DNA of 64,000 nucleotides from Spirochaetia bacterium (GCA_965203905.1 CBDBDQ010000003.1:1-64000), one strand, 5' to 3'. Shown: positions 1 to 64,000, numbered from the stretch's first letter. The notes: generated from the letters alone by a model not told the origin. Numbers and translations: made by a program.

Positions 1-790
1 TCGCCACCGTCCCCGGCGGCGCGGTCCAGCTCAGCGTGAAGCCGTCGTCCGTCCCCGCCGCCGCCCCGACACCGGTCGGCGCGGCTGGCGGTCCCACCGG
101 CGTCGCCGTCGCTGCCGTGGCCGTGGACGGGTCGCTGTCAGGCGCGTTGTCGAGCGCCGTCAGGACCCGCACCGTGTACTCCGTACCGTTGGTCAGGCTC
201 GGGATGGTGGCGCTCTCCGCCGCCCCGTCGGTCACGACCGCCTGGCCCGCCACCGCCGGCGTCGCGCTCGATGGGTCGTAGTTCGCCGAACTCGACTTCC
301 ACAGCACCTTGTAGCCGTCCGCCCCGGCCACCGCGTCCCAGGTCACGGTGATCTGCCCGTTGCCCGCCGCCGCCTGCACGTTGCCGGGCGCGGCCAGCGC
401 CGGAATCTGCGTTACCCGCTTCGCCGCCGTCGTCAGGTCCGCCGTCTCGCCGTAGGCCGCGCCCTTCACCGTTACCGCGAGGTCCGTGTCCGCCGTCAGG
501 TCGCCGCCGGAGGGGACGCGCAGCGTCAGCCTGGCCCGCGTGTTGCCCAGCCGCTCGGGGGCGCCGGCGATTTCGATGCCGTTGCCCGCCGGGTCGAGCA
601 CCAGCGCGAAGTCACTGTTCTGGAGGATCGAGTCGTACTGGATGCCGCCCGCCAGATCGACGGTCGCCGTCGCCCCGCCCGCCCTGATCGCCGCCTCGGT
701 CAGCGGGTCCGGGCTCGTGGCGGAGATCGTTGCCGACCGGTCGTCGTCCGTGATGGTGAGCGTCGCCGCGGTGACGGTCGTGAAGCCGGC
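1..790 (-). CDS. Continuation of the giant adhesin after a 1-bp frameshift; runs off the window start
   Basis: Shifting frame near 785-795 gives GFTTVTAATLTITDDDRSATISATSPDPLTE...APGNVQAAAGNGQITVTWDAVAGADGYKVLWK...LTNGTEYTVRV (same repeat type plus FN3) with no stop to position 1. Confidence 0.85.
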
Positions 791-3700
791 GGATTGGAGA
801 CCGCGCCGAACACCACGGTCTCGTCGCCCTCGGGGTCGTTGTCGTTCGCAGGCGTGATGTCGAAGGTCCCCGTCCCGCTCGCCATGCCGGCCGGGATGGT
901 GATGTCCCGGGACGGCGGCGTGAGGCTGGAGAAGTCCGCGCCGGTCCCGGAGGCGGTCGCCGTGCCGCCCGTCCGGCTGACGGCCACCGTAGTGTCCGCC
1001 GGCAACACGTCGCTGCCGTCCGGGAACTTCGCGGTCACCGTCACCCGGACCGCGGCGCCGGCATTCTCCATCACCCTGTCGGGGGCCACGCTCAGCGCGA
1101 TCGTCGTGGGCGCCGTGTCGTCGTCGGTAATCGTGCCGAGGAGCGTGTATTCGCCGGGGGTGCTCTCGCTCTCGAATTCGTCAAGGGAGAAGTGGGCGGT
1201 CGCGTTGGTCAGGGAGCTGAACCGCGCCGAGACCGTCTCGTCCGGCTCGGCCGTGTTGTCGCCGAGGACCGGGATGTCGAATGTCTCGCTCGTGTCGCCC
1301 GGCGCGAACGTCACCGTCGTGCTCGTCTCGGTGTAGTCCGTCCCCACCGTCGCCGTCTGTCTCGCATCCTGGCCGGTCGCGGCATCCACCGTCACCGTCC
1401 TGCCGCTCGCCGCCGACAGGGTGAGGGTGAAGCGGAGCGTCGTCGTGTCCGTGTCGTCCGTGTCGCCCTCGGTCACGCGCGGCGCCTCGGTGATCGCCAG
1501 GGCCGGCGGGTTGTCGTCGTCCACAATGGTGACGGTGCTCCGAAGCTCCGCGGCGGTCGCGCTCACGCTTACGTCGCCGGAGAGAACGTCCGGCACGCTC
1601 TCCAGTGCCACCGTCACGGTGAAGGTCTCGTCATCCTCGTCGGTCGTGTCCTCGGTCGTAGGCACGTCGAAGGTCGCGGTCGTGTGGCCGGCCGGGACGG
1701 TGAGGGTGGTTGTGCCGTGGGTCTGCTGCGGGTAGTCGTCGGGCTGGACCGCCGTGCCGTCCGCCGTGCTCCACTCGACCGTGATGTCCTCCGGCAGCGC
1801 CTCGGACAGTTCCACCGTCACGGTCGCCGCATCGCCCTCATTGGCGCTCACCGCGCGCGAGTCCGCCACGACCGTCAGCACCGTCTCGGGCGTCGCCTTC
1901 ACCGCCGCTGTGCCGGCGGGCAGGTCGCGCGCGCCGCCGGTGTAGCCCGCGTCCTTTACCGTCACCGTCAGCGTTCCCTCGGTGTCGAAGTCCGTGCCGT
2001 CGAAGGCCAGCGTCACCGCCGCGCGCACCGGATCGATCGCATCCCGCGCCACGTCGTCCACCGTCACGCCGGCGATGCCCGTGACTGTCACCGCGCCCGT
2101 CGGCGGGCTGCTGACCCACACCGCGCCCCCGCGCAGCTCGATCGTCAGGGTCGCGCCGTCGAGCGCCGCCTCGGTCAGCGGCGACGGGGCCGTTGCCGCG
2201 ATCGCCGCACCCAGAGGGATCACCGTCACCGGGGCGGTTTCGAGCGTTCCCGAGCCCTTGTGGGCCGGGTCGGTGACGGTGACGGCGATCTCCGTCGCCG
2301 CCGAGAGGGCGCCGGTGAAGGCGAGCGTCAGCACCGCGGTGTTGTCGCCCGCGCGGTCCACCTGCGATACCGACAGCCCGCCCACCGGCGGGGTCGCGCC
2401 CAGGGTGAACCGGCCCGGCTCACGAAGGGTCTGCTCGCTCTCGTATTGCGTCGCTACCAGGACCACGGTCAGCTTCGCGCCGTCGAGCCTCCGCTCGGTC
2501 AGAGGCGACGGCGCCGTCGAGTCGATACGCGCCAACTGGTCGTTGTCGACGAGGGTGAACTGCGTTTCAACGACCGTGTCGATCACATTGCTCCCGGTCA
2601 TGCCGGAGATGACGACCGTCTCGTCGCCCTCGCTGTCCTCGTCGTCCTTGGGCCTGAAGGGAATGTCCGCCGTGCCGCTGGTCGTGCCGGCGGGTATCGC
2701 CAGGTCGACGTTGCTGACCGGGAAGTAGTCGTCGTCCACGGTGGCGCTGCTGCCGGCCCCGCCGACCGATAGCGACACCGTCACGTCCTCGGACAGCGCT
2801 CCGGTGTTTGCGGGGAACGAGCCGGTCACTTCCATCACCGCCTCGTCGACCTCCTCGCCCACGCGCATCGGGCTGACGCTCAGGATGATGCGGTCCGGTG
2901 CGGCCATCGTCGTCGCGGTCCGCTCCACCCCGGGGCTCTCGCCCTCGTCGCTGACCGCCTGCACCCGCACCATGTACTGGGTGCTCGCCATCAGACCCGT
3001 GAGCTCGTGGGTGAAGCTGGGGTCGTCCCGATTGTCGTTGTCCAGCGCGACCTGCGCCGACCTGGTGGCGTCGTACGCCTCTCCCGCCCGCTTCCACTGC
3101 ACCGAGTAGCGATCGAGCGGCGGCCCGTTGTTGGTGGTAGCCGGCTCCCAGGTGACGGTCAGCGAGGACGAGACCGGCGCCGCGCTCACCTGCACGTTCG
3201 CCGGATCGCCCGGCGGCTCGTCCAGGTCGGTCACGTTCACGGTGATGTCCTGGGTCGCCGTCAGCTCTCGTTCGCGCACGCCGCTCGTGGCCTCCACCGT
3301 CACCTGGTAGGCGTTGTCGCCGGCGGCGCTGCCGGTCGCCTCGAAATCCGGCGCCGCGTCGAACGTGAGCACGCCGGCGTCGTCGATGCTGAACAGCGCC
3401 GCGTCCGCGCCGCCGGTGATCTCATAGCCGGTCGCGCTGTCGAACACGTCGGCGTCCCCGGCGATGACCGTGCCCACGTCCGTGCCGTTCTCCGCCGCGT
3501 TGAAGGTGGCCGGCGACGTGAACGCGGGCGCGACGTTCGGCGCGGTCACGATTGCGGTGGCATCGCTGGTGAGGGATTCGGCGTTGCCCAGGCTGTCGGT
3601 GAAGCTGACCCGCACTCCGATGCGATGGCTCACGTCCGCCTCCACCAGCGTCCAGGCGGCGTCGGTGGCGCCGGGGATGTCGGCCTCGGTGCCGTCGCTC

Positions 3701-6700
3701 GCCACCCGGACCCACTGGTAGCCGAAGTCCGGGCTTGCCGGCCCGTCCTCGTCGACGATGTCGTCGACGCTGACGCTCAGCTCCTGCCCGAAGCGCGCGT
3801 CGCCGGAGATCACCGGCTTGCCGGTGGCCGGGAAGTTGTCGCCCGGCTCCCGCACCGCGGTGACGGTGCCGGCGTGGGCGAACAGGTCGCCGGTGCCGGT
3901 GTGGGCCGCTTCCGTCACCGTCAGCCCGAGCAGCACGTCGCGGTCGAGGTCGGTGCCGTCGAAGGCCAGCGTCAGCACCGCCCGCGTGGGACTCTCGAGG
4001 CTCACGCCGCCCGCGGCGACGCGCACGCCGGGGACGTCGAGGGTGAAGCTGCCCGGGGCCGGGTCCGACACGAACCGGACTGCGGTCAGGTCTACCGTCA
4101 GTTTCGCGCCGTCGAGGTTCGTCTCGGTCAGCGCCGGCGGGTCGGTGGCGAACACGCTCGCGGTCACGTCGTCGTCCGTGATCGTGACGGTGGCCTCGGG
4201 ATCGGCATAGCTGGTGTTGTCGACGAAGACGGTGATCGTCTCGTCGCCCTCCGCGGCACTGTCTCGGACGGGGGCGATGATGAAGATCGGCGTCTGCCCG
4301 AGCGGACCGCGCAGGGTGGCGGTGGGCGCATAGGGCTTGAACTCCACCTCGATGTCGGCGACCGGGGCGTAGTCGTCGCCCTCGGTCGCGCTGTCGCCGG
4401 ACCGGCCCACGCTGATGACGAACTGGTTGATGCCGGGCACCAGCACGTCGCCGGTCCATGTCAGGGCGGCGGTGAAGTCGGTGGCGCCGCCGGACTCGCC
4501 GACCGAGGTGGGCGTCACCTCCAGGGTCAGGGCGTCGGGCGTGGCGATCACGTCGTTGTCGGCGGCGAAGGGCACCTGGCGCTTGTCGTCGTCGTCGATG
4601 GTGTCGGGGTCGCCGTCGTCGGGGATGACGGGCAGGCTGAGGTCGACATCGCCGGAGCCGTCGGGGTTGCCGCTCGCGGGCCGGAACTTCACGGCCGTGA
4701 AGGTGACCACCACGCCCCCTGCATCGCTCGGCTCGACGCGCTTGTCGTCCACCAGCGTGAGGGGGATCCTGAGGTTGCCGGTGGTGAGCGTCGCGGTGTT
4801 CGCCTGGCCGGCGCCGAACTGGACGGCCTCGTTGAAATCGGCGGCGGTGACGTCGATGGTCCCGCTGGCGGGGGAGAGCTCCCAGGTGACGATCACGCTC
4901 TCGCCCGCGGCGAGGGGCCGGTCGAGCGCGAACCTCACCCCGCCCTTCGAAGAGTCGGCTTCCGTCGCCTCCTCCGGCGTTATCGAGGTCACCGCCGGCA
5001 CGGCGGCGGTCAGAGCCCGCAGGGTGCTCCACTCGCCGCACCATGCCGGTGCCGCGCCCTGCACGCAGGCGCGCACCGAGAGGTCGTAGCCGGCGCCGGG
5101 GTCGAGGCCGGTGAAGCGGTGCGTGAGCGCCGCCGCCGCGTCCTCGCCGGGGTTCGAGGTCCAGGACGAGACGCCGGTCTCGCGCCAGCGCTTGCGGTAC
5201 TCGAGGGTGGCGCTGCTGTCGCCGTAACCGGATGCGTCCCACGTCACGCCGATGGACGTATGGGCCGCCACGCCGTCGAGCCGCAGGTTGCCCGGCAGGG
5301 ACGGCGGGCTGGGACGCACGGTCAGCGCCGCGCTGGTCAGAGCGTCGTCGCTGTCCGTATGGGCATCCGCGGCGACCACCACGGCAATCCTCGTGTCCGC
5401 CGTCAGGTCGGCGCCGGTGAAGCCGAGGGTCAACTCCGCGGTGTCTTCGTCCGTCAGGCTTACCGACTCGATGCTCAGGCCGGTCACCGCCGGCACGACC
5501 GACAGCGTGAACGGTGACGGTTCCTGCGGCAGGGGGTCGACGTAGGTCGTACCGCGCACGTCCACGGTGAGAACTGCCTCGTCCAGGTTGCCGCCGTGCA
5601 GCGGGTCCGGGGCGGTCCCGGCGATGGTCGCCGAGATGTCGTCGTCGACGATCGTGAACTCTGCGCCTTCGACCGTGAGCCCCGCGGCGGTGGTGGTCCC
5701 GGTCACGGAGATCGTCTCGGCGCCTTCCTCCGCGGTGTCCTGGATCGGGGTGATGTCGAAGGTCCCGGTCTGGCTGGTCCGTCTCGCGGGAATGGTGATG
5801 GTGAAGTCGTCGACGGCGATGTAGTCCGCGCCCTCGGTCGCGTATTTGATGCCGGGATCGTCGCCGGACCCGACCGCGACCGTCACCGCGACCGCCTCGG
5901 CCGGGGCTCCCGCCCCCGTGTTGTACGCCGCGGTGACGGTGACCTCGGCCCCCTGGGAGTCGCCCTCGCCGATGCTGGCGGTATCGAGGCTGAGCACGAT
6001 GGACGTCGGCGCGTCGTCGTCGTCGCTGATCGTGCCGGTGGCCGCGGCGGCGTCCAGCACCGCCTCCGGCGGCAGCCCGTCCGCGGGCGCGGCCAGCGTC
6101 ACGGTGAAGGTCTCGTCGCCCTCCACCAGGATGTCGGCGGCGGTGGCGACGGTGAAGGTCCCGGTCAGCGTCTGCGCCGGGACGGTCAGGGTCCCGCCGG
6201 TCTCGGCCGCGTAGTCGTCGGGCGCGGTCGCGCCGCCGGGGCCGGTCCCGTCCGAGGTCGTCCAGCCGAGCGTCAGCGGCTTCTCCAGCGCCGCCGAGAG
6301 CGTCACGGTGAAGGTCACCGCGTCGCCTTCGTCCGCGCTCGCGTCGGCCACGGAGACGGCGGCCGGCAGCGCCGCGCTCGTCACAGCGCCCACGCCCGCG
6401 GGGTCTCCCGCGGCGTCGGTGACGCCGGTCAGCGCGCGCAGCTCGAAATGGTGCGTGCGCCCGAGCGCCAGCTCCGCAACGGTATGGCCGGTCGCCACGG
6501 CGCTGTCGGCGATGTCCTGCCACGCCGCGGTGGACAGACCGGCCGCGCTGGTCGCGGTGCGGTACCGGTAGCCGGAGATCGACGCCGCCGCGCCGTCGGC
6601 CGTGCCGGCATCGGGCGCGGTCCACGACAGGTCCACCTCGCCGGCATTGGCCCCCGCCACGGCTGCGAAGACCCCGGGCGCCGCAGCCGCGGTGTCGTCG

Positions 6701-9700
6701 TCCTCGATGGTGCCGGTGGCTTGCGCGTCGTCGAGAGCCGCACCGCCGGGCAGGCCGTCGGCGGGCGCCGTGAGCCTCACGGTAAAGGTCTCGTCGCCCT
6801 CGGCGACCAGGTCCCCGGCGGTGGCGACCTCGAAAGTTCCGGTCAGGGTGTTCGCCGGGATGGTCAGGGAGCCGCTCGCCTCGGCCGTGTAGTCGCCGGT
6901 CGCCGTCGCGCCGCCTTCCCCGACACCGTCCGCGGTCGCCCAGAGCACCGTCACCGGCTCGTTCACCATGCCCGACAGCGAGACCGTGAACATCACCGCC
7001 TCGCCCTCGGCCGCGCGCGCGTCCGCCACCGAGACCAGCGGGGTGTCGTCGTCGGTGATCGTGAGGGTCGCGCCGTGGACGGTCGCGATGCCGGTCGCGG
7101 TCGTCGTTCCGCTCACGGTGACCGTCTCGGCGCCCTCGACGGCGCCGTCGTCGTGGGGCGCGATGGCGAAGGTGCCCGTGGCGGTGACGCTGCCCGCGGG
7201 GATGGTGATCGTGATGTCCTGGACCGGTGCGTAATCGGCCCCGTCGGCCGCGGCGCCCGCGCTCGCGGAGTCGCCGTCTGCGCCGACCGCCACCGGCACC
7301 TCGACGTCCTCGGTGAGGGCGCCCGCCCCGGCGCCGAAGGCCGCGGTGACCGTCACCGTGGCGGCCTCGTCGGCGTCTTCGGCGATGCGCTCGGGGTCGA
7401 TGCTCAGCACGATGGCGTCGGGGACCTTCGCCGTCATGTCCACGACCGCGGAGGCGGACCAGTCCCCGTGGCGCGCCGCGGTCTCGGCGCGCACCTCGAA
7501 GGCGTAGCCGGTGCCCGGGTCGAGCCCGGCCACCATGGCAGAGGTGGTGGCCGCGTCGTCGGTGGTCGCCTCCGTCCAGTCGGCGTCGTCGGTGCTCGAT
7601 GCCAACCGCCACCGGTAGCGGTACCGGGTGACGGGGTCGGCGGCGGCGAGCGCCTTGCCGCCCGAGGCGGCGACCGCGTTCCAGCCGAGGTCGGCCCGGC
7701 CCGAATCGGTGGCGTGCGCCGCCGCCGTCACCCCGCCGGGCGCGTCGGGCCGCCCCGACACGACCGCGGCGGCGCTGAAGAGGCTGGGACCTTGCGCGTT
7801 CGACACCCGCACCCGGAACTCCCAGGGCGTCTCCGGGTCCAGATTGGTGGCCGTATGGGCGCCGGGCGCGCCGGGCACGTCCGCGCCCTGCCAGTCCGTC
7901 CCGCCGAGCTCCCGCCATTCCAGCCGGTGGCCGGTCAGACCGGAGCCGCCGGTGTGGCCGACGCTCCAGGTGACGGTGATCTCGCCGTCGGGTCCGGGCG
8001 GCGTCAGGGTCTCGCCGCCCCGCACCGCGGCGATGGAGACGTTGCCCGGCTCGGTCACCAGTTCCCGGCCGCGCAGGGTCACCCAGTGGCTGCACTCCCT
8101 CGGGAAGCGCGCTGCACAGACGTTGACCCGGAAGTCGTAGCGCTCGTTCAGCGTGAGCCCGGTGTACACGTGTTCGAAGCCCCCGTCGGGCAGCTCATCG
8201 GCTATGTACTTCTCGACGGTGGCGCTCCACGTGCTGTCGGCGCTCCGCTTGTGCTGGACCTCGTAGTGGTTCACCACCCCCTTCGCGGGTCCTGTCCACG
8301 ACACCCGGAACGAGTTCGGGAACGCGGCGGCGACCCTCACGTCGCGGGGCCGGTCGTCCTGCGGCACGCCCACGCTGGCGGTGGCGATCGCGCCCGCCGG
8401 TTCGCCCGCGGCGTCGGTGACGCCGGTGACGGCGCGCACCTGGAACCAGTAGTCCTGCCCACCGGGGAGGTCGGTGGCGATGAACGTGGTCGATGTTGGC
8501 TCGGTGAGGTCGGTCCAGGCCGTGCCGGCCGGCACCGGGAAGGAGGTGGCCCGCCGCACCTGGTACTTGCCGACGGTGGCTGCCGCACCGTCGAGCTTGC
8601 CCGTCTTCGCGGGTGCGGCCCACGAGAGCGCCACCTCGCCGGGATTGTCGCCCGGTGCCGCGGTCAGGCTGGCGGGCGCACCCGCCGCGCGGTCGTCGCC
8701 GAGCACCGTCACCGGGAGGTCACCGATCGCGATGCCGTCATAGTCAGGGTCGCCGCTCGCCGCGGAGAACGACAGGTTCACGGCCTCGTCGCCGACCACC
8801 GCATTCTGGGTGGAGGTCACCGTGACGGTGCGCGGCATGCCCCAGTCGGCGTCGGTGAAGGTCAGCGTGTCCTGGTCGTCGTCGGCCTCCGCGTCGGCAT
8901 CCACCGTCACCCCGGCGCCCGCCGGCACGGCCACCGTCACGGTCACCGTCTCGCCCGCGGCCGGCGCGGCGCCGAGCACCACGGACCAGGTCGCGCTGCC
9001 GCCTTCGGCCACCGTCAGCGGACGCTCGACAGCGGCGACGAGCACCGCGGCCACCGTCGACGCCAGGTTGGTCACCGCCTGGAAGCTCAGCGGTCCCGCC
9101 CGGTTGCCGGCGAGGTCGCGCACCGCATGGGCCTCCGGCGGCGTGTAGGTCAGGGTGGCCGCCTGGCCCGCCACCACCGCCTCGGCCAGGGTCAGGGTGA
9201 CCGTCCTGCGGTCCAGCGCCGTGGCCAGCACTTGGCGCGCCTCGCCGCCCACCCGCACCGCCCAGGCATCGACGGCAGGCGCGGTATCGCCTTCCAACGC
9301 CTCGTCGTAGGTAAGCGTGAGGGTGGCGCCGCTGACGGCGATGCGGATCAGCTTCGGCGCGGTGGTCTCCACGATCACGGACGAGACGCCCGACAGCGAG
9401 TTGGCGCTGCCCGGCTCGGGCAGGGTGAGCACCGCGTCCTCGGCGTTCTCCACCGCCCGGATGCTGCCGCCGTTCAGGGTGAGAGAGTCGGCACCCTGGT
9501 AGTCCAGATCCGCGCTGGCGTCCCCGGCGGCCACGGTGTAGTGGAAGGATGCCTGTTGGCCGTTGCCTTCGATGCCGACGAAGGCGGCCGCGCCGTCGCG
9601 GTCGCCGGTCTCCAGCGCCAGTTGCGGCGTGCCAGTAACCGTCACCGGCTCGCTGAAGTGAACGGTGATCTCCACCCTGCGCCCCAGGCCGTAGAGTCCG

Positions 9701-12700
9701 TTCAACCCCGTGACTGACTGCACGAAGGGTGCGGACGCCTCGTCGTCGGCGATCGCGGTGTTGATGGTCGCCACCGCGAGGTCGGTGGTGTAGCCGCCGG
9801 TGCCGGAGCCGCCCACGGCGTGCGTGATGGTGCGGATGCGCCCGCCGTTGATGTCGTCGTCGTTGACGGCGCGGACCCATACCCGCTGCTCGACCTGCCA
9901 GTCCTCGCTGGCCAACCGGAGTGTGAGGGTGTCGGCGTACGTGCCGTCCTCGGCGGTCGCGTATTCCAGGCCGTCGGCCGCCGCGACGGTGACGGTGACG
10001 GCCCCGCTGCCGCCCGGGTCGGTGTTCAGCGAGATCCCGTAGCTCGCCGGATCGCCGCCCTCGGTCAGGGAGAGGTCGGCGGCCGAGACCAGCACCGACG
10101 CCACCTCGATGGGGTCGTCCACCACCGTCACCGGCACGCTCGCGATCTCGACCGCCTCGTAGCCGCTGCCCGCGGCGGCGTGGGTGATGGTGCCGGCGCG
10201 CGCGTCGGGCCGGTTGTCGATCCGATCGTCCACCGCGGCGACGGTCACGGTCTGAGGCACGTCCCAGTCGTCATGCCGGAACACGAGCTCCGCCGGCTCC
10301 ACGGTGACGATGGCGGGCGGGGTCGGCGTGACCGTGATGTACCCCACGTCGGGCTCCGATTCGAGGACCACGGTGTAGGTGGCGACCGCTCCCTCGCCCT
10401 GCTCGGCGAGGGTGAAGGCGCCCAACTGCACACCCAGCGTGTCGGGGTCGTTTTCATCGTCGGGGACAGTGTCGATGACGACCCCGCGCGGCCCGTCGTC
10501 GTCGGTCACCGTCACCGCCACCGGCCGCGGCACCAGGGCGGGGTCGCCATACCCGCTGCCGGCGGGCGCGTCGGGAGCGACCCCGCCGGACAGCAAGAAG
10601 AAGACGGCCGAGGTCTCCACCCGGCCCTCAACGATGGCGTCGTCGAGGGCATGCACGCAGAAGACCTGCGGCGCGGGCGGGAAACCGATCTCGAACCTCA
10701 TGTCGGCGAAGTCGCGGGCGCTCGCCGCGTCGATGCAGCCCCCGGGCTGGCGGAACGACACCCGCACGTCGCCGCTGTCGCTGAACGCGGTGATGACGAG
10801 ATCGCGCTCGGGCGTGGCGGTGAGGCTGACCGCGATCTCGCCGGTCTCGCCTTCCGCGAGACTCAGCGGCTCGCGCTGCACGCCGGGGGTGGCGGGGTCG
10901 GTGTCCACGACCACGGAGCGCACGTCGTCGTCCCGGTTGACGCCCCGGATCGCCGGCGCCGTCAACCCGTCGTAGTCGTCATGGCTCTGGGCGTCCACCA
11001 CCGCGACGGCGATGGTGTAGGCGTAGTCGCCGTCCACGGCGGGCGTGAGCATGTCGTCGAGGCCGTGCACGGTGACCGTCTGCCGCACGGTCCCCTCGCC
11101 CTCGTCGAAGGTGAGGAGAAGCTCCTGGACGCGGCTGCCGCCCTGGGTCGAGAGCGCCGCCTCTTCGGGCACAATCGCGTCCGGCTGGCCGTCCTCGCCC
11201 CGCAGCGAGACGCGGAGCTGCACCGCGCTCGCCGGGTTCGAGGTAAGCGCGAGGTCGAAGCTGTCGCTGGCGCCGCTCTCGCCGGTCTCGACCGCGAGCT
11301 TGCTCACGAAGATGCCCGCGCTCTCGTCGTCGAAGTTCCTGACCGAGACCGTGGCGGGGGGGGCGGTGGCGTAGGAGCCGGCGCTCTGCTCCGCGACGAC
11401 CGAAACGGTGACGGCGGCATCCTGGTCGCCGTCCATGTCCTCGTCGTCCACGCCGTGCACGGTCACCGTCTGCGGCGTGTTCCAGTTCTCCGCGGTGAAG
11501 GTGAGGGTTGCGTTCACGCCGGGCGCGCCGCCGCCCGTCGAGACCAGCGCTTCGCCGGCGTCGCCGCTCGCCGCGCTCAGCCGCACGTCGCCTTCGGGCA
11601 TCGAGGTCAGCGTGACCGCGAAGGTCGGTTCGGCGTCCCCGGCGCGCTCGGTGGCGGCCACCGCCGTAGGCGTCACCGCGATGCCCACCTCGTCGTCGTC
11701 GGTGACGGTCAAGGTGACCGGCGCCGGCCCGAGCGCCGCCAGCGGGTCGTTGGTGAGCTCGCTCAGCCGCCGCATCGTCACCGTGCCCGACACCGTCACC
11801 GTGCCGTGGGGGCCGTCCACATGGTCGTCCACCGCGGTGAGGGTCACCGCGCCGATGCTCTCCAGCTCGCCGTCGCGGATGGTCAGGGTGCGATTCTCGC
11901 CAAGCACGGCGCCGTCGCCGGCGGCGCTCACGGTGACGGTAGTCTCGTTCTCCGAGTCCGCGCCGAGTCGCGCTGTGACCCTGGCGAACGCACCCTCGCC
12001 AATCGTCGCCGGTTCCAGCACCAGGGTCACGGTGGGCAGGGTGGTGGTCACCCGGGCGCCGGGCGGCGAAAACCGGCCGTCATGGACCTGGTTGCGCGCC
12101 CGTACTCGGAATTCGTAGTCGGTCCGGAACTCGAGGTCGTCCACCACGACCCCGGTGGCGCCCGGGTCGTGGACGCGCTCCGGGGCCGCCCAGCCGGCGT
12201 CCTCCGCCTGGCCGGCCACGTGGGGTCGGAACTGGTAGTCGTAGCCCGTGAGCGGCGAGCCGCCGTCGGCGGCCGGCGCGGTCCACGAGAGGATGACCCG
12301 GTCGCCGATCTCCTCGGCCAGCGCGGCGGCGAGACCGGTGGGCGCGTCCGGCCGTTCCACCACCTTGATCGCGACGGGCTCGGTCCAGGGACCGAGCCAG
12401 TTCGCGTTGCTGGCCTGCACCCGGAACTCGTGGCGCTCGCCTACCGCCAGTCCTGGAATATCCGCGTATGGCTCCGGAGCGGCATCGACACGGATTTGCC
12501 GGCTCCATGCGGAAGTGCCCTCCTGCCGGTGCTCGACGAGGTAGGCTTCGATCGCGTTGCCGCCGTCCCGGGGCGGGGGATCCCAGGAGAACCGCACCCG
12601 GGTGGGATCGAGCCGGATCTCCGTGCGCAGGTTGGCGGGAGGATCGGGCGGGCCAACGACGGCGGCGGTCAGCAGCGACGGCGAATAGTCGCCGGTCTCG

Positions 12701-13916
12701 TCCTCGTTCCTGGCCCGCACCCTGACCTGGAGCACGCTTCCCTCGGTGAGGCCGGTGACGGTCGCGGCCCTCCCGTTGTTCTCGGCAGTGACGGTGGTGC
12801 TGAGTCGACTCGCATCGTTCCACGGCGGCCAAGTGTCGCCGCTCATGACCCGCCACTGGTAGTCGTAGCCGGCGATCGGCTTGCCGCCGTCGTAGTCCGG
12901 GGCGTCCCAAGTGAGGTCTATTTCGGTGCCCTTGGGCGTGTAGCTGAGATCGGTGGGCGCGCCCGGCATTGCCGCCACCACTTTGAAGACGGGCGAGAGC
13001 ACGTAGAAGGGATGGCGACGGTCCAGGTTATCCCGGCAGAAAGCCCAGAAGCCACCCGGCTTTGCCTGCGTGTAGCCGGCGTTCAGTTCCTTGCCGGGTG
13101 TATCGGGCTCTCCGAAACCGATATATTCGGCATGTCTGAAAACATAATGGTGATTAGGCCACGCAGTGCCGTCTGACGTGCTGCCGGTCCACACCCGTCC
13201 AACCCATTCACCGTTCACACCGTTGACGGCGGTATCGTTGTGGTGGCGGATATGCTCGCCCCAGATGTTTCTATGGTGCCGGTTGCTCCAGCTTCCGTCG
13301 TAGAAGTCACGGTAGTTGTCCGCTACCTTGTTGCCGGTGACCCACCAGATCGGGCGTCCGGGTTGGCTTTCACTGAAGTCGGTGCCTGTATTGCGGCGCG
13401 CGTTGACCACAGACCGGCCGCTCCAGCCGGACACCACCGCCCGGAAGTCGTCGGCGTATTGAGCAAGGCCCCTGCCGTGCTTGCGGATGTACCAACTCCC
13501 GTGGGAGTTGAACTCGGGCAACTCCGACCTGCCTATTATGGCGCCGTCCCGGTACCTGCCGCAGGAGAGGTTTGAATTGTAAAAGTGGGCGTCGCCGCCG
13601 GTGGTGACCGCCAGTAGCCGGAACCGCTCACCAACCGGATAGTTGCCCGGTTTGAAAGACCAGTTGTGCGGCACCTCGTGCACCGGGATGTTCTGCTCGG
13701 TAATCTGGGCCGCGGCCTCGGGCGCCGAACCGAGCCCCGCCCACAGCAGCACCAGGCCGGCGAACGCGCCCGCCGGTCGCCGGTCGCCGGTCGCCGGTCG
13801 CCGGTCGCCGGTCGCCGGTCGCCGGTCGCCGGTCGCCGGTCGCCGGTCGCCGGTCGCCGGATGGTGCAGACCACCGATCTCAAGATGTCAAGTAGGTCTG
13901 GCCTCGTTCGCTTCAT
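700..13916 (-). CDS. Giant secreted/surface adhesin (N-terminal lectin-like domain, many FN3, Calx-beta, SwmB-like and cadherin domains). Probable true start 13916 is out of frame with the body ORF 700..13752
   Basis: 4350-aa ORF with FN3 motifs (LTWDAP..DGG.PI.GY.Y), Calx-beta motifs (EGDETF.V.L, TITDDD), a cadherin block (AENGTDVGTV..DAD..FSID..GVLTF.AAPDFE) and a SwmB-like block (LTLTYDEAL..RDLAGN). The signal peptide ends LWAGLGSAPEAAA|Q. ATG at 13916 has an AGGA upstream. Confidence 0.9.
13771..13860. repeat. Perfect heptamer tandem repeat (CGCCGGT), 12 copies + 6 bp, inside the adhesin signal-peptide coding region
   Basis: Directly visible: 90 bp of uninterrupted CGCCGGT. Confidence 0.97.
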
Positions 13917-13989
13917 GTCGAGGGGTTTCCTGGCGAGTCGGGACGGTCACTCGTGACGCCGAAGACGACTGGCCGCGCCGCGCACTTGC

Positions 13990-14110
13990 ATGTCGGACAG
14001 GATCGAGAATACAGACGAACCGCGCCGAGCTCGCTACTTCCAGAAGGTGTTCTCCGGTACAGAGGACGCCGCCAGCCTGCTGCGCTCCTGCGTGCCGCCG
14101 TCGCGTGGCC
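13990..14110 (+). pseudogene. 5' fragment duplicate of the rpn gene
   Basis: 14035-14097 matches 17057-17119 at 61/63 nt (YFQKVFS.TEDAASLLRSCVP), then diverges. Confidence 0.85.
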
Positions 14111-14284
14111 GTGCCCCGGTCGTGGGCTTGTTGCCGAGGGTTGTCTCCGAACATCGTAACCTCACGCGATTACAACACCAGCGGCGAAGCATCGGGTTCC
14201 GCCGCCCTCAAGGAAGCCGCGCTAGCGCGGCGCGCGCCGACTGCCAGCCTGCGCGGCATTCCGCTTCGTCGATCCGACCAACAC

Positions 14285-14385
14285 AGTTCTGACCGTATAT
14301 ATTGTAGGACACCATGTGTAAATTTTTCGTGTGAACCTTGGGGTTTATAGTGTGGTTTTTGGAAAATTGAGATAGTCTTTCCCGC
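14285..14385. promoter_or_regulatory. AT-rich probable divergent promoter region between adhesin and hybrid kinase
   Basis: Sharp AT-rich stretch in a ~70% GC context between divergent genes; no specific -10/-35 assigned. Confidence 0.45.
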
Positions 14386-14461
14386 AGCGCGCAGCGGACG
14401 ACCTGGCACACCGCGATCCCGGCGCCCGGGGAGCTGCGCCGAACGGGAAGAAGGAGGAATC

Positions 14462-16804
14462 TTGACACAGTCCGACGACGCGAGGCGGGAGCACCAGGCG
14501 CTGCGCGGGCCCATCGCAACCCTCAACGCCGCCATCCTGCGCATCAACGCGACCCTCGACCTCGACACCGTGCTCGGCGAAGTGGTGGAGGGCGCCCGCG
14601 CCCTCACCGGCGCCCGCTACGGCGTCATCGTCGCCGTCGACGAAGAGGGCGCGCCCCAGGACCCGGTCTTCTCGGGCCTCTCTCCGGACGAGGAGCGGGA
14701 ACTGCTCGCCTGGCCCGGCCGCGAGCCCCTGTTCGAGCATCTCCGGACGCTGCCGGGTCCGTTGCGGCTCGCCGATCTTCCGGGCTACGTCCGCGCGCTC
14801 GGCATCGACTCTGCCTGGACCTTCTCCCGGACCTTCCAGGGCACGCCGATGCGCCACCGGGGCGTGGAGGCGGGCGGCTTCTTCCTCGCGGAGAAGGCCG
14901 ACGGCGAAGCGTTCACCGACGCGGACGAGGAGGTGCTGACGCTGTTCGCCTCCCAGGCCGCCTCGGCGATCGCCAACGCGCGCACCCACCGCAGCGAGCG
15001 GCGCGCGCGGGCCGACCTGGAGGCCCTGGTCGAGACCTCGCCGGTGGGCGTTGTGGTCTTCGATGCGAAGAGCGGCCGTCCGGTGTTCTTCAACCGCGAG
15101 ATGCGGCGGATCGTGGAGAGCCTGCGCATGCCCGGCCATCCGCCCGAGCAGCTCCTGGAGGTGATGTCCTTCCGCCGCGCCGACGGGCGCGAGGTGTCCT
15201 TGAGCGAGTTGCCCATCGCGCAGCAGCTCAACAGTGGCCAGACGCTGCGTGCCGAGGAAGTGGTGCTCTCGGTGCCGGATGGACGCAGCGTCAGGACGCT
15301 GATCAACGCCACCCCGATCCCGGCCGAAGGGGACGCCATCGGCTCGGTCGTGGTGACCGTTCAGGATCTTGCGCCGCTCGACGAGATCGAGCGCATGCGG
15401 ACCGAGTTCCTGGGCCTGGTGAGCCACGAGCTGCGCGAGCCGCTCGCCGCCATCAAGGGCTCGGCGGTGACGCTGATGGAGGAGGCGGCGGCGCTCGACC
15501 CGGCCGAGATGCGCGAGTTCCACCGCCTCATCGTCGAGCAGACCGACCACATGCGCGGCTTGATCGGCGATCTGCTCGATGCCGGGCGCATCGAGGCGGG
15601 CACGCTCTCGGTGGCACCCGAGCCCTCGGAGGTGGCCGACCTGGTGGAGCGCGCGCGCAGCACGTTTCTGAGCGGAGGCGCGCGGCATGGCGTGCTCATC
15701 GACCTTCCGCCGGACCTGCCCCGGGTGATGACCGACCGGCGGCGCATCGTGCAGGTGCTGAACAACCTGCTCGCCAACGCCGCACGCCACGCTCCGGAGT
15801 CGTCCGCCATTCGGATCTCGGCGCTGCGCGAGGACGCCCATGTCGCGGTCGCGGTCTCCGACGAGGGCCGCGGCCTGGCGCCGGAGCGACTGGCGCACCT
15901 GTTCCGCAAGCACATTCCCCCCGAGAGCGGCGGACCGGGGGACAGGACGCCGGGCCAGGGCCTGGGTCTCGCGATCTGCAAGGGCCTGGTGGAGGCGCAT
16001 GGCGGGCGCATCCACGCCGAGAGCGCCGGTCCCGGCCGGGGTACGACCATCGTCTTCACCGTGCCGGTGGCCGACGAAGCCGGCGCCGCGCCGGGACCGT
16101 CGCGCCCGCCCCGCGAAGGTGCCGAGCCCGACCGCATCCTCGTGGTCGACGACGACCCCCGCACGCTGCGCCTGGTGCGCGACGCACTCTCGGCCGATGG
16201 CTACGCGCCCGTGGTCACCGGCGATCATCACGAGCTGGCGCGCATCCTGCGCGCGGAGAGGCCGGCGCTCGCCGTGCTCGACCTGGTGCTGCCCGGCGCC
16301 GACGGCATCGAGCTGATGGGGCAGATTGCCGAGCTCTCCGACCTGCCGGTCATCTTCATCTCGGCCTATGGCCGCGACGAGACCGTCGCGAGGGCGCTCG
16401 ATGCCGGCGCAGCAGACTACATCGTCAAGCCGTTCTCGCCGACCGAGCTCACCGCACGGGTGCGGGCGGCGCTGCGAAGGCGCCAGCGGCCGGCGCCGTT
16501 CGTGCTGGGCGAGCTCGCGATCGACTACGAGAGCCGCCGCGTCACGGTAGCGGGCCGCGCGGTGGACCTCACCGCGACCGAGCACGCGCTCCTGCGAGTG
16601 CTCTCGCTCAACGCCGGACGGGTGGTCCCCTACGACAAGCTGCTGCGCCAGGTGTGGGGCGGGCGGGAATACGCCGGCCCGAACCTGGTGCGCATCTTCG
16701 TCAGGAACCTCCGCCGCAAGCTCGGCGAGGACGCCGAGCGCCCGGCCTGGATCTTCAACCAGCGCGGCGTCGGATACCGCATGCCGGATCCGGACGAACC
16801 GTAA
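14462..16804 (+). CDS. Hybrid sensor/regulator GAF-PAS-HisKA-HATPase-REC-OmpR-type winged helix
   Basis: SHELREPL H-box, NLLANA N-box, DEGRG and GLGLAICK G-boxes, LVVDDD/LDLVLP/KPF receiver, C-terminal LT.TE..LL...LRRKL..RGVGYR. Confidence 0.93.
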   Translation: MTQSDDARREHQALRGPIATLNAAILRINATLDLDTVLGEVVEGARALTGARYGVIVAVDEEGAPQDPVFSGLSPDEERELLAWPGREPLFEHLRTLPGPLRLADLPGYVRALGIDSAWTFSRTFQGTPMRHRGVEAGGFFLAEKADGEAFTDADEEVLTLFASQAASAIANARTHRSERRARADLEALVETSPVGVVVFDAKSGRPVFFNREMRRIVESLRMPGHPPEQLLEVMSFRRADGREVSLSELPIAQQLNSGQTLRAEEVVLSVPDGRSVRTLINATPIPAEGDAIGSVVVTVQDLAPLDEIERMRTEFLGLVSHELREPLAAIKGSAVTLMEEAAALDPAEMREFHRLIVEQTDHMRGLIGDLLDAGRIEAGTLSVAPEPSEVADLVERARSTFLSGGARHGVLIDLPPDLPRVMTDRRRIVQVLNNLLANAARHAPESSAIRISALREDAHVAVAVSDEGRGLAPERLAHLFRKHIPPESGGPGDRTPGQGLGLAICKGLVEAHGGRIHAESAGPGRGTTIVFTVPVADEAGAAPGPSRPPREGAEPDRILVVDDDPRTLRLVRDALSADGYAPVVTGDHHELARILRAERPALAVLDLVLPGADGIELMGQIAELSDLPVIFISAYGRDETVARALDAGAADYIVKPFSPTELTARVRAALRRRQRPAPFVLGELAIDYESRRVTVAGRAVDLTATEHALLRVLSLNAGRVVPYDKLLRQVWGGREYAGPNLVRIFVRNLRRKLGEDAERPAWIFNQRGVGYRMPDPDEP

Positions 16805-16981
16805 TCGGTGGGCGCGCCCGAACACGCCGGCTCGGGCGCGTGGGCTCGGTCGAACCGACGACAACCAGACCCCCTTGAGTCGAAGCCGCCACTGATCGCA
16901 TCTCATCGGTCCTGCTTGCGATACCTGCAAGTGTCTCGCGTTGACAGCGAGCCAACCCGTGGCTACGTTCGGCGTCCGCCC

Positions 16982-18055
16982 ATGGCCGACCAACCGGCAT
17001 CGGAGCAGGCGGACCCCGGCGCACCGCAGCCGGAGGTCAGCCGACCGCACGACAAGTACTTCCAGAAGGTGTTCTCCGATACCGAGGACGCCGCCAGCCT
17101 GCTGCGCTCCTGCGTGCCGTCGACGCTCGGGCGGACGCTGCGCTGGTCGACGCTCACCCACCTGCCGGGCCGCTTCGTCAGCGACGACTGGCACGACAGC
17201 GAAGCGGACCTGCTGTTCTCGGTGGAACGGGAAGGCGGCGACGAGGTGCCGGTGCTGCTGTACGTGCTGCTGGAGCATCAGTCGACGCCGGACCGGTGGA
17301 TGCCGTTGCGGATGCTGAACTACTGCACGCAGGTATGGGTCGCGTGGCAGTACAGACACCGGCAGGCGGAGCGGTTGCCGCTGATCGTGCCGCTGGTATT
17401 CTATCAGGGAGGGGAACGCTGGGAGTACGTGCGGGAGTTCGCGGAGTTGGTAGCGGATGCGGAGGACTGGCGGTGGGTGCCGAGGTTCGAGCATCTGCTG
17501 ATCGACCAGACAGAGCAGAGCCCGGATTCGGTGTCGGGGTCGGTGGGAGCGAAGCTGCTGCAGATCCTGATGATGGCGAGGTTTCGCAAAGCGGCCGACG
17601 AGTTGCTGGAGCGGGCGACGCGGATGATGGGGGACCTGTACCGCACCAAGGGGTTCGCCGCGGTGGCGCGGCACGTGGAGTACGTGCTGGCGACGCAGCC
17701 GGAGGAAAACCGGAAGTACTTTGCCGAGGAGTTGCGGAGGAACGTGCCGGGACCGGGAGGAGACCTGATGAACTACGTTGAGGAGTTGATCGAGCAGGGC
17801 CGAAAGGAAGGCCTACAGGAAGGCCGACGGGAAGGCCGACAGGAAGGCCGGCAGGAAGGCCGGCAGGAAGGCCGGCAGGAAGGCCGGCAGGAAGGCCGGC
17901 AGGAAGGCCAGGTCCGAACGATCGAGGGCTTCCTGCAACAGGATTTGCCGTGGTCCGCCATCGAGGCGGCTACCGGGATCGACGAGGCCGCATTCCGGCG
18001 CCTGAAGCAGGAACTGGACACGGCTGACGGCGGCGCACGCCGCCAACCGGACTGA
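16982..18055 (+). CDS. rpn: Rpn family recombination-promoting nuclease / YhgA-like PD-(D/E)XK protein
   Basis: PHDKYFQKVFS, EADLLFSV, YVLLEHQS.PD..MPLRML.Y, LPLIVPLVFYQG, C-terminal EGRQE repeats. Confidence 0.92.
   Translation: MADQPASEQADPGAPQPEVSRPHDKYFQKVFSDTEDAASLLRSCVPSTLGRTLRWSTLTHLPGRFVSDDWHDSEADLLFSVEREGGDEVPVLLYVLLEHQSTPDRWMPLRMLNYCTQVWVAWQYRHRQAERLPLIVPLVFYQGGERWEYVREFAELVADAEDWRWVPRFEHLLIDQTEQSPDSVSGSVGAKLLQILMMARFRKAADELLERATRMMGDLYRTKGFAAVARHVEYVLATQPEENRKYFAEELRRNVPGPGGDLMNYVEELIEQGRKEGLQEGRREGRQEGRQEGRQEGRQEGRQEGRQEGQVRTIEGFLQQDLPWSAIEAATGIDEAAFRRLKQELDTADGGARRQPD
17768..18055 (+). CDS. Putative intragenic in-frame small protein (RpnS-type antitoxin), 95 aa
   Basis: GGAGG at 17756-17760 followed 7 nt later by an in-frame ATG (MNYVEELIEQGRKEG...). 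Matches the known RpnL/RpnS arrangement. Confidence 0.7.
   Translation: MNYVEELIEQGRKEGLQEGRREGRQEGRQEGRQEGRQEGRQEGRQEGQVRTIEGFLQQDLPWSAIEAATGIDEAAFRRLKQELDTADGGARRQPD
17798..17909 (+). repeat. 12-bp coding tandem repeat (GGCCGGCAGGAA, ~9 copies; GRQE)
   Basis: Directly visible; in frame. Confidence 0.92.
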
Positions 18056-18081
18056 TACGCCAAAGACCACGGACGACGGTC

Positions 18082-18744
18082 ATGCACAGCAGCTTTCTCC
18101 GGGGATCCGACTTCCGCCTCACGCTTCGGGGGGAGGAGGTGTCCCACGCCCAATTCTTCCGCGACCTCAGCGCGACCGATCGGTTGGGTGTGCTGGCCCC
18201 CGGCGGTATCGACGGCCTGGGCGCGTGTTTGCTGCTGCTGGCCCACACCACCGCGTTCTACGACCGCTATCGCGCGACGGGCGACGACTTCTTCGCCTAC
18301 CCCGACCACTACACGTTTCAGCGGCAGACTCCGCCCGCCTCCTACTCCATGCTCGATGTCTGGCCCCGGCACAAGAACGTGCCGGTCGCCGACGATGCCG
18401 GGGAGACGCTCGACGCGATCCTGGACCGGGCGATCAACGTGCTCGTGGTCCCGGCCGGGAGTGCTGGAGCCGCCGAGTTCGCACCGGTGCAGATGGCCAG
18501 CGCCCGCCGCACCATCCGGCGCTGCTACACGTACTCGGCGACCGGGTCGACCGAGCAGCCCACGCTCACGGTGGCCTGCGGCCGCGCCGAGCCTGCCGCG
18601 TGGGCCGGCGCCGTGATCGACTCCCTTCCTCCCGACGACACCACCGTGCGCAGCCACTGGCTCCGCGTCGCGGCGGGCGGCTCGATTCCGGAGCAGTCGT
18701 TCAGCGAGGTCTCGCTGCAGCAGGCGCTCGCCCTGGTCCGCTGA
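18082..18744 (+). CDS. Conserved hypothetical protein
   Basis: 220-aa ORF with host codon bias; no family recognised. Confidence 0.7.
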   Translation: MHSSFLRGSDFRLTLRGEEVSHAQFFRDLSATDRLGVLAPGGIDGLGACLLLLAHTTAFYDRYRATGDDFFAYPDHYTFQRQTPPASYSMLDVWPRHKNVPVADDAGETLDAILDRAINVLVVPAGSAGAAEFAPVQMASARRTIRRCYTYSATGSTEQPTLTVACGRAEPAAWAGAVIDSLPPDDTTVRSHWLRVAAGGSIPEQSFSEVSLQQALALVR

Positions 18745-18870
18745 CACCGATACAGCCCGTCCTGAGCACCTGCATGCAGAGCGTGCAAGGCCAGATACTG
18801 CGGTTCCTCCTCCGGATGATGCCTCGACAGTGGTTCGGCGCTGGGCTACCGTCAGGACCGAGACCTTGCC

Positions 18871-19653
18871 ATGAATGCGGTTCCAAGTGCGGAGGAGCGC
18901 TACTCGTTCGAGACCGACGGATACTTGGTGGTGGACTCGTTTCTCGGTTCCGAGCACGTGGCTCGGTTGCGCGAAGCGTTGCGGCGGGCGATCGCGAGGC
19001 GCCGTGAGCTGGAGCGGCGCGGGACACCGCACTTCGCGCGCCCGGGTGACGAGCATGCGGGCAGCACCCGGATCTTCTACCTGCTGGCCGATGATCCGCT
19101 GTTCCTGGAGCTGGCCGACCATCCGCCGGCGATGCCGTACATTCGCGCCCTGCTCAACCAGAACAAGCCCCACTTCCACGCCTCCGACGCGTTCTGGGAG
19201 GAAGGAGCGCACGCCGGCCCCGCGCGCTGGCACATCGACGGCCCCGACAACGGCTTCCGCAACCTGCGGCCGCGAGTGCCGATGCTGGAGCTGAAGATCG
19301 GCTATTTCCTGTCCGACATGACACTGCCGGACCAGGGCAACCTGATGGTGGTGCCCGGCTCACACAAGACCGACTTCGAACCCACGGCGGATGCGCGCAG
19401 CGGCTTCGACACGTTCCCGGGCGCCACCCAGGTGTGCTGTCCGGTGGGCTCCTGTGTGATCTTCCACAATGCTCTGTGGCATACGCGTGGTCCCGCGACC
19501 CGCGCCGACGGACGCCGCATCATGCTCTACTACGCCTACGAGCACCCGTGGATGATCGGCAGCCCCGAGCACACCGCCTATCCGCGCGCGTTCTACGCCG
19601 GGCTGTCGGACGCCCGCCGCAAGCTGTTCCACGACTTCCTGTTCCGGTTCTGA
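18871..19653 (+). CDS. Phytanoyl-CoA dioxygenase (PhyH) family Fe(II)/2OG oxygenase
   Basis: F..DGYLVV, WHID, GNLMVVPGSH, IFHNALWH...R motifs. Confidence 0.9.
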   Translation: MNAVPSAEERYSFETDGYLVVDSFLGSEHVARLREALRRAIARRRELERRGTPHFARPGDEHAGSTRIFYLLADDPLFLELADHPPAMPYIRALLNQNKPHFHASDAFWEEGAHAGPARWHIDGPDNGFRNLRPRVPMLELKIGYFLSDMTLPDQGNLMVVPGSHKTDFEPTADARSGFDTFPGATQVCCPVGSCVIFHNALWHTRGPATRADGRRIMLYYAYEHPWMIGSPEHTAYPRAFYAGLSDARRKLFHDFLFRF

Positions 19654-19656
19654 CTC

Positions 19657-20520
19657 CTACCTGCTCGCGAGCAGGGTGCGCAGGTGGTCGCGGAACAGGA
19701 TGGTTTCGCTGAGGTTGTCGACACGGTTGCAGTTCTCCCACTCGGTCCACACGTACTCCAGGCCCAGGTAGCCGCGGTACCCGGTGGCGCGCATCACCTG
19801 CACGATGCGGGCGAAGTCGATGGTGTTGGCGCGCATCGAGGCCTGCAGGGCGCCGCGGCGGGCGCCGCGCACGTGGAAGTGGCTGGCGTGGGCCAGCAGC
19901 GGCTCGACCTCGCGGTCGGGGATGCCGGCGCGGGCGAAGTGGCCGTAGTCCAGGGTGAAGGTGAGACCGGGCACCGCCTCGACCAGGCGCAGGGCTGCGA
20001 GCGGGCGCGCGGCGACCGAGCCGAGGTGCGGCTCCACGCCCATGACGATCCCGGCGGCGCGGGACCGTTCCACCCGCCACGCCAGCTCCGCGTGGGCGCG
20101 GGCCAGGGAGTCGGCCCGTGGCTCATCGTCGGCGAACGGCACCCCCGGACCGATGGAGACGTGAGCCGCGCCGCAGGCGGCGGCGTACTCCAGGGCGCGC
20201 TCGAACCAGTCGCGGGCGCGGCGCCGGCGCTCCGCCAGCGGGTGGTTGATGGCGTAGGAGCGGCCGTCGTTGTCCACCTGCAGGAACACGTCGGCCGCGC
20301 ACAGGCCGTGAGCGTCGAGGCGCTTGCGCAATGCTCGCGCCGCGCGGCCGGTGTCCTGGAACTCGGTGGAGGGCTGCAGGTGGGAGCGGTCCTCGAACAG
20401 GCCGATGTCGACCGCCGGAATCTCCAGCGCGGCGATCAGTGCCAGCACCCGGTCGTGGGGCAGCAGGGGAAAGGTGAAGTCGGCACAGGCCAGCTCCAGG
20501 CGTGGTGGGGGGATGGTCAT
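19657..20520 (-). CDS. Sugar phosphate isomerase/epimerase (xylose-isomerase-like TIM barrel)
   Basis: C-terminal part of the 997-aa ORF: VEPH, TLDYGHF, HFHVR, GYRGYLGLEY. ATG overlaps the upstream stop. Confidence 0.85.
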   Translation of the reverse strand: MTIPPPRLELACADFTFPLLPHDRVLALIAALEIPAVDIGLFEDRSHLQPSTEFQDTGRAARALRKRLDAHGLCAADVFLQVDNDGRSYAINHPLAERRRRARDWFERALEYAAACGAAHVSIGPGVPFADDEPRADSLARAHAELAWRVERSRAAGIVMGVEPHLGSVAARPLAALRLVEAVPGLTFTLDYGHFARAGIPDREVEPLLAHASHFHVRGARRGALQASMRANTIDFARIVQVMRATGYRGYLGLEYVWTEWENCNRVDNLSETILFRDHLRTLLASR

Positions 20521-21590
20521 GCCACCCTCACGTCGGCGCCGGTGCGCGCCGATTCGCAGGCGGCCTCGATCAGCTTCATGGCGCTCCATCCCAGGGCGGC
20601 GGGCGATCGATTGGGCGCCGCGCCCGCCACCACCTCGACCAGGTTCTCGGCCGGTGCGTGCAGCGGGTAGCTCTCCTCCTCGGCGAGCGGGGGGTAGTCC
20701 TGCGCTGCGCCGCCAGCGGGGTACAGGCGCATGGTGCCGTGCCACAGCTCCAGGAACAACATCGCCTCGGTGCCGAACACGCGCACCTCGAAGGTACGTT
20801 CGGCGGGCATCGGCGCCCCGGTGCTGGCGATCGAGACCAGGGTGCCGCCGTCCCAGGTAGCGTTGATCGAATCGTACACGTCGACCCGGGTGTCGTAGTT
20901 GTCGAACCGCGCGAACACGGCGCGCGGGTCGCGACCGGTGAGGAACGCCAGGTAGGCGCCGACGTGCGACACCTGGGTGTAGATCTGCCCGCCGCCGCTC
21001 ACCGCCGGGTCGGCGAATGCGCCCGGCTCCGGGGGCAGGTACGGGGGCTGGCTTTCGAGGGTGTCGCTGCCGGTGAAGATCTCCTCCCACGGCAGTCCGC
21101 GGTAGATGCCGAGGCAGAAGTTGGTCATCAGCACGCTGATCAGCTTGATGTCGCCGAGGGCGCCGGAGCGGACCAGTTGCTGCGCCGCGGCGGCGTGGGC
21201 GGTGTAGTGCCACGGCCCGCTGAGCAGGAAGTGCACTCCCCGGCGCTCCGCCAGGGCCACCAGCTCGCCCGCCTCGGCGGCGGTGATGGTCATCGGCTTC
21301 TCGATCAGCACGTGCAGCCCGCGCTGCAGCGCCGCCATGGCCTGTGCATGGTGGACGTTGGGCGTGGAGCTGATCACCACCGCGTCGAGCGGTTCGCGGT
21401 CGAGCGCCTCTTCCAGCGAGGCGGCGGCACGGGGAACGCCGAAGTCGCGGGCGATGCGCTGCGCCAGCGTCCGGTCGCGGTGGTGCACGCAGCGCAACTC
21501 CGCTTGCGGGTGGCGCAACAGCGCCGGGATGTGCGCCGTGGTACCCCACCAGCCGGCGCCGATCACCGCGCAGCGAACCCGTTTTGGCAT
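20517..21590 (-). CDS. Gfo/Idh/MocA family oxidoreductase
   Basis: AVIGAGWWG, DAVVISSTPNVH, HVLIEKP, SGGG motifs. Confidence 0.92.
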   Translation of the reverse strand: MPKRVRCAVIGAGWWGTTAHIPALLRHPQAELRCVHHRDRTLAQRIARDFGVPRAAASLEEALDREPLDAVVISSTPNVHHAQAMAALQRGLHVLIEKPMTITAAEAGELVALAERRGVHFLLSGPWHYTAHAAAAQQLVRSGALGDIKLISVLMTNFCLGIYRGLPWEEIFTGSDTLESQPPYLPPEPGAFADPAVSGGGQIYTQVSHVGAYLAFLTGRDPRAVFARFDNYDTRVDVYDSINATWDGGTLVSIASTGAPMPAERTFEVRVFGTEAMLFLELWHGTMRLYPAGGAAQDYPPLAEEESYPLHAPAENLVEVVAGAAPNRSPAALGWSAMKLIEAACESARTGADVRVA

Positions 21591-21726
21591 GCCGGACAGG
21601 GTGAGCGGGAGCAGGGATCGCGTCAAGGAACCATCCGGCCGGCCACACGCATTTGACGATCTCCGGCGCGCGTGCTAAGCCCACACAGAACCCAGTGATC
21701 TGAGTCACGAGGAGGTACTCAAGACC

Positions 21727-23067
21727 ATGACCCGAACCTGGACCATTCGTGCCGTACTGCTGTGCGGCGCCCTGCTGCTGGCGGCGCCGCTGCTGGTGAG
21801 CGCCGCACCGGCCGACGAGGCGCCGGAGGCGGCCAGCGGCGACATGCCCTACGCCGGCCAGTCGATCCGGGTGCTGCACGACAAGCGGCCCAACACCGCC
21901 AACCTGCTGGACCTGCTGCCGGAATTCGAAGAAGCCACCGGCATCTCGGTAACGGTCGACATCATGCCGGAGAGCGAAGTGTTCGCCAAAGAGCAGGTGG
22001 AGCTGAGCCAGCAGGTCGGCACCTACGACGTGATGCAGTACATCTGGCTGTTCCAGCCCGGTTGGGAACGGGCCGGCTGGATGATCGACCTGAACCCCTA
22101 CATCGCGGACGCCGGCAAGAACTTCCCGGGCTGGGCGCGCGCCGACTTCGACGACTCGGTGCTCGGCATCCTGTCGGTGAACGACAAGCAGCTCGGCATC
22201 CCCTTCATCAGCTTCACCAACGGCTTGTTGTACAACGACATCATCTTCAAGAAATACGACGTGGAAGTGCCCACCACGCTGGAGGAGTTCGAAGCCGTGG
22301 CGGCCATGCTGACGCGCGAGGACCCCGAGCTGGGCCAGATCTACGGCTACATGGCGCGCGGTGGGCGGCGCGGCACCGAGGACACCAACTCCTGGATCCA
22401 GGTGCTCAACCTGTTCGGCGGCAAGTTCTTCGACGACGACTGGAACTGCGCCCTGAACGCGCCGGAGGCGGTGGCGTCGCTGGAGTGGTACGTGCGCATG
22501 GTCGAGAACTACGCACCGCCGGGGGCCAAGCGCGCCGGCTGGACCGAGGTGGTGACCGAGTTCACCCAGGGCCGGGTGGCCATGATCATGGAAGGCTTCG
22601 TGGTGTGGGAGCAGTACAACGACCCCGAGCAGTCCAAGATCGCCGGCCACGTCGGCTTGGCGCAGCTTCCCGACAGCCCCGAGCGCGGACTGGCCGTGGG
22701 CGGCGCCTGGGGACTCGGCATCCCCAACACGGCCAAGAACAAGGACGCCGCCTGGCAGTACATCCAGTGGCTGACCAGCACGCCGGTGGCCAGCCGGCTG
22801 TTCCTGGCCACCACCCGCGAGGCCAACCTGGCGGTCTACAGCGTGTCCCCGAACGCGCCCGGCGCCCCGCCCATGAACGACGTGGTCGGCAAGATCTTCG
22901 CCGACACCGACCCCGCGGGGTATCCGCCGATCACCAACTGGAACGAGGTCTCCGACAAGATCGGCCTGATGTTCTCCAACGCCCTTTCGGGCGAAATGGG
23001 CGCGCAGCAGGCGGCCGACGAGGCGTGCGAGGCGATCGATCCGCTCATGGAGAGGGCAGGCTACTGA
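21727..23067 (+). CDS. Sugar ABC transporter substrate-binding protein
   Basis: Signal peptide, EFEEATGISV, LLYN..IF...VPTTLEE, GGAWGLGIP..AKNKDAAWQYIQW; GAGGAGG RBS. Confidence 0.92.
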   Translation: MTRTWTIRAVLLCGALLLAAPLLVSAAPADEAPEAASGDMPYAGQSIRVLHDKRPNTANLLDLLPEFEEATGISVTVDIMPESEVFAKEQVELSQQVGTYDVMQYIWLFQPGWERAGWMIDLNPYIADAGKNFPGWARADFDDSVLGILSVNDKQLGIPFISFTNGLLYNDIIFKKYDVEVPTTLEEFEAVAAMLTREDPELGQIYGYMARGGRRGTEDTNSWIQVLNLFGGKFFDDDWNCALNAPEAVASLEWYVRMVENYAPPGAKRAGWTEVVTEFTQGRVAMIMEGFVVWEQYNDPEQSKIAGHVGLAQLPDSPERGLAVGGAWGLGIPNTAKNKDAAWQYIQWLTSTPVASRLFLATTREANLAVYSVSPNAPGAPPMNDVVGKIFADTDPAGYPPITNWNEVSDKIGLMFSNALSGEMGAQQAADEACEAIDPLMERAGY

Positions 23068-23103
23068 CCCGCCCCGACCGGCTGAGCTACACCGCCTGAG
23101 CGC

Positions 23104-24051
23104 GTGTCAATGCCACGCGCGTCCGGCACCGGCGCCTCCGCCTCGGCGGGGGTTGCCGGTCGCCGCCGGCGGCTGTCCCGGGCCTGGATCCCCTGGCTGC
23201 TGCTGGCCCCGACCCTCGTCGTCCTGGTTCCCTTTCCCATCTACCTGCTGGCGACCATCGTCCGCAACTCGCTGTTCGACTGGACCCTCACCATGCCGTG
23301 GCTGGGCCAGTTGTTCGTGGGGCTGGGCAACTTCAGAACCATCCTCGGTGACGCCGCATCGCTGCAGAGCATACTGACGGCTCTGGTCTTCACCCTCGGC
23401 ACCCTGGCCGCCGAGCTCACGCTGGGCATCGGCGTGGGACACCTGCTGATCCGCGAAACCCGGCTGATGTCGACCCTGCGCGGCTTCATCCTGCTGCCGC
23501 TGGTGATCACCCCGGTGGTGGTCGGCCTGTTGTGGCGGATGATGTACCAGGGGGACCTCGGCATCATCACCTATCTCCTGGGCGTTCTCGGGTTTCCCAA
23601 GATGACCATCCTCGCCCACCTGCAACTGGCGTTGCCGGCGGTGATCGTGGTTTCCATCTGGCAGTATGCTCCGTTCCTGATCCTGGTCACGGTGGCCGGT
23701 CTCAAGGCGCTGCCCACCGAACCGTTCGAGGCGGCGCTGATCGACGGCGCCAGCGGCTGGCAGGTGTTTCGTCTCATCACCATTCCGCTGTTGCGCCCGC
23801 TGCTCTACATCGCGTTGCTGATCCGCTTCATCGATGCATTCAAGCAGTTCGACCTGATCTACATCATGACCGGCGGCGGTCCCGGCATCCGCACGGAAAC
23901 CATCAGCATGCACATCTTTCGCGAGGGTTTCCTGGTGTTCCACATGGGCTACGCCGCGGCGCTGACCATCGTCCTGATCTTCGTGGTCAACCTGTTCGCG
24001 ATCCTCTACTTCACCACCGCCGCCCGCGGCACGAGGACCGGTGTGACGTGA
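23104..24051 (+). CDS. Carbohydrate ABC transporter permease
   Basis: FVGLGNF and EAALIDGASGWQVFRLITIPLLRP (EAA motif). Confidence 0.93.
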   Translation: MSMPRASGTGASASAGVAGRRRRLSRAWIPWLLLAPTLVVLVPFPIYLLATIVRNSLFDWTLTMPWLGQLFVGLGNFRTILGDAASLQSILTALVFTLGTLAAELTLGIGVGHLLIRETRLMSTLRGFILLPLVITPVVVGLLWRMMYQGDLGIITYLLGVLGFPKMTILAHLQLALPAVIVVSIWQYAPFLILVTVAGLKALPTEPFEAALIDGASGWQVFRLITIPLLRPLLYIALLIRFIDAFKQFDLIYIMTGGGPGIRTETISMHIFREGFLVFHMGYAAALTIVLIFVVNLFAILYFTTAARGTRTGVT

Positions 24052-24878
24052 TTCACCGCGCTTCCAGCCGCCCCGGTCAGTGGTTTCGCGGCACCGCCAT
24101 CGTCCTGGTGATGGTGTTCTTCATGTTCCCGATCGCGTGGCTGTTCATGACCGCGTTCAAGACCCCCATCGACGCGTTCTCGATACCGCCGAAGGTGTTC
24201 TTCGCACCTACCTGGGACAACTTCGTGGCCGTGTTCCGGCAGCACAACTTCTTTCTCTACTACCGCAACACGGTGGTGATCGCGGTCGTCTCGACGCTGC
24301 TCTCCATGCTCGCCGGGACGCTGGGAGCCTACGCCCTGTCGCGCTTCGAGTTCCGCGGCAAGGGGGCGGTGGCCGGGCTCATCCTGGGCAGCCGCTTCGC
24401 GCCGCCGATCGCCATCATCCTGCCGGTGTTCGTGCTGGTGCGCGACCTGAAGCTGCTCGATACCTATTACCCGCTGATCGCCCTCTATACGCTGGCGAAC
24501 CTGTCGTTCGTGGTGTGGCTGATGCGTTCCTTCTTCGACGACGTACCGATCGAGATCGACGAGTCGGCGCGCGTGGACGGCTGCACCACCCTGGGGATTC
24601 TGTGGCGCATGGTGCTGCCGCTGGCGCGCGGCGGACTGGCGACCACCGCCATCTTCTGCACCATCCTGTCCTGGAACGAGTTCCTGTGGGCGCTGCTGCT
24701 CACCTACGGCAACGCCACCACGCTGCCGGTCACCATGAACGCCTTCATCATGGAGAGCGGCATCGCCTGGGGCCAGATGGCCGCCGCCTCGGCCCTGGTG
24801 ACCGTGCCCCTGCTGGCGTTCGCGCTGCTCATCCAGAAGCAGTTCATCCGCGGCCTCACCTTCGGCGCCGTCAAATGA
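24048..24878 (+). CDS. Carbohydrate ABC transporter permease
   Basis: GTGA overlap with the previous gene; ESARVDGC, WNEFLWAL, FIRGLTFGAVK. Confidence 0.92.
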   Translation: MIHRASSRPGQWFRGTAIVLVMVFFMFPIAWLFMTAFKTPIDAFSIPPKVFFAPTWDNFVAVFRQHNFFLYYRNTVVIAVVSTLLSMLAGTLGAYALSRFEFRGKGAVAGLILGSRFAPPIAIILPVFVLVRDLKLLDTYYPLIALYTLANLSFVVWLMRSFFDDVPIEIDESARVDGCTTLGILWRMVLPLARGGLATTAIFCTILSWNEFLWALLLTYGNATTLPVTMNAFIMESGIAWGQMAAASALVTVPLLAFALLIQKQFIRGLTFGAVK

Positions 24879-24894
24879 CGGATTAGCCTGCGGA

Positions 24895-26001
24895 CTAGAC
24901 CTCCGGCGGTACGACGCCCAGGGTTTCCGCGACCCGTGCGGTGCGCTCCCAGTTGGCTTCTTCGATGGCGACGGTGTCCGTGTGCCGGGCCGCGCTGCGC
25001 GCCTCCAGCTCGCCCGGGTAGAGGATCTCGTCGTGGCCGTCCATCAGCCGCGCCGACTTGACGTGCGGAACCAGGGCGCCCACCTCGCGCCGGTAGAACT
25101 CCTCGCCGCAGAACGCGGCCGGGTCCAGAAACAGGGCCAGGAAGCCGTTGGCCACCCGCTCGATGCCCGTGGTGCTGCAGCCGGCGCCGGTCAGGGCGCC
25201 CGCCAGCACGTCGCCGAACATGGCCAGGCAGTAGCCCTTGTGGCCGCCGAAGGGCAGCAGGGCGCCGCCGCGGTAGTCGGCCGGGTCGGTGGAGGGCTGT
25301 CCCTGGGCGTTCACCAGGTGGCCCGGTGCCAGTTGCTCGCCGCGCGCGGCGGCGACGTCGACCTTGCCGGCGGCGATGGAGGAGGTGGCGATGTCCATCA
25401 TCAATGGCGCGGTCGGCGTGGCGGGGGCGGCGCCTGGTGCAGTGTCCGCGGACCCGGCGGAGGACGCGGCGTCCGTGGACGCAGAGGCGGCCGCGGGCAG
25501 CGGGGCGCCGGCTGCCAGCGGGTTGGCCCCGAGACGGCGCTCGGCGCCACCGAAGGGCGCGGTCACCAGCCCGCCGCCGTGGGTGTTGGTAAACGAGAAG
25601 CACACCAGTCCCGCGGCCGCCGCCTGCTCCATGAACTCGCCCATGCGGCCCAGGTGTCCGGAGCGCTTGATGGTCAGCACGCAGTGGCCGTCGCGCGCCT
25701 GCTCGATCGCCCAGTCGGTCGCCAGCCGCCCCACGTACTGGCCGAAGCCGAAGTGGCCGTCCACCTGCACCACGTGCGGCCGGTCGCCGTAACGTTCCGG
25801 CTCGCCTGCCGGCCGCGTCCAGCCGCGGTCGATCCAGTCGCAGTACTGGCTGACACGGATGAAGCCGTGCGAAGCATGGCCGCGCTGGTTGGACAGCACC
25901 AGCGACTCGGCCACCACGTCCGCGATGTGCTCCGGTGTGCCCTTGGCCCGCAGGATGGCGGCCACGTAGCCGCGCAGGGCAGCGACGCCGCACGCTACCA
26001 T
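24895..26001 (-). CDS. Ldh_2 family (type 2 malate/L-lactate dehydrogenase-like) oxidoreductase
   Basis: GHASHGFIR, HLGRMG, GANPLA, MDIATS, PFGGHKGY, YPGE motifs. Confidence 0.9.
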   Translation of the reverse strand: MVACGVAALRGYVAAILRAKGTPEHIADVVAESLVLSNQRGHASHGFIRVSQYCDWIDRGWTRPAGEPERYGDRPHVVQVDGHFGFGQYVGRLATDWAIEQARDGHCVLTIKRSGHLGRMGEFMEQAAAAGLVCFSFTNTHGGGLVTAPFGGAERRLGANPLAAGAPLPAAASASTDAASSAGSADTAPGAAPATPTAPLMMDIATSSIAAGKVDVAAARGEQLAPGHLVNAQGQPSTDPADYRGGALLPFGGHKGYCLAMFGDVLAGALTGAGCSTTGIERVANGFLALFLDPAAFCGEEFYRREVGALVPHVKSARLMDGHDEILYPGELEARSAARHTDTVAIEEANWERTARVAETLGVVPPEV

Positions 26002-26003
26002 CG

Positions 26004-26765
26004 TCAGGCGGGGCGCGCCGGTGGCGGCGCCAGGCGGTTGAACCCCATCGTGTCGCTGCCGTGGATCACCTGCAGGGTGTGATCCTCCGAGTCGTACTCC
26101 AGCACCTTGACGATGGGGATGATCGCCCGTACCGCCAGCCCGATGCGGCGCAGGTCCGAGTGGTTGGCCTCCGAGTGGTGCAGGGTGCGTTCGTTGAACA
26201 GGATGAACTCGCCCGGCTGCATCTCCAGGTCGGTGAGGTCGCGCGCATCGTAGTAGCCGGCGTCGGCCATCTCGTTGAACTGCACGTCGGGGGTGGCCTC
26301 GATGTGCGGGACGATGCTGCGGTGGGAGCCGGGGATCACCTGCAGGTTGCCGTTCTGCCGGGTGGAGGGATCCACCGCGATCCAGGCGGAGACGATCACC
26401 GGTGGCTCCAGCGGCCAGTAGTTGAAGTCCTGGTGCCAGGGGATCGCCTTGCTGCCGCGGTTCTTGACGAAGAAATTGGTGCGCCACAGCAGCAGGTCCG
26501 GTCCGTACAGGCAGGCCATGCGCTCCACGATCTCCGGACGGGTGGCCAGGTCGTACACGGCGCGGCTGTCCAGGTGACGGTTGTGCACGTGGTTCCCGCG
26601 CCCCGGTTCGCTGTCCAGGACCTGCTCGATGGCGGGACGCACCTCCGCCATCTCGGCGGGGGAGCACAGCGTATAGGGACCGAGATACCCGTCGCGGCGA
26701 AACCGCGCCATCTCGGCGGCGGACAGTGCGGCGGTTTCCGTAGTCGGTGCTAGCGGTGTCGCCAT
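26004..26765 (-). CDS. Phytanoyl-CoA dioxygenase (PhyH) family protein
   Basis: F.RDGY, PWHQD.NYW, SAWIA.D...NGNLQVIPGSH, LHHSEAN.S..RR. Confidence 0.92.
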   Translation of the reverse strand: MATPLAPTTETAALSAAEMARFRRDGYLGPYTLCSPAEMAEVRPAIEQVLDSEPGRGNHVHNRHLDSRAVYDLATRPEIVERMACLYGPDLLLWRTNFFVKNRGSKAIPWHQDFNYWPLEPPVIVSAWIAVDPSTRQNGNLQVIPGSHRSIVPHIEATPDVQFNEMADAGYYDARDLTDLEMQPGEFILFNERTLHHSEANHSDLRRIGLAVRAIIPIVKVLEYDSEDHTLQVIHGSDTMGFNRLAPPPARPA

Positions 26766-26810
26766 TGCTGCTCCTCGTTCTCCATGGTGTAACGCTGGGC
26801 CACCAATAGG

Positions 26811-27665
26811 TTACTGCTCGGCCTCGATCCAGTCCGAGCCCTGGGCCTGCAGCCGGTCGCGGAGGTCCGCTTCGAGCCGTTGCACCACCGCGGCGGAATT
26901 GGTGGCGGCCGCGCCGCGGTCGGCGACCAGGTTGTGGCCGGTAACGGCGGCCGATTCGTCCGAGGCGAGAAACAGCAGCACCTCGGCGACCTGCTCGGGC
27001 AGGGCCGGGCTGCCGAGCGGATAGAGGTGCTGCTGGCGGCGCACCTCGGCCGGGTTGTGCTCCAGCATGGCGAGCTTCTTCTCCGTGAGCATGCGTGCCG
27101 GGCAGACCACGTTGGCGCGGATCCCTTGCGGGCCGTAGGCCGCTGCCAGGTGCTGGGTGAAGCTGATCATCCCCGCCTTGGCCGGGCCGTACGAGGAGAT
27201 GCCCGTGTTGCCGAACAGCGCCGTGTTGGACGACACGTTGACGATGCTGCCGCCGCCCTGGCGGATCATCATCGGAATCACCTGTTGGCAGAACAGGAAG
27301 GGAGCGGTCAGGTGGCAGAAGATGCCCTCTTCCCAGTCCTGCAGGCGGACCTCGTCGATACGTCCTCCGGGGTTGTCGATGATGGCGTTGTTCACCAGCA
27401 CGTCGATGCGCTCGTGGCGTTGCAGGGTGAACTGCACCAGATCGTTGATGTCGTCCCGGTTCATGACGTCGCACACGCGGTAGTCGATCTGACCGTTCAG
27501 CCCCCGCGCCTGATGCAGCACCGCCTCGGCGTGCGCAGGCGTACGTCCGCGGTCGCAGATGACCACCGTGGCGCCCTCGCGCGCGAACAGCAGAGCCGCA
27601 GCCTTGCCCAGTCCCAGGGTGGCGCCGGTGATGATTGCGACCTTCCCCTCCAGTCTCCCAGCCAT
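26811..27665 (-). CDS. SDR family oxidoreductase
   Basis: TGATLGLG, DVLVNNA, YGPAKAG (YxxxK), IRANVVCP. Confidence 0.93.
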   Translation of the reverse strand: MAGRLEGKVAIITGATLGLGKAAALLFAREGATVVICDRGRTPAHAEAVLHQARGLNGQIDYRVCDVMNRDDINDLVQFTLQRHERIDVLVNNAIIDNPGGRIDEVRLQDWEEGIFCHLTAPFLFCQQVIPMMIRQGGGSIVNVSSNTALFGNTGISSYGPAKAGMISFTQHLAAAYGPQGIRANVVCPARMLTEKKLAMLEHNPAEVRRQQHLYPLGSPALPEQVAEVLLFLASDESAAVTGHNLVADRGAAATNSAAVVQRLEADLRDRLQAQGSDWIEAEQ

Positions 27666-27684
27666 TCGAACTACCGGGCCGTTC

Positions 27685-27997
27685 CTACTCCTGCTCGGCC
27701 TTCTGGATGAACTTCTGCTTTGCGTAGTCGCTCACGCCCTCGGCGGCCTTGGCCGCCTGCTCCCACTCCCCCCGTTTCTCGTGGTAGTGCATCGCCTTGT
27801 AGGATTCGGGATCCTCGGCCAGCTCGCCGGTGGTGCCGATGCTCGGCGAGGCGAAGCTGTGGGTAGCGTAGTCGCGCGGCGCTGAGGCGCCGCAGGAAGG
27901 GCACCGCGTTGCGCGTCACCTCGTCGCTGTTGACGTTGAGCAGCAGCTTTTCGAACACCTGCTCGCAGGCACTGCATCGATAGACATATACCGGCAT
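27685..27997 (-). CDS. FmdB family zinc-ribbon protein, frameshifted near 27910
   Basis: MPVYVYRCSACEQVFE... continues in another frame as RCPSCG...YHEKRGEWEQAAKAAEGVSDYAKQKFIQKAEQE*, which restores the second CxxC. Confidence 0.8.
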
Positions 27998-28206
27998 GAT
28001 TCCAAACCTGTATTCGAACGTACGGCAGCCTACCACGGCCCCGCTGCGTGCGTCAGCGCACCCGCCACCGCCGAGTCATACGGTCACACGCGAGGACTAT
28101 CCCGCGCTGCGCGACAAGCCGGGCGGCAAATAGACAGTTGCTCCCGCTGCCCTCGGACCGACGCCCGACGGCCCAACCGCCCAACTCGCACCCCGGCGAG
28201 CGCCGT

Positions 28207-29566
28207 TCACGTGGCCCCGTCTGGCGGCGGCGCGTACTCCCGATGCCGGAAACGGTGGTGCGCAGCACAATGGAGCCTCAAGTTCGGTGGCTCGGCGCTG
28301 CCGCCGAGCGCGAAGGGAACGATGTGGTCAAGCTCCAGCAGGAAGCGGGACCCGCAGCGCCGCCCACTGTGCGGATCGACGTAACTGCAGCAGCCACCGT
28401 CGCGGCGCCACACCTCGCGCTTCACTGGTGCCGGGATGTAGCGGGATCGGCGCGCCCGGTGGGGCGGCTGCGCGCTGCCTCCGGACGGGCCGGATGCCTC
28501 AGGCTGCGGCCGCGAACGGCCATCGAGCTGCGCCGCCCCTGCACGCTGCGCCGTTCCTACCCGCTTCGCTGGCGAAGGAGCGTTGCGACCGCGATCCGCC
28601 GCTGCCCGCGCGGTCGGCCTGCTCTGGTCTGCCGGCGGCGTCGGTACGGTGGCGTGGGATCCGCAACCAGCCGCCAGCTTCGCCGCCGAAGGAGTGGTGC
28701 CGGGCGCTGCCACCGCTGGCTTGGCACGCACCGGGGTGCTGCTGCCGCAAGTCTCGCGCCCCGACGGCGGCGCGGACAGCGCTGCCACCGCCGAGGTGCT
28801 GCCACCGGCGCTCGTGCCGTCCGGCGCCGGCACTCCGGGTTGCTCTTGCGCAACCCGCTTCGCCGGCGAAGTCGCCCCGTCTGCCGGCCCTTGCTGCGCT
28901 TTCGGCTCCGGCGCCTGGCCCGCGCTTGCCTCCCGGGGTCCACCCCGGCGCCCGCGTGGCGGCCGCCCCGGGTCGTAGCGCTGCAGGCCGTCCTGCACCA
29001 GCCGCTCCACCAGCTGCCCCAGCGTCAGGTGCGGGTCCACGTGCGACAGCAGCGCCCGTAGCTGCTCGATCCCACCCTGACAGGCAGAGTCGATCACCAC
29101 CTTCAGCTCCCAGCGGCCGTCGCCCAGCGCCCGCATGCGATCGGCCGGCCGCGCCAGCTCGGGAGCCACCCCGGCCAACAACTGCTTCACCTCGCGGGTG
29201 CTCTTGCCGCTCGCCTGCGCCACCAGCTCCTGCCGCTGCGCCGCGTCCAGCGCCGGCACCGGTCGCGCTGGCGCTGCTGCCGCGGCCCCCAAAGCCCCCG
29301 CCTCCGGCGCCGGCCCCGTGGCGAGCGGCAGCAGCTCCGGTGCCGCGGGTGCCGAGCCGGGGTCCGCGACGGCGGTCGCCGTGCGCTGCAGGAGATCGAA
29401 GGTGTTCTGCAACTGCGCCGCCGCGCTCAGGGAGAGCGAGCCGTCCTGCAGCCGCTCGCGGGTCCCGGCGGTATCGGAGCACAGGCGCATGGCTTTGATA
29501 CGGCGCCACGCGGCACCTTCGCTGTAGCCCAGCTCGCGCACGGCGTAGTCGAACAGGCTACTAAAA
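28207..29566 (-). pseudogene. HNH endonuclease (DUF222-like N-terminus, long Ala/Pro linker), 5'-truncated at the integrative-element junction
   Basis: FSSLFDYAVRELGYSEGAAWRRIKAMRL and C-terminal RYIPAPVKREVWRRDGGCC...C...DHIVPFALGG...NLRLHCAAHH. Sequence upstream of FSS switches abruptly to AT-rich non-homologous DNA. Confidence 0.8.
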
Positions 29567-29729
29567 TGGTGTTTCCACTTGTTCCACAATGTTTTGTTAA
29601 GTAACCCAATTACAATCATTTAACATCAATCACCTGTCCCTTGACGTTTCATCGTATCCTGCATATTTTCATACATATGGTGCTACCGTAAGTGATAACC
29701 AGCCACCACCGCAACTCAGGGCCGCGACC

Positions 29730-30908
29730 ATGCCTCAGACACGTCCGAAGAGACTGAGCGCTTCCTTCGTCCGCACCGTCAAGCAACCCGGCCGCTACGG
29801 CGACGGCCACGGCGGGCACGGCCTGAGCCTCCTGGTGAAGCCGCGTGCGCACGGCGGCGTGGCCAAGTCATGGAGCCAGCGTCTGCGTATCAACGGCAAG
29901 CCATGCAACATCGGCCTTGGCCCGTTCCCCATCGTCAATCTGGCCGAAGCCCGGGAGGCGGCGCTGGAGAACGCACGGGCCGTCTACCAGGGGCACGACC
30001 CGAGGCAGGGATCCGCCACACCGAGCTTCGACAAGGCGGCTGAGATTGTCGTAGAGATGCACGCCAGCACTTGGCGCAATCCGCGTACCGCCGACATCTG
30101 GCGTTCATCGTTCAGGCGGTTCGTCTCTCCGCTGATCGGGAGCAAACCGATCGGCGCCGTCACCAGCGCTGACATTCTGTCCGTGCTGACGCCGATCTGG
30201 AACGGTGGGAAGCAAGAGACGGCGAGGCGGCTGCGGCATCGGATCGGCGCGGTGATGCGGTGGTCGATTGGCGCCGGGCACCGGAGTGACAATCCGGCCG
30301 GAGACGCCGTTTCGCAGGTGCTGCCAAAGAACGGGACTGCACCGAGGAGACACCGGCGGGCGCTTCATCATCGAGAGGTGGCGAGTGCGCTGGCCAAGAT
30401 TCGGGCGTCCAACGCCTGGGCAGCGACCAAGCTGCTGCTGGAGTACACGATCTTGACGGCAGCTCGATCCGGAGAGGCTCGACTTGCTACTTGGAGCGAG
30501 GTGGATCTTCATGCTGGGGTCTGGACCTTACCTGCAGAGAGAATGAAATCCGGTCGTGAGCATCGGGTACCGCTGTCAACGCGGGCGCTTGAGTTGCTGA
30601 TCGAAGCGCAGAAGCTGTCGGATGGCTCGGGCCTTCTGTTTCCGTCGCCGACCGGCAAGGCGCTGAGTAGCGTGACGACAAGATCGCTGTTGAATGGGTC
30701 GGGCATCGACGCCACGGTGCACGGGTTCCGTACGTCGTTCCGGTCCTGGTGCGCGGAGAACGACGAATCGAGGGAGTTGGCCGAGGCGGCGCTTGCGCAT
30801 GTTGTCGCCGGTGTCGAAGGCGCCTACATGCGCTCCGACCTGTTCGAGCGGCGCCGCAGATTGATGCAGGCGTGGGCGGACTACTTGGGATGTTCAGGGG
30901 CGGGCTGA
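29730..30908 (+). CDS. int: P4-like tyrosine integrase with arm-DNA-binding domain
   Basis: YGDG.G..GLSLLV...KSW......G....IGLGPFP.V.LAEAR; catalytic ARSGE, RMK, HGFRTSF, LAH, AY.RSD. Confidence 0.95.
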   Translation: MPQTRPKRLSASFVRTVKQPGRYGDGHGGHGLSLLVKPRAHGGVAKSWSQRLRINGKPCNIGLGPFPIVNLAEAREAALENARAVYQGHDPRQGSATPSFDKAAEIVVEMHASTWRNPRTADIWRSSFRRFVSPLIGSKPIGAVTSADILSVLTPIWNGGKQETARRLRHRIGAVMRWSIGAGHRSDNPAGDAVSQVLPKNGTAPRRHRRALHHREVASALAKIRASNAWAATKLLLEYTILTAARSGEARLATWSEVDLHAGVWTLPAERMKSGREHRVPLSTRALELLIEAQKLSDGSGLLFPSPTGKALSSVTTRSLLNGSGIDATVHGFRTSFRSWCAENDESRELAEAALAHVVAGVEGAYMRSDLFERRRRLMQAWADYLGCSGAG

Positions 30909-31048
30909 CGCGGGTGCAACCGGTGTCGCCATCCTATACGAAAGCACAGTTACGTGTTGACTATCCACGATGTGGAATGTACCGTTGAACGCATGAAATA
31001 CACCGAACTGTGTTACTTGAGCCAGGCGTCCTACTGGGACGATTGGTT

Positions 31049-31285
31049 ATGCGAAAACAATTCCGTTTCGACCGGTCGACAGAATCGGTCTTAGGTTCCT
31101 CTCTCGTTATCTTGCGCACGCGAGATGTGCTGGCGCTGCTTGGCATATCACGCACAACATTGTGGCGACGCGTCCAATCTGGTGACTTCCCGGCGCCTGT
31201 CCGGCTCGGGGGCGAGGGGTCACGCGCCGTCGGCTGGCGACGTGAGGATGTGGAGCAGTGGTTGGCAGCGCTGCCGAAGGCGTAA
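31049..31285 (+). CDS. alpA: AlpA family regulator / recombination directionality factor
   Basis: ILRTRDVLALLGISRTTLWRRVQSGDFPAPVRLG...AVGWRREDVEQWL. Confidence 0.9.
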   Translation: MRKQFRFDRSTESVLGSSLVILRTRDVLALLGISRTTLWRRVQSGDFPAPVRLGGEGSRAVGWRREDVEQWLAALPKA

Positions 31286-31908
31286 GCCGTCTCTCGGAGC
31301 GCACCAAGACGGAAGGGCCGGCCCTTGGTTGGTGAGCTGGTCGCATGAGCGAGACCAAGCAAGCGCTCGTGGGGCGCATCTTCTGGTAATCAGCCGTCAG
31401 ACGTATGTGTCGTATCGCTTCCGGATCTTGGACCGATTGACGGAATTGAACAGGTACTTGAGATAGGGAAGGGCATCGGCGAACCGTTGCGCGCCCCACT
31501 CGTCGCTCTCATCCCTGATGATGCAAAGGAGGCGCTCGACCTCCTCCTGGAACGCCTCGTGGAATCCAGGGTGAACCTGTCCATCGTCATCGAGAATGCT
31601 ACCGCGACTGCTGCGAGCCGCTCGTCGGTAACCGGTTCATCCACTTCACGCACGTCGCGAAGGTGGCAGGATTTGGAACGATTAGTCAAGACCTGGCTGC
31701 TCGCCGCTTGACTGGCCGGTCAAATCGATCACAGACGAGGCGTGAGCGAGGACGAACGGAAGGCCATCATTGAGAAGCTGCGGTCTCACCGGCATCGCGT
31801 CTAGGCGGAGCAGAGCACCTGTTGCCGCCAATCGCGCAGGATCGAGGTGACCGCGATCTTCGGTGGCTGCCGCCCCAGGGCCTGATCGATAGTGAATGGG
31901 GGTTCCCC

Positions 31909-34263
31909 TCACGGCTCGCTCGGTCGGGGCATGCGGTAGCCGACCCCGCGCTCGGTCAAGATATAGGTGGGCTTGGTGGGGACATCACCGAGCTTGCGAC
32001 GCAGAGTCTTCACGAGAGTGCGAACCCGCTCCGAGCTGCCTGAGTGGGGCAGGCGCCACACATGGCGCAGCAGGTCGTCGTAGGTCATCAGGCGCCCCGC
32101 GTTGACCGAGAGTACGCGCAGCAATTCGTATTCGGTCGCCGTCAGCAGTACCTCGCGATTCGCCACGGTCACGCGGCGTTCCAGGTAGTAGATGGAGAGC
32201 CCCTCCAAGACGAACGGTTCGCCCGGTTCGGGTTCGGTGCGCCGGCGTAGCGCCGCGTTGATGCGCGCGGTGAGCTCGGTCGCCGAGAACGGCTTGACGA
32301 TATAGTCGGCGGCGCCGGTCTCCAGAGCCTTGGCGATAGTCTCGCCGCCTTCGTAGCCGGAGATGAAGATGACCGGCAGATCGGCCAGTTCGGGGAGCTG
32401 CTCCATCAGCTTGATCCCATCGGTCCCCGGCAGCACCAGGTCCAGTACGATCAACTGGGGCCGCTCGAGGCGGATGATGTGGGCCAACTCCTGATGGTCA
32501 CCGGTGACGATCGGGTCGTAGCCCGCGGCGGAGAGTGCGTCGCGCACGTAGCGCAGCATCAGCGGATCGTCGTCTACCACGAGGATGCGTGTCGGCTCAG
32601 GTCCTTCCCACGCGCGCGACCTGCTCGGGGCGAGCTCGCGCGCCGAGCCGGCGGCGGTGTCCGCCACAGGAATCGTGAAGGTGACCCGCATGCCCTGGCC
32701 CTCACCGGCGCTCTCGGCCCAGATGCGGCCACCGTGGGCTTCCACCAACCCCTTGCAGATGGCGAGTCCCAAGCCGGAGCTGCCGAGTCCGCGCTCCGCG
32801 TCCCCGACACCGATGTGTTTCCGAAACAGCTGCGAAAGCCGCTCCTGCGGCATGCCCCTGCCTTGGTCGGAGACCGAAATCGCCACGTGCACCGCGTCCT
32901 GCACTGCGGCGACCCGGATCGGGGAGGAGGCTGGGGAATGCTGGGAGGCGTTGGAAAAGAGGTTGTTCAGGACCTGGACGATGCGGCGCCGGTCAGCCTT
33001 CACCTGAGGCAGATCCGGCGGCAGGTCAATGGAGACGGCGTGCCGGCCGCCGCCGCTGAGGAACGTGTTCCTCGCCTGGTCCACCAAGGCGGTCACCTCC
33101 GACGGCTCGGGGACGATTGTGATGGTGCCGGTGTCGATGCGACCCACATCGAGCAGGTCGGCGGTCAAGCCGCGCATGTGATCGGCCTGGTCGTCGACAA
33201 TGCGGAAGAACTGCAGGACTTCGGCCCATTCCAGGGGCTGAGTGGCGCCCAGGACGGTGGCGGCTGATCCCTTGATGGAGGTCAGCGGCGCGCGCAGTTC
33301 ATGGCTCACCATACTCAGGAATTGGGCACGCGAGCGCTCCATCTCTTCGAGCGGCGCCAGATCCTGCACCGTGACGACCAACGACTCGACAGCGCCATCG
33401 GCGGAGTGGATCGGCGTCGCGTTGACCAGCGTGGTAACGCTGCGGCCGTCGGGGACCGAGAGCACGAATTCCTCTGCGCGTACCTTGGCGGCGGTGATCA
33501 GCTCCGAGGTCAGGAGTCGGTCCAGCGTAATCTCGCTGCCATCGGCGCGGCGCCAGGTGATCACGTGCAACAGCTCTGCCGGAGACTGACCCGGGCCGCA
33601 CAGGACTTTGACAATCCGCTGCGCCTCGCGATTGATGGAGGTCAAGGTTCCCGTCTTGGCATCGAAGACCGCGACGCCGACTGGGGAGGTGTCGATCAGT
33701 GCCTCGAGCTTGGTCCGCGCGCGCAGCTCGTTGCGGTAGGTGCGAGCGTTGGCGACTGCGGCGGCTGCCTGCGAAGCGAACAGGACGAGGACTTCCACGT
33801 CCTCGTTGGTGAACTTGCGCCCGCCTTCCTTGTCGGTGAGGTAGAAGCTGCCGACATGCACACCCCGATGGCGCATCGCGGTACCCACAATGCTCTTCCA
33901 GTGCACCAGATCTGCGGAGAAACCAAGCCCGCGCACGAAAGCGGACAGGTCGCTGAGTTGGAAGGGTGAGGGAAGGTCACGGATATGCTCGAACAGGCGT
34001 GGCCCGTCAGGCCAGGCCTCGAGCTGCCGGTGGTCGTCGGCGGAGATGCCCGAGCTGACGAAGTCCAGGGGCTGTCCGGCGTCGTCGATTGTCGCGATGA
34101 CGCCGATGCGGGCGCGGGTGAGCGCGCGGGCTCCGGCTACCACTTCGCGCAGCACAGTGTCGAGGTCGAGGCTGTCGCTGATGCGCAGAATTGCCGCGCT
34201 CAGGGCGGAGATGCGCTCGTGCAGCGCGTTGTTGCCTTGCTCACAGTCGTCAGGGCTCTGCAT
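31909..34263 (-). CDS. Hybrid sensor/regulator GAF-PAS-HisKA-HATPase-REC-wHTH (paralog of 14462..16804)
   Basis: SHELRAPL, NLFSNA, GLGLAICK, LVVDDD, KPF, ERGVGYR; colinear with the first copy. Confidence 0.93.
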   Translation of the reverse strand: MQSPDDCEQGNNALHERISALSAAILRISDSLDLDTVLREVVAGARALTRARIGVIATIDDAGQPLDFVSSGISADDHRQLEAWPDGPRLFEHIRDLPSPFQLSDLSAFVRGLGFSADLVHWKSIVGTAMRHRGVHVGSFYLTDKEGGRKFTNEDVEVLVLFASQAAAAVANARTYRNELRARTKLEALIDTSPVGVAVFDAKTGTLTSINREAQRIVKVLCGPGQSPAELLHVITWRRADGSEITLDRLLTSELITAAKVRAEEFVLSVPDGRSVTTLVNATPIHSADGAVESLVVTVQDLAPLEEMERSRAQFLSMVSHELRAPLTSIKGSAATVLGATQPLEWAEVLQFFRIVDDQADHMRGLTADLLDVGRIDTGTITIVPEPSEVTALVDQARNTFLSGGGRHAVSIDLPPDLPQVKADRRRIVQVLNNLFSNASQHSPASSPIRVAAVQDAVHVAISVSDQGRGMPQERLSQLFRKHIGVGDAERGLGSSGLGLAICKGLVEAHGGRIWAESAGEGQGMRVTFTIPVADTAAGSARELAPSRSRAWEGPEPTRILVVDDDPLMLRYVRDALSAAGYDPIVTGDHQELAHIIRLERPQLIVLDLVLPGTDGIKLMEQLPELADLPVIFISGYEGGETIAKALETGAADYIVKPFSATELTARINAALRRRTEPEPGEPFVLEGLSIYYLERRVTVANREVLLTATEYELLRVLSVNAGRLMTYDDLLRHVWRLPHSGSSERVRTLVKTLRRKLGDVPTKPTYILTERGVGYRMPRPSEP

Positions 34264-34626
34264 CGCTGGTCATCCTCCGGACAGGCCTTCGAAGCGGCAG
34301 TTTACTGAACATATCACGGAAAATCACGAACTATAGCCCACTTCATCATACTGATCTCACAATAGCCCATCTATAATTCGCTCGGCGAACTGTCGTCAAG
34401 AGGCGCCCCAGGTCAAAAGGGGTCTAACGGGGGATGGTGCAACCGTTTCACAAAGGCGATTCGGGGTCCGCCTAATCGACCCTTGTGGACGACCACGCTT
34501 CAGCGCATCGAGGAGAGACTGGACAACTGATGCCAGCAGTCGCGCCGAGTTGGACCGGGAGACGAAACCGGTGATGGCCGCTACGCCGGCTACCGACCCG
34601 CGGCTGACCGTGAAGGCCGGTGACAC

Positions 34627-36651
34627 GTGCTGCGATTAGCTGAAGAGCTGTTGCTCTTGCTGTTGGACGAGAAGACCGGCGACTTCTCCGATGTCCCGGA
34701 CCGGATCCTTGGATACGCCCTGGCCGGGGCGGCGCTGATGGATCTGTCCCTTGAAGGTAGGATCGACACCGACCCGAGCGCCCTCATCCTGCTGGATTCC
34801 ACCCCTACCGGCGATGACCTGCTGGATCCGATTCTGGCCGACATCGATGCCGTCGTGGCGGCGCACCCGAACCTGCCGGCCGACTTCTGGGTGCGCCGGG
34901 TTGCCGGGAACGCCGACCAACTGCAAACCAGAGCGCTGGCCCGGCTGGTGCAGCGCGGGATCCTGGACACCGACGATGGCGGTGGCATCTTCTCTCTGAC
35001 ACCCCGAGTGTCGCGCACCCGGCGCTATCCCGTTGTCGATGAGGAACAGGAGCGGGAGATCCGCGACCGGATCATGGGCGTCCTGTTCACCGAGGATGTT
35101 CCGACGCCGGAGGAAGTGTGCATCGTCAGCCTCGCCCACGCCTGCGGCGCCTTCGAGCGGATTCTCACCCCCTCCGAGTACGCAGAGTTGCAGGAGCGAA
35201 TCACGTTAGTGGCGCGGCTGGACCTGATTGGGCAGTCGGTGACCGGCGCGGTTCGCAAGGTAAGCGTCGCCTACCGGGAGGAGCTGCGCCAGCGGATCCG
35301 GCGCGCCGGTGGCGGCTGGCCGGTGGCCTCAGGCCGACTGCCCGTGCTGGGCCATGCGCTGCAGCTCATGGGGAACCTGCGTGCTTACCTGACCGAGCAG
35401 TACCGGCGCCACGGGCCGATCTTCGAGGTCCAGGCGCCGGGCCGTAGGCTGCTTGTTCTGGCGGGTCGGGAAGCCAACGTGTTCATGGTACGGGAGGGCA
35501 AGACGCACCTGCGCTCCTGGGAGCAGTGGTCCGGATTCGCCCACGAGGTGGGTACGCCCCGCGTGGTCACCGGGCTGGACGGAGCGGACCACTTCCAGCT
35601 TCGGCGTGCGCTGAAGAATGGCTACTCGCGCAGGTTCTTCCAGTCCCAGATTCCCCTTGCCGTCGCCGCGATGGACCTGGAGCTCGAGGAATGGGCACCG
35701 GGTCAGGCGATTCCGGGCCAGGCTCTGATGCGGCGGGTGACCACCGACCAGATCTGCCGTCTGGCCGCCGGCACTTCGGCCCGTGAGCACCTCGACGATG
35801 CGTACCGGTTCATGAGTGCCCTGAGCCGGGTGTACATCTTCCAGAAGGCCCCCCGGCTGCTGATGCGCCTGCCCGCGGTGCGGCGCTCGCGGCAGCGTCT
35901 GGAGACGGTCTTCGAACAGATACTGGCGGCCCATGAGCCGGAGCTGCGGGTGGGGTGCGACCGCAACCTGATAGATGACCTGATGGAGCTGCACCGCTCG
36001 TCAGCGGAGTTCATGGGCGGCGGCGATTTGTTCATCAACGTCATGGGTCCGTTCCTGTTGGGGTTGGACACCGTGGCCAGCAGTTCCGCCTTCCTGCTCT
36101 ATGAGGTCTTGAAGGATCCGGCCCTGACCGCGCGGGTGCGTGCCGAGGCCGATGCACTGTTCGCCAACGGTCTGCCCACGCGGGAAGGTCTGCAGGCGAT
36201 GGAGACCACCAGGCGGGCGATGCTGGAGACCCTGCGCATGTACCCGATAGCGCCGGTGCTGGTGCGCACGGCGACCAATTCCTTCGACTTTCGCGGCTAC
36301 CACGTGCCCGCCGGCAGCATGCTGTTGATGGCGCTCTCGGTGACCCACTACCTGGAAGAGTTCTTTGCCGACCCGGACCGGTTTGACGTCGACCGCTTCT
36401 CGCCGGAGCGGGCGGAGGGCTCCGGGCCCAGTGTGTTTGCCCCGTTCGGCCTCGGGCGCCACGCCTGCCTGGGACAGGGCTTCGCCCAGGAACAGATGGT
36501 GCTCAACCTGGCGACGCTGCTGCACCGGGCGGAACTGGCGCTGGATCCGCCCGGCTACCGGATCAGGATTGACCACTCGCTGGCACCGAAACCGGCCCGC
36601 AACTTCAAGGTCGAGTTGCTGCGCTGGCGAAGGGGGCAGCGCTTGTCCTGA
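34627..36651 (+). CDS. Fusion of GPP34/GOLPH3-like domain and cytochrome P450
   Basis: N-terminal LAEELLLLLLD...LAGAALMDL.LEGRI...PTGDDLLD..L...LVQRGIL...RRYP (GPP34-like). C-terminal P450: LPVLGH, GLDT, ETLR, FSPER, FGLGRHACLG heme motif. Confidence 0.85.
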   Translation: MLRLAEELLLLLLDEKTGDFSDVPDRILGYALAGAALMDLSLEGRIDTDPSALILLDSTPTGDDLLDPILADIDAVVAAHPNLPADFWVRRVAGNADQLQTRALARLVQRGILDTDDGGGIFSLTPRVSRTRRYPVVDEEQEREIRDRIMGVLFTEDVPTPEEVCIVSLAHACGAFERILTPSEYAELQERITLVARLDLIGQSVTGAVRKVSVAYREELRQRIRRAGGGWPVASGRLPVLGHALQLMGNLRAYLTEQYRRHGPIFEVQAPGRRLLVLAGREANVFMVREGKTHLRSWEQWSGFAHEVGTPRVVTGLDGADHFQLRRALKNGYSRRFFQSQIPLAVAAMDLELEEWAPGQAIPGQALMRRVTTDQICRLAAGTSAREHLDDAYRFMSALSRVYIFQKAPRLLMRLPAVRRSRQRLETVFEQILAAHEPELRVGCDRNLIDDLMELHRSSAEFMGGGDLFINVMGPFLLGLDTVASSSAFLLYEVLKDPALTARVRAEADALFANGLPTREGLQAMETTRRAMLETLRMYPIAPVLVRTATNSFDFRGYHVPAGSMLLMALSVTHYLEEFFADPDRFDVDRFSPERAEGSGPSVFAPFGLGRHACLGQGFAQEQMVLNLATLLHRAELALDPPGYRIRIDHSLAPKPARNFKVELLRWRRGQRLS

Positions 36652-37798
36652 TGGCAAAGCGGTCGAGATCCCCCAGGTACTACGATCTGGACGCCCTGCG
36701 CGCCGTCGCGATGATGCTGGGCATCCTGCTGCACGCATCCCTATTCGTGCTGCCGGAACCCGTGTTCCTGTGGCCGCTCCACGACGCCGGCGCCGCCGGC
36801 AACCGGGTCTACCGCCATCTCATCGACCTGATCCACGGGTTTCGCATGCCGGTGTTCTTTCTCCTCAGCGGTTTCTTCAGCGCTCTGCTGTGGCAGCGCC
36901 GCGGCCTACGGGCGCTGTGGAAGCAGCGGCTGCAGCGCGTCGGACTTCCCTTCGTCGCGGCCTGCTTGATCGTCCTTCCGGCCAGCGTCGGCATGCTGTC
37001 GCTGGCGGCCGGCCGGCAGGAACCGTACGACTTTCCGATCTGGGCGCTGCCACTGATATGGGTCGAAACCCTGGGCCATCTGTGGTTCCTGTGGTATCTG
37101 ATGCTGCTGCTGGGCTGCATGACGGTGGCGGTGCGGCTCGGTGTCCGGTTCGAGCACCGCTACGCCTGGTGGCTGGCCGTTCCACTCTCTGCCGGGGTTA
37201 CGCTGTTCATGAACGAGCCGGTGTGGGGGGCGGACACCGCGGTAACATTGCTGCCGGAGTTGCCTCTGCTGGGCTATTACTTCTGCTTCTTTGCCCTGGG
37301 CCTCGTGTTCTACCAGCGGAAGACCGCAGTCCGCGCCTGGTGGACGGTGGCCCTGATTCCGGCGATCCCGGTGTTGTGTACCTGTTCGGAATCAGCCTGC
37401 TGCAGCAGTACCAGGGCGAGGTGCCGGTAGCCGAGATAGCTACCCAGGCTCTGTTCAGAGACCCGCTCACCCTGCAGGCGGCTTTCTTCGAAGTAGGCTT
37501 TGCGTGGCTGATGGTGTTCGGCACGATGGGCTTGTTCCGGTGGGTTGCCTCACGCGAAAGCCAAGTGTCCCGGTACCTGTCGGATGCCTCGTACTGGATG
37601 TATCTGTCGCATCTGCCCCTGGTGGTGCTGATGCAGTGGCTGGTCGTGGACTGGCCGCTCCACTACCATCTGAAGTTTCTCCTGGTGTGCTGCTCGGTGA
37701 CGGTACTGGTGCTGGCAAGTTACCAGTGGTGCGTGCGCTACACATTCATTGGCAGAGCCCTCAACGGCCCGCGGTCGCGGCGGGTCACCAATGCGTAG
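36651..37798 (+). CDS. Acyltransferase family 3 (OpgC/MdoC-like) membrane protein, frameshifted near 37370
   Basis: RYYDLDALRAVAMMLG..LH, IHGFRMPVFFLLSGFF, HLWFLWYL; second frame RYLSDASYWMYLSHLP...YQWCVRYTFIG..LNG. Confidence 0.85.
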
Positions 37799-37945
37799 CC
37801 GCGTGGCAGAGCTGGTCGACCGTCGCGGCGGCACCGAGCTCCTGGAGTTGCCGGAGTGAGCGACGTCGAGGGCTGGGCCGACGCAACCAGCGCCGGATAT
37901 GTGTGACCATCTACGAGAGCGGAATAGTCAACTACACGATGTTCT

Positions 37946-38305
37946 GTGGGCCAAAAAATAGATGGTGACGGTCCCGTGATGGGATTGACGTGTGCACCAG
38001 AAAACACCTACTTAGCTTCCATATCGCCTGAACGGGATTTCCAATTCGACGTTTCGCAAACCACTGTGTCATTTGATCCCAGCCTTCACCCACACGATGA
38101 AGTCCCCGGCGTTTGGAGAACTCTGGACAATGCTGCTTTCACATTCGACTACAACACCGTCGACCAGCTCGTAAGACTCCTACAAACAAGCCGTCAAGGA
38201 TTTATGGCTTGGAAAGTGGAAGATGGTCCGTGGACGGATTCTCGTCATCCTTGGCGACCCACCATGTTCGGCATGGATGCAAGACGATTCGCGATTCCTC
38301 GCTAG
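37946..38305 (+). CDS. Hypothetical protein (low GC)
   Basis: ORF in a lower-GC patch; boundaries uncertain. Confidence 0.4.
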   Translation: MGQKIDGDGPVMGLTCAPENTYLASISPERDFQFDVSQTTVSFDPSLHPHDEVPGVWRTLDNAAFTFDYNTVDQLVRLLQTSRQGFMAWKVEDGPWTDSRHPWRPTMFGMDARRFAIPR

Positions 38306-38338
38306 CTTCAACTATGTTCGAGGATTGGATAAAAAACT

Positions 38339-38554
38339 ATGAGTGAAAAACCTGATATGGCCTTTGCAGCGATTATGACCGGTTTGTCTTTCGCGATTCA
38401 GAATCTTGACCCTCAAGCTGCACAAGTGTTTCTTGTACAATTTGAAACATCTTGCCTATCACCTGAGGTCCGGGCAAAGACCAACCTGACAAGTCTTTAC
38501 GAAGCCAAAATTCGGCGATTCTTTCAACATTTGCATCAGTCGTTGAACGCATAG
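38339..38554 (+). CDS. Hypothetical protein (low GC)
   Basis: 71-aa ORF; may be a frameshifted continuation of the previous ORF. Confidence 0.35.
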   Translation: MSEKPDMAFAAIMTGLSFAIQNLDPQAAQVFLVQFETSCLSPEVRAKTNLTSLYEAKIRRFFQHLHQSLNA

Positions 38555-38635
38555 GACACCTCCACAGTCCCCCTCGTAAGGGTTGGGATTGACCGGTTGG
38601 GAATAAATGAGTATATTCCGAATTGGAGGGATGTT

Positions 38636-39106
38636 ATGAGAAACGTCTTAGCTGCGATCCTAATGATCGCAGCCGTTACGTGGCTTGGAGCGCAAGAGCT
38701 TGAAGTAATACCTACCGATACGGTCAACTATGCAGGGTTGTGGATAAACAATTCTGATTCCATCGTGTTGTATCTCGACACGGACGGAACCTACTTCAAG
38801 TTGACACTTGGCGGCTCGGAAGAACAGAAGGAAACCGGACAGTGGGGAGGAACAATTACAATCTCACCTCGACTCGGCGCAGTTGGAAACTCTCTGATTT
38901 TAGAGCCAGACGAGGGTGATACTCAAGAATTGATACTTTGGCCACTCAGTGAAACTTTGTGCGATTTTCGCGCAGGGTTTGTGTGCTACAAACCTCACGC
39001 TTTTTTCAAACCTGAACCATCCCCACCAGAGTGCGATGCTGACACAGACACTGAGGACTGTCCTCCACCACAACCAAAGAAACCGGAAGACGACAAACCA
39101 GGTTAG
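38636..39106 (+). CDS. Secreted hypothetical protein
   Basis: GGAGG RBS, signal peptide MRNVLAAILMIAAVTWLGA|Q. Confidence 0.7.
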   Translation: MRNVLAAILMIAAVTWLGAQELEVIPTDTVNYAGLWINNSDSIVLYLDTDGTYFKLTLGGSEEQKETGQWGGTITISPRLGAVGNSLILEPDEGDTQELILWPLSETLCDFRAGFVCYKPHAFFKPEPSPPECDADTDTEDCPPPQPKKPEDDKPG

Positions 39107-39124
39107 TTAGGTATGTTATCGCCC

Positions 39125-39618
39125 ATCGAGTTGATGGAGTCCGTCCCCGAGCTGGCCGATATTCCAGTGAAATCGTTCTCTCCGCCTACGGACGGGACGA
39201 GACGATAGCCAGTGCCCTGGACGCGGGCGCCGCGGACTACATCGTCAAGCCGTTCTCGTCGACCGAGCTGACGGCGAGAGTCCGCGCGGCACTGCGTAAG
39301 CGGAACAGACCTGACCCCTTCCTGGTAGCGGACCTGGCAATCGACTACGGGAAGCACCGCGTGACGGTCGGCGGCAAGCCGGTGCGGCTGACCGTGACTG
39401 AATACGAGTTGCTGCGCTTGCTCTCGATCAACGCGGGACGGGTAATGACTTACGAATCACTGTTGAGACCGATCTGGGGAGAGCGGGAGGAGTCAGTGCC
39501 GGTGCGCACTTTCGTGAAGAAGCTGCGCCGCAAGCTCGGCGACGACCCGGCCAGCCCGACCTACATCTTCAACGAGCGTGGGGTCGGCTACCGCATGGCT
39601 GCACCGGGCGAGGTGTGA
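39125..39618 (+). pseudogene. 3' remnant (REC end + wHTH) of a third hybrid sensor/regulator
   Basis: IELMESVPELADIPV/frameshift/SAYGRDETIASALDAGAADYIVKPFS...LRRKLGDDPASPTYIFNERGVGYR; 5' part missing. Confidence 0.85.
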
Positions 39619-40209
39619 GATCGCTCATCCTCGGGACGGCCGGGCTGGTACCGCGCGGTTGGCCTACCAGGAGGGAGAGGCGGACCGCTTCTCAGACGAG
39701 CCCCTTCACCACCTCGGCTGCACTCAACAGCGTTGCGGCCAACTTCGTGGCCGCAACGGTCCTGATCCGGTGGAAGTCCAGTCTGCCCCTCTGGCGCGGG
39801 TACACCATGCGGGCTCTGCCACCGGGGACCTCATCCCTGTGCTGATGTTCCCTTCTTGAAGGCTCCGGGTCCCCGGAGGCTCGGGCGGTGGTGGTGGCGG
39901 CCGGCCCGTCAGTTCTTCGCACCCGGGGAGCGCATGGAGAACCACTGCCGAATGCCAGGGGCGCACCGCTACCCAAATCGAAGCACCATCTTCAACTCCA
40001 GCAGAAGCTTGAACGGCCCTCCCAGGCGGCCGCGGCGCGGTCCAGATCGACGCCCCCCGCCTTTGCATGCGTAGAAACGGCCTCCGGTTCGCCGAATGCA
40101 CGTTGCCCTCCTTCCATCATCACAAAAAATCACGCGCAGGACGAAAAAACTCACTGTAACGACACTCTCTAACGTCGACGTAATGAGTTCCGGTCCTCAT
40201 TCTTCGCAT

Positions 40210-41241
40210 ATGCCCGAACCTCATCAGCAGAGACAACTGCCCGCCAGCTCGATGCCCGGCCTGATGATGGGAGCGGTGGTCATCTTCACGATTGTGGTAT
40301 TCGGGGCCTGCACCTTGGAACAGGGGCCGGAAGGCGAGCCGCTGAACTGGGCTACCGTAGTAGCAGATGCCAACCTGGCCGACTCCGTCTACGCCATCGG
40401 GGTCGAAGTTGCCGGCGCCGGCTTTGCCGAAGAGGATGCAGCAGAGGACCCGGGACGGTTCGGGTTCATCTTTATCGGCACCGGGTTCGCCGCCCACTAC
40501 CCCGATACCATTTGGACCAACGCCCATGTAGCGGAGGCCGTACGTGAAGCCATGGGGGTTGTCGTAGACGACGCCGGCAACGTAGCCGTTACCGCAGTCC
40601 CGGTCGCCGTGCGGTCCGGCACCGCTATCGGTGGTGCTCACACGCACCGGCTGAACATGGATACGGCCCGGATCCACCCGGAGTACGATCCGGAGCTTCT
40701 CCATTCTCCCGACCTTGCCGTGTTCCACCTTGATGACGGGTCATTCCGGGACGTGCCATCGTTTCTCCCCCGAGAGCTCGCCACCGGGCTGCAGGCAGGG
40801 CAGCCGGTCGGTACCTTGGGGTTCCCCGGTGAGATAACGGCTCTCGAAGCGGCACCGATTGCCACCTTCAAGGATGGCACCATCAGTGCGTTGCGGCCGT
40901 ACGACTTTGAGGAGATCGAAGTTACGCCGGAGAACAGTAAGCTGGTTCAGTTCAACCTGGGCCAGACCGGGGGAACCAGCGGCAGCCCGGTGTTCGACCA
41001 CGAAGGCTTCATCGTAGCGGTGTCCTGTTGCGGCGTCGGAGTTGTCGTGGTTGATGAGGAAGGCTTCCCGGTTGTGATCCCCATCGGCGATCTCGATTTC
41101 GGTATCCGCGTTGATGAGGTGTGGACGTTGATCGACCTCATCGAGGCTGGCGGCGCGGCGGCGGCAGCCGGTACCAGGGACTATCCGCACGCCAGCTACC
41201 GCGCTTACCCAAAGGACTGGAACAGCCAGACGAGGTTCTGA
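40210..41241 (+). CDS. Trypsin-like serine protease, probable lipoprotein
   Basis: GTGF, WTNAHVA (His), PDLAV (Asp), GGTSGSPVF (Ser); lipobox-like VFGAC. Start uncertain. Confidence 0.85.
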   Translation: MPEPHQQRQLPASSMPGLMMGAVVIFTIVVFGACTLEQGPEGEPLNWATVVADANLADSVYAIGVEVAGAGFAEEDAAEDPGRFGFIFIGTGFAAHYPDTIWTNAHVAEAVREAMGVVVDDAGNVAVTAVPVAVRSGTAIGGAHTHRLNMDTARIHPEYDPELLHSPDLAVFHLDDGSFRDVPSFLPRELATGLQAGQPVGTLGFPGEITALEAAPIATFKDGTISALRPYDFEEIEVTPENSKLVQFNLGQTGGTSGSPVFDHEGFIVAVSCCGVGVVVVDEEGFPVVIPIGDLDFGIRVDEVWTLIDLIEAGGAAAAAGTRDYPHASYRAYPKDWNSQTRF

Positions 41242-41569
41242 TAACGGGCGCGCAAAGGCGAGTGCTCCGCGTCGCTGCGTGGGTCGCCGCAGTCGTCGGC
41301 GCGGTGCTGCTGGTGCTGACGTTCGTCCTGCGCGGCTACTCGTACCGGACTCGTACCTGGCGCTTATGTACCCTGTGCCGACGGTCGTGGTGGTGGCGCT
41401 GCTGGTTTGCGCGTTGGTGGCCGGCGTCGCGCTGGCACTGTTGCCGCTGGCGTTGCTGGTCTCGGCGTGGTTGTGGTGGTGGATTGAATCGGGAGCACGG
41501 AAGGCGCGGTCCGCGAAGCCGTATCGCACGGCGGGCGATACGGGGGAACACACACATAGGAGCAGAGCA

Positions 41570-42019
41570 TTGACTCTCGCAGAACTCATCGAAAAGGCAA
41601 AGGCGCAAGGCATCGAAGTCATGGAGCGCCTCGCATCGGTACCCAAGTCCACAACCACCAACGAGACCCCCAAGCCGAGCACATGGGAGTATCTCATCGA
41701 CTCCCTGGTGCAAGCAGGGGAAGGGAGCTACATCCACCTCACCGAAGCAATCTCCATCATGAAGGCACGCGGCTGGGTCACGAAGTCCAAGTCGGAGAAC
41801 GGAACCTACCGCACGGTCCACTCGTCTACCTACAAGGCATGCAAGGATTCCCGCAAGGGGTACATCGCCCAGGCAGACCTGTGGGTCGATCGCACCAAGG
41901 CGAAGGATGGACTGTACGCACTGCTTCCGGGCATCTCGGAGGAGCTGCAGGCCAAGCACTCCGCTTGGATCGAAGGCAAGGAGTGGGAGCAGAACGACGA
42001 GCAGTATGCTGAAGAGTAG
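41570..42019 (+). CDS. Putative winged-helix (HARE-HTH-like) protein
   Basis: AGGAG + TTG start; visibly similar to the N-terminal half of 42247..43167. Fold call is inference. Confidence 0.55.
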   Translation: MTLAELIEKAKAQGIEVMERLASVPKSTTTNETPKPSTWEYLIDSLVQAGEGSYIHLTEAISIMKARGWVTKSKSENGTYRTVHSSTYKACKDSRKGYIAQADLWVDRTKAKDGLYALLPGISEELQAKHSAWIEGKEWEQNDEQYAEE

Positions 42020-42246
42020 GCAATGACCTTCTCATTCGCGAAGCAGGCCAAGCGCAAATCCCAGCGCTGCGGCAGCATGGCCACGATCGTCACGAGCAGC
42101 CGCTGCAGCTTCGTCAACTGCGCCATCTGCGGCCGCCACCGTGTCCACCCGGACGCGCCGAGGAGCAGTCTGCGCTCGGCGCAGCGGATGGGGCTCACTG
42201 ACTGTGGCGCTCCGTTCGGCAGCGGCATCCAGGTGACGGCAGGTGG

Positions 42247-43167
42247 TCATGTGCTGGTGGCTAAGCCCGAGCCGCGAAGTATACGGACGATTGTTTCCTG
42301 ATTGACGCGCCTTACGGCTCGCTGAAAGGGTGGCCGTTTGATACCAGACCGTCGCTCAAGATAGCGTCCCAGCTCATCTTTGTAGGCTACCTGTTGCCGA
42401 AACGCTCTATAGTCGACGAGCCGCGCATACCACATCCCGGATGCACTCGGATCCCGTTCTATCCGACCCACTCGTCCGGTACCGAAGTAGTAGGATGGAG
42501 AACCTGAACGGTAGTAGATGAAGGAGTCGCCGCTACTGATCTGCGAACGATAGATATCAGGGAAATGGTAGTGACGGCCTACTTGGTCGTCATAAGCAGA
42601 GTCGTGATTCTGAGTGAGAACCACCGCCCTGGTTGGCAGGGCCGCCAAGCCAGGCTCCATCTTGCGTCCCGGTACTGCGCCGCGGCACACCGGAATGACG
42701 GCAGGTTGCCCGCTGGCTTCGTGTACCGTCAGAGGCTGGTACGCGAACAGCCCGTGACGGCTTCGCGACCAGTTGATCGGCAGAGCATGCGAAGGGTCTC
42801 TCTCACCGGCCCGCTTGCGAAGGTAGATCGCCGACTTGACAGCGATGTGCTTTTCGCGTTCTGAGCGGCTGTTGGATCTCCAGCCATGGTACTCCATGAT
42901 CGCGGTGGCATCCTTGACCGTGACGAAGATGCCAGCGCCGACCACACGTAGGGCGGCGGCAAACGCCTCGGCGGTCGTGGGCCTCCGCTCGGATTGCTGC
43001 TCCTGCTTTTGGCGGCGGGCGGTGATCTCGTTGAGCCTCTCTGCACCACCCAGCTTGGCGGCGGCGATCAGTTCGTCGAGGGACAAAGAAGCGGTAGCCG
43101 TTTCATCGGCGTGGTTGTGGTCTCGATCAGCCATGGGCGTCTGTGAGCTTGCAGTAGGAACGCTCAT
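42247..43167 (-). CDS. wHTH-like domain fused to a PUA/EVE-like putative modified-DNA reader domain
   Basis: C-terminal SAYDD..G.HYHFP..Y...I..GD.FIYY....YYFG.G.V..I..DP...WYA...DY..F...AVR resembles N-terminal domains of putative type IV restriction HNH nucleases. Start uncertain. Confidence 0.6.
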   Translation of the reverse strand: MSVPTASSQTPMADRDHNHADETATASLSLDELIAAAKLGGAERLNEITARRQKQEQQSERRPTTAEAFAAALRVVGAGIFVTVKDATAIMEYHGWRSNSRSEREKHIAVKSAIYLRKRAGERDPSHALPINWSRSRHGLFAYQPLTVHEASGQPAVIPVCRGAVPGRKMEPGLAALPTRAVVLTQNHDSAYDDQVGRHYHFPDIYRSQISSGDSFIYYRSGSPSYYFGTGRVGRIERDPSASGMWYARLVDYRAFRQQVAYKDELGRYLERRSGIKRPPFQRAVRRVNQETIVRILRGSGLATST

Positions 43168-43608
43168 GATAAAATTGTCGGCGCGCTGTTGAGACCGGAT
43201 TATGTCCAAAGCCCCGGCCCCAGGAAGGTCCGGAGTTAGGGGCCACCCCCCGGAGTCGGAGGCGATCTGCTGTGGATGCAGGAGCACGGACTCTCCTGGT
43301 CTTGGAAGAGGACGGACGACAGTCGGCCCGCTAGTGCATTCTGTGTGCTACTGTGTGCGTGGCCTGCGTGGCCGGGCTTGCTGGCGAAACCGGTACGAGG
43401 TACCGTACTACGGCCTGGAGCAACCTCTGGCAGACAACCCGCGCGCGAGGTGTGCCGGCGGCCAACGCCGTGCGCCACTTGGGCGGTTTCCAGCCGCGCG
43501 CTGGCGGACCGGGTAAAAGGCAGTGCAAGATACACTGGCTAAGAGAGATTCCGGACGCCACGACTGACTACAACCCCAGGCGTTCGGCCGAGGTCAGGAG
43601 ATAACCAC

Positions 43609-44442
43609 GTGCAGAGACACATCGCCCTGGTGACGCTCGTGCTGGCGGTTGCATCGGTGGCGGCGCCGCAGAGCAAGAACGACTTCGAGTACTGGGACGC
43701 AAACAGCAACGGCGACTTGACGTGCGCCGAGGCGGAAGGGCGCGACGAAGGACTCCGACTGCCTGCGTATCAGGACAACCGGGACAGAACCGGAACGATC
43801 TTCGAATGGCTGGAGCGGAAGCGGAGCAGCGACACGGACCGCGACGGCATGGCCTGCGACAGCAGTGCCAACCCGAACGGCTACATCCCGGGCAGCAGTA
43901 CCACGATCACGTCGGAAACAGCATCGGACAAGTGCGATGCGGCCGAGACGTGGATGGGGCTTCTGGTCTGCGCCGAGCCTGCGCGGCGCACCGGCTACAG
44001 TCGCGATGCCTACGGTAGCGCGTATGGACGGCTTGAAGACGAGATCGTTGCTGGGCTGCCGCAGGTCGGAGGCAAGGTCTATACGCCCTACACGTGTACG
44101 CCGTTCGACATCGAAGCAGACGGAACCGCGGCGACCGACATCGAACACATCGTCGCGTTGGCTGAAGCGCACGACTCGGGCATTACGGCTGGAGATCGGC
44201 GCGCACTCGCGTCCGACCCGCTCAACCTGACCATAGCGGTCCCGAGCGTGAACCAGAACGAGAAGGGCGACAGGGATGCAGGCGAATGGGGGCCGCTGGA
44301 GAATCGGGGCTGGTACGCAGCGCAGGTGGTTGCAGTAAAGCGGAAGTACGGCCTTACGGTAGACCCCGCTGAACGGGATGCTCTGGCACAGATGCTAAGG
44401 AACGACGCTAGCCGAACCGTGACATGCTTGCAAGAAACGTAG
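43609..44442 (+). CDS. Secreted HNH-type endonuclease (DUF1524/GmrSD C-terminal-like) with EF-hand/Excalibur-like Ca-binding N-terminus
   Basis: Signal peptide, WDANSNGDLTCAEA, DTDRDGMACD, DIEHIVALAEAHDSG...DPLNL...VN..KGD.D..EW.P...VKRKYGLTVD. Confidence 0.8.
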   Translation: MQRHIALVTLVLAVASVAAPQSKNDFEYWDANSNGDLTCAEAEGRDEGLRLPAYQDNRDRTGTIFEWLERKRSSDTDRDGMACDSSANPNGYIPGSSTTITSETASDKCDAAETWMGLLVCAEPARRTGYSRDAYGSAYGRLEDEIVAGLPQVGGKVYTPYTCTPFDIEADGTAATDIEHIVALAEAHDSGITAGDRRALASDPLNLTIAVPSVNQNEKGDRDAGEWGPLENRGWYAAQVVAVKRKYGLTVDPAERDALAQMLRNDASRTVTCLQET

Positions 44443-45157
44443 GATAATGCAACTCTTATACACGCTGGCACGATGGCCACGGCACAGACCGGGAGTGGCG
44501 GCCGGCTGGGGTTTGATTCATGCTTCCAGGGAGATAGATGGCAGCCACATCATGAGGATGCGAATGCAGCATGGCGTCGACGAAAACGACGAGTGCGAGC
44601 TGACCTTATTCAGCGGCGGCCGAATTGGACCCGCGAAGAGCGTTCAGCGAGAACGTGCGCGGCTGCTTCGCCTCGCTCTCCCGCACTGACCACACCATCC
44701 TGGATGTCGGTGCGCCGGAGCGCATCCGTAGCGCGCTATGCCACCGGGTAGATGTCGGCCACCTTCTCCCGGGCCGGTGAGCCGCGTGGCAGGATTGCAT
44801 ACCGACCCCGGCGGCAGCCCCGTTACCCGTACACGAGCCCGATGCCGGCGCAGCTGGTAGCAGTAGCTCCACGGCCGCGCTGACATAGGGCTCCTAGTGT
44901 GGCTGTGGCAGATTCGGCAGCGGCGGCCGCCAGCAGCAGGGCGACCGTTTTGCGGTTGCCGCGCATCACAGGTTGCTACGGCCGCGGAGATACCGACGGG
45001 CGAACCAGCTTCTGGCGGTGCTGCGGCGTGACTGCTCCGCACGGCACGGCGATGACCGCGAAGGTCTCGGCGACGGGGATCTGATGAAGCATGGCTTCCA
45101 CCTCCTGTAGTCAGCCCTGACCGAAAGGAGTGGAGTCGGGCCGTGTTGACAGTGATC

Positions 45158-45237
45158 CACCGCGTGCTCAGCACAAGATGAGGTTCCTGGCTATTCGCTC
45201 CGAAGTCGGGTAGCTATTCCCGGCCCCACGTGGAACT
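45158..45237. repeat. Copy 1 of an ~80-90 bp degenerate direct repeat (copy 2 at 49275..49365)
   Basis: Shared blocks CACCRCGTGCTCAGCACA, TATTCRCTCCG, GGGTAGCTAYTCCCG, CCCACGTGGARCT. Confidence 0.8.
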
Positions 45238-45256
45238 ACCGCGCGGATGCGGCCAC

Positions 45257-46054
45257 TCATTCACACCCCGGAATGCGGGCGGTCAAGTCGCAGCCGCGCA
45301 CGTGGGTCAGGTCCGCTTCCTCAAGGTCCGCCTCCCACAAGTTGGCGGCTTGCAGGTTCGCATCTGCCAACTTGGCATCGGCAAGCACAGCACCGCCGCT
45401 CAGGTTGGCGCCGGACAGGTCGGCGCCGGTCAGGTCCGCACCGGCCAGCTCCGCGCCGGACAGGTCGGCGCTAGTCAGGCTGGCACCGGCCAGATTGGCA
45501 CTGGTCAAGTCGGCGGTCCGGAGATTGGCGGCGTGCAGGTGTGCACCGAGCAGCTTGGCGGCGGGTAGGTCAGCAAAGGCCAGGATTGCGCCGCCCAGCA
45601 TTGCGCCGCGCAGGTCCGCTTCGGTCAGGTTCACGCCGAAAAGGAGCGTATAGGCGAGCTCGGCGCCGCGCAGGTCGGCGCTGGTCAGGTCGGCATGGGC
45701 TAGGGTTGCGGCGAACAGCTTGGCTTCGCGCAAGTTCGCGTTGGTCAGGTCAGCGCCGACCAGGGTTGCGCCGCGCAGGTTAGCGGCTTGCAGGTTAGCG
45801 CCGCGTAAGTTAGCACCGACCAGGGTTGCACCGATCAGGACAGCATTGCGCAGGTCGGCGCCGCGTAGGTCAGCCTCCCACAGCTGCGCACCGGCCAGCT
45901 CCGCGCCGGCGCAGTCCGGCATGCATTCCGGCAGGGCGCCTGCGTCAGCCGCGATCGCCGCTAGGAAGGCAATGGCGAGCAGGCGCAGGCGCGCGCATTG
46001 GTCGAGCGGTGGCGTTCGCTGGCGGGCGCACCAGCACGGCCCCGCCACCGTCAC
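45257..46054 (-). CDS. Secreted pentapeptide-repeat protein
   Basis: ~35 A(D/N)LxX repeats after a hydrophobic signal segment; start uncertain. Confidence 0.85.
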   Translation of the reverse strand: MTVAGPCWCARQRTPPLDQCARLRLLAIAFLAAIAADAGALPECMPDCAGAELAGAQLWEADLRGADLRNAVLIGATLVGANLRGANLQAANLRGATLVGADLTNANLREAKLFAATLAHADLTSADLRGAELAYTLLFGVNLTEADLRGAMLGGAILAFADLPAAKLLGAHLHAANLRTADLTSANLAGASLTSADLSGAELAGADLTGADLSGANLSGGAVLADAKLADANLQAANLWEADLEEADLTHVRGCDLTARIPGCE

Positions 46055-46296
46055 GGCGTCTCCTGTGGTTCTGGCCGGCTGGAAGCGGCCGCCGGGGGAC
46101 CGGCGCGGCGCACCTCGGCTACCTCACTGCGGATGAACAGCAGTAGCGGCACCAGCATTTCGACCGGGCCAAGCAGGCCAACGGCGGCGCCGACGATGGC
46201 GACGGCTTTCGTGCTCATGGCTGGCGCCCACCGATCATTCGTCAGCCTCCCAGCAGCCGGTCAGCCGTCGGGTAGCGTCGCAGCCCACCACGCCGG

Positions 46297-46420
46297 TCAA
46301 GTTCGCGCCGCGTAGGTCAGCCGTGGCGAGATTGGCAAGGGTAACGAACGCCGCCTGTAAGGAACGCCGCTCAGGTCGGCGCCCCCGAGATTGGCGAACG
46401 CCCAAGCCATGTCCGTACGT
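46297..46420 (-). pseudogene. Pentapeptide-repeat gene remnant
   Basis: FANLGGADLSG... and ANL..ADLRGANL in broken frames. Confidence 0.5.
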
Positions 46421-46444
46421 TCGTTCTCCGCCATCCGATCACGT

Positions 46445-49222
46445 TCAACGCAGGTCGGCCGATCCTCGGTAGATACCATGAATCACCTCGTAGGTTGCCG
46501 GGTCGTACGCCTTGAGTTCGTCGGCGCAGTGCAGATCGGGTTGTGTGCCGCCAGCGCTGCCGACGCAGAAATAGATTGCCGACATCTCGGCAAAGAACTC
46601 CGCATCATTGGTCATAGCATAACCGCTCCAAAGGTTCGCTATGTACGGTTTCTCGAAGTGCTCTTCGATATCCCACTGTTTTTCGTGGAGTTTGCCCCAG
46701 ACCCCGTGGGCCATCTCGTGAACGCAGACGGCAAAGTCGTCTTCCGGGCACAGGATGATGTAGCTGGCTATCCCCCTTGGCGGAAAGAAGACCGCATCGC
46801 AGTCGAGCCCGAGCACGTCGGCGTAAGTGTCAGGGAAGTCGTTGCAAAGATCTTCGGAGGAACCGTACAGAACGGCAAAAGGAGGTGCATATTGCTGTTC
46901 GTTAAGCGGCAACGCTGTGTCCGGGAGCGAGCTGAGGGCGCGCGCGAGGTCTGGGCGGTGTTGCAGCATTGTGGAGGATGCAAGACTTACCCTGTCGAGT
47001 CCGGCCTGTGAGACCGCGTTGTTGCTGGTAGCACAGAGCGTGCCAGTGGCGGACACCCTATCAAGCAGCGGGTATCGCGTGGGGTAGGGGCAGCGTGGAT
47101 CGCGGTTCTGTGGGCGATTATCATTGTAAATGCCGATCTCGAAATAATACGGCTCGCCTACGGTGTAGCCGGAGCTGCTGAACACGCGCACGCCTACGGC
47201 GGAGTTCCCGATGGCGTCGTGAATCGTGATCCGCACCGGCGCCGATGTTGCTCCTTTGGGAACCGATATGGACGAAGGGTGGCTGTAGACATCAAATCCT
47301 GGATCACCGAGATTAATCGTGAGCGGCTGTGGCGCTGGAATCGACAGGAGAAGCAGAGCCTCGACCGTTCCTACGGTGTCCCAGACATCCACTCCTGCGC
47401 GACCCCAGTGATTCGTCTGGGCTGACGAGAACGACACCACAGGTAGCGGGGCGCACGTTTCTGGGATGACACCTATCGTATTGCCGTTTTCGTCAGCGCT
47501 GCTTCGGCAGCCACAGAAAGTCGGATCTGAGCGCAGGGCTTCCTCGCATGATGCGTACCGCTTTTTAATATAGATGATAACCAGGACATGGTTGTACTGA
47601 GGGTTCTCTCTGGTGGAGGCCGTGTAGCCGCTGACTTCATATCCTTCCCCAGGCACCAAAAGAACGTTGGTGCCGATGACCTCACCAGCAGGAATTTTGG
47701 TGCCGGCGAGCGTCCTAGCAGAAGCAGGATAGTAGTCTATGAGTGGTACCACGATAGTGGCACTCGAAGCGCCAGCGGGCACCGTCACCGAACTCTTCAG
47801 TACTTCTTGCTCTGGGTGATACGGCGTCGAAAACTCGATCGAAAGAGTCTGCGTGGCAGGCTTCGACAGGTTGATGAGCACGTCCACCGACTCCTCCGCC
47901 CCGAGGACGTGATCCACCCGTGTCTCGGGCTTTGCGAACGACACAACAGGCAGCGCGGCGTCATTGTCAAACACCGTCACGCTGGCCGAACTCGGAGAGC
48001 CGATCGTGTAGCCCGTGCCGGGCCAGATATCCGCCCTCACCGATCCGTCCGGACGGTCCACGTCATCGTCGATGGTGGCGACCCTCCAGACGGCCGAAGA
48101 CGTGTTCGCCGCGATGGTCAGAGTCTCTATGCCCCGACGCTCCGGGTCGACCAAGGTGACATCACCCACAGTGGTCAGTTGTATCGCTAGCGCGCTGGCG
48201 GGCGCTGGTGTTGCATGTACCGTGAATGCTGCTAAGCCGCCTTCGGTTACCGCAGCGCCGCCCGTGATGCTCACCACAACAGGCGCGGTTGGCGCGGCGT
48301 CATTGTCGGCCACCGTTACGCTGGTCGAGCTCGGAGAGCCGACCGTGTAGCCCGTGCCGTGGCGGAGGGCCGCCGTCAACGATCCGTCCGGCTCGTCTAC
48401 GTCATCGTCGATGGTGACGACCCTCCAGACGGCCGAAGACGTGTTCGCCGCGATAGTCAGAGTCTGTGCGCCACGACTCGCCGCAGCGATAAAGGCTCCA
48501 CTCTGGGCGATGTTCAGTTGTATCGCCAGCGCAGTGGCCGGCGTGGGCGTTGATTGTACCGTGAAAGTTGCTGTGCCACCTTCGGTTACCGCGGGCCCGC
48601 CCGTGATGCTTAGCACTGGTAAAGACGGCGGCGGCGGTGGTGTTCGGTCGTTGATGGCCACCGTAACCGAGGACGGGCTCCCAGCCGTCACCTCCGGCGG
48701 CAGGTTGCCCAACGCAATCGAAAAGGTCTCGTCGTCCGTGTCGGCATCGTCCATCGTCGTAATACGCCCGCTGCCGGTAAGACTGTTGGCGGGAATGGTG
48801 ATGCGCGCCAGCCGACCGTAGTCGTCGGGCTCAGCGGTGCCTGGTGTCAGCGTCAGCGGGACAGTCACCGAGCTGTTCAGCGTCCGTGACAGTGTTGCCC
48901 GCACCGTGACCGGGTCACCCTCGTTCACAGGGTTCGGGGTTGCCGCCAGACTCACCGTCGGCGGTGTTTGCGGGCCGGTCTCGCCGGGCGGCCCCGGCTC
49001 GCCTTGCGGCCCGGCCGGACCCTCTGGCCCCTGCGGCCCGGTTTCCCCTGGCGGTCCTTGCTCCCCCGGTTCGCCTTGCGGCCCAGCCGGCCCGGTCTCT
49101 CCGGGCGCTCCGTCTTCTCCAGCCGGTCCGGGCGGCCCTGGCGGGCCGATCATCCAATCGCACCCCCCCAAAGCTATAACCAAGATCAGTCCGAGGACGG
49201 TTCGGCGCGCGGCGTGTACCAT
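46445..49222 (-). CDS. Lipoprotein with collagen-like GXY repeats, Calx-beta domains and C-terminal zinc metallopeptidase
   Basis: Lipobox LGGC, ~20 GXY triplets, [15 protein letters not shown] Calx-beta blocks, HEMAH...[12 protein letters not shown]...YF...L..YDP. Confidence 0.88.
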
Positions 49223-49274
49223 CTGCTTCCTCCCGGCCGGAGCCGGAAGGCGCCGGGCCGTTTCGAGAGCAGTT

Positions 49275-49365
49275 CACCACGTGCTCAGCACACAGAGGAT
49301 TCCTGTTGGTTCTCTGGCATATTCACTCCGGGATTGGGTAGCTACTCCCGCTCCCACGTGGAGCT
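49275..49365. repeat. Copy 2 of the degenerate direct repeat, upstream of the collagen/Calx-beta peptidase gene
   Basis: See 45158..45237. Confidence 0.8.
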
Positions 49366-50059
49366 GTTGTATTCCACCAGCGACCCGGCATGAACCGAGA
49401 CGTGATGAACTACTCTCGTGGGCGTCATTGTATGCACAAGGTGCAGGCAGTCAACCAAACCTTGGGCCGTGAGATGCGGGAGATACGCAGCGGGCTGCCA
49501 GTCCTGGGGAGGCTTCGAGCGCTTCGCCTACGTCAGCGACCTGCGAACGCTGCAGGCTGAGTTAGCCGAGCTGAAGCGCGCTTCGGGCGAGTAGCGCCAG
49601 GGCGAGATTTGCTGGGCCGGTCCCACGGTGTTGGATAGATGCTGAGCCACCTCCAGCGACAGCCGTTCCGCCGGAGCGACAGGTAAACCGCCACGCCGGG
49701 CCCATGGCGCTGTTGTTGATTGAGAGTCCCCAATCGACCGACGGGACCGCGGAGGCCCGCGAGAAGAGCTGCGTTGCCGGTGCCGGCCGGTCGCTGCGCC
49801 TGCACCACGCTGGCGCCATCGTGCGTCACGGTGGGTACGTGACCCGTCGGGCCGGTCATCCTCGTGATTGTCCAGGGCGGCGCTCAGGAGACGACCGTCT
49901 ACGGCAAGCGCCACCGAGTGGTAAGCGACAAGCTGCTGATCAAGCTGCAGGCGGGCGAAGATACGGGTGCCATGGCCCTGATGCCGCGCGACGGTGAAAT
50001 GGCCCGGCTGGCGGAACGCCAGTCATGGGTCGACGCGGCGTGCCTGGAGGTTACCAGCA

Positions 50060-50776
50060 TCAGATAGCCCGCGCGCGGGCTTTCCTCAAAGGCAACGTCA
50101 CGGCGCCGCGCCGGTAGCCTTTCGGGACGCTCTCGATGGATGCCTGCAGCCGTACCCTAAGCGGCTCGGTGCTGCGCCAATCGAAGGGTGTCCCTTGATC
50201 GGTCACGAAGTCCGACATCGGGATTCTGAACCGATATCCCGCACGAAGACGCTCCAGGTAGCGCGGATACCGATAGCGCCCGTTTAGTACGATCCTGATG
50301 GAGAACCAGGCATAGCGGTCGCGGTTCGTGACGAGTAGGTTGCCTTGGCGATCAGTGGCCACTTCGGCGGTCAACGGCTTGGGAGTGCGGCGACGCCGGT
50401 AGACTCTCCGAACCAAGAAGCCGAGCCCCGCGCGAGGGTTCTTCGGGTCGAACATGACGTTCTGACTGCGGCTGTGCATGTGGTCAGGCCGCCCCTTGGA
50501 CACTTCCTTCAGGGCTTCACGATCCTGTTCGGAGATGGCTATCCACCGCTTGCCGTTCCACTGTTCCCACCCCCGGCCGAGGCCATCTGGCTCCAGGATA
50601 TCGCCGAGCGTGGGGACCAGCACATGCCATGTTCGGTGGCTATGCAGCGTCCCGACACTCGGACCGTAGCGACCGCTTACGGTGCGGAGCGAGATCCCGC
50701 GTACCAGGTCACCGTCGATCGCGGCGCGAGAGGGGTGAGAGCAGACCTTACAGCGGCGGGCCACTTCGGAAACCAT
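50060..50776 (-). CDS. Phage-type protein with N-terminal CxxC-HP/HTH domain
   Basis: RRCKVCSHPSRAAIDGDLVRGISLRTVSGRYG.S...L.SH...H, typical of small phage DNA-binding proteins. Confidence 0.55.
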   Translation of the reverse strand: MVSEVARRCKVCSHPSRAAIDGDLVRGISLRTVSGRYGPSVGTLHSHRTWHVLVPTLGDILEPDGLGRGWEQWNGKRWIAISEQDREALKEVSKGRPDHMHSRSQNVMFDPKNPRAGLGFLVRRVYRRRRTPKPLTAEVATDRQGNLLVTNRDRYAWFSIRIVLNGRYRYPRYLERLRAGYRFRIPMSDFVTDQGTPFDWRSTEPLRVRLQASIESVPKGYRRGAVTLPLRKARARAI

Positions 50777-50989
50777 AGTACCGCCCCTGGATCGACGCAC
50801 CAAGTGAGCGGTCCGATGCGCGTCAGTTTGAAACCAGAGCCTGGGTAGTAGCCCCCTCCATCGAGCGGCATCGCTCTTCCAGCGAGCGCCGTTGGCGACC
50901 AGCCTGAGGCGACCGAGACGCCGATCGTGGTGGCGAGGGATAGTCGTGCCCGTAAAGGCAGCACTCCCTGTCCCCGATATTCGAGGGAC

Positions 50990-51685
50990 ATGCTGTTTGA
51001 TGGGTTCGCTGGATGGGTCGCCAAGTGGTGGTGGTTGATTACTCTCGTTGTCGTTGTCGTCATCCTGCTCATCCCAGGGAAGCGTTCTCACCGGCAGAAG
51101 AAAAAAGGGCATTCGAGCGGCACAGGACCACAGCAGCGACGCGTGGGCTCGCGGTCATCTGGAGTGCAGCTCCGCCCCGCGCATCGGGGCGAGACACCCA
51201 CCTTCCCCGCGCACCGGGTCGATAGCCACACCATTCGCGCTCGCTGGGTAGAGGGCCCTACCCGTACGATCATGGGCAGAGCGTATGTGACGGACGGCGA
51301 CGGGATACGGGTCGCCAGAAAGGAAGTGCGCCTCGCCGGCCTTGACGCGCCCGAATGGGATCAGATGGCCAAACATCAGAACGGATACTGGTTCAACCAC
51401 GGGAAGCGCGTGAAGAGCGCGCTCATTCAGGAAATTGGCGGCAAGCATGTCAGTGTGACGGTCGAGAGCGTGGATAAGTTTGGGCGGCTAGTCGGCACTG
51501 TGACCTGCGAGGGCAGAGACATCGGTGAATGGATGGTGCGGGAAGGACTTGCCATCGCCGCCTACCATGACCGCTACAGGCAAGTCGAGCGGGGGGCGCG
51601 TGAAGCGAGGCGCGGCATGTGGGCACACGCCCACAACTTCGATCCCAGGGCGCACCGACACCGTGAGCGGCGAAGGATTGAGTAA
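50990..51685 (+). CDS. Thermonuclease (SNase-like) family protein with N-terminal TM helix
   Basis: VTDGDG, VRLAGLDAPE..Q, DKFGRLVG, MVREGLA, AREARRGMW. Confidence 0.92.
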   Translation: MLFDGFAGWVAKWWWLITLVVVVVILLIPGKRSHRQKKKGHSSGTGPQQRRVGSRSSGVQLRPAHRGETPTFPAHRVDSHTIRARWVEGPTRTIMGRAYVTDGDGIRVARKEVRLAGLDAPEWDQMAKHQNGYWFNHGKRVKSALIQEIGGKHVSVTVESVDKFGRLVGTVTCEGRDIGEWMVREGLAIAAYHDRYRQVERGAREARRGMWAHAHNFDPRAHRHRERRRIE

Positions 51686-51805
51686 CGTTTAGCTCGCCGC
51701 GTGACGTGCAGTGCCAACAGGGTGGATTCTCAGACTGACGCACTAACGGAGCGGTCTGCTCGTTCCACCGGCCTCTCGTCGTGTGATAGACTGGTGCTCC
51801 CTAAA

Positions 51806-52393
51806 ATGATGACTGTGACCGAACGCCGCAAGCGTGCTGAAATCATGTTGATCCAGCGAGTCATGTATAAGACGCCCTACCTGAAGCTTTGGCGGACGGC
51901 CTACCCCAAAACCAAATGCAACAACGAGAATAGCGCCGGCGAGATGGTCCGGCGCGAACTTCGAAAGCTTCCAGCTCTCCGCGCCGAGGAGAGAGCCGCG
52001 CGCCGTCTGCCACCCCCACCGCAGACCCCGGAGGATAGCGAACCTGAGGTGCCCAGCGAGCCAGCGCCGCCGCCGAAGATGAAGAAGTGTCTGGGAGTCG
52101 CCGGTAGGCAGTGCGATCAGGAAATCGTCGTGTTCCGGAATCGGAAGCGGTGCGCGAGCTGTGCGAAGGAGGTCCGGCGACTGCAGCAGCGCCCCCACAA
52201 ACGGAAGTACGGTCGAAATCACCGCGAGGAGCTGCGCACGAAGCGTCGCCAGCGGCGCAGATTTGACAGCTTTATGGAGGCGAGAAAGAAGGAGCGAGAG
52301 CGGGTCGCCGCCCTGCCGGAAGTAGTGTACGAGCCCGGTGGGAAGATCTTTGTGGTGAACCCAGATACGGGCCAGCGAGAACGCTTACGCTAG
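51806..52393 (+). CDS. Hypothetical basic protein (terminase-small-like HTH N-terminus, Cys cluster)
   Basis: LWRTAYPKTK...SAGEM..REL; C..C..CASC; Arg/Lys rich. Function is inference. Confidence 0.55.
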   Translation: MMTVTERRKRAEIMLIQRVMYKTPYLKLWRTAYPKTKCNNENSAGEMVRRELRKLPALRAEERAARRLPPPPQTPEDSEPEVPSEPAPPPKMKKCLGVAGRQCDQEIVVFRNRKRCASCAKEVRRLQQRPHKRKYGRNHREELRTKRRQRRRFDSFMEARKKERERVAALPEVVYEPGGKIFVVNPDTGQRERLR

Positions 52394-52432
52394 GATCGAT
52401 CCACGGATCTCTATTGGTATACCGACGATAGC

Positions 52433-52939
52433 ATGCCGAAAAGAAAGGCCGAAGAGACCATGACTGACAAGAAGCGCAAGTTCTTGGCCGAAGAGATTCT
52501 TGTCCTGATTGAGCAAGGTAAGACGAGGGCCGAGGCCTGGCGTCTCACCCACCCGGAATCCGATGCCAAGCCGGACAGCATGCGAGTCATGTGCAGCAAC
52601 CTGCTCGCGTGGTACAACAAGAAATATCCAACTGGGTACGAGCAGCTCATGCGGCGCCTGAGGGCACAAGAGAGACGTCGTAACCGACGACGCGTGAGGC
52701 CCCAAGAGAGTCATCACCAAGGCGGTCGACACGCACGCGATCAGGCGGCGGCGCCAATGCAGCCCGAGACTGATGAGGAGCGCCTTGAAGAACTGCTACT
52801 CGACAGGGAGCTAGAGGGGGATGAAGCACCCCCCTGGGTGGATGAAGAAATCGCCAAGCTGCGCGCTAAGGGGGTGCGCGCTCGCCAGCAGCGCGACCCA
52901 GATCCACCGCCAACAGACGAGGGTACCCGGGGCACCTAG
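52433..52939 (+). CDS. Hypothetical protein (terminase-small-like HTH N-terminus)
   Basis: KKRKFLAE......GKTRAEAWRLTHPESDAKPDSMRVMCSNLL; weakly similar to the previous ORF. Confidence 0.55.
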   Translation: MPKRKAEETMTDKKRKFLAEEILVLIEQGKTRAEAWRLTHPESDAKPDSMRVMCSNLLAWYNKKYPTGYEQLMRRLRAQERRRNRRRVRPQESHHQGGRHARDQAAAPMQPETDEERLEELLLDRELEGDEAPPWVDEEIAKLRAKGVRARQQRDPDPPPTDEGTRGT

Positions 52940-53712
52940 CCCAACCCCGCTTCACCTGCTGCTCGGGCGCTTCGCGCCACGGCACGGCACCGACGCTGAC
53001 GACGCAGGCTTCGATGATTCTGCGGGCCGGCGCCGGCTCCTCGGCTCGCCACGCCGGACCAGGCCGCAGCAGATCGCCGTCACCCCCCACAGAGCTGCCC
53101 TCACTGGCCCACAGGTCACCGCCCGGTGATCGCGGCGCGAGCCGGCGCCTTCTCACGAATTCTGAGCGTGTTCAGCAGGCTCAATCGTTCAAATAGGCCG
53201 ATGTCCTAGGTACAGTTAACGATTAGAGCGCAACGACGAAGGGGCCTAAACATATTACACTTAGATTATATATCGGTTACGTGATTTCATGCTGTCACGG
53301 AGAATAGTTGTGTTTCCACGATGAATCGGGCGATCTGCGCCGCAGTGTGCGCGCGCGTGGATGCGTGCGAGGTGCCGGCCGCTGGGCAGTCTTCCTCACC
53401 ACCCCCCTGGTGCAGATCACTGGTGATGCAGTTGCGCTGTCGTGCGGCATGGGCGATGCCCCGGGGCAGGGCTTTAGCCGTGGCGCCGCAGGCCCTACTA
53501 AAGGCCGGGGGTGCGGGGGGGGGCAGCCCCAGGCAGTGCACCTACGCCCTGAGTGACGAGTGCGCGTCCGCATTGAGGGTCTGCGCTTCGGATCGGGCAG
53601 GGTTACGTCCTCAGTGACAACTCTCCGCGCTCCAGCCTCCCGGGATAGCGCCGAGCGCAGCGGATTGGGGACGCGCCGTCTCCGAAGTTGCCGCTCGGAT
53701 CTAGAGCACCGC

Positions 53713-53869
53713 GGACACTTCGGACACTTCATTCCTACCCGTTTTGTTTTCTTTGTTTTGCCGTTTCTCGACACTAGAGGAAGTGTCTAAAGCGTCCCAA
53801 GTGTCTTATCGTTTTGTCCACAAGGACTTAGCTGCGGACACTTCCGAATTGAAGTGTCCTGAAGTGTCC
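53713..53869. promoter_or_regulatory. Iteron-like probable replication origin (GACACTT/AAGTGTC, ~8 copies in both orientations)
   Basis: GGACACTT at 53713, 53722, 53836; AAGTGTCY at 53781, 53799, 53852, 53862; T-rich spacer; directly downstream of the VapE gene. Confidence 0.7.
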
Positions 53870-53929
53870 AAGCGCGGTTGACGGGAGCGCAGCAGCCCTA
53901 TGCGGGCGTGGAGGCGCTCGCCGGCGCGG

Positions 53930-55312
53930 TCAGTCTGCGGTGGTGGTTGGTGGCCGCCGCCACCGTCTTGCGTTTCCGATCTTCGTCCGCTCGCAGCCGA
54001 GCTGCTGAAGGGCGCGTGTGACGCGCTTTCCCTTGACGGAGGTGGGCGGCGCTTCGGAATTGAAGCCGGCGGCCGCCATGGCCTCCTTCAGCGAAAACGG
54101 TGCGTGCTGCTTCACCAGCCAGTCGTTGAGCTTGTCCTCCAGCACTTCGTCGGCGTTGCGGTACCGTTCGGCTTGTTCGGCGGCAGCGCCGATCTCCAGC
54201 TCGAAGGGCATAACCGGCAAGATGCCCTTCTCGTAGCGTGTCCGAGCTTCCGCCCACAATTGACCGCGGTGGTCCGCAATCCAGTCACGCACGAAGCGCG
54301 CCGGCTGGCGCTTGCCATTGATGATCTTGGCTCCCAACTCCACCGGCGCGAAGCGGCGCAGGCCCGAGGGGTCGGACGGCAGGCACGAGCGGTCGTTGCT
54401 GGTCGCGGCCAGAGCAAAGCGGCGTGGCATGTGCTCGGGGTCGGATCGGTAAGTCAGCCGGATGCCGCATCATCGCGGCGTGAGAGATACGCTTTGATTT
54501 GCTCCAGGTCGGCCTTGGTGGAGCCGGTCATCTCCGATATTTCGACGATGACCCGGCCTTGCGTCGCTTCCACCCGTACCTTGTCGTCGGAGGTGAGGGA
54601 CAAACCGTCGCCGAACCACTCATCGCGATCTTCGGGCAGCAACACGCGCAGGAAAGTCGACTTGCCGATACCCTGGTCCCCGATCAGAATTGGCACCACG
54701 TCCTGCTGGTATCCTGGGCTCTTGCAGCGCCAAACCGCGGTGGTGAGCACGGCGCCCGAGGCCCACTTTACCACGGCTTGGTCTTGACCGGGGCGGACCT
54801 CGAACACGGTGTTGAGCAAAGTGTCCAGGCGCGGAACTCCGTCCCATGTGGGTAGGAGGAACAGCCAGCGCTCGAACGGATCTACCTCGCACTGGAAGCC
54901 GTACGCATCGATCACCTGTCCGCGTAGCGACATGGAGAAGCGCGCCGGTTTGTTAGGGGCAAAGTTGCAGGACTCGGCTATCTTCTCGAACAGGTAGGCG
55001 CGGCGGCGCGGGTTGGCTTCCTCCCAGACGGCTGGACCGGCGACACAAGTATCGAGGCAGATCTCGTACTTGCAGGAACGGACGTTGTATCGGATATCCG
55101 CGTTCAGTTCTGTCAGCGCGTGAATGAACCCTTCGGCGCTGACCGCGATGATCGGCTTCTGTCCGGCGGCCGTGTCCCCTCGTTTCGCTGGCGTGGAGCC
55201 GTTCTGCTGGCCGATGCTCGCCGGTGGCGCGGGGCGGTCGGTTGCGGCGGCCTGTCGGCGCCGGGTGGCGCCGGGTGGCGCCGTTTTCGGTTGGTCGTGG
55301 TGGTTGACGCAC
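53930..55312 (-). pseudogene. VapE-domain (virulence-associated E, helicase-like) replication protein, two frameshifts
   Basis: WDGVPRLD, PILIGDQGIGKSTF (Walker A), IVEISEM, IKAYLSRRDD/shift/IRLTY....MPRRFALAATSND..L..D.SG.RRF, QLWAEA. A 10-bp duplication near 55257-55283 separates the GTG start. Confidence 0.85.
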
Positions 55313-55615
55313 AGAACTCTCCCTTCCCCAAAAACGGATCTACTTCGGAGAAGGAGGTGAGCGGCAGCGCCAACAGAGGTGAAGCGCCTGCTACTAAGCG
55401 TATACAGCAGACGGGGCTCAGGTTGACCGCTCCAAGGAGCCGGAGCTAGACCACCAGCACGATACGACGCGCTATTGGTGCGGTGTTGCGGGTCTTACCC
55501 TCCCATGTAAGTCACGACAACATCGTGACCATTTCAGGTATTATTACAGGCAACACCTCGGACGTGTCAATGGGGAGGTCATTGCATGTGACCGGCTATT
55601 GGGGTATGAACTGAA

Positions 55616-55864
55616 GTGATGGAGAAGATTCCTAGAAACGAAGTGGTACGCGTACGCGCCATGGCTTACCGCCGCGGCATCCGCTTGGTAGCGTCCCGCA
55701 CGCGTGATCCGGGGGCCGCGGATTACGGCTGTTGGGCTATGCATGACGCTCGCACCGGCGAGTTGCTGCACGCCCCTGGCCCGATCAGCCCCTACGCTTT
55801 GTCCTGGGATCAAGTGAACGAAGCGCTACGAGTTGGCGTCGGCCAGGTGCTTGCAGCGTCGTGA
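55616..55864 (+). CDS. Small phage-type hypothetical protein
   Basis: RVRAMAYRRGIRLVASRTRDP.A.DYG.W.M.D motif pattern seen in small phage proteins. Confidence 0.6.
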   Translation: MMEKIPRNEVVRVRAMAYRRGIRLVASRTRDPGAADYGCWAMHDARTGELLHAPGPISPYALSWDQVNEALRVGVGQVLAAS

Positions 55865-56146
55865 TGTCGGCCAGCGCGGCATAGCAGCAGCCCCCATAAC
55901 CACCGGCTGGGGTGACGCGCCGCGGCGCCATCGGATGCACTCACGACGATCAGGGCTCCCACGGTCTCGTTTCCTCCGGGTGCTCTGGTCGCTGGTACCC
56001 TTGGGCAGTCCTGGAAGCGTCACCGGGCGCCGTCTCTTTCAGCCGCAGATCAGCCGCTCTTGGCCCTCAGCGTTGCTTGCAGCGCGGAAGTGGTGGTTAT
56101 TTGGCCGCCTGCGAGCGTTCCTGGCCGTCCTGAGCAAGGCTGCGGC

Positions 56147-56189
56147 AAAAAAAGAGCCGCTCCACCTGGGCGCTCAAGGTGGAGCGGCT
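56147..56189 (-). terminator. Rho-independent terminator of the minus-strand operon
   Basis: 13-bp perfect stem AGCCGCTCCACCT/AGGTGGAGCGGCT followed by CTTTTTTT on the minus strand. Confidence 0.85.
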
Positions 56190-56278
56190 GGCTTGGGAGG
56201 GATCAGGACAGTCGAATCGGCGCCGCGCCTTGGTTCAGCGTACGGTTGTGACCAGGACCACGGCAAGCCGCCCGGCAC

Positions 56279-57343
56279 TCAACCAGGTGCAGGCGGCGGA
56301 TCGGTGCGCCCGGGCGGCTCGGGGTCGGACTCGTCCCGCGAATCCGCGGGCTTGGCCGGCACCAGCATCGGCGGCGGTATATACGGCACGTGCAGCAGCT
56401 CGGCGGCCCGACGCTTCGCTTCCTCGGGGCGGCGGTCGTAAATTTGTGTGGTCGAGACGTTGGAATGCCCCGCGAGCTTCTGCACGGCGCTGATGTCCGC
56501 GCCGGCGTCGAGTAGCTCGCCGACGAAGCTGCGGCGCAGATCGTGTGGCGAGAAGCGGGTGATGCCGGCTTGGTCGGCGAGGTAGCGCAGGCGAACCAGC
56601 ACCGCCTGGGCGGTCATGCGCCGGTGCCGAATCTTTCCTCCCTTGGCGACCGGACACAGCAGCGCCCCCGGCCAGATACCGCGGCGGGCCAGCCAAGCGT
56701 CGATCGCGGCGCGACCACCCGTCGGGGGATAGACGATGCGATCCTTCCGTCCCTTACCTGAGCGCACCGTGACCGCGCCGGCATCGTAATCGGCAAGTTC
56801 CAGGGCGACGACCTCGCTGCGGCGCAACCCACACCCGTACAGCAGGCCGAGCATGGCCGCATCGCGGGCGCCTACCGGGGTGTCGTTTCTGCTGCAGGTG
56901 TCGAACAGGCGGCGCATGTCGCCGGCGTCGACGTGGCGGCCCGCCGGTAGGGTGCTCGCCGCCACGCTCTTGATAGCGACCACGCGCATCATCGTGTCGG
57001 CGTCGATCAGCCCGAGGTTGAAAGCCTCCTTGATGACGCCGCGCAGGGCCGAGAGCATGTGATTGATGGAGGCGGGCTTGGTGTCCTCGTCGATCAGCCG
57101 GGCCCGTAACGCCATGATGTGCTGATAGCGCAACTCGGTCCAGTCCACGGCCAGCGCATCGGTGGTGATGCCGCCGGTGAGGATCATGGCAGCGCGGTTG
57201 AGCGCGTGCTGCAGGCCGCGGCGACCGACCGAGGACGCCTTGGCGGCGAGGTAGACGGCGGCCGGGTTGCGGTCGAGGGGTCCCGGCGCGGTGACGGGCA
57301 CCGGCGGGCTGGCGGGCGGATCGGGGCGGTCGGTGGTGCTCAT
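56279..57343 (-). CDS. Tyrosine recombinase (XerC/D-like integrase)
   Basis: RDAAMLGLLYGCGLRRSE, GKGRKDR, PHDLRRSF, LAGHSNVSTTQIYDRR; AGGAGG RBS. Confidence 0.95.
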   Translation of the reverse strand: MSTTDRPDPPASPPVPVTAPGPLDRNPAAVYLAAKASSVGRRGLQHALNRAAMILTGGITTDALAVDWTELRYQHIMALRARLIDEDTKPASINHMLSALRGVIKEAFNLGLIDADTMMRVVAIKSVAASTLPAGRHVDAGDMRRLFDTCSRNDTPVGARDAAMLGLLYGCGLRRSEVVALELADYDAGAVTVRSGKGRKDRIVYPPTGGRAAIDAWLARRGIWPGALLCPVAKGGKIRHRRMTAQAVLVRLRYLADQAGITRFSPHDLRRSFVGELLDAGADISAVQKLAGHSNVSTTQIYDRRPEEAKRRAAELLHVPYIPPPMLVPAKPADSRDESDPEPPGRTDPPPAPG

Positions 57344-57394
57344 GCACTGTTCCTCCTGTGTAGTGAATTGCGGCGCCCGGTTAGGGCGCAGGTA

Positions 57395-57463
57395 GGGCGA
57401 GAGGACAGGGCTCGAACCTGCCGCGGATCTTGACCCGCTTCTCCAGCCAGAATCACTCTCGCC
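57395..57463 (-). ncRNA. tRNA-like cloverleaf element A (non-canonical)
   Basis: GGCGAGAG/CTCTCGCC 8-bp acceptor, TTCT-GGCTGG-AGAA D-like arm, GCGGG-TCAAGA-TCCGC arm with 6-nt loop, GGCAGG-TTCGAGC-CCTGTC T arm; no variable loop, no CCA. Confidence 0.7.
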
Positions 57464-57478
57464 AAGGTGGGACCGCTG

Positions 57479-57784
57479 CTACCGCAGCGCGCGGTCCCAG
57501 CGCCGCGCTGCGATGCGGGCGCGCTGCAAGCTGCGCCAGCCGCAGCCGTAGGTGCGGTGCCAGCGGCGGCGCGCGAAGTAGCCGCAGCCCAGGATGGGCG
57601 GTGCCGGCGCCGTCCCCCTTCCCCTGGCGACGCGATCCCGGAGGATCGTCCTCCAGCCGTCAAACTCGCGCCAACGCAGGCGCGTGACGTCGCGGGCCAT
57701 CACCTGCATCAGCACAGCCGCGTAGGCGGCCGTGGCGGCCACCAGCAGCGCCGGCGGCGCTGACCAGATCAGATCAATCAGCAC
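57479..57784 (-). CDS. Hypothetical membrane-anchored protein
   Basis: AGGAGG + GTG; N-terminal hydrophobic helix. Confidence 0.6.
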   Translation of the reverse strand: MLIDLIWSAPPALLVAATAAYAAVLMQVMARDVTRLRWREFDGWRTILRDRVARGRGTAPAPPILGCGYFARRRWHRTYGCGWRSLQRARIAARRWDRALR

Positions 57785-57873
57785 GGGCGACCTCCTGCCG
57801 GCCCGGTCGGCCCCGGAAGGGGACAGGCGGTAACGGGCGCCCGTGGCAGGCGCCCGTGGTAGGGTGGTGTAGG

Positions 57874-57984
57874 TCACCCGTCGCCTTGCGGGCGAGTATG
57901 CAGCCGCACCAGGAAGCGCACGGCGACCCACACCAGGAGGGCGGCAGCCGCGCAGGCCGCCGCCCCCAGGAACAACTCCGCCAC
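57874..57984 (-). CDS. 36-aa single-TM peptide
   Basis: MAELFLGAAACAAAALLVWVAVRFLVRLHTRPQGDG, starting 3 nt after the upstream stop. Confidence 0.45.
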   Translation of the reverse strand: MAELFLGAAACAAAALLVWVAVRFLVRLHTRPQGDG

Positions 57985-57987
57985 CGG

Positions 57988-58464
57988 CTACTTCGCGTCC
58001 AGCGCCGCCGCCTCCCAGCCCTCCGGGAGCTGCTGGGTCTCGGGGCCGCGCTCCCACACCAGCGGCGACGCGTCGGCCGCGGCCGCGGCGATGGCCTCGG
58101 CGAAGTGGGCGTCGATGTCGACGTGCACCGGCAGCGCAACGGCGTCCGAAGCCGCCAGATCCAGCCCCAGGTCCTCGGACGCCGCGTCCCAGGCGGGAGG
58201 ATCGACGAACGGCACCACCAACTCGGCCGCGTAGCCGTAGCCGAGGAAGGTGTAAGCGTCGCGCGGCAGGCCGACCGGCCCGTCACTGACGGTGACGAAT
58301 GCGACGTCGGCCGGTGCTGCGTAGAGGGCGGCGAGCGGGTCGCCGTTCCCCGGCGCCGGCGCGGCGTCCGACGTGGCCGGCGCGGTCTCGTTGCCGGTGC
58401 AACCCATGACGATGATCGCCACCAGGGCGATCACGATGATCGGTACTCCAAGCTGCTTCACCAT
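57988..58464 (-). CDS. Putative lipoprotein
   Basis: AAGGAG RBS; MVKQLGVPIIVIALVAIIVMG|C lipobox. Confidence 0.7.
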   Translation of the reverse strand: MVKQLGVPIIVIALVAIIVMGCTGNETAPATSDAAPAPGNGDPLAALYAAPADVAFVTVSDGPVGLPRDAYTFLGYGYAAELVVPFVDPPAWDAASEDLGLDLAASDAVALPVHVDIDAHFAEAIAAAAADASPLVWERGPETQQLPEGWEAAALDAK

Positions 58465-58493
58465 GGAGAGCTCCTTGGCCGCAGTAGCGGCTA

Positions 58494-58541
58494 CGGACGT
58501 GCGGCAGGAATCGAACCTGCGCATACCCAACCCGGCGTCCG
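58494..58541 (-). ncRNA. tRNA-like element B (closing stem + GG-containing linker + perfect T arm)
   Basis: CGGACG/CGTCCG closing stem and GCAGG-TTCGATT-CCTGC canonical T arm. Confidence 0.6.
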
Positions 58542-58665
58542 GACACAGACAGGGCGCCCCCGGTGTCGAGGGCGCCCTGTAGGCGCGTCGTGCGGTGTGT
58601 GTGGTAGGTTGCCGGCGGTCCGCCGGCGCGGTGTCAGCTCGGTTCCGCTTCCAGGTAGCGGCGCC

Positions 58666-58929
58666 TCAGCCCCGCAGCTCGCGCAGGCGGAACACGCCGT
58701 CGGCGTTGATCCGCCCCCGGTCCGCTGCCTCGGCGTAGTGAAGCTCGCCATCGCTGGCGAGAACCTGCAGCGGGTAGCCGGGGGGCGATGTCAGCGGCGC
58801 GAAGCGCGGGTTGCGCTGCGCATAGCCGGCGGGGTAGCTGGCGGTTTCCAGGTCGCCGGCGTGGTAGACCAGGCGGAAGACGGCGACCTTGCCATCGTTG
58901 GTGCGCCACAGTGCCTCGCAATCGCTCAT
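58666..58929 (-). CDS. Hypothetical protein
   Basis: MSDCEALWRTNDG...; ATGA overlap with the upstream gene. Confidence 0.6.
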   Translation of the reverse strand: MSDCEALWRTNDGKVAVFRLVYHAGDLETASYPAGYAQRNPRFAPLTSPPGYPLQVLASDGELHYAEAADRGRINADGVFRLRELRG

Positions 58930-59126
58930 GGGCAGCCCCGTAGCGCCAGCGCGGCGGCGTAGCCGTCCAGGTAGGCGTGTGCCTCGGCCGCGGTGCCGTG
59001 GAAAAGCCACTGACCGCCCCGAAAGACGGTGTAGCCGGCGATCCCTGCGCCGGCGCCGTGTGGCTCGACCTCGACCCGCAAACCGAGCTTCGCGGCCCGG
59101 TCGGCCAACGTCATGGTGCGGGTCAT
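58926..59126 (-). CDS. Hypothetical protein
   Basis: MTRTMTLADRAAKLGLRVEV...; ATGA overlaps on both sides. Confidence 0.6.
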   Translation of the reverse strand: MTRTMTLADRAAKLGLRVEVEPHGAGAGIAGYTVFRGGQWLFHGTAAEAHAYLDGYAAALALRGCP

Positions 59127-59332
59127 TCTCGATGCTCCGGCGGCGGCGCGCGCTCGTAGGCCTCGACGACCTCGAACGCGCAGTCCCTCACGTGGTCGTT
59201 GCCCGCGTCCTCGTCGAACACAGCGGCACGCAGGTTTTTGATGGCGGTGTGCAGCTCGCGCTCGACGCGCTTGTTCTCGCGGCGCTCCTGGCGCTCCTGG
59301 CGCCGGCGTTGCGATCCTTCGCGATTTCGCAT
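59123..59332 (-). CDS. Hypothetical protein
   Basis: AGGAGG RBS, 69 aa. Confidence 0.6.
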   Translation of the reverse strand: MRNREGSQRRRQERQERRENKRVERELHTAIKNLRAAVFDEDAGNDHVRDCAFEVVEAYERAPPPEHRE

Positions 59333-59435
59333 AGGGTTGGTCCTCCTGTCCTCTGCGGCTCGACTTGGATGGAAACGGCCGGCCGCAGAGACGGGGGACG
59401 ACGGGCTGGGGACAACCCGCCATCCCCTTGTGGAT

Positions 59436-59813
59436 CTAGGTGGCTGCGGCTGCCGGTTCCGCGTCGCGGGACCGGTGCCGTACCGGCTGGAACTCCACCT
59501 GCTCGGCGACGATCACGACCTTGGACCGCGCGTTGCCGTGCGGGTCGTCCCAGCGCTCTTGCTTGAGGCGCCCGACCACGCGGATGCCGCGCCCCTTGGC
59601 GAGGTGCTCGTGGCACACTTCGGCGAGCTTGCCCCACGTGGTGGTCTCGATGAACGAGACTTCCTCGGTGCGCTCGCCCTGGCGTTCCGGGTCTCTGTAG
59701 GAGCGGTTGCTAGCCAGCACCAGCGTGCACGTCGGCGTGCCCTTCGGCGTGTAGCGCAGCTCAGGCTCGCGGCACAGATTGCCCTCGATCAAAACACTGT
59801 TGAGGTTATTCAA
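59436..59813 (-). CDS. ssb: Single-stranded DNA-binding protein (short, no acidic DDDIPF tail)
   Basis: NSVLIEGNLCREPELRYTPKG...WGKLAE....L.KG..I.V.GRLKQERW; AGGAGG + TTG start. Confidence 0.93.
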   Translation of the reverse strand: MNNLNSVLIEGNLCREPELRYTPKGTPTCTLVLASNRSYRDPERQGERTEEVSFIETTTWGKLAEVCHEHLAKGRGIRVVGRLKQERWDDPHGNARSKVVIVAEQVEFQPVRHRSRDAEPAAAAT

Positions 59814-59829
59814 CGTGATAACCCTCCTG

Positions 59830-59903
59830 TGGCCATGGCTCATTCAGGCACCGGGCGGCCAATCCCGGCACGATACGGGCCAGCTACGGCCCGTATTTCG
59901 CCA
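59830..59903 (-). ncRNA. Type II hammerhead ribozyme (candidate) with loop I-3' tail pseudoknot
   Basis: UGGC-GAAA, 9-bp stem III ending AUC, 8-bp stem I (GUGCCGGG/CCCGGUGC), core CUGAAUGA, GCCA closing stem II; loop UGGCCG pairs with tail UGGCCA. Confidence 0.85.
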
Positions 59904-60182
59904 CTATTCGGCGATGGCTCCCGTGACCCAGCCGCGCGCGGTGTCGAGCGCAGCAGGCACGGTGCGGTGAGATTCGGTGCGGCAGTCGCCGCCGTCCTCG
60001 CGCAGCAGCAGCACGCTGTACGGCCGGCCGTGGCGCCCCATCAGGGACAGGGAACTGCGCCACACCACGGCGCGCCGGTTGCCCTGGCGGTAGACCAGGA
60101 CCCGGCGCGGCGCGCGGGTGAAGCGCGCAGGCTCGCGGGAGAGTTGCAGGCGCAGGCCGTCGCGGATGGCGACCTTTATCAG
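59904..60182 (-). CDS. Hypothetical protein
   Basis: Open frame coupled to the upstream stop; start codon uncertain. Confidence 0.45.
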   Translation of the reverse strand: MIKVAIRDGLRLQLSREPARFTRAPRRVLVYRQGNRRAVVWRSSLSLMGRHGRPYSVLLLREDGGDCRTESHRTVPAALDTARGWVTGAIAE

Positions 60183-60595
60183 GCTGCCTCCGGCTGCCGC
60201 AGCAGCGCGCCGGCGCGGCGCAGCCGCTCGGTCACGGTCGTCGGCCCGATCTCCGCGTGGTCGTTCCATGAGGCAATCGCGCTCATCGGCAGCGTGCCGG
60301 GGTCGAAGAAATCCGGATGCGTCTCCAGGATCGCGTCGACCATCGCGCGCTGCGCGGTCTCGGTGATGGTTCCCAGCAGTTGCGGGGGCGCGCTGCGCCG
60401 CGCCGCGACGTGGATCGCGCCGGAAGCGCACCAGCACACCGCGTCGCCGCTGGTCGGTGCGCAGGGCACGTTGTCGGCGCCGCGCGCCGTGGAGAAGCGG
60501 CACCACCCGGTCTCGATGTACCGGGCGGCGCCGTCCAGGACCTCCGCTGCCGCGGCACGGATGGTCTGAGGCTGCGGTTGCGCCACCACCACCAT
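60179..60595 (-). CDS. DUF6197-like phage protein
   Basis: VLDGAARYIETGWC...A.......AVCWCASGAI....I.SWND......V...LRRA. Confidence 0.7.
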   Translation of the reverse strand: MVVVAQPQPQTIRAAAAEVLDGAARYIETGWCRFSTARGADNVPCAPTSGDAVCWCASGAIHVAARRSAPPQLLGTITETAQRAMVDAILETHPDFFDPGTLPMSAIASWNDHAEIGPTTVTERLRRAGALLRQPEAA

Positions 60596-61041
60596 CAGGC
60601 AGCGCTCCGGGCCACGTAGTCGCCGAGCGGGTAGTCGGTGACCGCCGGCCTGCCGCTGCGCAGCCGGATCAGCTCCCGCAGGTGCCGGCGGATGTCGGTC
60701 TCCAGTTGGAAGCGGGCCAAGACCCACTGTCCAGCCGCAGCCTCCCAGTTGGCGCTGCCGGTGGGCTTGGCCCGCAGCCGCGCCTGCGCCTCGCAGCGCC
60801 GGAAGTAGGTCACGGTCTCCCGGTCCGCCTTCAGCGTCCGCTCGACCATGGTGACCAAGCTCGGCAGCGTGCCGTAGGCGGCGACGCCACGGGCGCAGCC
60901 GCGCTCGACCCGGCTGCCGTCGTGCATGGTCCACACGGTGCTGTAGGTGCGATCCTCGACCGTGACGGCCGCGGCGCGCAGTCGCGCCATGCGCTCGGCG
61001 TCGTCCAGGTCCTGCCTGATGAAGCGTTGTGCAGCGGTCAT
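60595..61041 (-). CDS. Hypothetical protein
   Basis: GGAGG RBS, TGATG coupling to the next gene. Confidence 0.7.
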   Translation of the reverse strand: MTAAQRFIRQDLDDAERMARLRAAAVTVEDRTYSTVWTMHDGSRVERGCARGVAAYGTLPSLVTMVERTLKADRETVTYFRRCEAQARLRAKPTGSANWEAAAGQWVLARFQLETDIRRHLRELIRLRSGRPAVTDYPLGDYVARSAA

Positions 61042-61092
61042 TCAGGTTCCCTCCAGAATTGCCCCGGCGCCCTGTAGCGCCTGCGAGCTTCG

Positions 61093-61139
61093 GCCGGCAA
61101 GGGTGGGGTTGAACCACGCTCAACGCTGGTCCCGCCGGC
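61093..61139 (-). ncRNA. tRNA-like element C (acceptor-like stem + T arm)
   Basis: GCCGGCGGG/CTTGCCGGC stem and GTGG-TTCAACC-CCAC T-loop hairpin, beginning 7 nt after a stop codon. Confidence 0.5.
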
Positions 61140-61146
61140 TCCAGTT

Positions 61147-61371
61147 TCACGAAGCTGCCTCGCTGTCGGCCGGCACTTCCCCGCGCCAGCCCCATGCCTC
61201 AGCCACGTCCAGCGCCAAGCCCCCGGCGCCCCGCTCCGCGTACCATGCGACCTCGCCGTCCTGCTTGGCGTAGATCGCCCAGTAGATCGAGGCGACCGAT
61301 GAGCGCGTTTCCTCCCGCCGGATGACCAGCGTCTCGCGCCCGTTCTGTCCGTGGATCAACTCCCCTGCCAT
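61147..61371 (-). CDS. Hypothetical protein
   Basis: 74-aa ORF abutting the radC stop. Confidence 0.6.
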   Translation of the reverse strand: MAGELIHGQNGRETLVIRREETRSSVASIYWAIYAKQDGEVAWYAERGAGGLALDVAEAWGWRGEVPADSEAAS

Positions 61372-61869
61372 TCAGCCCTCCCAGCCGATGCCGCGCTGCC
61401 GCAGGCTCACAAAGCCGCGCCGCGCGACGATCACGTGGTCGTACAGGTCGATGTCGTGGTACTCCGCTGCCGTCCTCACCTTCCGCGTCACCCGCGTATC
61501 AGACCCGCTCGGGCACGGGTCGCCCGAGGGGTGGTTGTGCACCACGATGAAGTAGGGCGCGCCCCTCACGATGGCAGGGCGCAGGATCTCCGCGACCCGG
61601 ATCGAGGCGGCGTTGACCGTGCCCTGGTAGACCGTCACGGCCTCCAGCAGCTCCGACTTGGTGTTCAGCAGCAGCACGCGAAGCTGCTCCTGCAACAAGC
61701 CGCCCATGTCCATGCACTGGTTCGCCACGGCCTCCGGCGTGTTCAGCACGGGGGGATCACCAGCGGCGCCGCCACGGCCCGGAGGGGTGGCGGCGCCGTA
61801 CTGCAAGGCGATCTCCTGGAGCAACTGTTGGTTGCGCTTCAGCGCGTCCAGCAGATCCGTCATCAGCAC
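61372..61869 (-). CDS. radC: RadC-like JAB domain protein
   Basis: QEQLRVLLLNTK, GTVNAA....EILR.A, VHNHPSGDPCPSGSD, DLYDHVIV. Confidence 0.93.
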   Translation of the reverse strand: MLMTDLLDALKRNQQLLQEIALQYGAATPPGRGGAAGDPPVLNTPEAVANQCMDMGGLLQEQLRVLLLNTKSELLEAVTVYQGTVNAASIRVAEILRPAIVRGAPYFIVVHNHPSGDPCPSGSDTRVTRKVRTAAEYHDIDLYDHVIVARRGFVSLRQRGIGWEG

Positions 61870-62273
61870 GCCTCCGTGAGCGGCTTCAGCGTCCGCGCGG
61901 CGCGGATCAGCGTGTCCTTCACGGTCGCCTGCCGCTGGCCGTCCAGGTCGTTCCAGTACGCAATCACCCCGCCCCGATCCTCCGTCAGGCCGGTGGTCTC
62001 ACGGATCAGCTTCTCCAGAACGGCACACGCGGCCCGCCTGACTGCGGTCTCATCGCCGCCGCTCAGCTTCAGCAGCCCCACGCGGTAGCTGGCGATCAGC
62101 AGGGCGCCCGTCGCGCACCAGCAGCACGCATCCGGCGCGGTAGGCGACACCGGGACACCGGCGCCGTTCTGCGCTGCCGCTCCCTGCGTCCATCCGATGC
62201 CCACAAAGCAGGCGGCGCGCTCCAGGAGCGCCGCCGCCTTGTCGTTGACCTCCAGGTTGGTCAGTACCCGCAT
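61863..62273 (-). CDS. DUF6197-like phage protein (paralog of 60179..60595)
   Basis: LLERAA....GWTQGAAA......ACCWCATGAL....IAYWND..G.....V...L.RAA. Confidence 0.72.
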   Translation of the reverse strand: MRVLTNLEVNDKAAALLERAACFVGIGWTQGAAAQNGAGVPVSPTAPDACCWCATGALLIASYRVGLLKLSGGDETAVRRAACAVLEKLIRETTGLTEDRGGVIAYWNDLDGQRQATVKDTLIRAARTLKPLTEAC

Positions 62274-63418
62274 CAGTCCAGGGCCTCGCTCGGCAGCCGG
62301 ATGTCGTAGCACTCGTCGGCGTTCATGCACCCGCCGTCGGTCATGTGGACCGTGCCCTCGACGCCGATCCGCTCCACGGTCCGCCATCGGCCGTCGCTCG
62401 GATCGCGCACCCGGTCACCCACGTGCACGGGATACTCGTCCTCATCCTCAACGACCTCGGCAGGCGGGTCGTACACGTCCGGTTGCTCGGTGTGCCCCGG
62501 CCACTCGGCAGCGTGCGTCCACCGGTCGGCAGCCGTCTCAGCATCGGTGTGGTTGGGAAACCGCTTGGTGTGGCGCCGCTCTGGCAGGCGATGCCGGTCC
62601 AGCACGTAAGCCTCGACCGTGTAGGTGCGCTCCACCATCGCCGGCGACAGGCGCCGCTCAGCGGTCGCGAGCGTGGCGTTGCGCCCGTTGATCCACTCAT
62701 CCGATACCCAGCGCACACGGCGCGTAGGAGCGCGCTCTGGCGGCTCGCATTCGCAGGTCGGGCACGGCGGATCGTCCTCCCCGTGGTCGACGTGATAGAG
62801 GCAGACCGCGATGTCGTGCTTGGCCTCCGTGGCGTCGCAGCGGCACAGCGCGCAGCGTTGCGGGTGGTCGGGCAGCAACTCGTTGCCGGTGAAGGTGTCG
62901 ACCGTCACGTCGCCGGTGGCGTCGATCCGATACAGGCCATCCTCATCGCCGTGTGCGCGCCGGTAGTCCTGCGCCGCCTCCACGCGGTCCTTCTCGTCCT
63001 TGAACGGCCCGCTCAGGACCGGCTCCACGTCGCCCATGATCGACAGCAGGTGCAGCTTCCGGTCCGGGGAGCGGGGCAGGTCCCGCAACTCGCTCAGAAG
63101 CTGGCGCCCGTCCTCAAGCTGCTCGTCGTCGGCGCAGTACAGCGTCACCATGTGCGCAAGCTGCTGCACCACGCGGTGGCACTCCTGCTCGGTTGCGATG
63201 GCCTGCGCCGCCCGTAGCACGTCGATGTCGCGGATGGTGGGGTCGAGCATCAGGTCGCGCTCGCGCGCCGCCTGCGCCTCCCGGGCCTCGGCCTGCTCCT
63301 GCAGCACCGCGTTGAGCGCGGCGCGGAGTGTCTCTGCCTCGCCCCGATCCACCAGGATCGACACGTTCGGCATGTTCAGGTTGACCCGCCCGTTGGCGTG
63401 TAGCGTCGCCGTCGCCAT
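62273..63418 (-). CDS. Multi-domain hypothetical protein with Cys/His zinc-binding segment
   Basis: MATATLHANG...; CALCRC...C..H...CPTC; TGATG coupling at both ends. Confidence 0.7.
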   Translation of the reverse strand: MATATLHANGRVNLNMPNVSILVDRGEAETLRAALNAVLQEQAEAREAQAARERDLMLDPTIRDIDVLRAAQAIATEQECHRVVQQLAHMVTLYCADDEQLEDGRQLLSELRDLPRSPDRKLHLLSIMGDVEPVLSGPFKDEKDRVEAAQDYRRAHGDEDGLYRIDATGDVTVDTFTGNELLPDHPQRCALCRCDATEAKHDIAVCLYHVDHGEDDPPCPTCECEPPERAPTRRVRWVSDEWINGRNATLATAERRLSPAMVERTYTVEAYVLDRHRLPERRHTKRFPNHTDAETAADRWTHAAEWPGHTEQPDVYDPPAEVVEDEDEYPVHVGDRVRDPSDGRWRTVERIGVEGTVHMTDGGCMNADECYDIRLPSEALD

Positions 63419-63675
63419 CACGAACGCCCCTCGGCCACGCAACCGGCACACCGACCGTCTGTGGTCGGTGTCGCCATCGTGGCCTCGCACACGTAGCACA
63501 CGTGGTCGTGAACCACGTCGTCGACGTCGTTCGCCACCGGCCCGTAGCCCATCTCTTGCAGCAGGTCGCGAGCGTTGCGCAGCACGTCGAGCCGCTCCTG
63601 CACCGATGGTGGAGGCTGCCGGTCAGCAGCCTCCACCATCACTCGCAGGGTCTCTTTGTCGGTAGGTCCGATCAC
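63418..63675 (-). CDS. Hypothetical protein with CxxC..CxxC
   Basis: CYVC...CAGC; GTGA overlap. Confidence 0.65.
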   Translation of the reverse strand: MIGPTDKETLRVMVEAADRQPPPSVQERLDVLRNARDLLQEMGYGPVANDVDDVVHDHVCYVCEATMATPTTDGRCAGCVAEGRS

Positions 63676-63980
63676 AGCCCGACGACCTCGAACAGGCCAA
63701 GCTCCTGAAGCTCAAGGCCGGCCTGTACCCATGCCTCGCTGTCCGCGGCGCGGCTGCCGGCGTCGTCCTCTTCGCTCAGCGCCGGCAGCTCCATCGCCAT
63801 GGAAGCGCCCCACGGCCTCTCTTCGACGATCTCAAGCGCGCTGCCGGCGGCGATCGGCGTGCTGCCGTCGTCCCCGCGCAGGCACCATGAATCGAGCGCT
63901 CGCGTGGCCGTGACAACGTTTCCGGCTTCGAGGCGCCCGTCCACGTCGCCGGGTTCGACCCAAACAGTTCTACCGTTCAT
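63672..63980 (-). CDS. Hypothetical protein
   Basis: AGGAGG RBS; acidic 102-aa ORF. Confidence 0.65.
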   Translation of the reverse strand: MNGRTVWVEPGDVDGRLEAGNVVTATRALDSWCLRGDDGSTPIAAGSALEIVEERPWGASMAMELPALSEEDDAGSRAADSEAWVQAGLELQELGLFEVVGL

Positions 63981-64000
63981 CGGTATCCCTCCTGCTCCCG

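Follow-up and report, generated by a model that had tools for sequence, protein, structure and literature searches.

A predicted type II hammerhead ribozyme with an additional core adenosine at a gene boundary of a putative mobile element in a Spirochaetia bacterium

We analysed a stretch of 64,000 nucleotides (the window) from a Spirochaetia bacterium. It represents the first 64 kb of contig C3 (106,776 bp) in a genome of five contigs and about 8 Mb. Near its end, the minus strand presents a tight row of genes composed of a DUF6197-like gene, RadC, small ORFs, a second DUF6197-like gene, a 91-codon ORF, the ribozyme motif described here, ssb and further small ORFs. The genes to which we refer below are the following.

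56282-57343: tyrosine integrase (Pfam/PHROG annotation)
59436..59813, minus strand: ssb, 125 aa, TTG start at 59813 (Pfam PF00436, E 8.9e-30; PHROG 44)
59904..60179, minus strand: 91-codon ORF, upstream of the ribozyme in each of the four copies in the genome
60182-60601 and 61866-62387, minus strand: DUF6197-like genes, assigned to the same operon as RadC
61375-61869, minus strand: RadC, assigned to an operon with the two DUF6197-like genes

About 17 kb of this region (roughly 48000-65100) is common to a second copy on contig C5, at 1.92-1.94 Mb. This shared stretch, together with the integrase context, points to a prophage-like or integrative mobile element present in several copies. The integrase, VapE-like, RadC, DUF6197 and SSB genes around the motif make up a mobile-element setting, which is typical of type II hammerheads. 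No promoter-like site was found in 57300-64000, and no terminator-like site was found at the ribozyme, the single one (60328-60313) being inside a coding region. This absence weakly favours one long transcript, as far as it can be read from the sequence.

Several other features of the region were recorded. The DUF6197-like gene at 60182-60601 matches PHROG 762 only and shows a frame overlap with a long spurious ORF (60179-61195). The VapE-like domain is split over 53933-54430 and 54457-54933 (minus strand), which correspond to profile positions 137-203 and 5-125, and this gene looks frameshifted or otherwise broken. Three large ORFs, collagen-repeat/LapA-like (46448-49222, minus strand), pentapeptide-repeat (45260-46054, minus strand) and SNase-like (50927-51682, plus strand), fall in the part of the window common to the second chromosomal copy. 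A weak tRNA-Sec-like Rfam match (57397-57462, minus strand; 26.5 bits for a threshold of 47) adjoins the tyrosine integrase. ARAGORN predicts no tRNA within 50000-64000, and the match may stem from a tRNA fragment in an attachment site.

The minus strand from 59903 to 59830 exhibits a type II hammerhead architecture, with every base as an earlier note on this DNA had described it. With the flanking signals, the order is UAG, UGGC, GAAA, UACGGGCC, GUAGCU, GGCCCGUAU, C, GUGCCGGG, AUUGGCCG, CCCGGUGC, CUGAAUGA, GCCA, UGGCCA, C and AGGAGG. The parts, all on the minus strand, are assigned as follows.

59906-59904, minus strand: TAG stop codon of the 91-codon ORF, from the sequence
59903-59900, minus strand: stem II 5' strand UGGC, pairing with GCCA 59839-59836; this open stem makes the motif type II
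59899-59896, minus strand: core G12 A13 A14 and A15.1 (GAAA), from the sequence and the Rfam alignment
59896-59873, minus strand: stem III hairpin, 9 bp, AUACGGGCC/GGCCCGUAU, loop GUAGCU (RNAfold, -15.9 kcal/mol)
59872, minus strand: C17, position deduced from the hammerhead architecture; predicted scissile bond 59872/59871
59871-59848, minus strand: stem I hairpin, 8 bp, GUGCCGGG/CCCGGUGC, loop AUUGGCCG (RNAfold, -12.8 kcal/mol)
59847-59840, minus strand: core strand C3 U4 G5 A6 A6a U7 G8 A9, CUGAAUGA; the extra A is 59843 or 59844
59839-59836, minus strand: stem II 3' strand GCCA, from the sequence, RNAfold and the covariance model
59835-59830, minus strand: 3' tail UGGCCA, complementary to UGGCCG of loop I (59861-59856)
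59829, minus strand: single C between the tail and the Shine-Dalgarno sequence
59828-59823, minus strand: ssb Shine-Dalgarno sequence AGGAGG, 1 nt past the pseudoknot tail and 9 nt ahead of the TTG

The minimum free energy structure calculated with RNAfold (-38.1 kcal/mol, z = -1.95) includes each of the three stems, with stem II open and stems I and III closed by loops, i.e. the type II topology. The three stems, the GAAA, the AUC triplet and the pseudoknot between loop I and the 3' tail, as listed in the earlier note, are all present at the locus, and this topology, core and pseudoknot agree with the bacterial and phage type II architecture published by Perreault et al. 2011 (PMC3088659). 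The claimed boundaries were correct on one side: the tail does end 1 nt before the Shine-Dalgarno sequence, but the motif begins at the base immediately following the TAG, with zero gap instead of the 1 nt that had been proposed. The nucleotides C3 U4 G5 A6, G8 A9 and G12 A13 A14, the A15.1-U16.1 pair and H17 (a C) are all present in each of the four genomic copies, that of the window included. The core strand, however, is CUGAAUGA, of 8 nt, and departs in its spacing from the canonical 7-nt CUGANGA. By its architecture and descent, as judged from sequence comparison, the motif is assigned to the type II hammerheads, with an insertion at position A6a (core CUGA-A-UGA).

The window was scanned against Rfam and gave no match at gathering level. 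The type II hammerhead model RF02276 (Hammerhead_II), which the earlier note had suggested as a check, does find the motif, with a score of 19.1 bits that remains under the gathering score of 37 (E 0.093 for 171 nt searched, 6.5 for 12 kb). The alignment to this model shows an insert column within CUGA.UGA, together with mismatches where the model extends stem I, and the low score results from both. Among the copies in the same genome, RF02276 scores range from 19.1 to 28.7 bits, the C4 paralog having 28.7, while a related sequence from Kitasatospora, described below, reaches 36.9. The latter is the top score, every A6a sequence scored being below 37 bits; none of the other 14 A6a sequences scored was listed at E ≤ 0.01 for RF02276. 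The threshold of 37 is a curated cut-off and not a biological feature, and Rfam by itself is insufficient to call the window motif. At a permissive Rfam E-value, no second ribozyme was found near it in 52000-64000.

The motif is found at four places in the genome.

C3, 59903: the window copy
C5, about 4,773,330: copy with 86 nt identical to the window copy
C5, about 1,929,030: third copy
C4, about 6,477: fourth copy

A homologous 91-codon ORF lies upstream in all four copies, with 86-91% protein identity, and ssb lies downstream in three of them, the C4 copy continuing with a different sequence. Among the 74 ribozyme columns, 8 are variable, and despite this variation CUGAAUGA is kept in 4/4 copies, so the core is retained by the genomic homologs, as the earlier note had expected of a genuine motif. 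Six of the variable columns are located in loop III, in loop I or at the final position of the tail. Of the other two, one replaces a C-G pair by U-G and one disrupts the pair that closes the loop of stem III. Zero changes are seen in the core, in stem I and in stem II. In the upstream ORF, 43 of 273 DNA columns are variable, 22 of these at third codon positions, which indicates that it is a real gene and that the region is not merely too young to have changed. The 91-aa protein gave no Pfam or PHROG match and had no relatives in the collection of genome contigs. A search of the plasmid collection with the DNA of 59400-60600 gave no match. In the same way, when 200 relatives were searched with 286 nt of DNA (ORF end and ribozyme), no homolog was accepted outside the own genome, where only short matches of 27-48 nt were seen (E 9e-5 to 9e-4).

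In the C4 copy (about 6555-6563; about 1580 in locus L001), homology stops directly past the ribozyme and the Shine-Dalgarno sequence, and unrelated sequence stands in place of ssb. With this break, the ribozyme marks the boundary of a module or a recombination boundary. The same locus gave a weak RAGATH-28 match (L001:1451-1509, plus strand; 21.2 bits for a threshold of 45.3), which extends from the 3' end of the upstream ORF into the first ribozyme bases and is probably driven by the common GGCGAA word.

The earlier note had left open whether the additional core nucleotide was a natural variant or an indel error. The second explanation is ruled out, since the insertion, one A between A6 and N7, is kept in four of four copies that differ at 8 other motif columns, and it also recurs in 14 foreign CUGAAUGA sequences, which speaks for the natural variant. 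Contigs of one public DNA run contained the paralog variants and no indel at 59843/59844; as this run may be the source sample itself, it is not counted as independent evidence.

The foreign sequences were obtained by scanning three collections with a pattern in which stem II, GAAA and CUGAAUGA were fixed and the 33-63 nt between them were left free. A match passed the subsequent filter when its free part could fold into two hairpins, the first of them closed by an A-U pair, with a nucleotide other than G in between. The pattern fixes 18 nt (GGCGAAA and CUGAAUGAGCC) derived from the window, the conservation of which is no evidence; the independent evidence from the foreign A6a sequences is limited to the stems, C17 and the pseudoknot. 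Among genome contigs, one of 35 pattern matches passes, in Kitasatospora (locus L045); the other 34, for an expectation by chance of about 33 estimated beforehand by the author, reach -8.5 kcal/mol at best, compared with -28.7 kcal/mol for the free part of the window motif. Ten of 28 matches pass in viral contigs, with values from -16.5 to -26.1 kcal/mol, and three of 49 in metagenome contigs. Stems I and III of the passing foreign sequences are unrelated in sequence to one another, as are their pseudoknots, and they compensate nevertheless. Position 17 is a C in all 17 A6a sequences parsed.

The identity of the inserted base was then compared in the viral contigs. With CUGA-A-U-GA, the full architecture is present in the 10 of 28 matches given above; with C, G or U replacing the inserted A (N7 = U), it is present in none of 79. 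With the A kept and N7 = C, at least three sequences pass among the 28 CUGAAC matches listed, one of which has a stem I of the same family as two CUGAAUGA sequences. One CUGAAAGA match also passes the hairpin filter but is doubtful in appearance. In these scans, therefore, A alone is seen as the inserted base, next to U or C at N7. Canonical CUGAUGA cores combined with the same stem II are much commoner, with at least 142 stretches, and 69 of the 92 matches examined pass. The A6a form is recurrent and A-specific and apparently under selection, and the recurrence of an A-specific insertion along with full covariation of stems and pseudoknot argues that the variant is functional.

A separate class of matches was noted in viral loci L414-L492, where 57 of 79 matches to GGCGAAA...CTGATTGAGCC have a CTGATT core and fail the hairpin test. 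Many of the loci listed belong to isolate-derived viral contigs and share a match length of 56 nt. The class is probably conserved coding sequence and not ribozymes.

A covariance model (R1) was built from nine foreign A6a sequences only. On the 64-kb window it gave a single match, 59905-59824, with 45.6 bits and E 4.7e-10, and on the 8-Mb genome it matched exactly four places, which are the four copies. This result is partly circular, as the seeds carry the 18 fixed window nucleotides, the stems being the independent contribution. We also aligned 23 hammerheads under guidance of a covariance model, 17 with A6a and 6 with normal-length cores from the same loci or related genomes; this alignment was used in place of one by MAFFT, which misaligned sequences with long and short stem III. 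In total, 95.1% of the cells are in standard pairs and both sides change in 15 of 17 pairs, against 30-46% paired when the partner was slid by 1-3 columns, and none of 500 shuffles attained the observed values; being fitted to the model, the alignment somewhat favours structure. Helix 1 (stem II) is paired in 100% of cells and A15.1-U16.1 is A-U in 23/23 sequences, and changes on both sides occur in 6 of 7 modelled pairs of stem III and in 7 of 7 of stem I.

The pseudoknot between loop I and the 3' tail comprises 6 bp in the window, 5 Watson-Crick and 1 G-U (UGGCCG/UGGCCA). The corresponding pair is UGGGCU/AGCCCA in Kitasatospora, and UGAGA/UCUCA, UGAGAGA/UCUUUCA, CGGCCC/GGGCCG, GCGCCC/GGGCGC, GACCA/UGGUC, UGACU/AGUCA and UGGCU/AGCCA in others, i.e. 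the words differ between sequences while the complementarity stays. The summed Watson-Crick helix length over 15 sequences, leaving out the near-duplicates L067 and L089, is 70, compared to 50.1 ± 3.2 in tail shuffles, and 0 of 2000 shuffles reach 70. The window pseudoknot taken alone has a P of about 0.06 and is not individually significant. At least 5 bp form between loop I and its own tail in 82% of cases and with other tails in 42%, a comparison that carries no information because many sequences share pseudoknot words. Such a pseudoknot, usually of 4 or more bp, is found in most type II hammerheads (PMC3088659).

Covariance-model searches gave no element in any of ten genomes of the same genus, while three related genomes (same family, order and class) have type II hammerheads with normal cores above the Rfam threshold, two of them with twister or twister-sister ribozymes close by. 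Foreign A6a loci occur on viral contigs, and some A6a elements adjoin a twister ribozyme or hammerheads at the Rfam threshold. At the Kitasatospora locus, three type II hammerheads, two of them above the Rfam threshold, flank small ORFs within 1.1 kb. The ribozymes at these loci are listed below.

L045:1499-1570, plus strand: hammerhead with A6a core, Rfam 36.9 bits
L045:1812-1883, plus strand: hammerhead with CUGACGAUGCC, an extra U ahead of stem II, 41.2 bits
L045:2519-2586, plus strand: hammerhead with canonical core, 39.6 bits
L072:1909-1966 (plus strand), L096:2604-2661 (minus strand) and L097:2788-2860 (plus strand): twister-P5 (55.8 and 49.2 bits) and twister-sister (48 bits) ribozymes, at most about 1.3 kb from hammerheads

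A 258-aa frame upstream in L045 matches PHROG 2563 (function unknown). In viral locus L072, the gene downstream of the A6a hammerhead is bracketed by this hammerhead and the twister-P5. The hammerhead of the genome from the same order (L097:1501-1572, plus strand; 42.2 bits) has the core CCGAAGA, with a C at the U4 position, and lies 7 nt upstream of a DUF2958 gene.

We mapped the flanking frames of 12 A6a loci (15 with the three normal-core relatives). The nearest upstream frame ends within about 20 nt in 11 of the 12, the exception being L083 with 76 nt, and the nearest long downstream frame starts within 30 nt in 10 of the 12, the exceptions being L045 with 91 nt and L083 with 49 nt. Proven ribozymes occupy positions of the same kind. 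A Shine-Dalgarno-like run is visible after the ribozyme in several foreign loci. By Pfam and PHROG, the genes flanking the foreign A6a ribozymes belong mostly to no family and have no identity in common, and no SSB was found among the downstream ORFs scanned. Taken with the C4 copy, this rules out ssb as a conserved partner gene, and the association of the ribozyme, as far as gene positions indicate, is with gene boundaries generally and not with ssb.

In the window, the pseudoknot abuts the ribosome binding site and might, as the earlier note proposed, couple folding to translation. Among relatives, the distance from the pseudoknot to the Shine-Dalgarno sequence varies from about 1 to about 20 nt. 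The 1-nt spacing is therefore not a conserved feature, and this variability would argue against a precise, conserved coupling.

Considering the architecture, the paralogs, the covariation and the gene context, we regard the motif as likely to be a self-cleaving type II hammerhead with an A6a insertion, which would cut the operon transcript after C59872. Three other explanations were weighed against it. The first is a decayed hammerhead, in which A6a has killed catalysis and what is left is a passive structured spacer, a stabiliser of the mRNA end or a sequence with no function. The low activity reported in PMC3088659 for an insertion after A6 and the sub-threshold Rfam scores are consistent with this relic, but the variant of 2011 was slow and not dead. 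Furthermore, a dead copy should drift, whereas the A-specific insertion is present in 17 sequences or more in which stems and pseudoknots have been completely replaced and are still paired, the inserted base is never C, G or U (0/79), N7 varies between U and C alongside it as in active cores, and the paralogs are unchanged in core, stem I and stem II. We consider decay unlikely.

In the second, the likeness to a hammerhead is superficial and the structure serves protein-dependent processing or regulation, e.g. as a target of RNase III or E, of a phage or host protein, or as a translational operator of ssb. Two strong hairpins and a pseudoknot adjoining the Shine-Dalgarno sequence would suit such a role, and any structured RNA could in principle have covarying stems. 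This explanation nevertheless leaves unaccounted for the core nucleotides, the A15.1-U16.1 pair and the C17 at the junction in all copies and relatives, and the sister elements, in related genomes and at the same Kitasatospora locus, are hammerheads above the Rfam threshold; we judge it highly improbable. Finally, a chance match of a short and simple motif in GC-rich DNA has a negligible probability: non-hammerhead matches to the pattern are indeed frequent (34/35 in genome contigs, 46/49 in metagenome contigs, 18/28 in viral contigs) and the Rfam E-value is poor, but the -28.7 kcal/mol of the motif is far beyond chance matches, it fits exactly from the stop codon to the ribosome binding site as in relatives, and chance is effectively refuted by the single R1 match in the window and four in the genome, the covariation, and the structure-respecting substitutions of the four conserved paralogs.

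For the self-cleaving hammerhead, the following course can be proposed. The ribozyme would be transcribed inside a long minus-strand polycistronic mRNA comprising the DUF6197-like genes, RadC, small ORFs, ssb and more. Upon folding of the three-way junction and of the loop I/3'-tail pseudoknot, the 2'-OH of C17 would attack the adjacent phosphate, with the cut falling between 59872 and 59871. The piece upstream of the cut, with the 91-codon ORF, would then carry the stem III hairpin and a 2',3'-cyclic phosphate at its end, and the ssb mRNA would start with a 5'-OH and the 8-bp stem I hairpin, followed by the remaining 6-bp pseudoknot, if it persists, and the Shine-Dalgarno sequence. As the products would be joined by the 4-bp stem II alone after the cut, they should separate.

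Such a cut would uncouple the stability and translation of the ssb mRNA from the upstream genes. A 5'-OH and a 5' hairpin would both slow 5'-end-dependent decay in bacteria; the ssb mRNA could therefore outlast the upstream genes, or be translated independently of them. The A6a insertion probably makes cleavage slower than in canonical hammerheads, and processing may thus be partial or condition-dependent. A ribosome terminating at the abutting UAG or initiating at the ribosome binding site would sit on part of the ribozyme, so that translation likely competes with folding.

A more speculative proposal, which we hold to be possible but doubtful, is that the A6a hammerheads form a selected sub-class and are not damaged copies: the extra A, inherited as A although stems, pseudoknot and N7 change, would gate or slow cleavage, making it dependent on a stop codon and ribosome binding site free of ribosomes. 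If this were true, gated cleavage would set the ratio of ssb to the upstream products when the mobile element enters or is induced, and gated ribozymes below threshold would be systematically absent from genome annotation. The A6a form is in any case a blind spot of threshold-based Rfam annotation, the four copies and all the others scored going unreported, and it offers a natural test case for the tolerance of the hammerhead core to a backbone insertion and for the question whether slow ribozymes tune operon expression.

Since 2011 it has been known that type II hammerheads occupy gene boundaries in prophage-like elements, and the window motif is in this respect an ordinary find. According to PMC3088659, type II hammerheads flank single genes or short blocks in prophage regions, and polycistronic RNAs of about 2 kb were cleaved in vitro, with cleavage in E. 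coli as well for Agrobacterium tumefaciens. In vivo cleavage has been shown by cyPhyRNA-seq for three type II hammerheads of D. vulgaris (PMC8782182). The window motif resembles the RF02276 type II hammerheads (PMC3088659) in the capped stems I and III and open stem II, in GAAA...CUGA.GA, A15.1-U16.1 and C17, as well as in the loop I/tail pseudoknot and the tightly packed gene setting of a mobile element. It differs from RF02276 by the extra A between A6 and N7, with its 19.1 bits for a threshold of 37, and both its stem III, of 9 bp, and its stem II, of 4 bp, exceed the consensus length.

A position at gene boundaries is also shared with the clustered hammerheads that flank ardA in A. tumefaciens and with the arrays of Azorhizobium caulinodans and Clostridium scindens. 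These belong to accessory or early operons of integrated elements and were proposed to cut polycistronic RNA into gene-length mRNAs (PMC3088659). In contrast to them, only one ribozyme was found per copy of the mobile element, no ardA was detected, and ssb is downstream in three of the four copies. HHphage of the haloviruses HF1/HF2 (PMC3088659) is likewise a core-insertion variant; the start of an early replication gene follows it within a few nucleotides, and a transcript 5' end was mapped at its cleavage site. The insertion of HHphage, however, is near C3 and stem I (2a, 2b) and not after A6, and this hammerhead is archaeal and dependent on high salt (PMC3088659).

Also among the closest known systems is the natural insertion after A6 reported in PMC3088659 (Figure 5, Figure S6), where it was named A6a and has the same insertion site and a phage or mobile-element setting. 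Its activity was low but detectable, and the explanation offered was that the insertion perturbs the contact of U4 with the phosphate that joins A6 to N7. The hammerhead class as published therefore tolerates this insertion. Judged by the entries listed, a full-text literature search found no other hammerhead-ribozyme paper on A6a hammerheads. The insertion itself is therefore already known since 2011, and what is added here is its recurrence as a group, with four sequences in the own genome, one in Kitasatospora, ten plus three in viral contigs and three in metagenomes.
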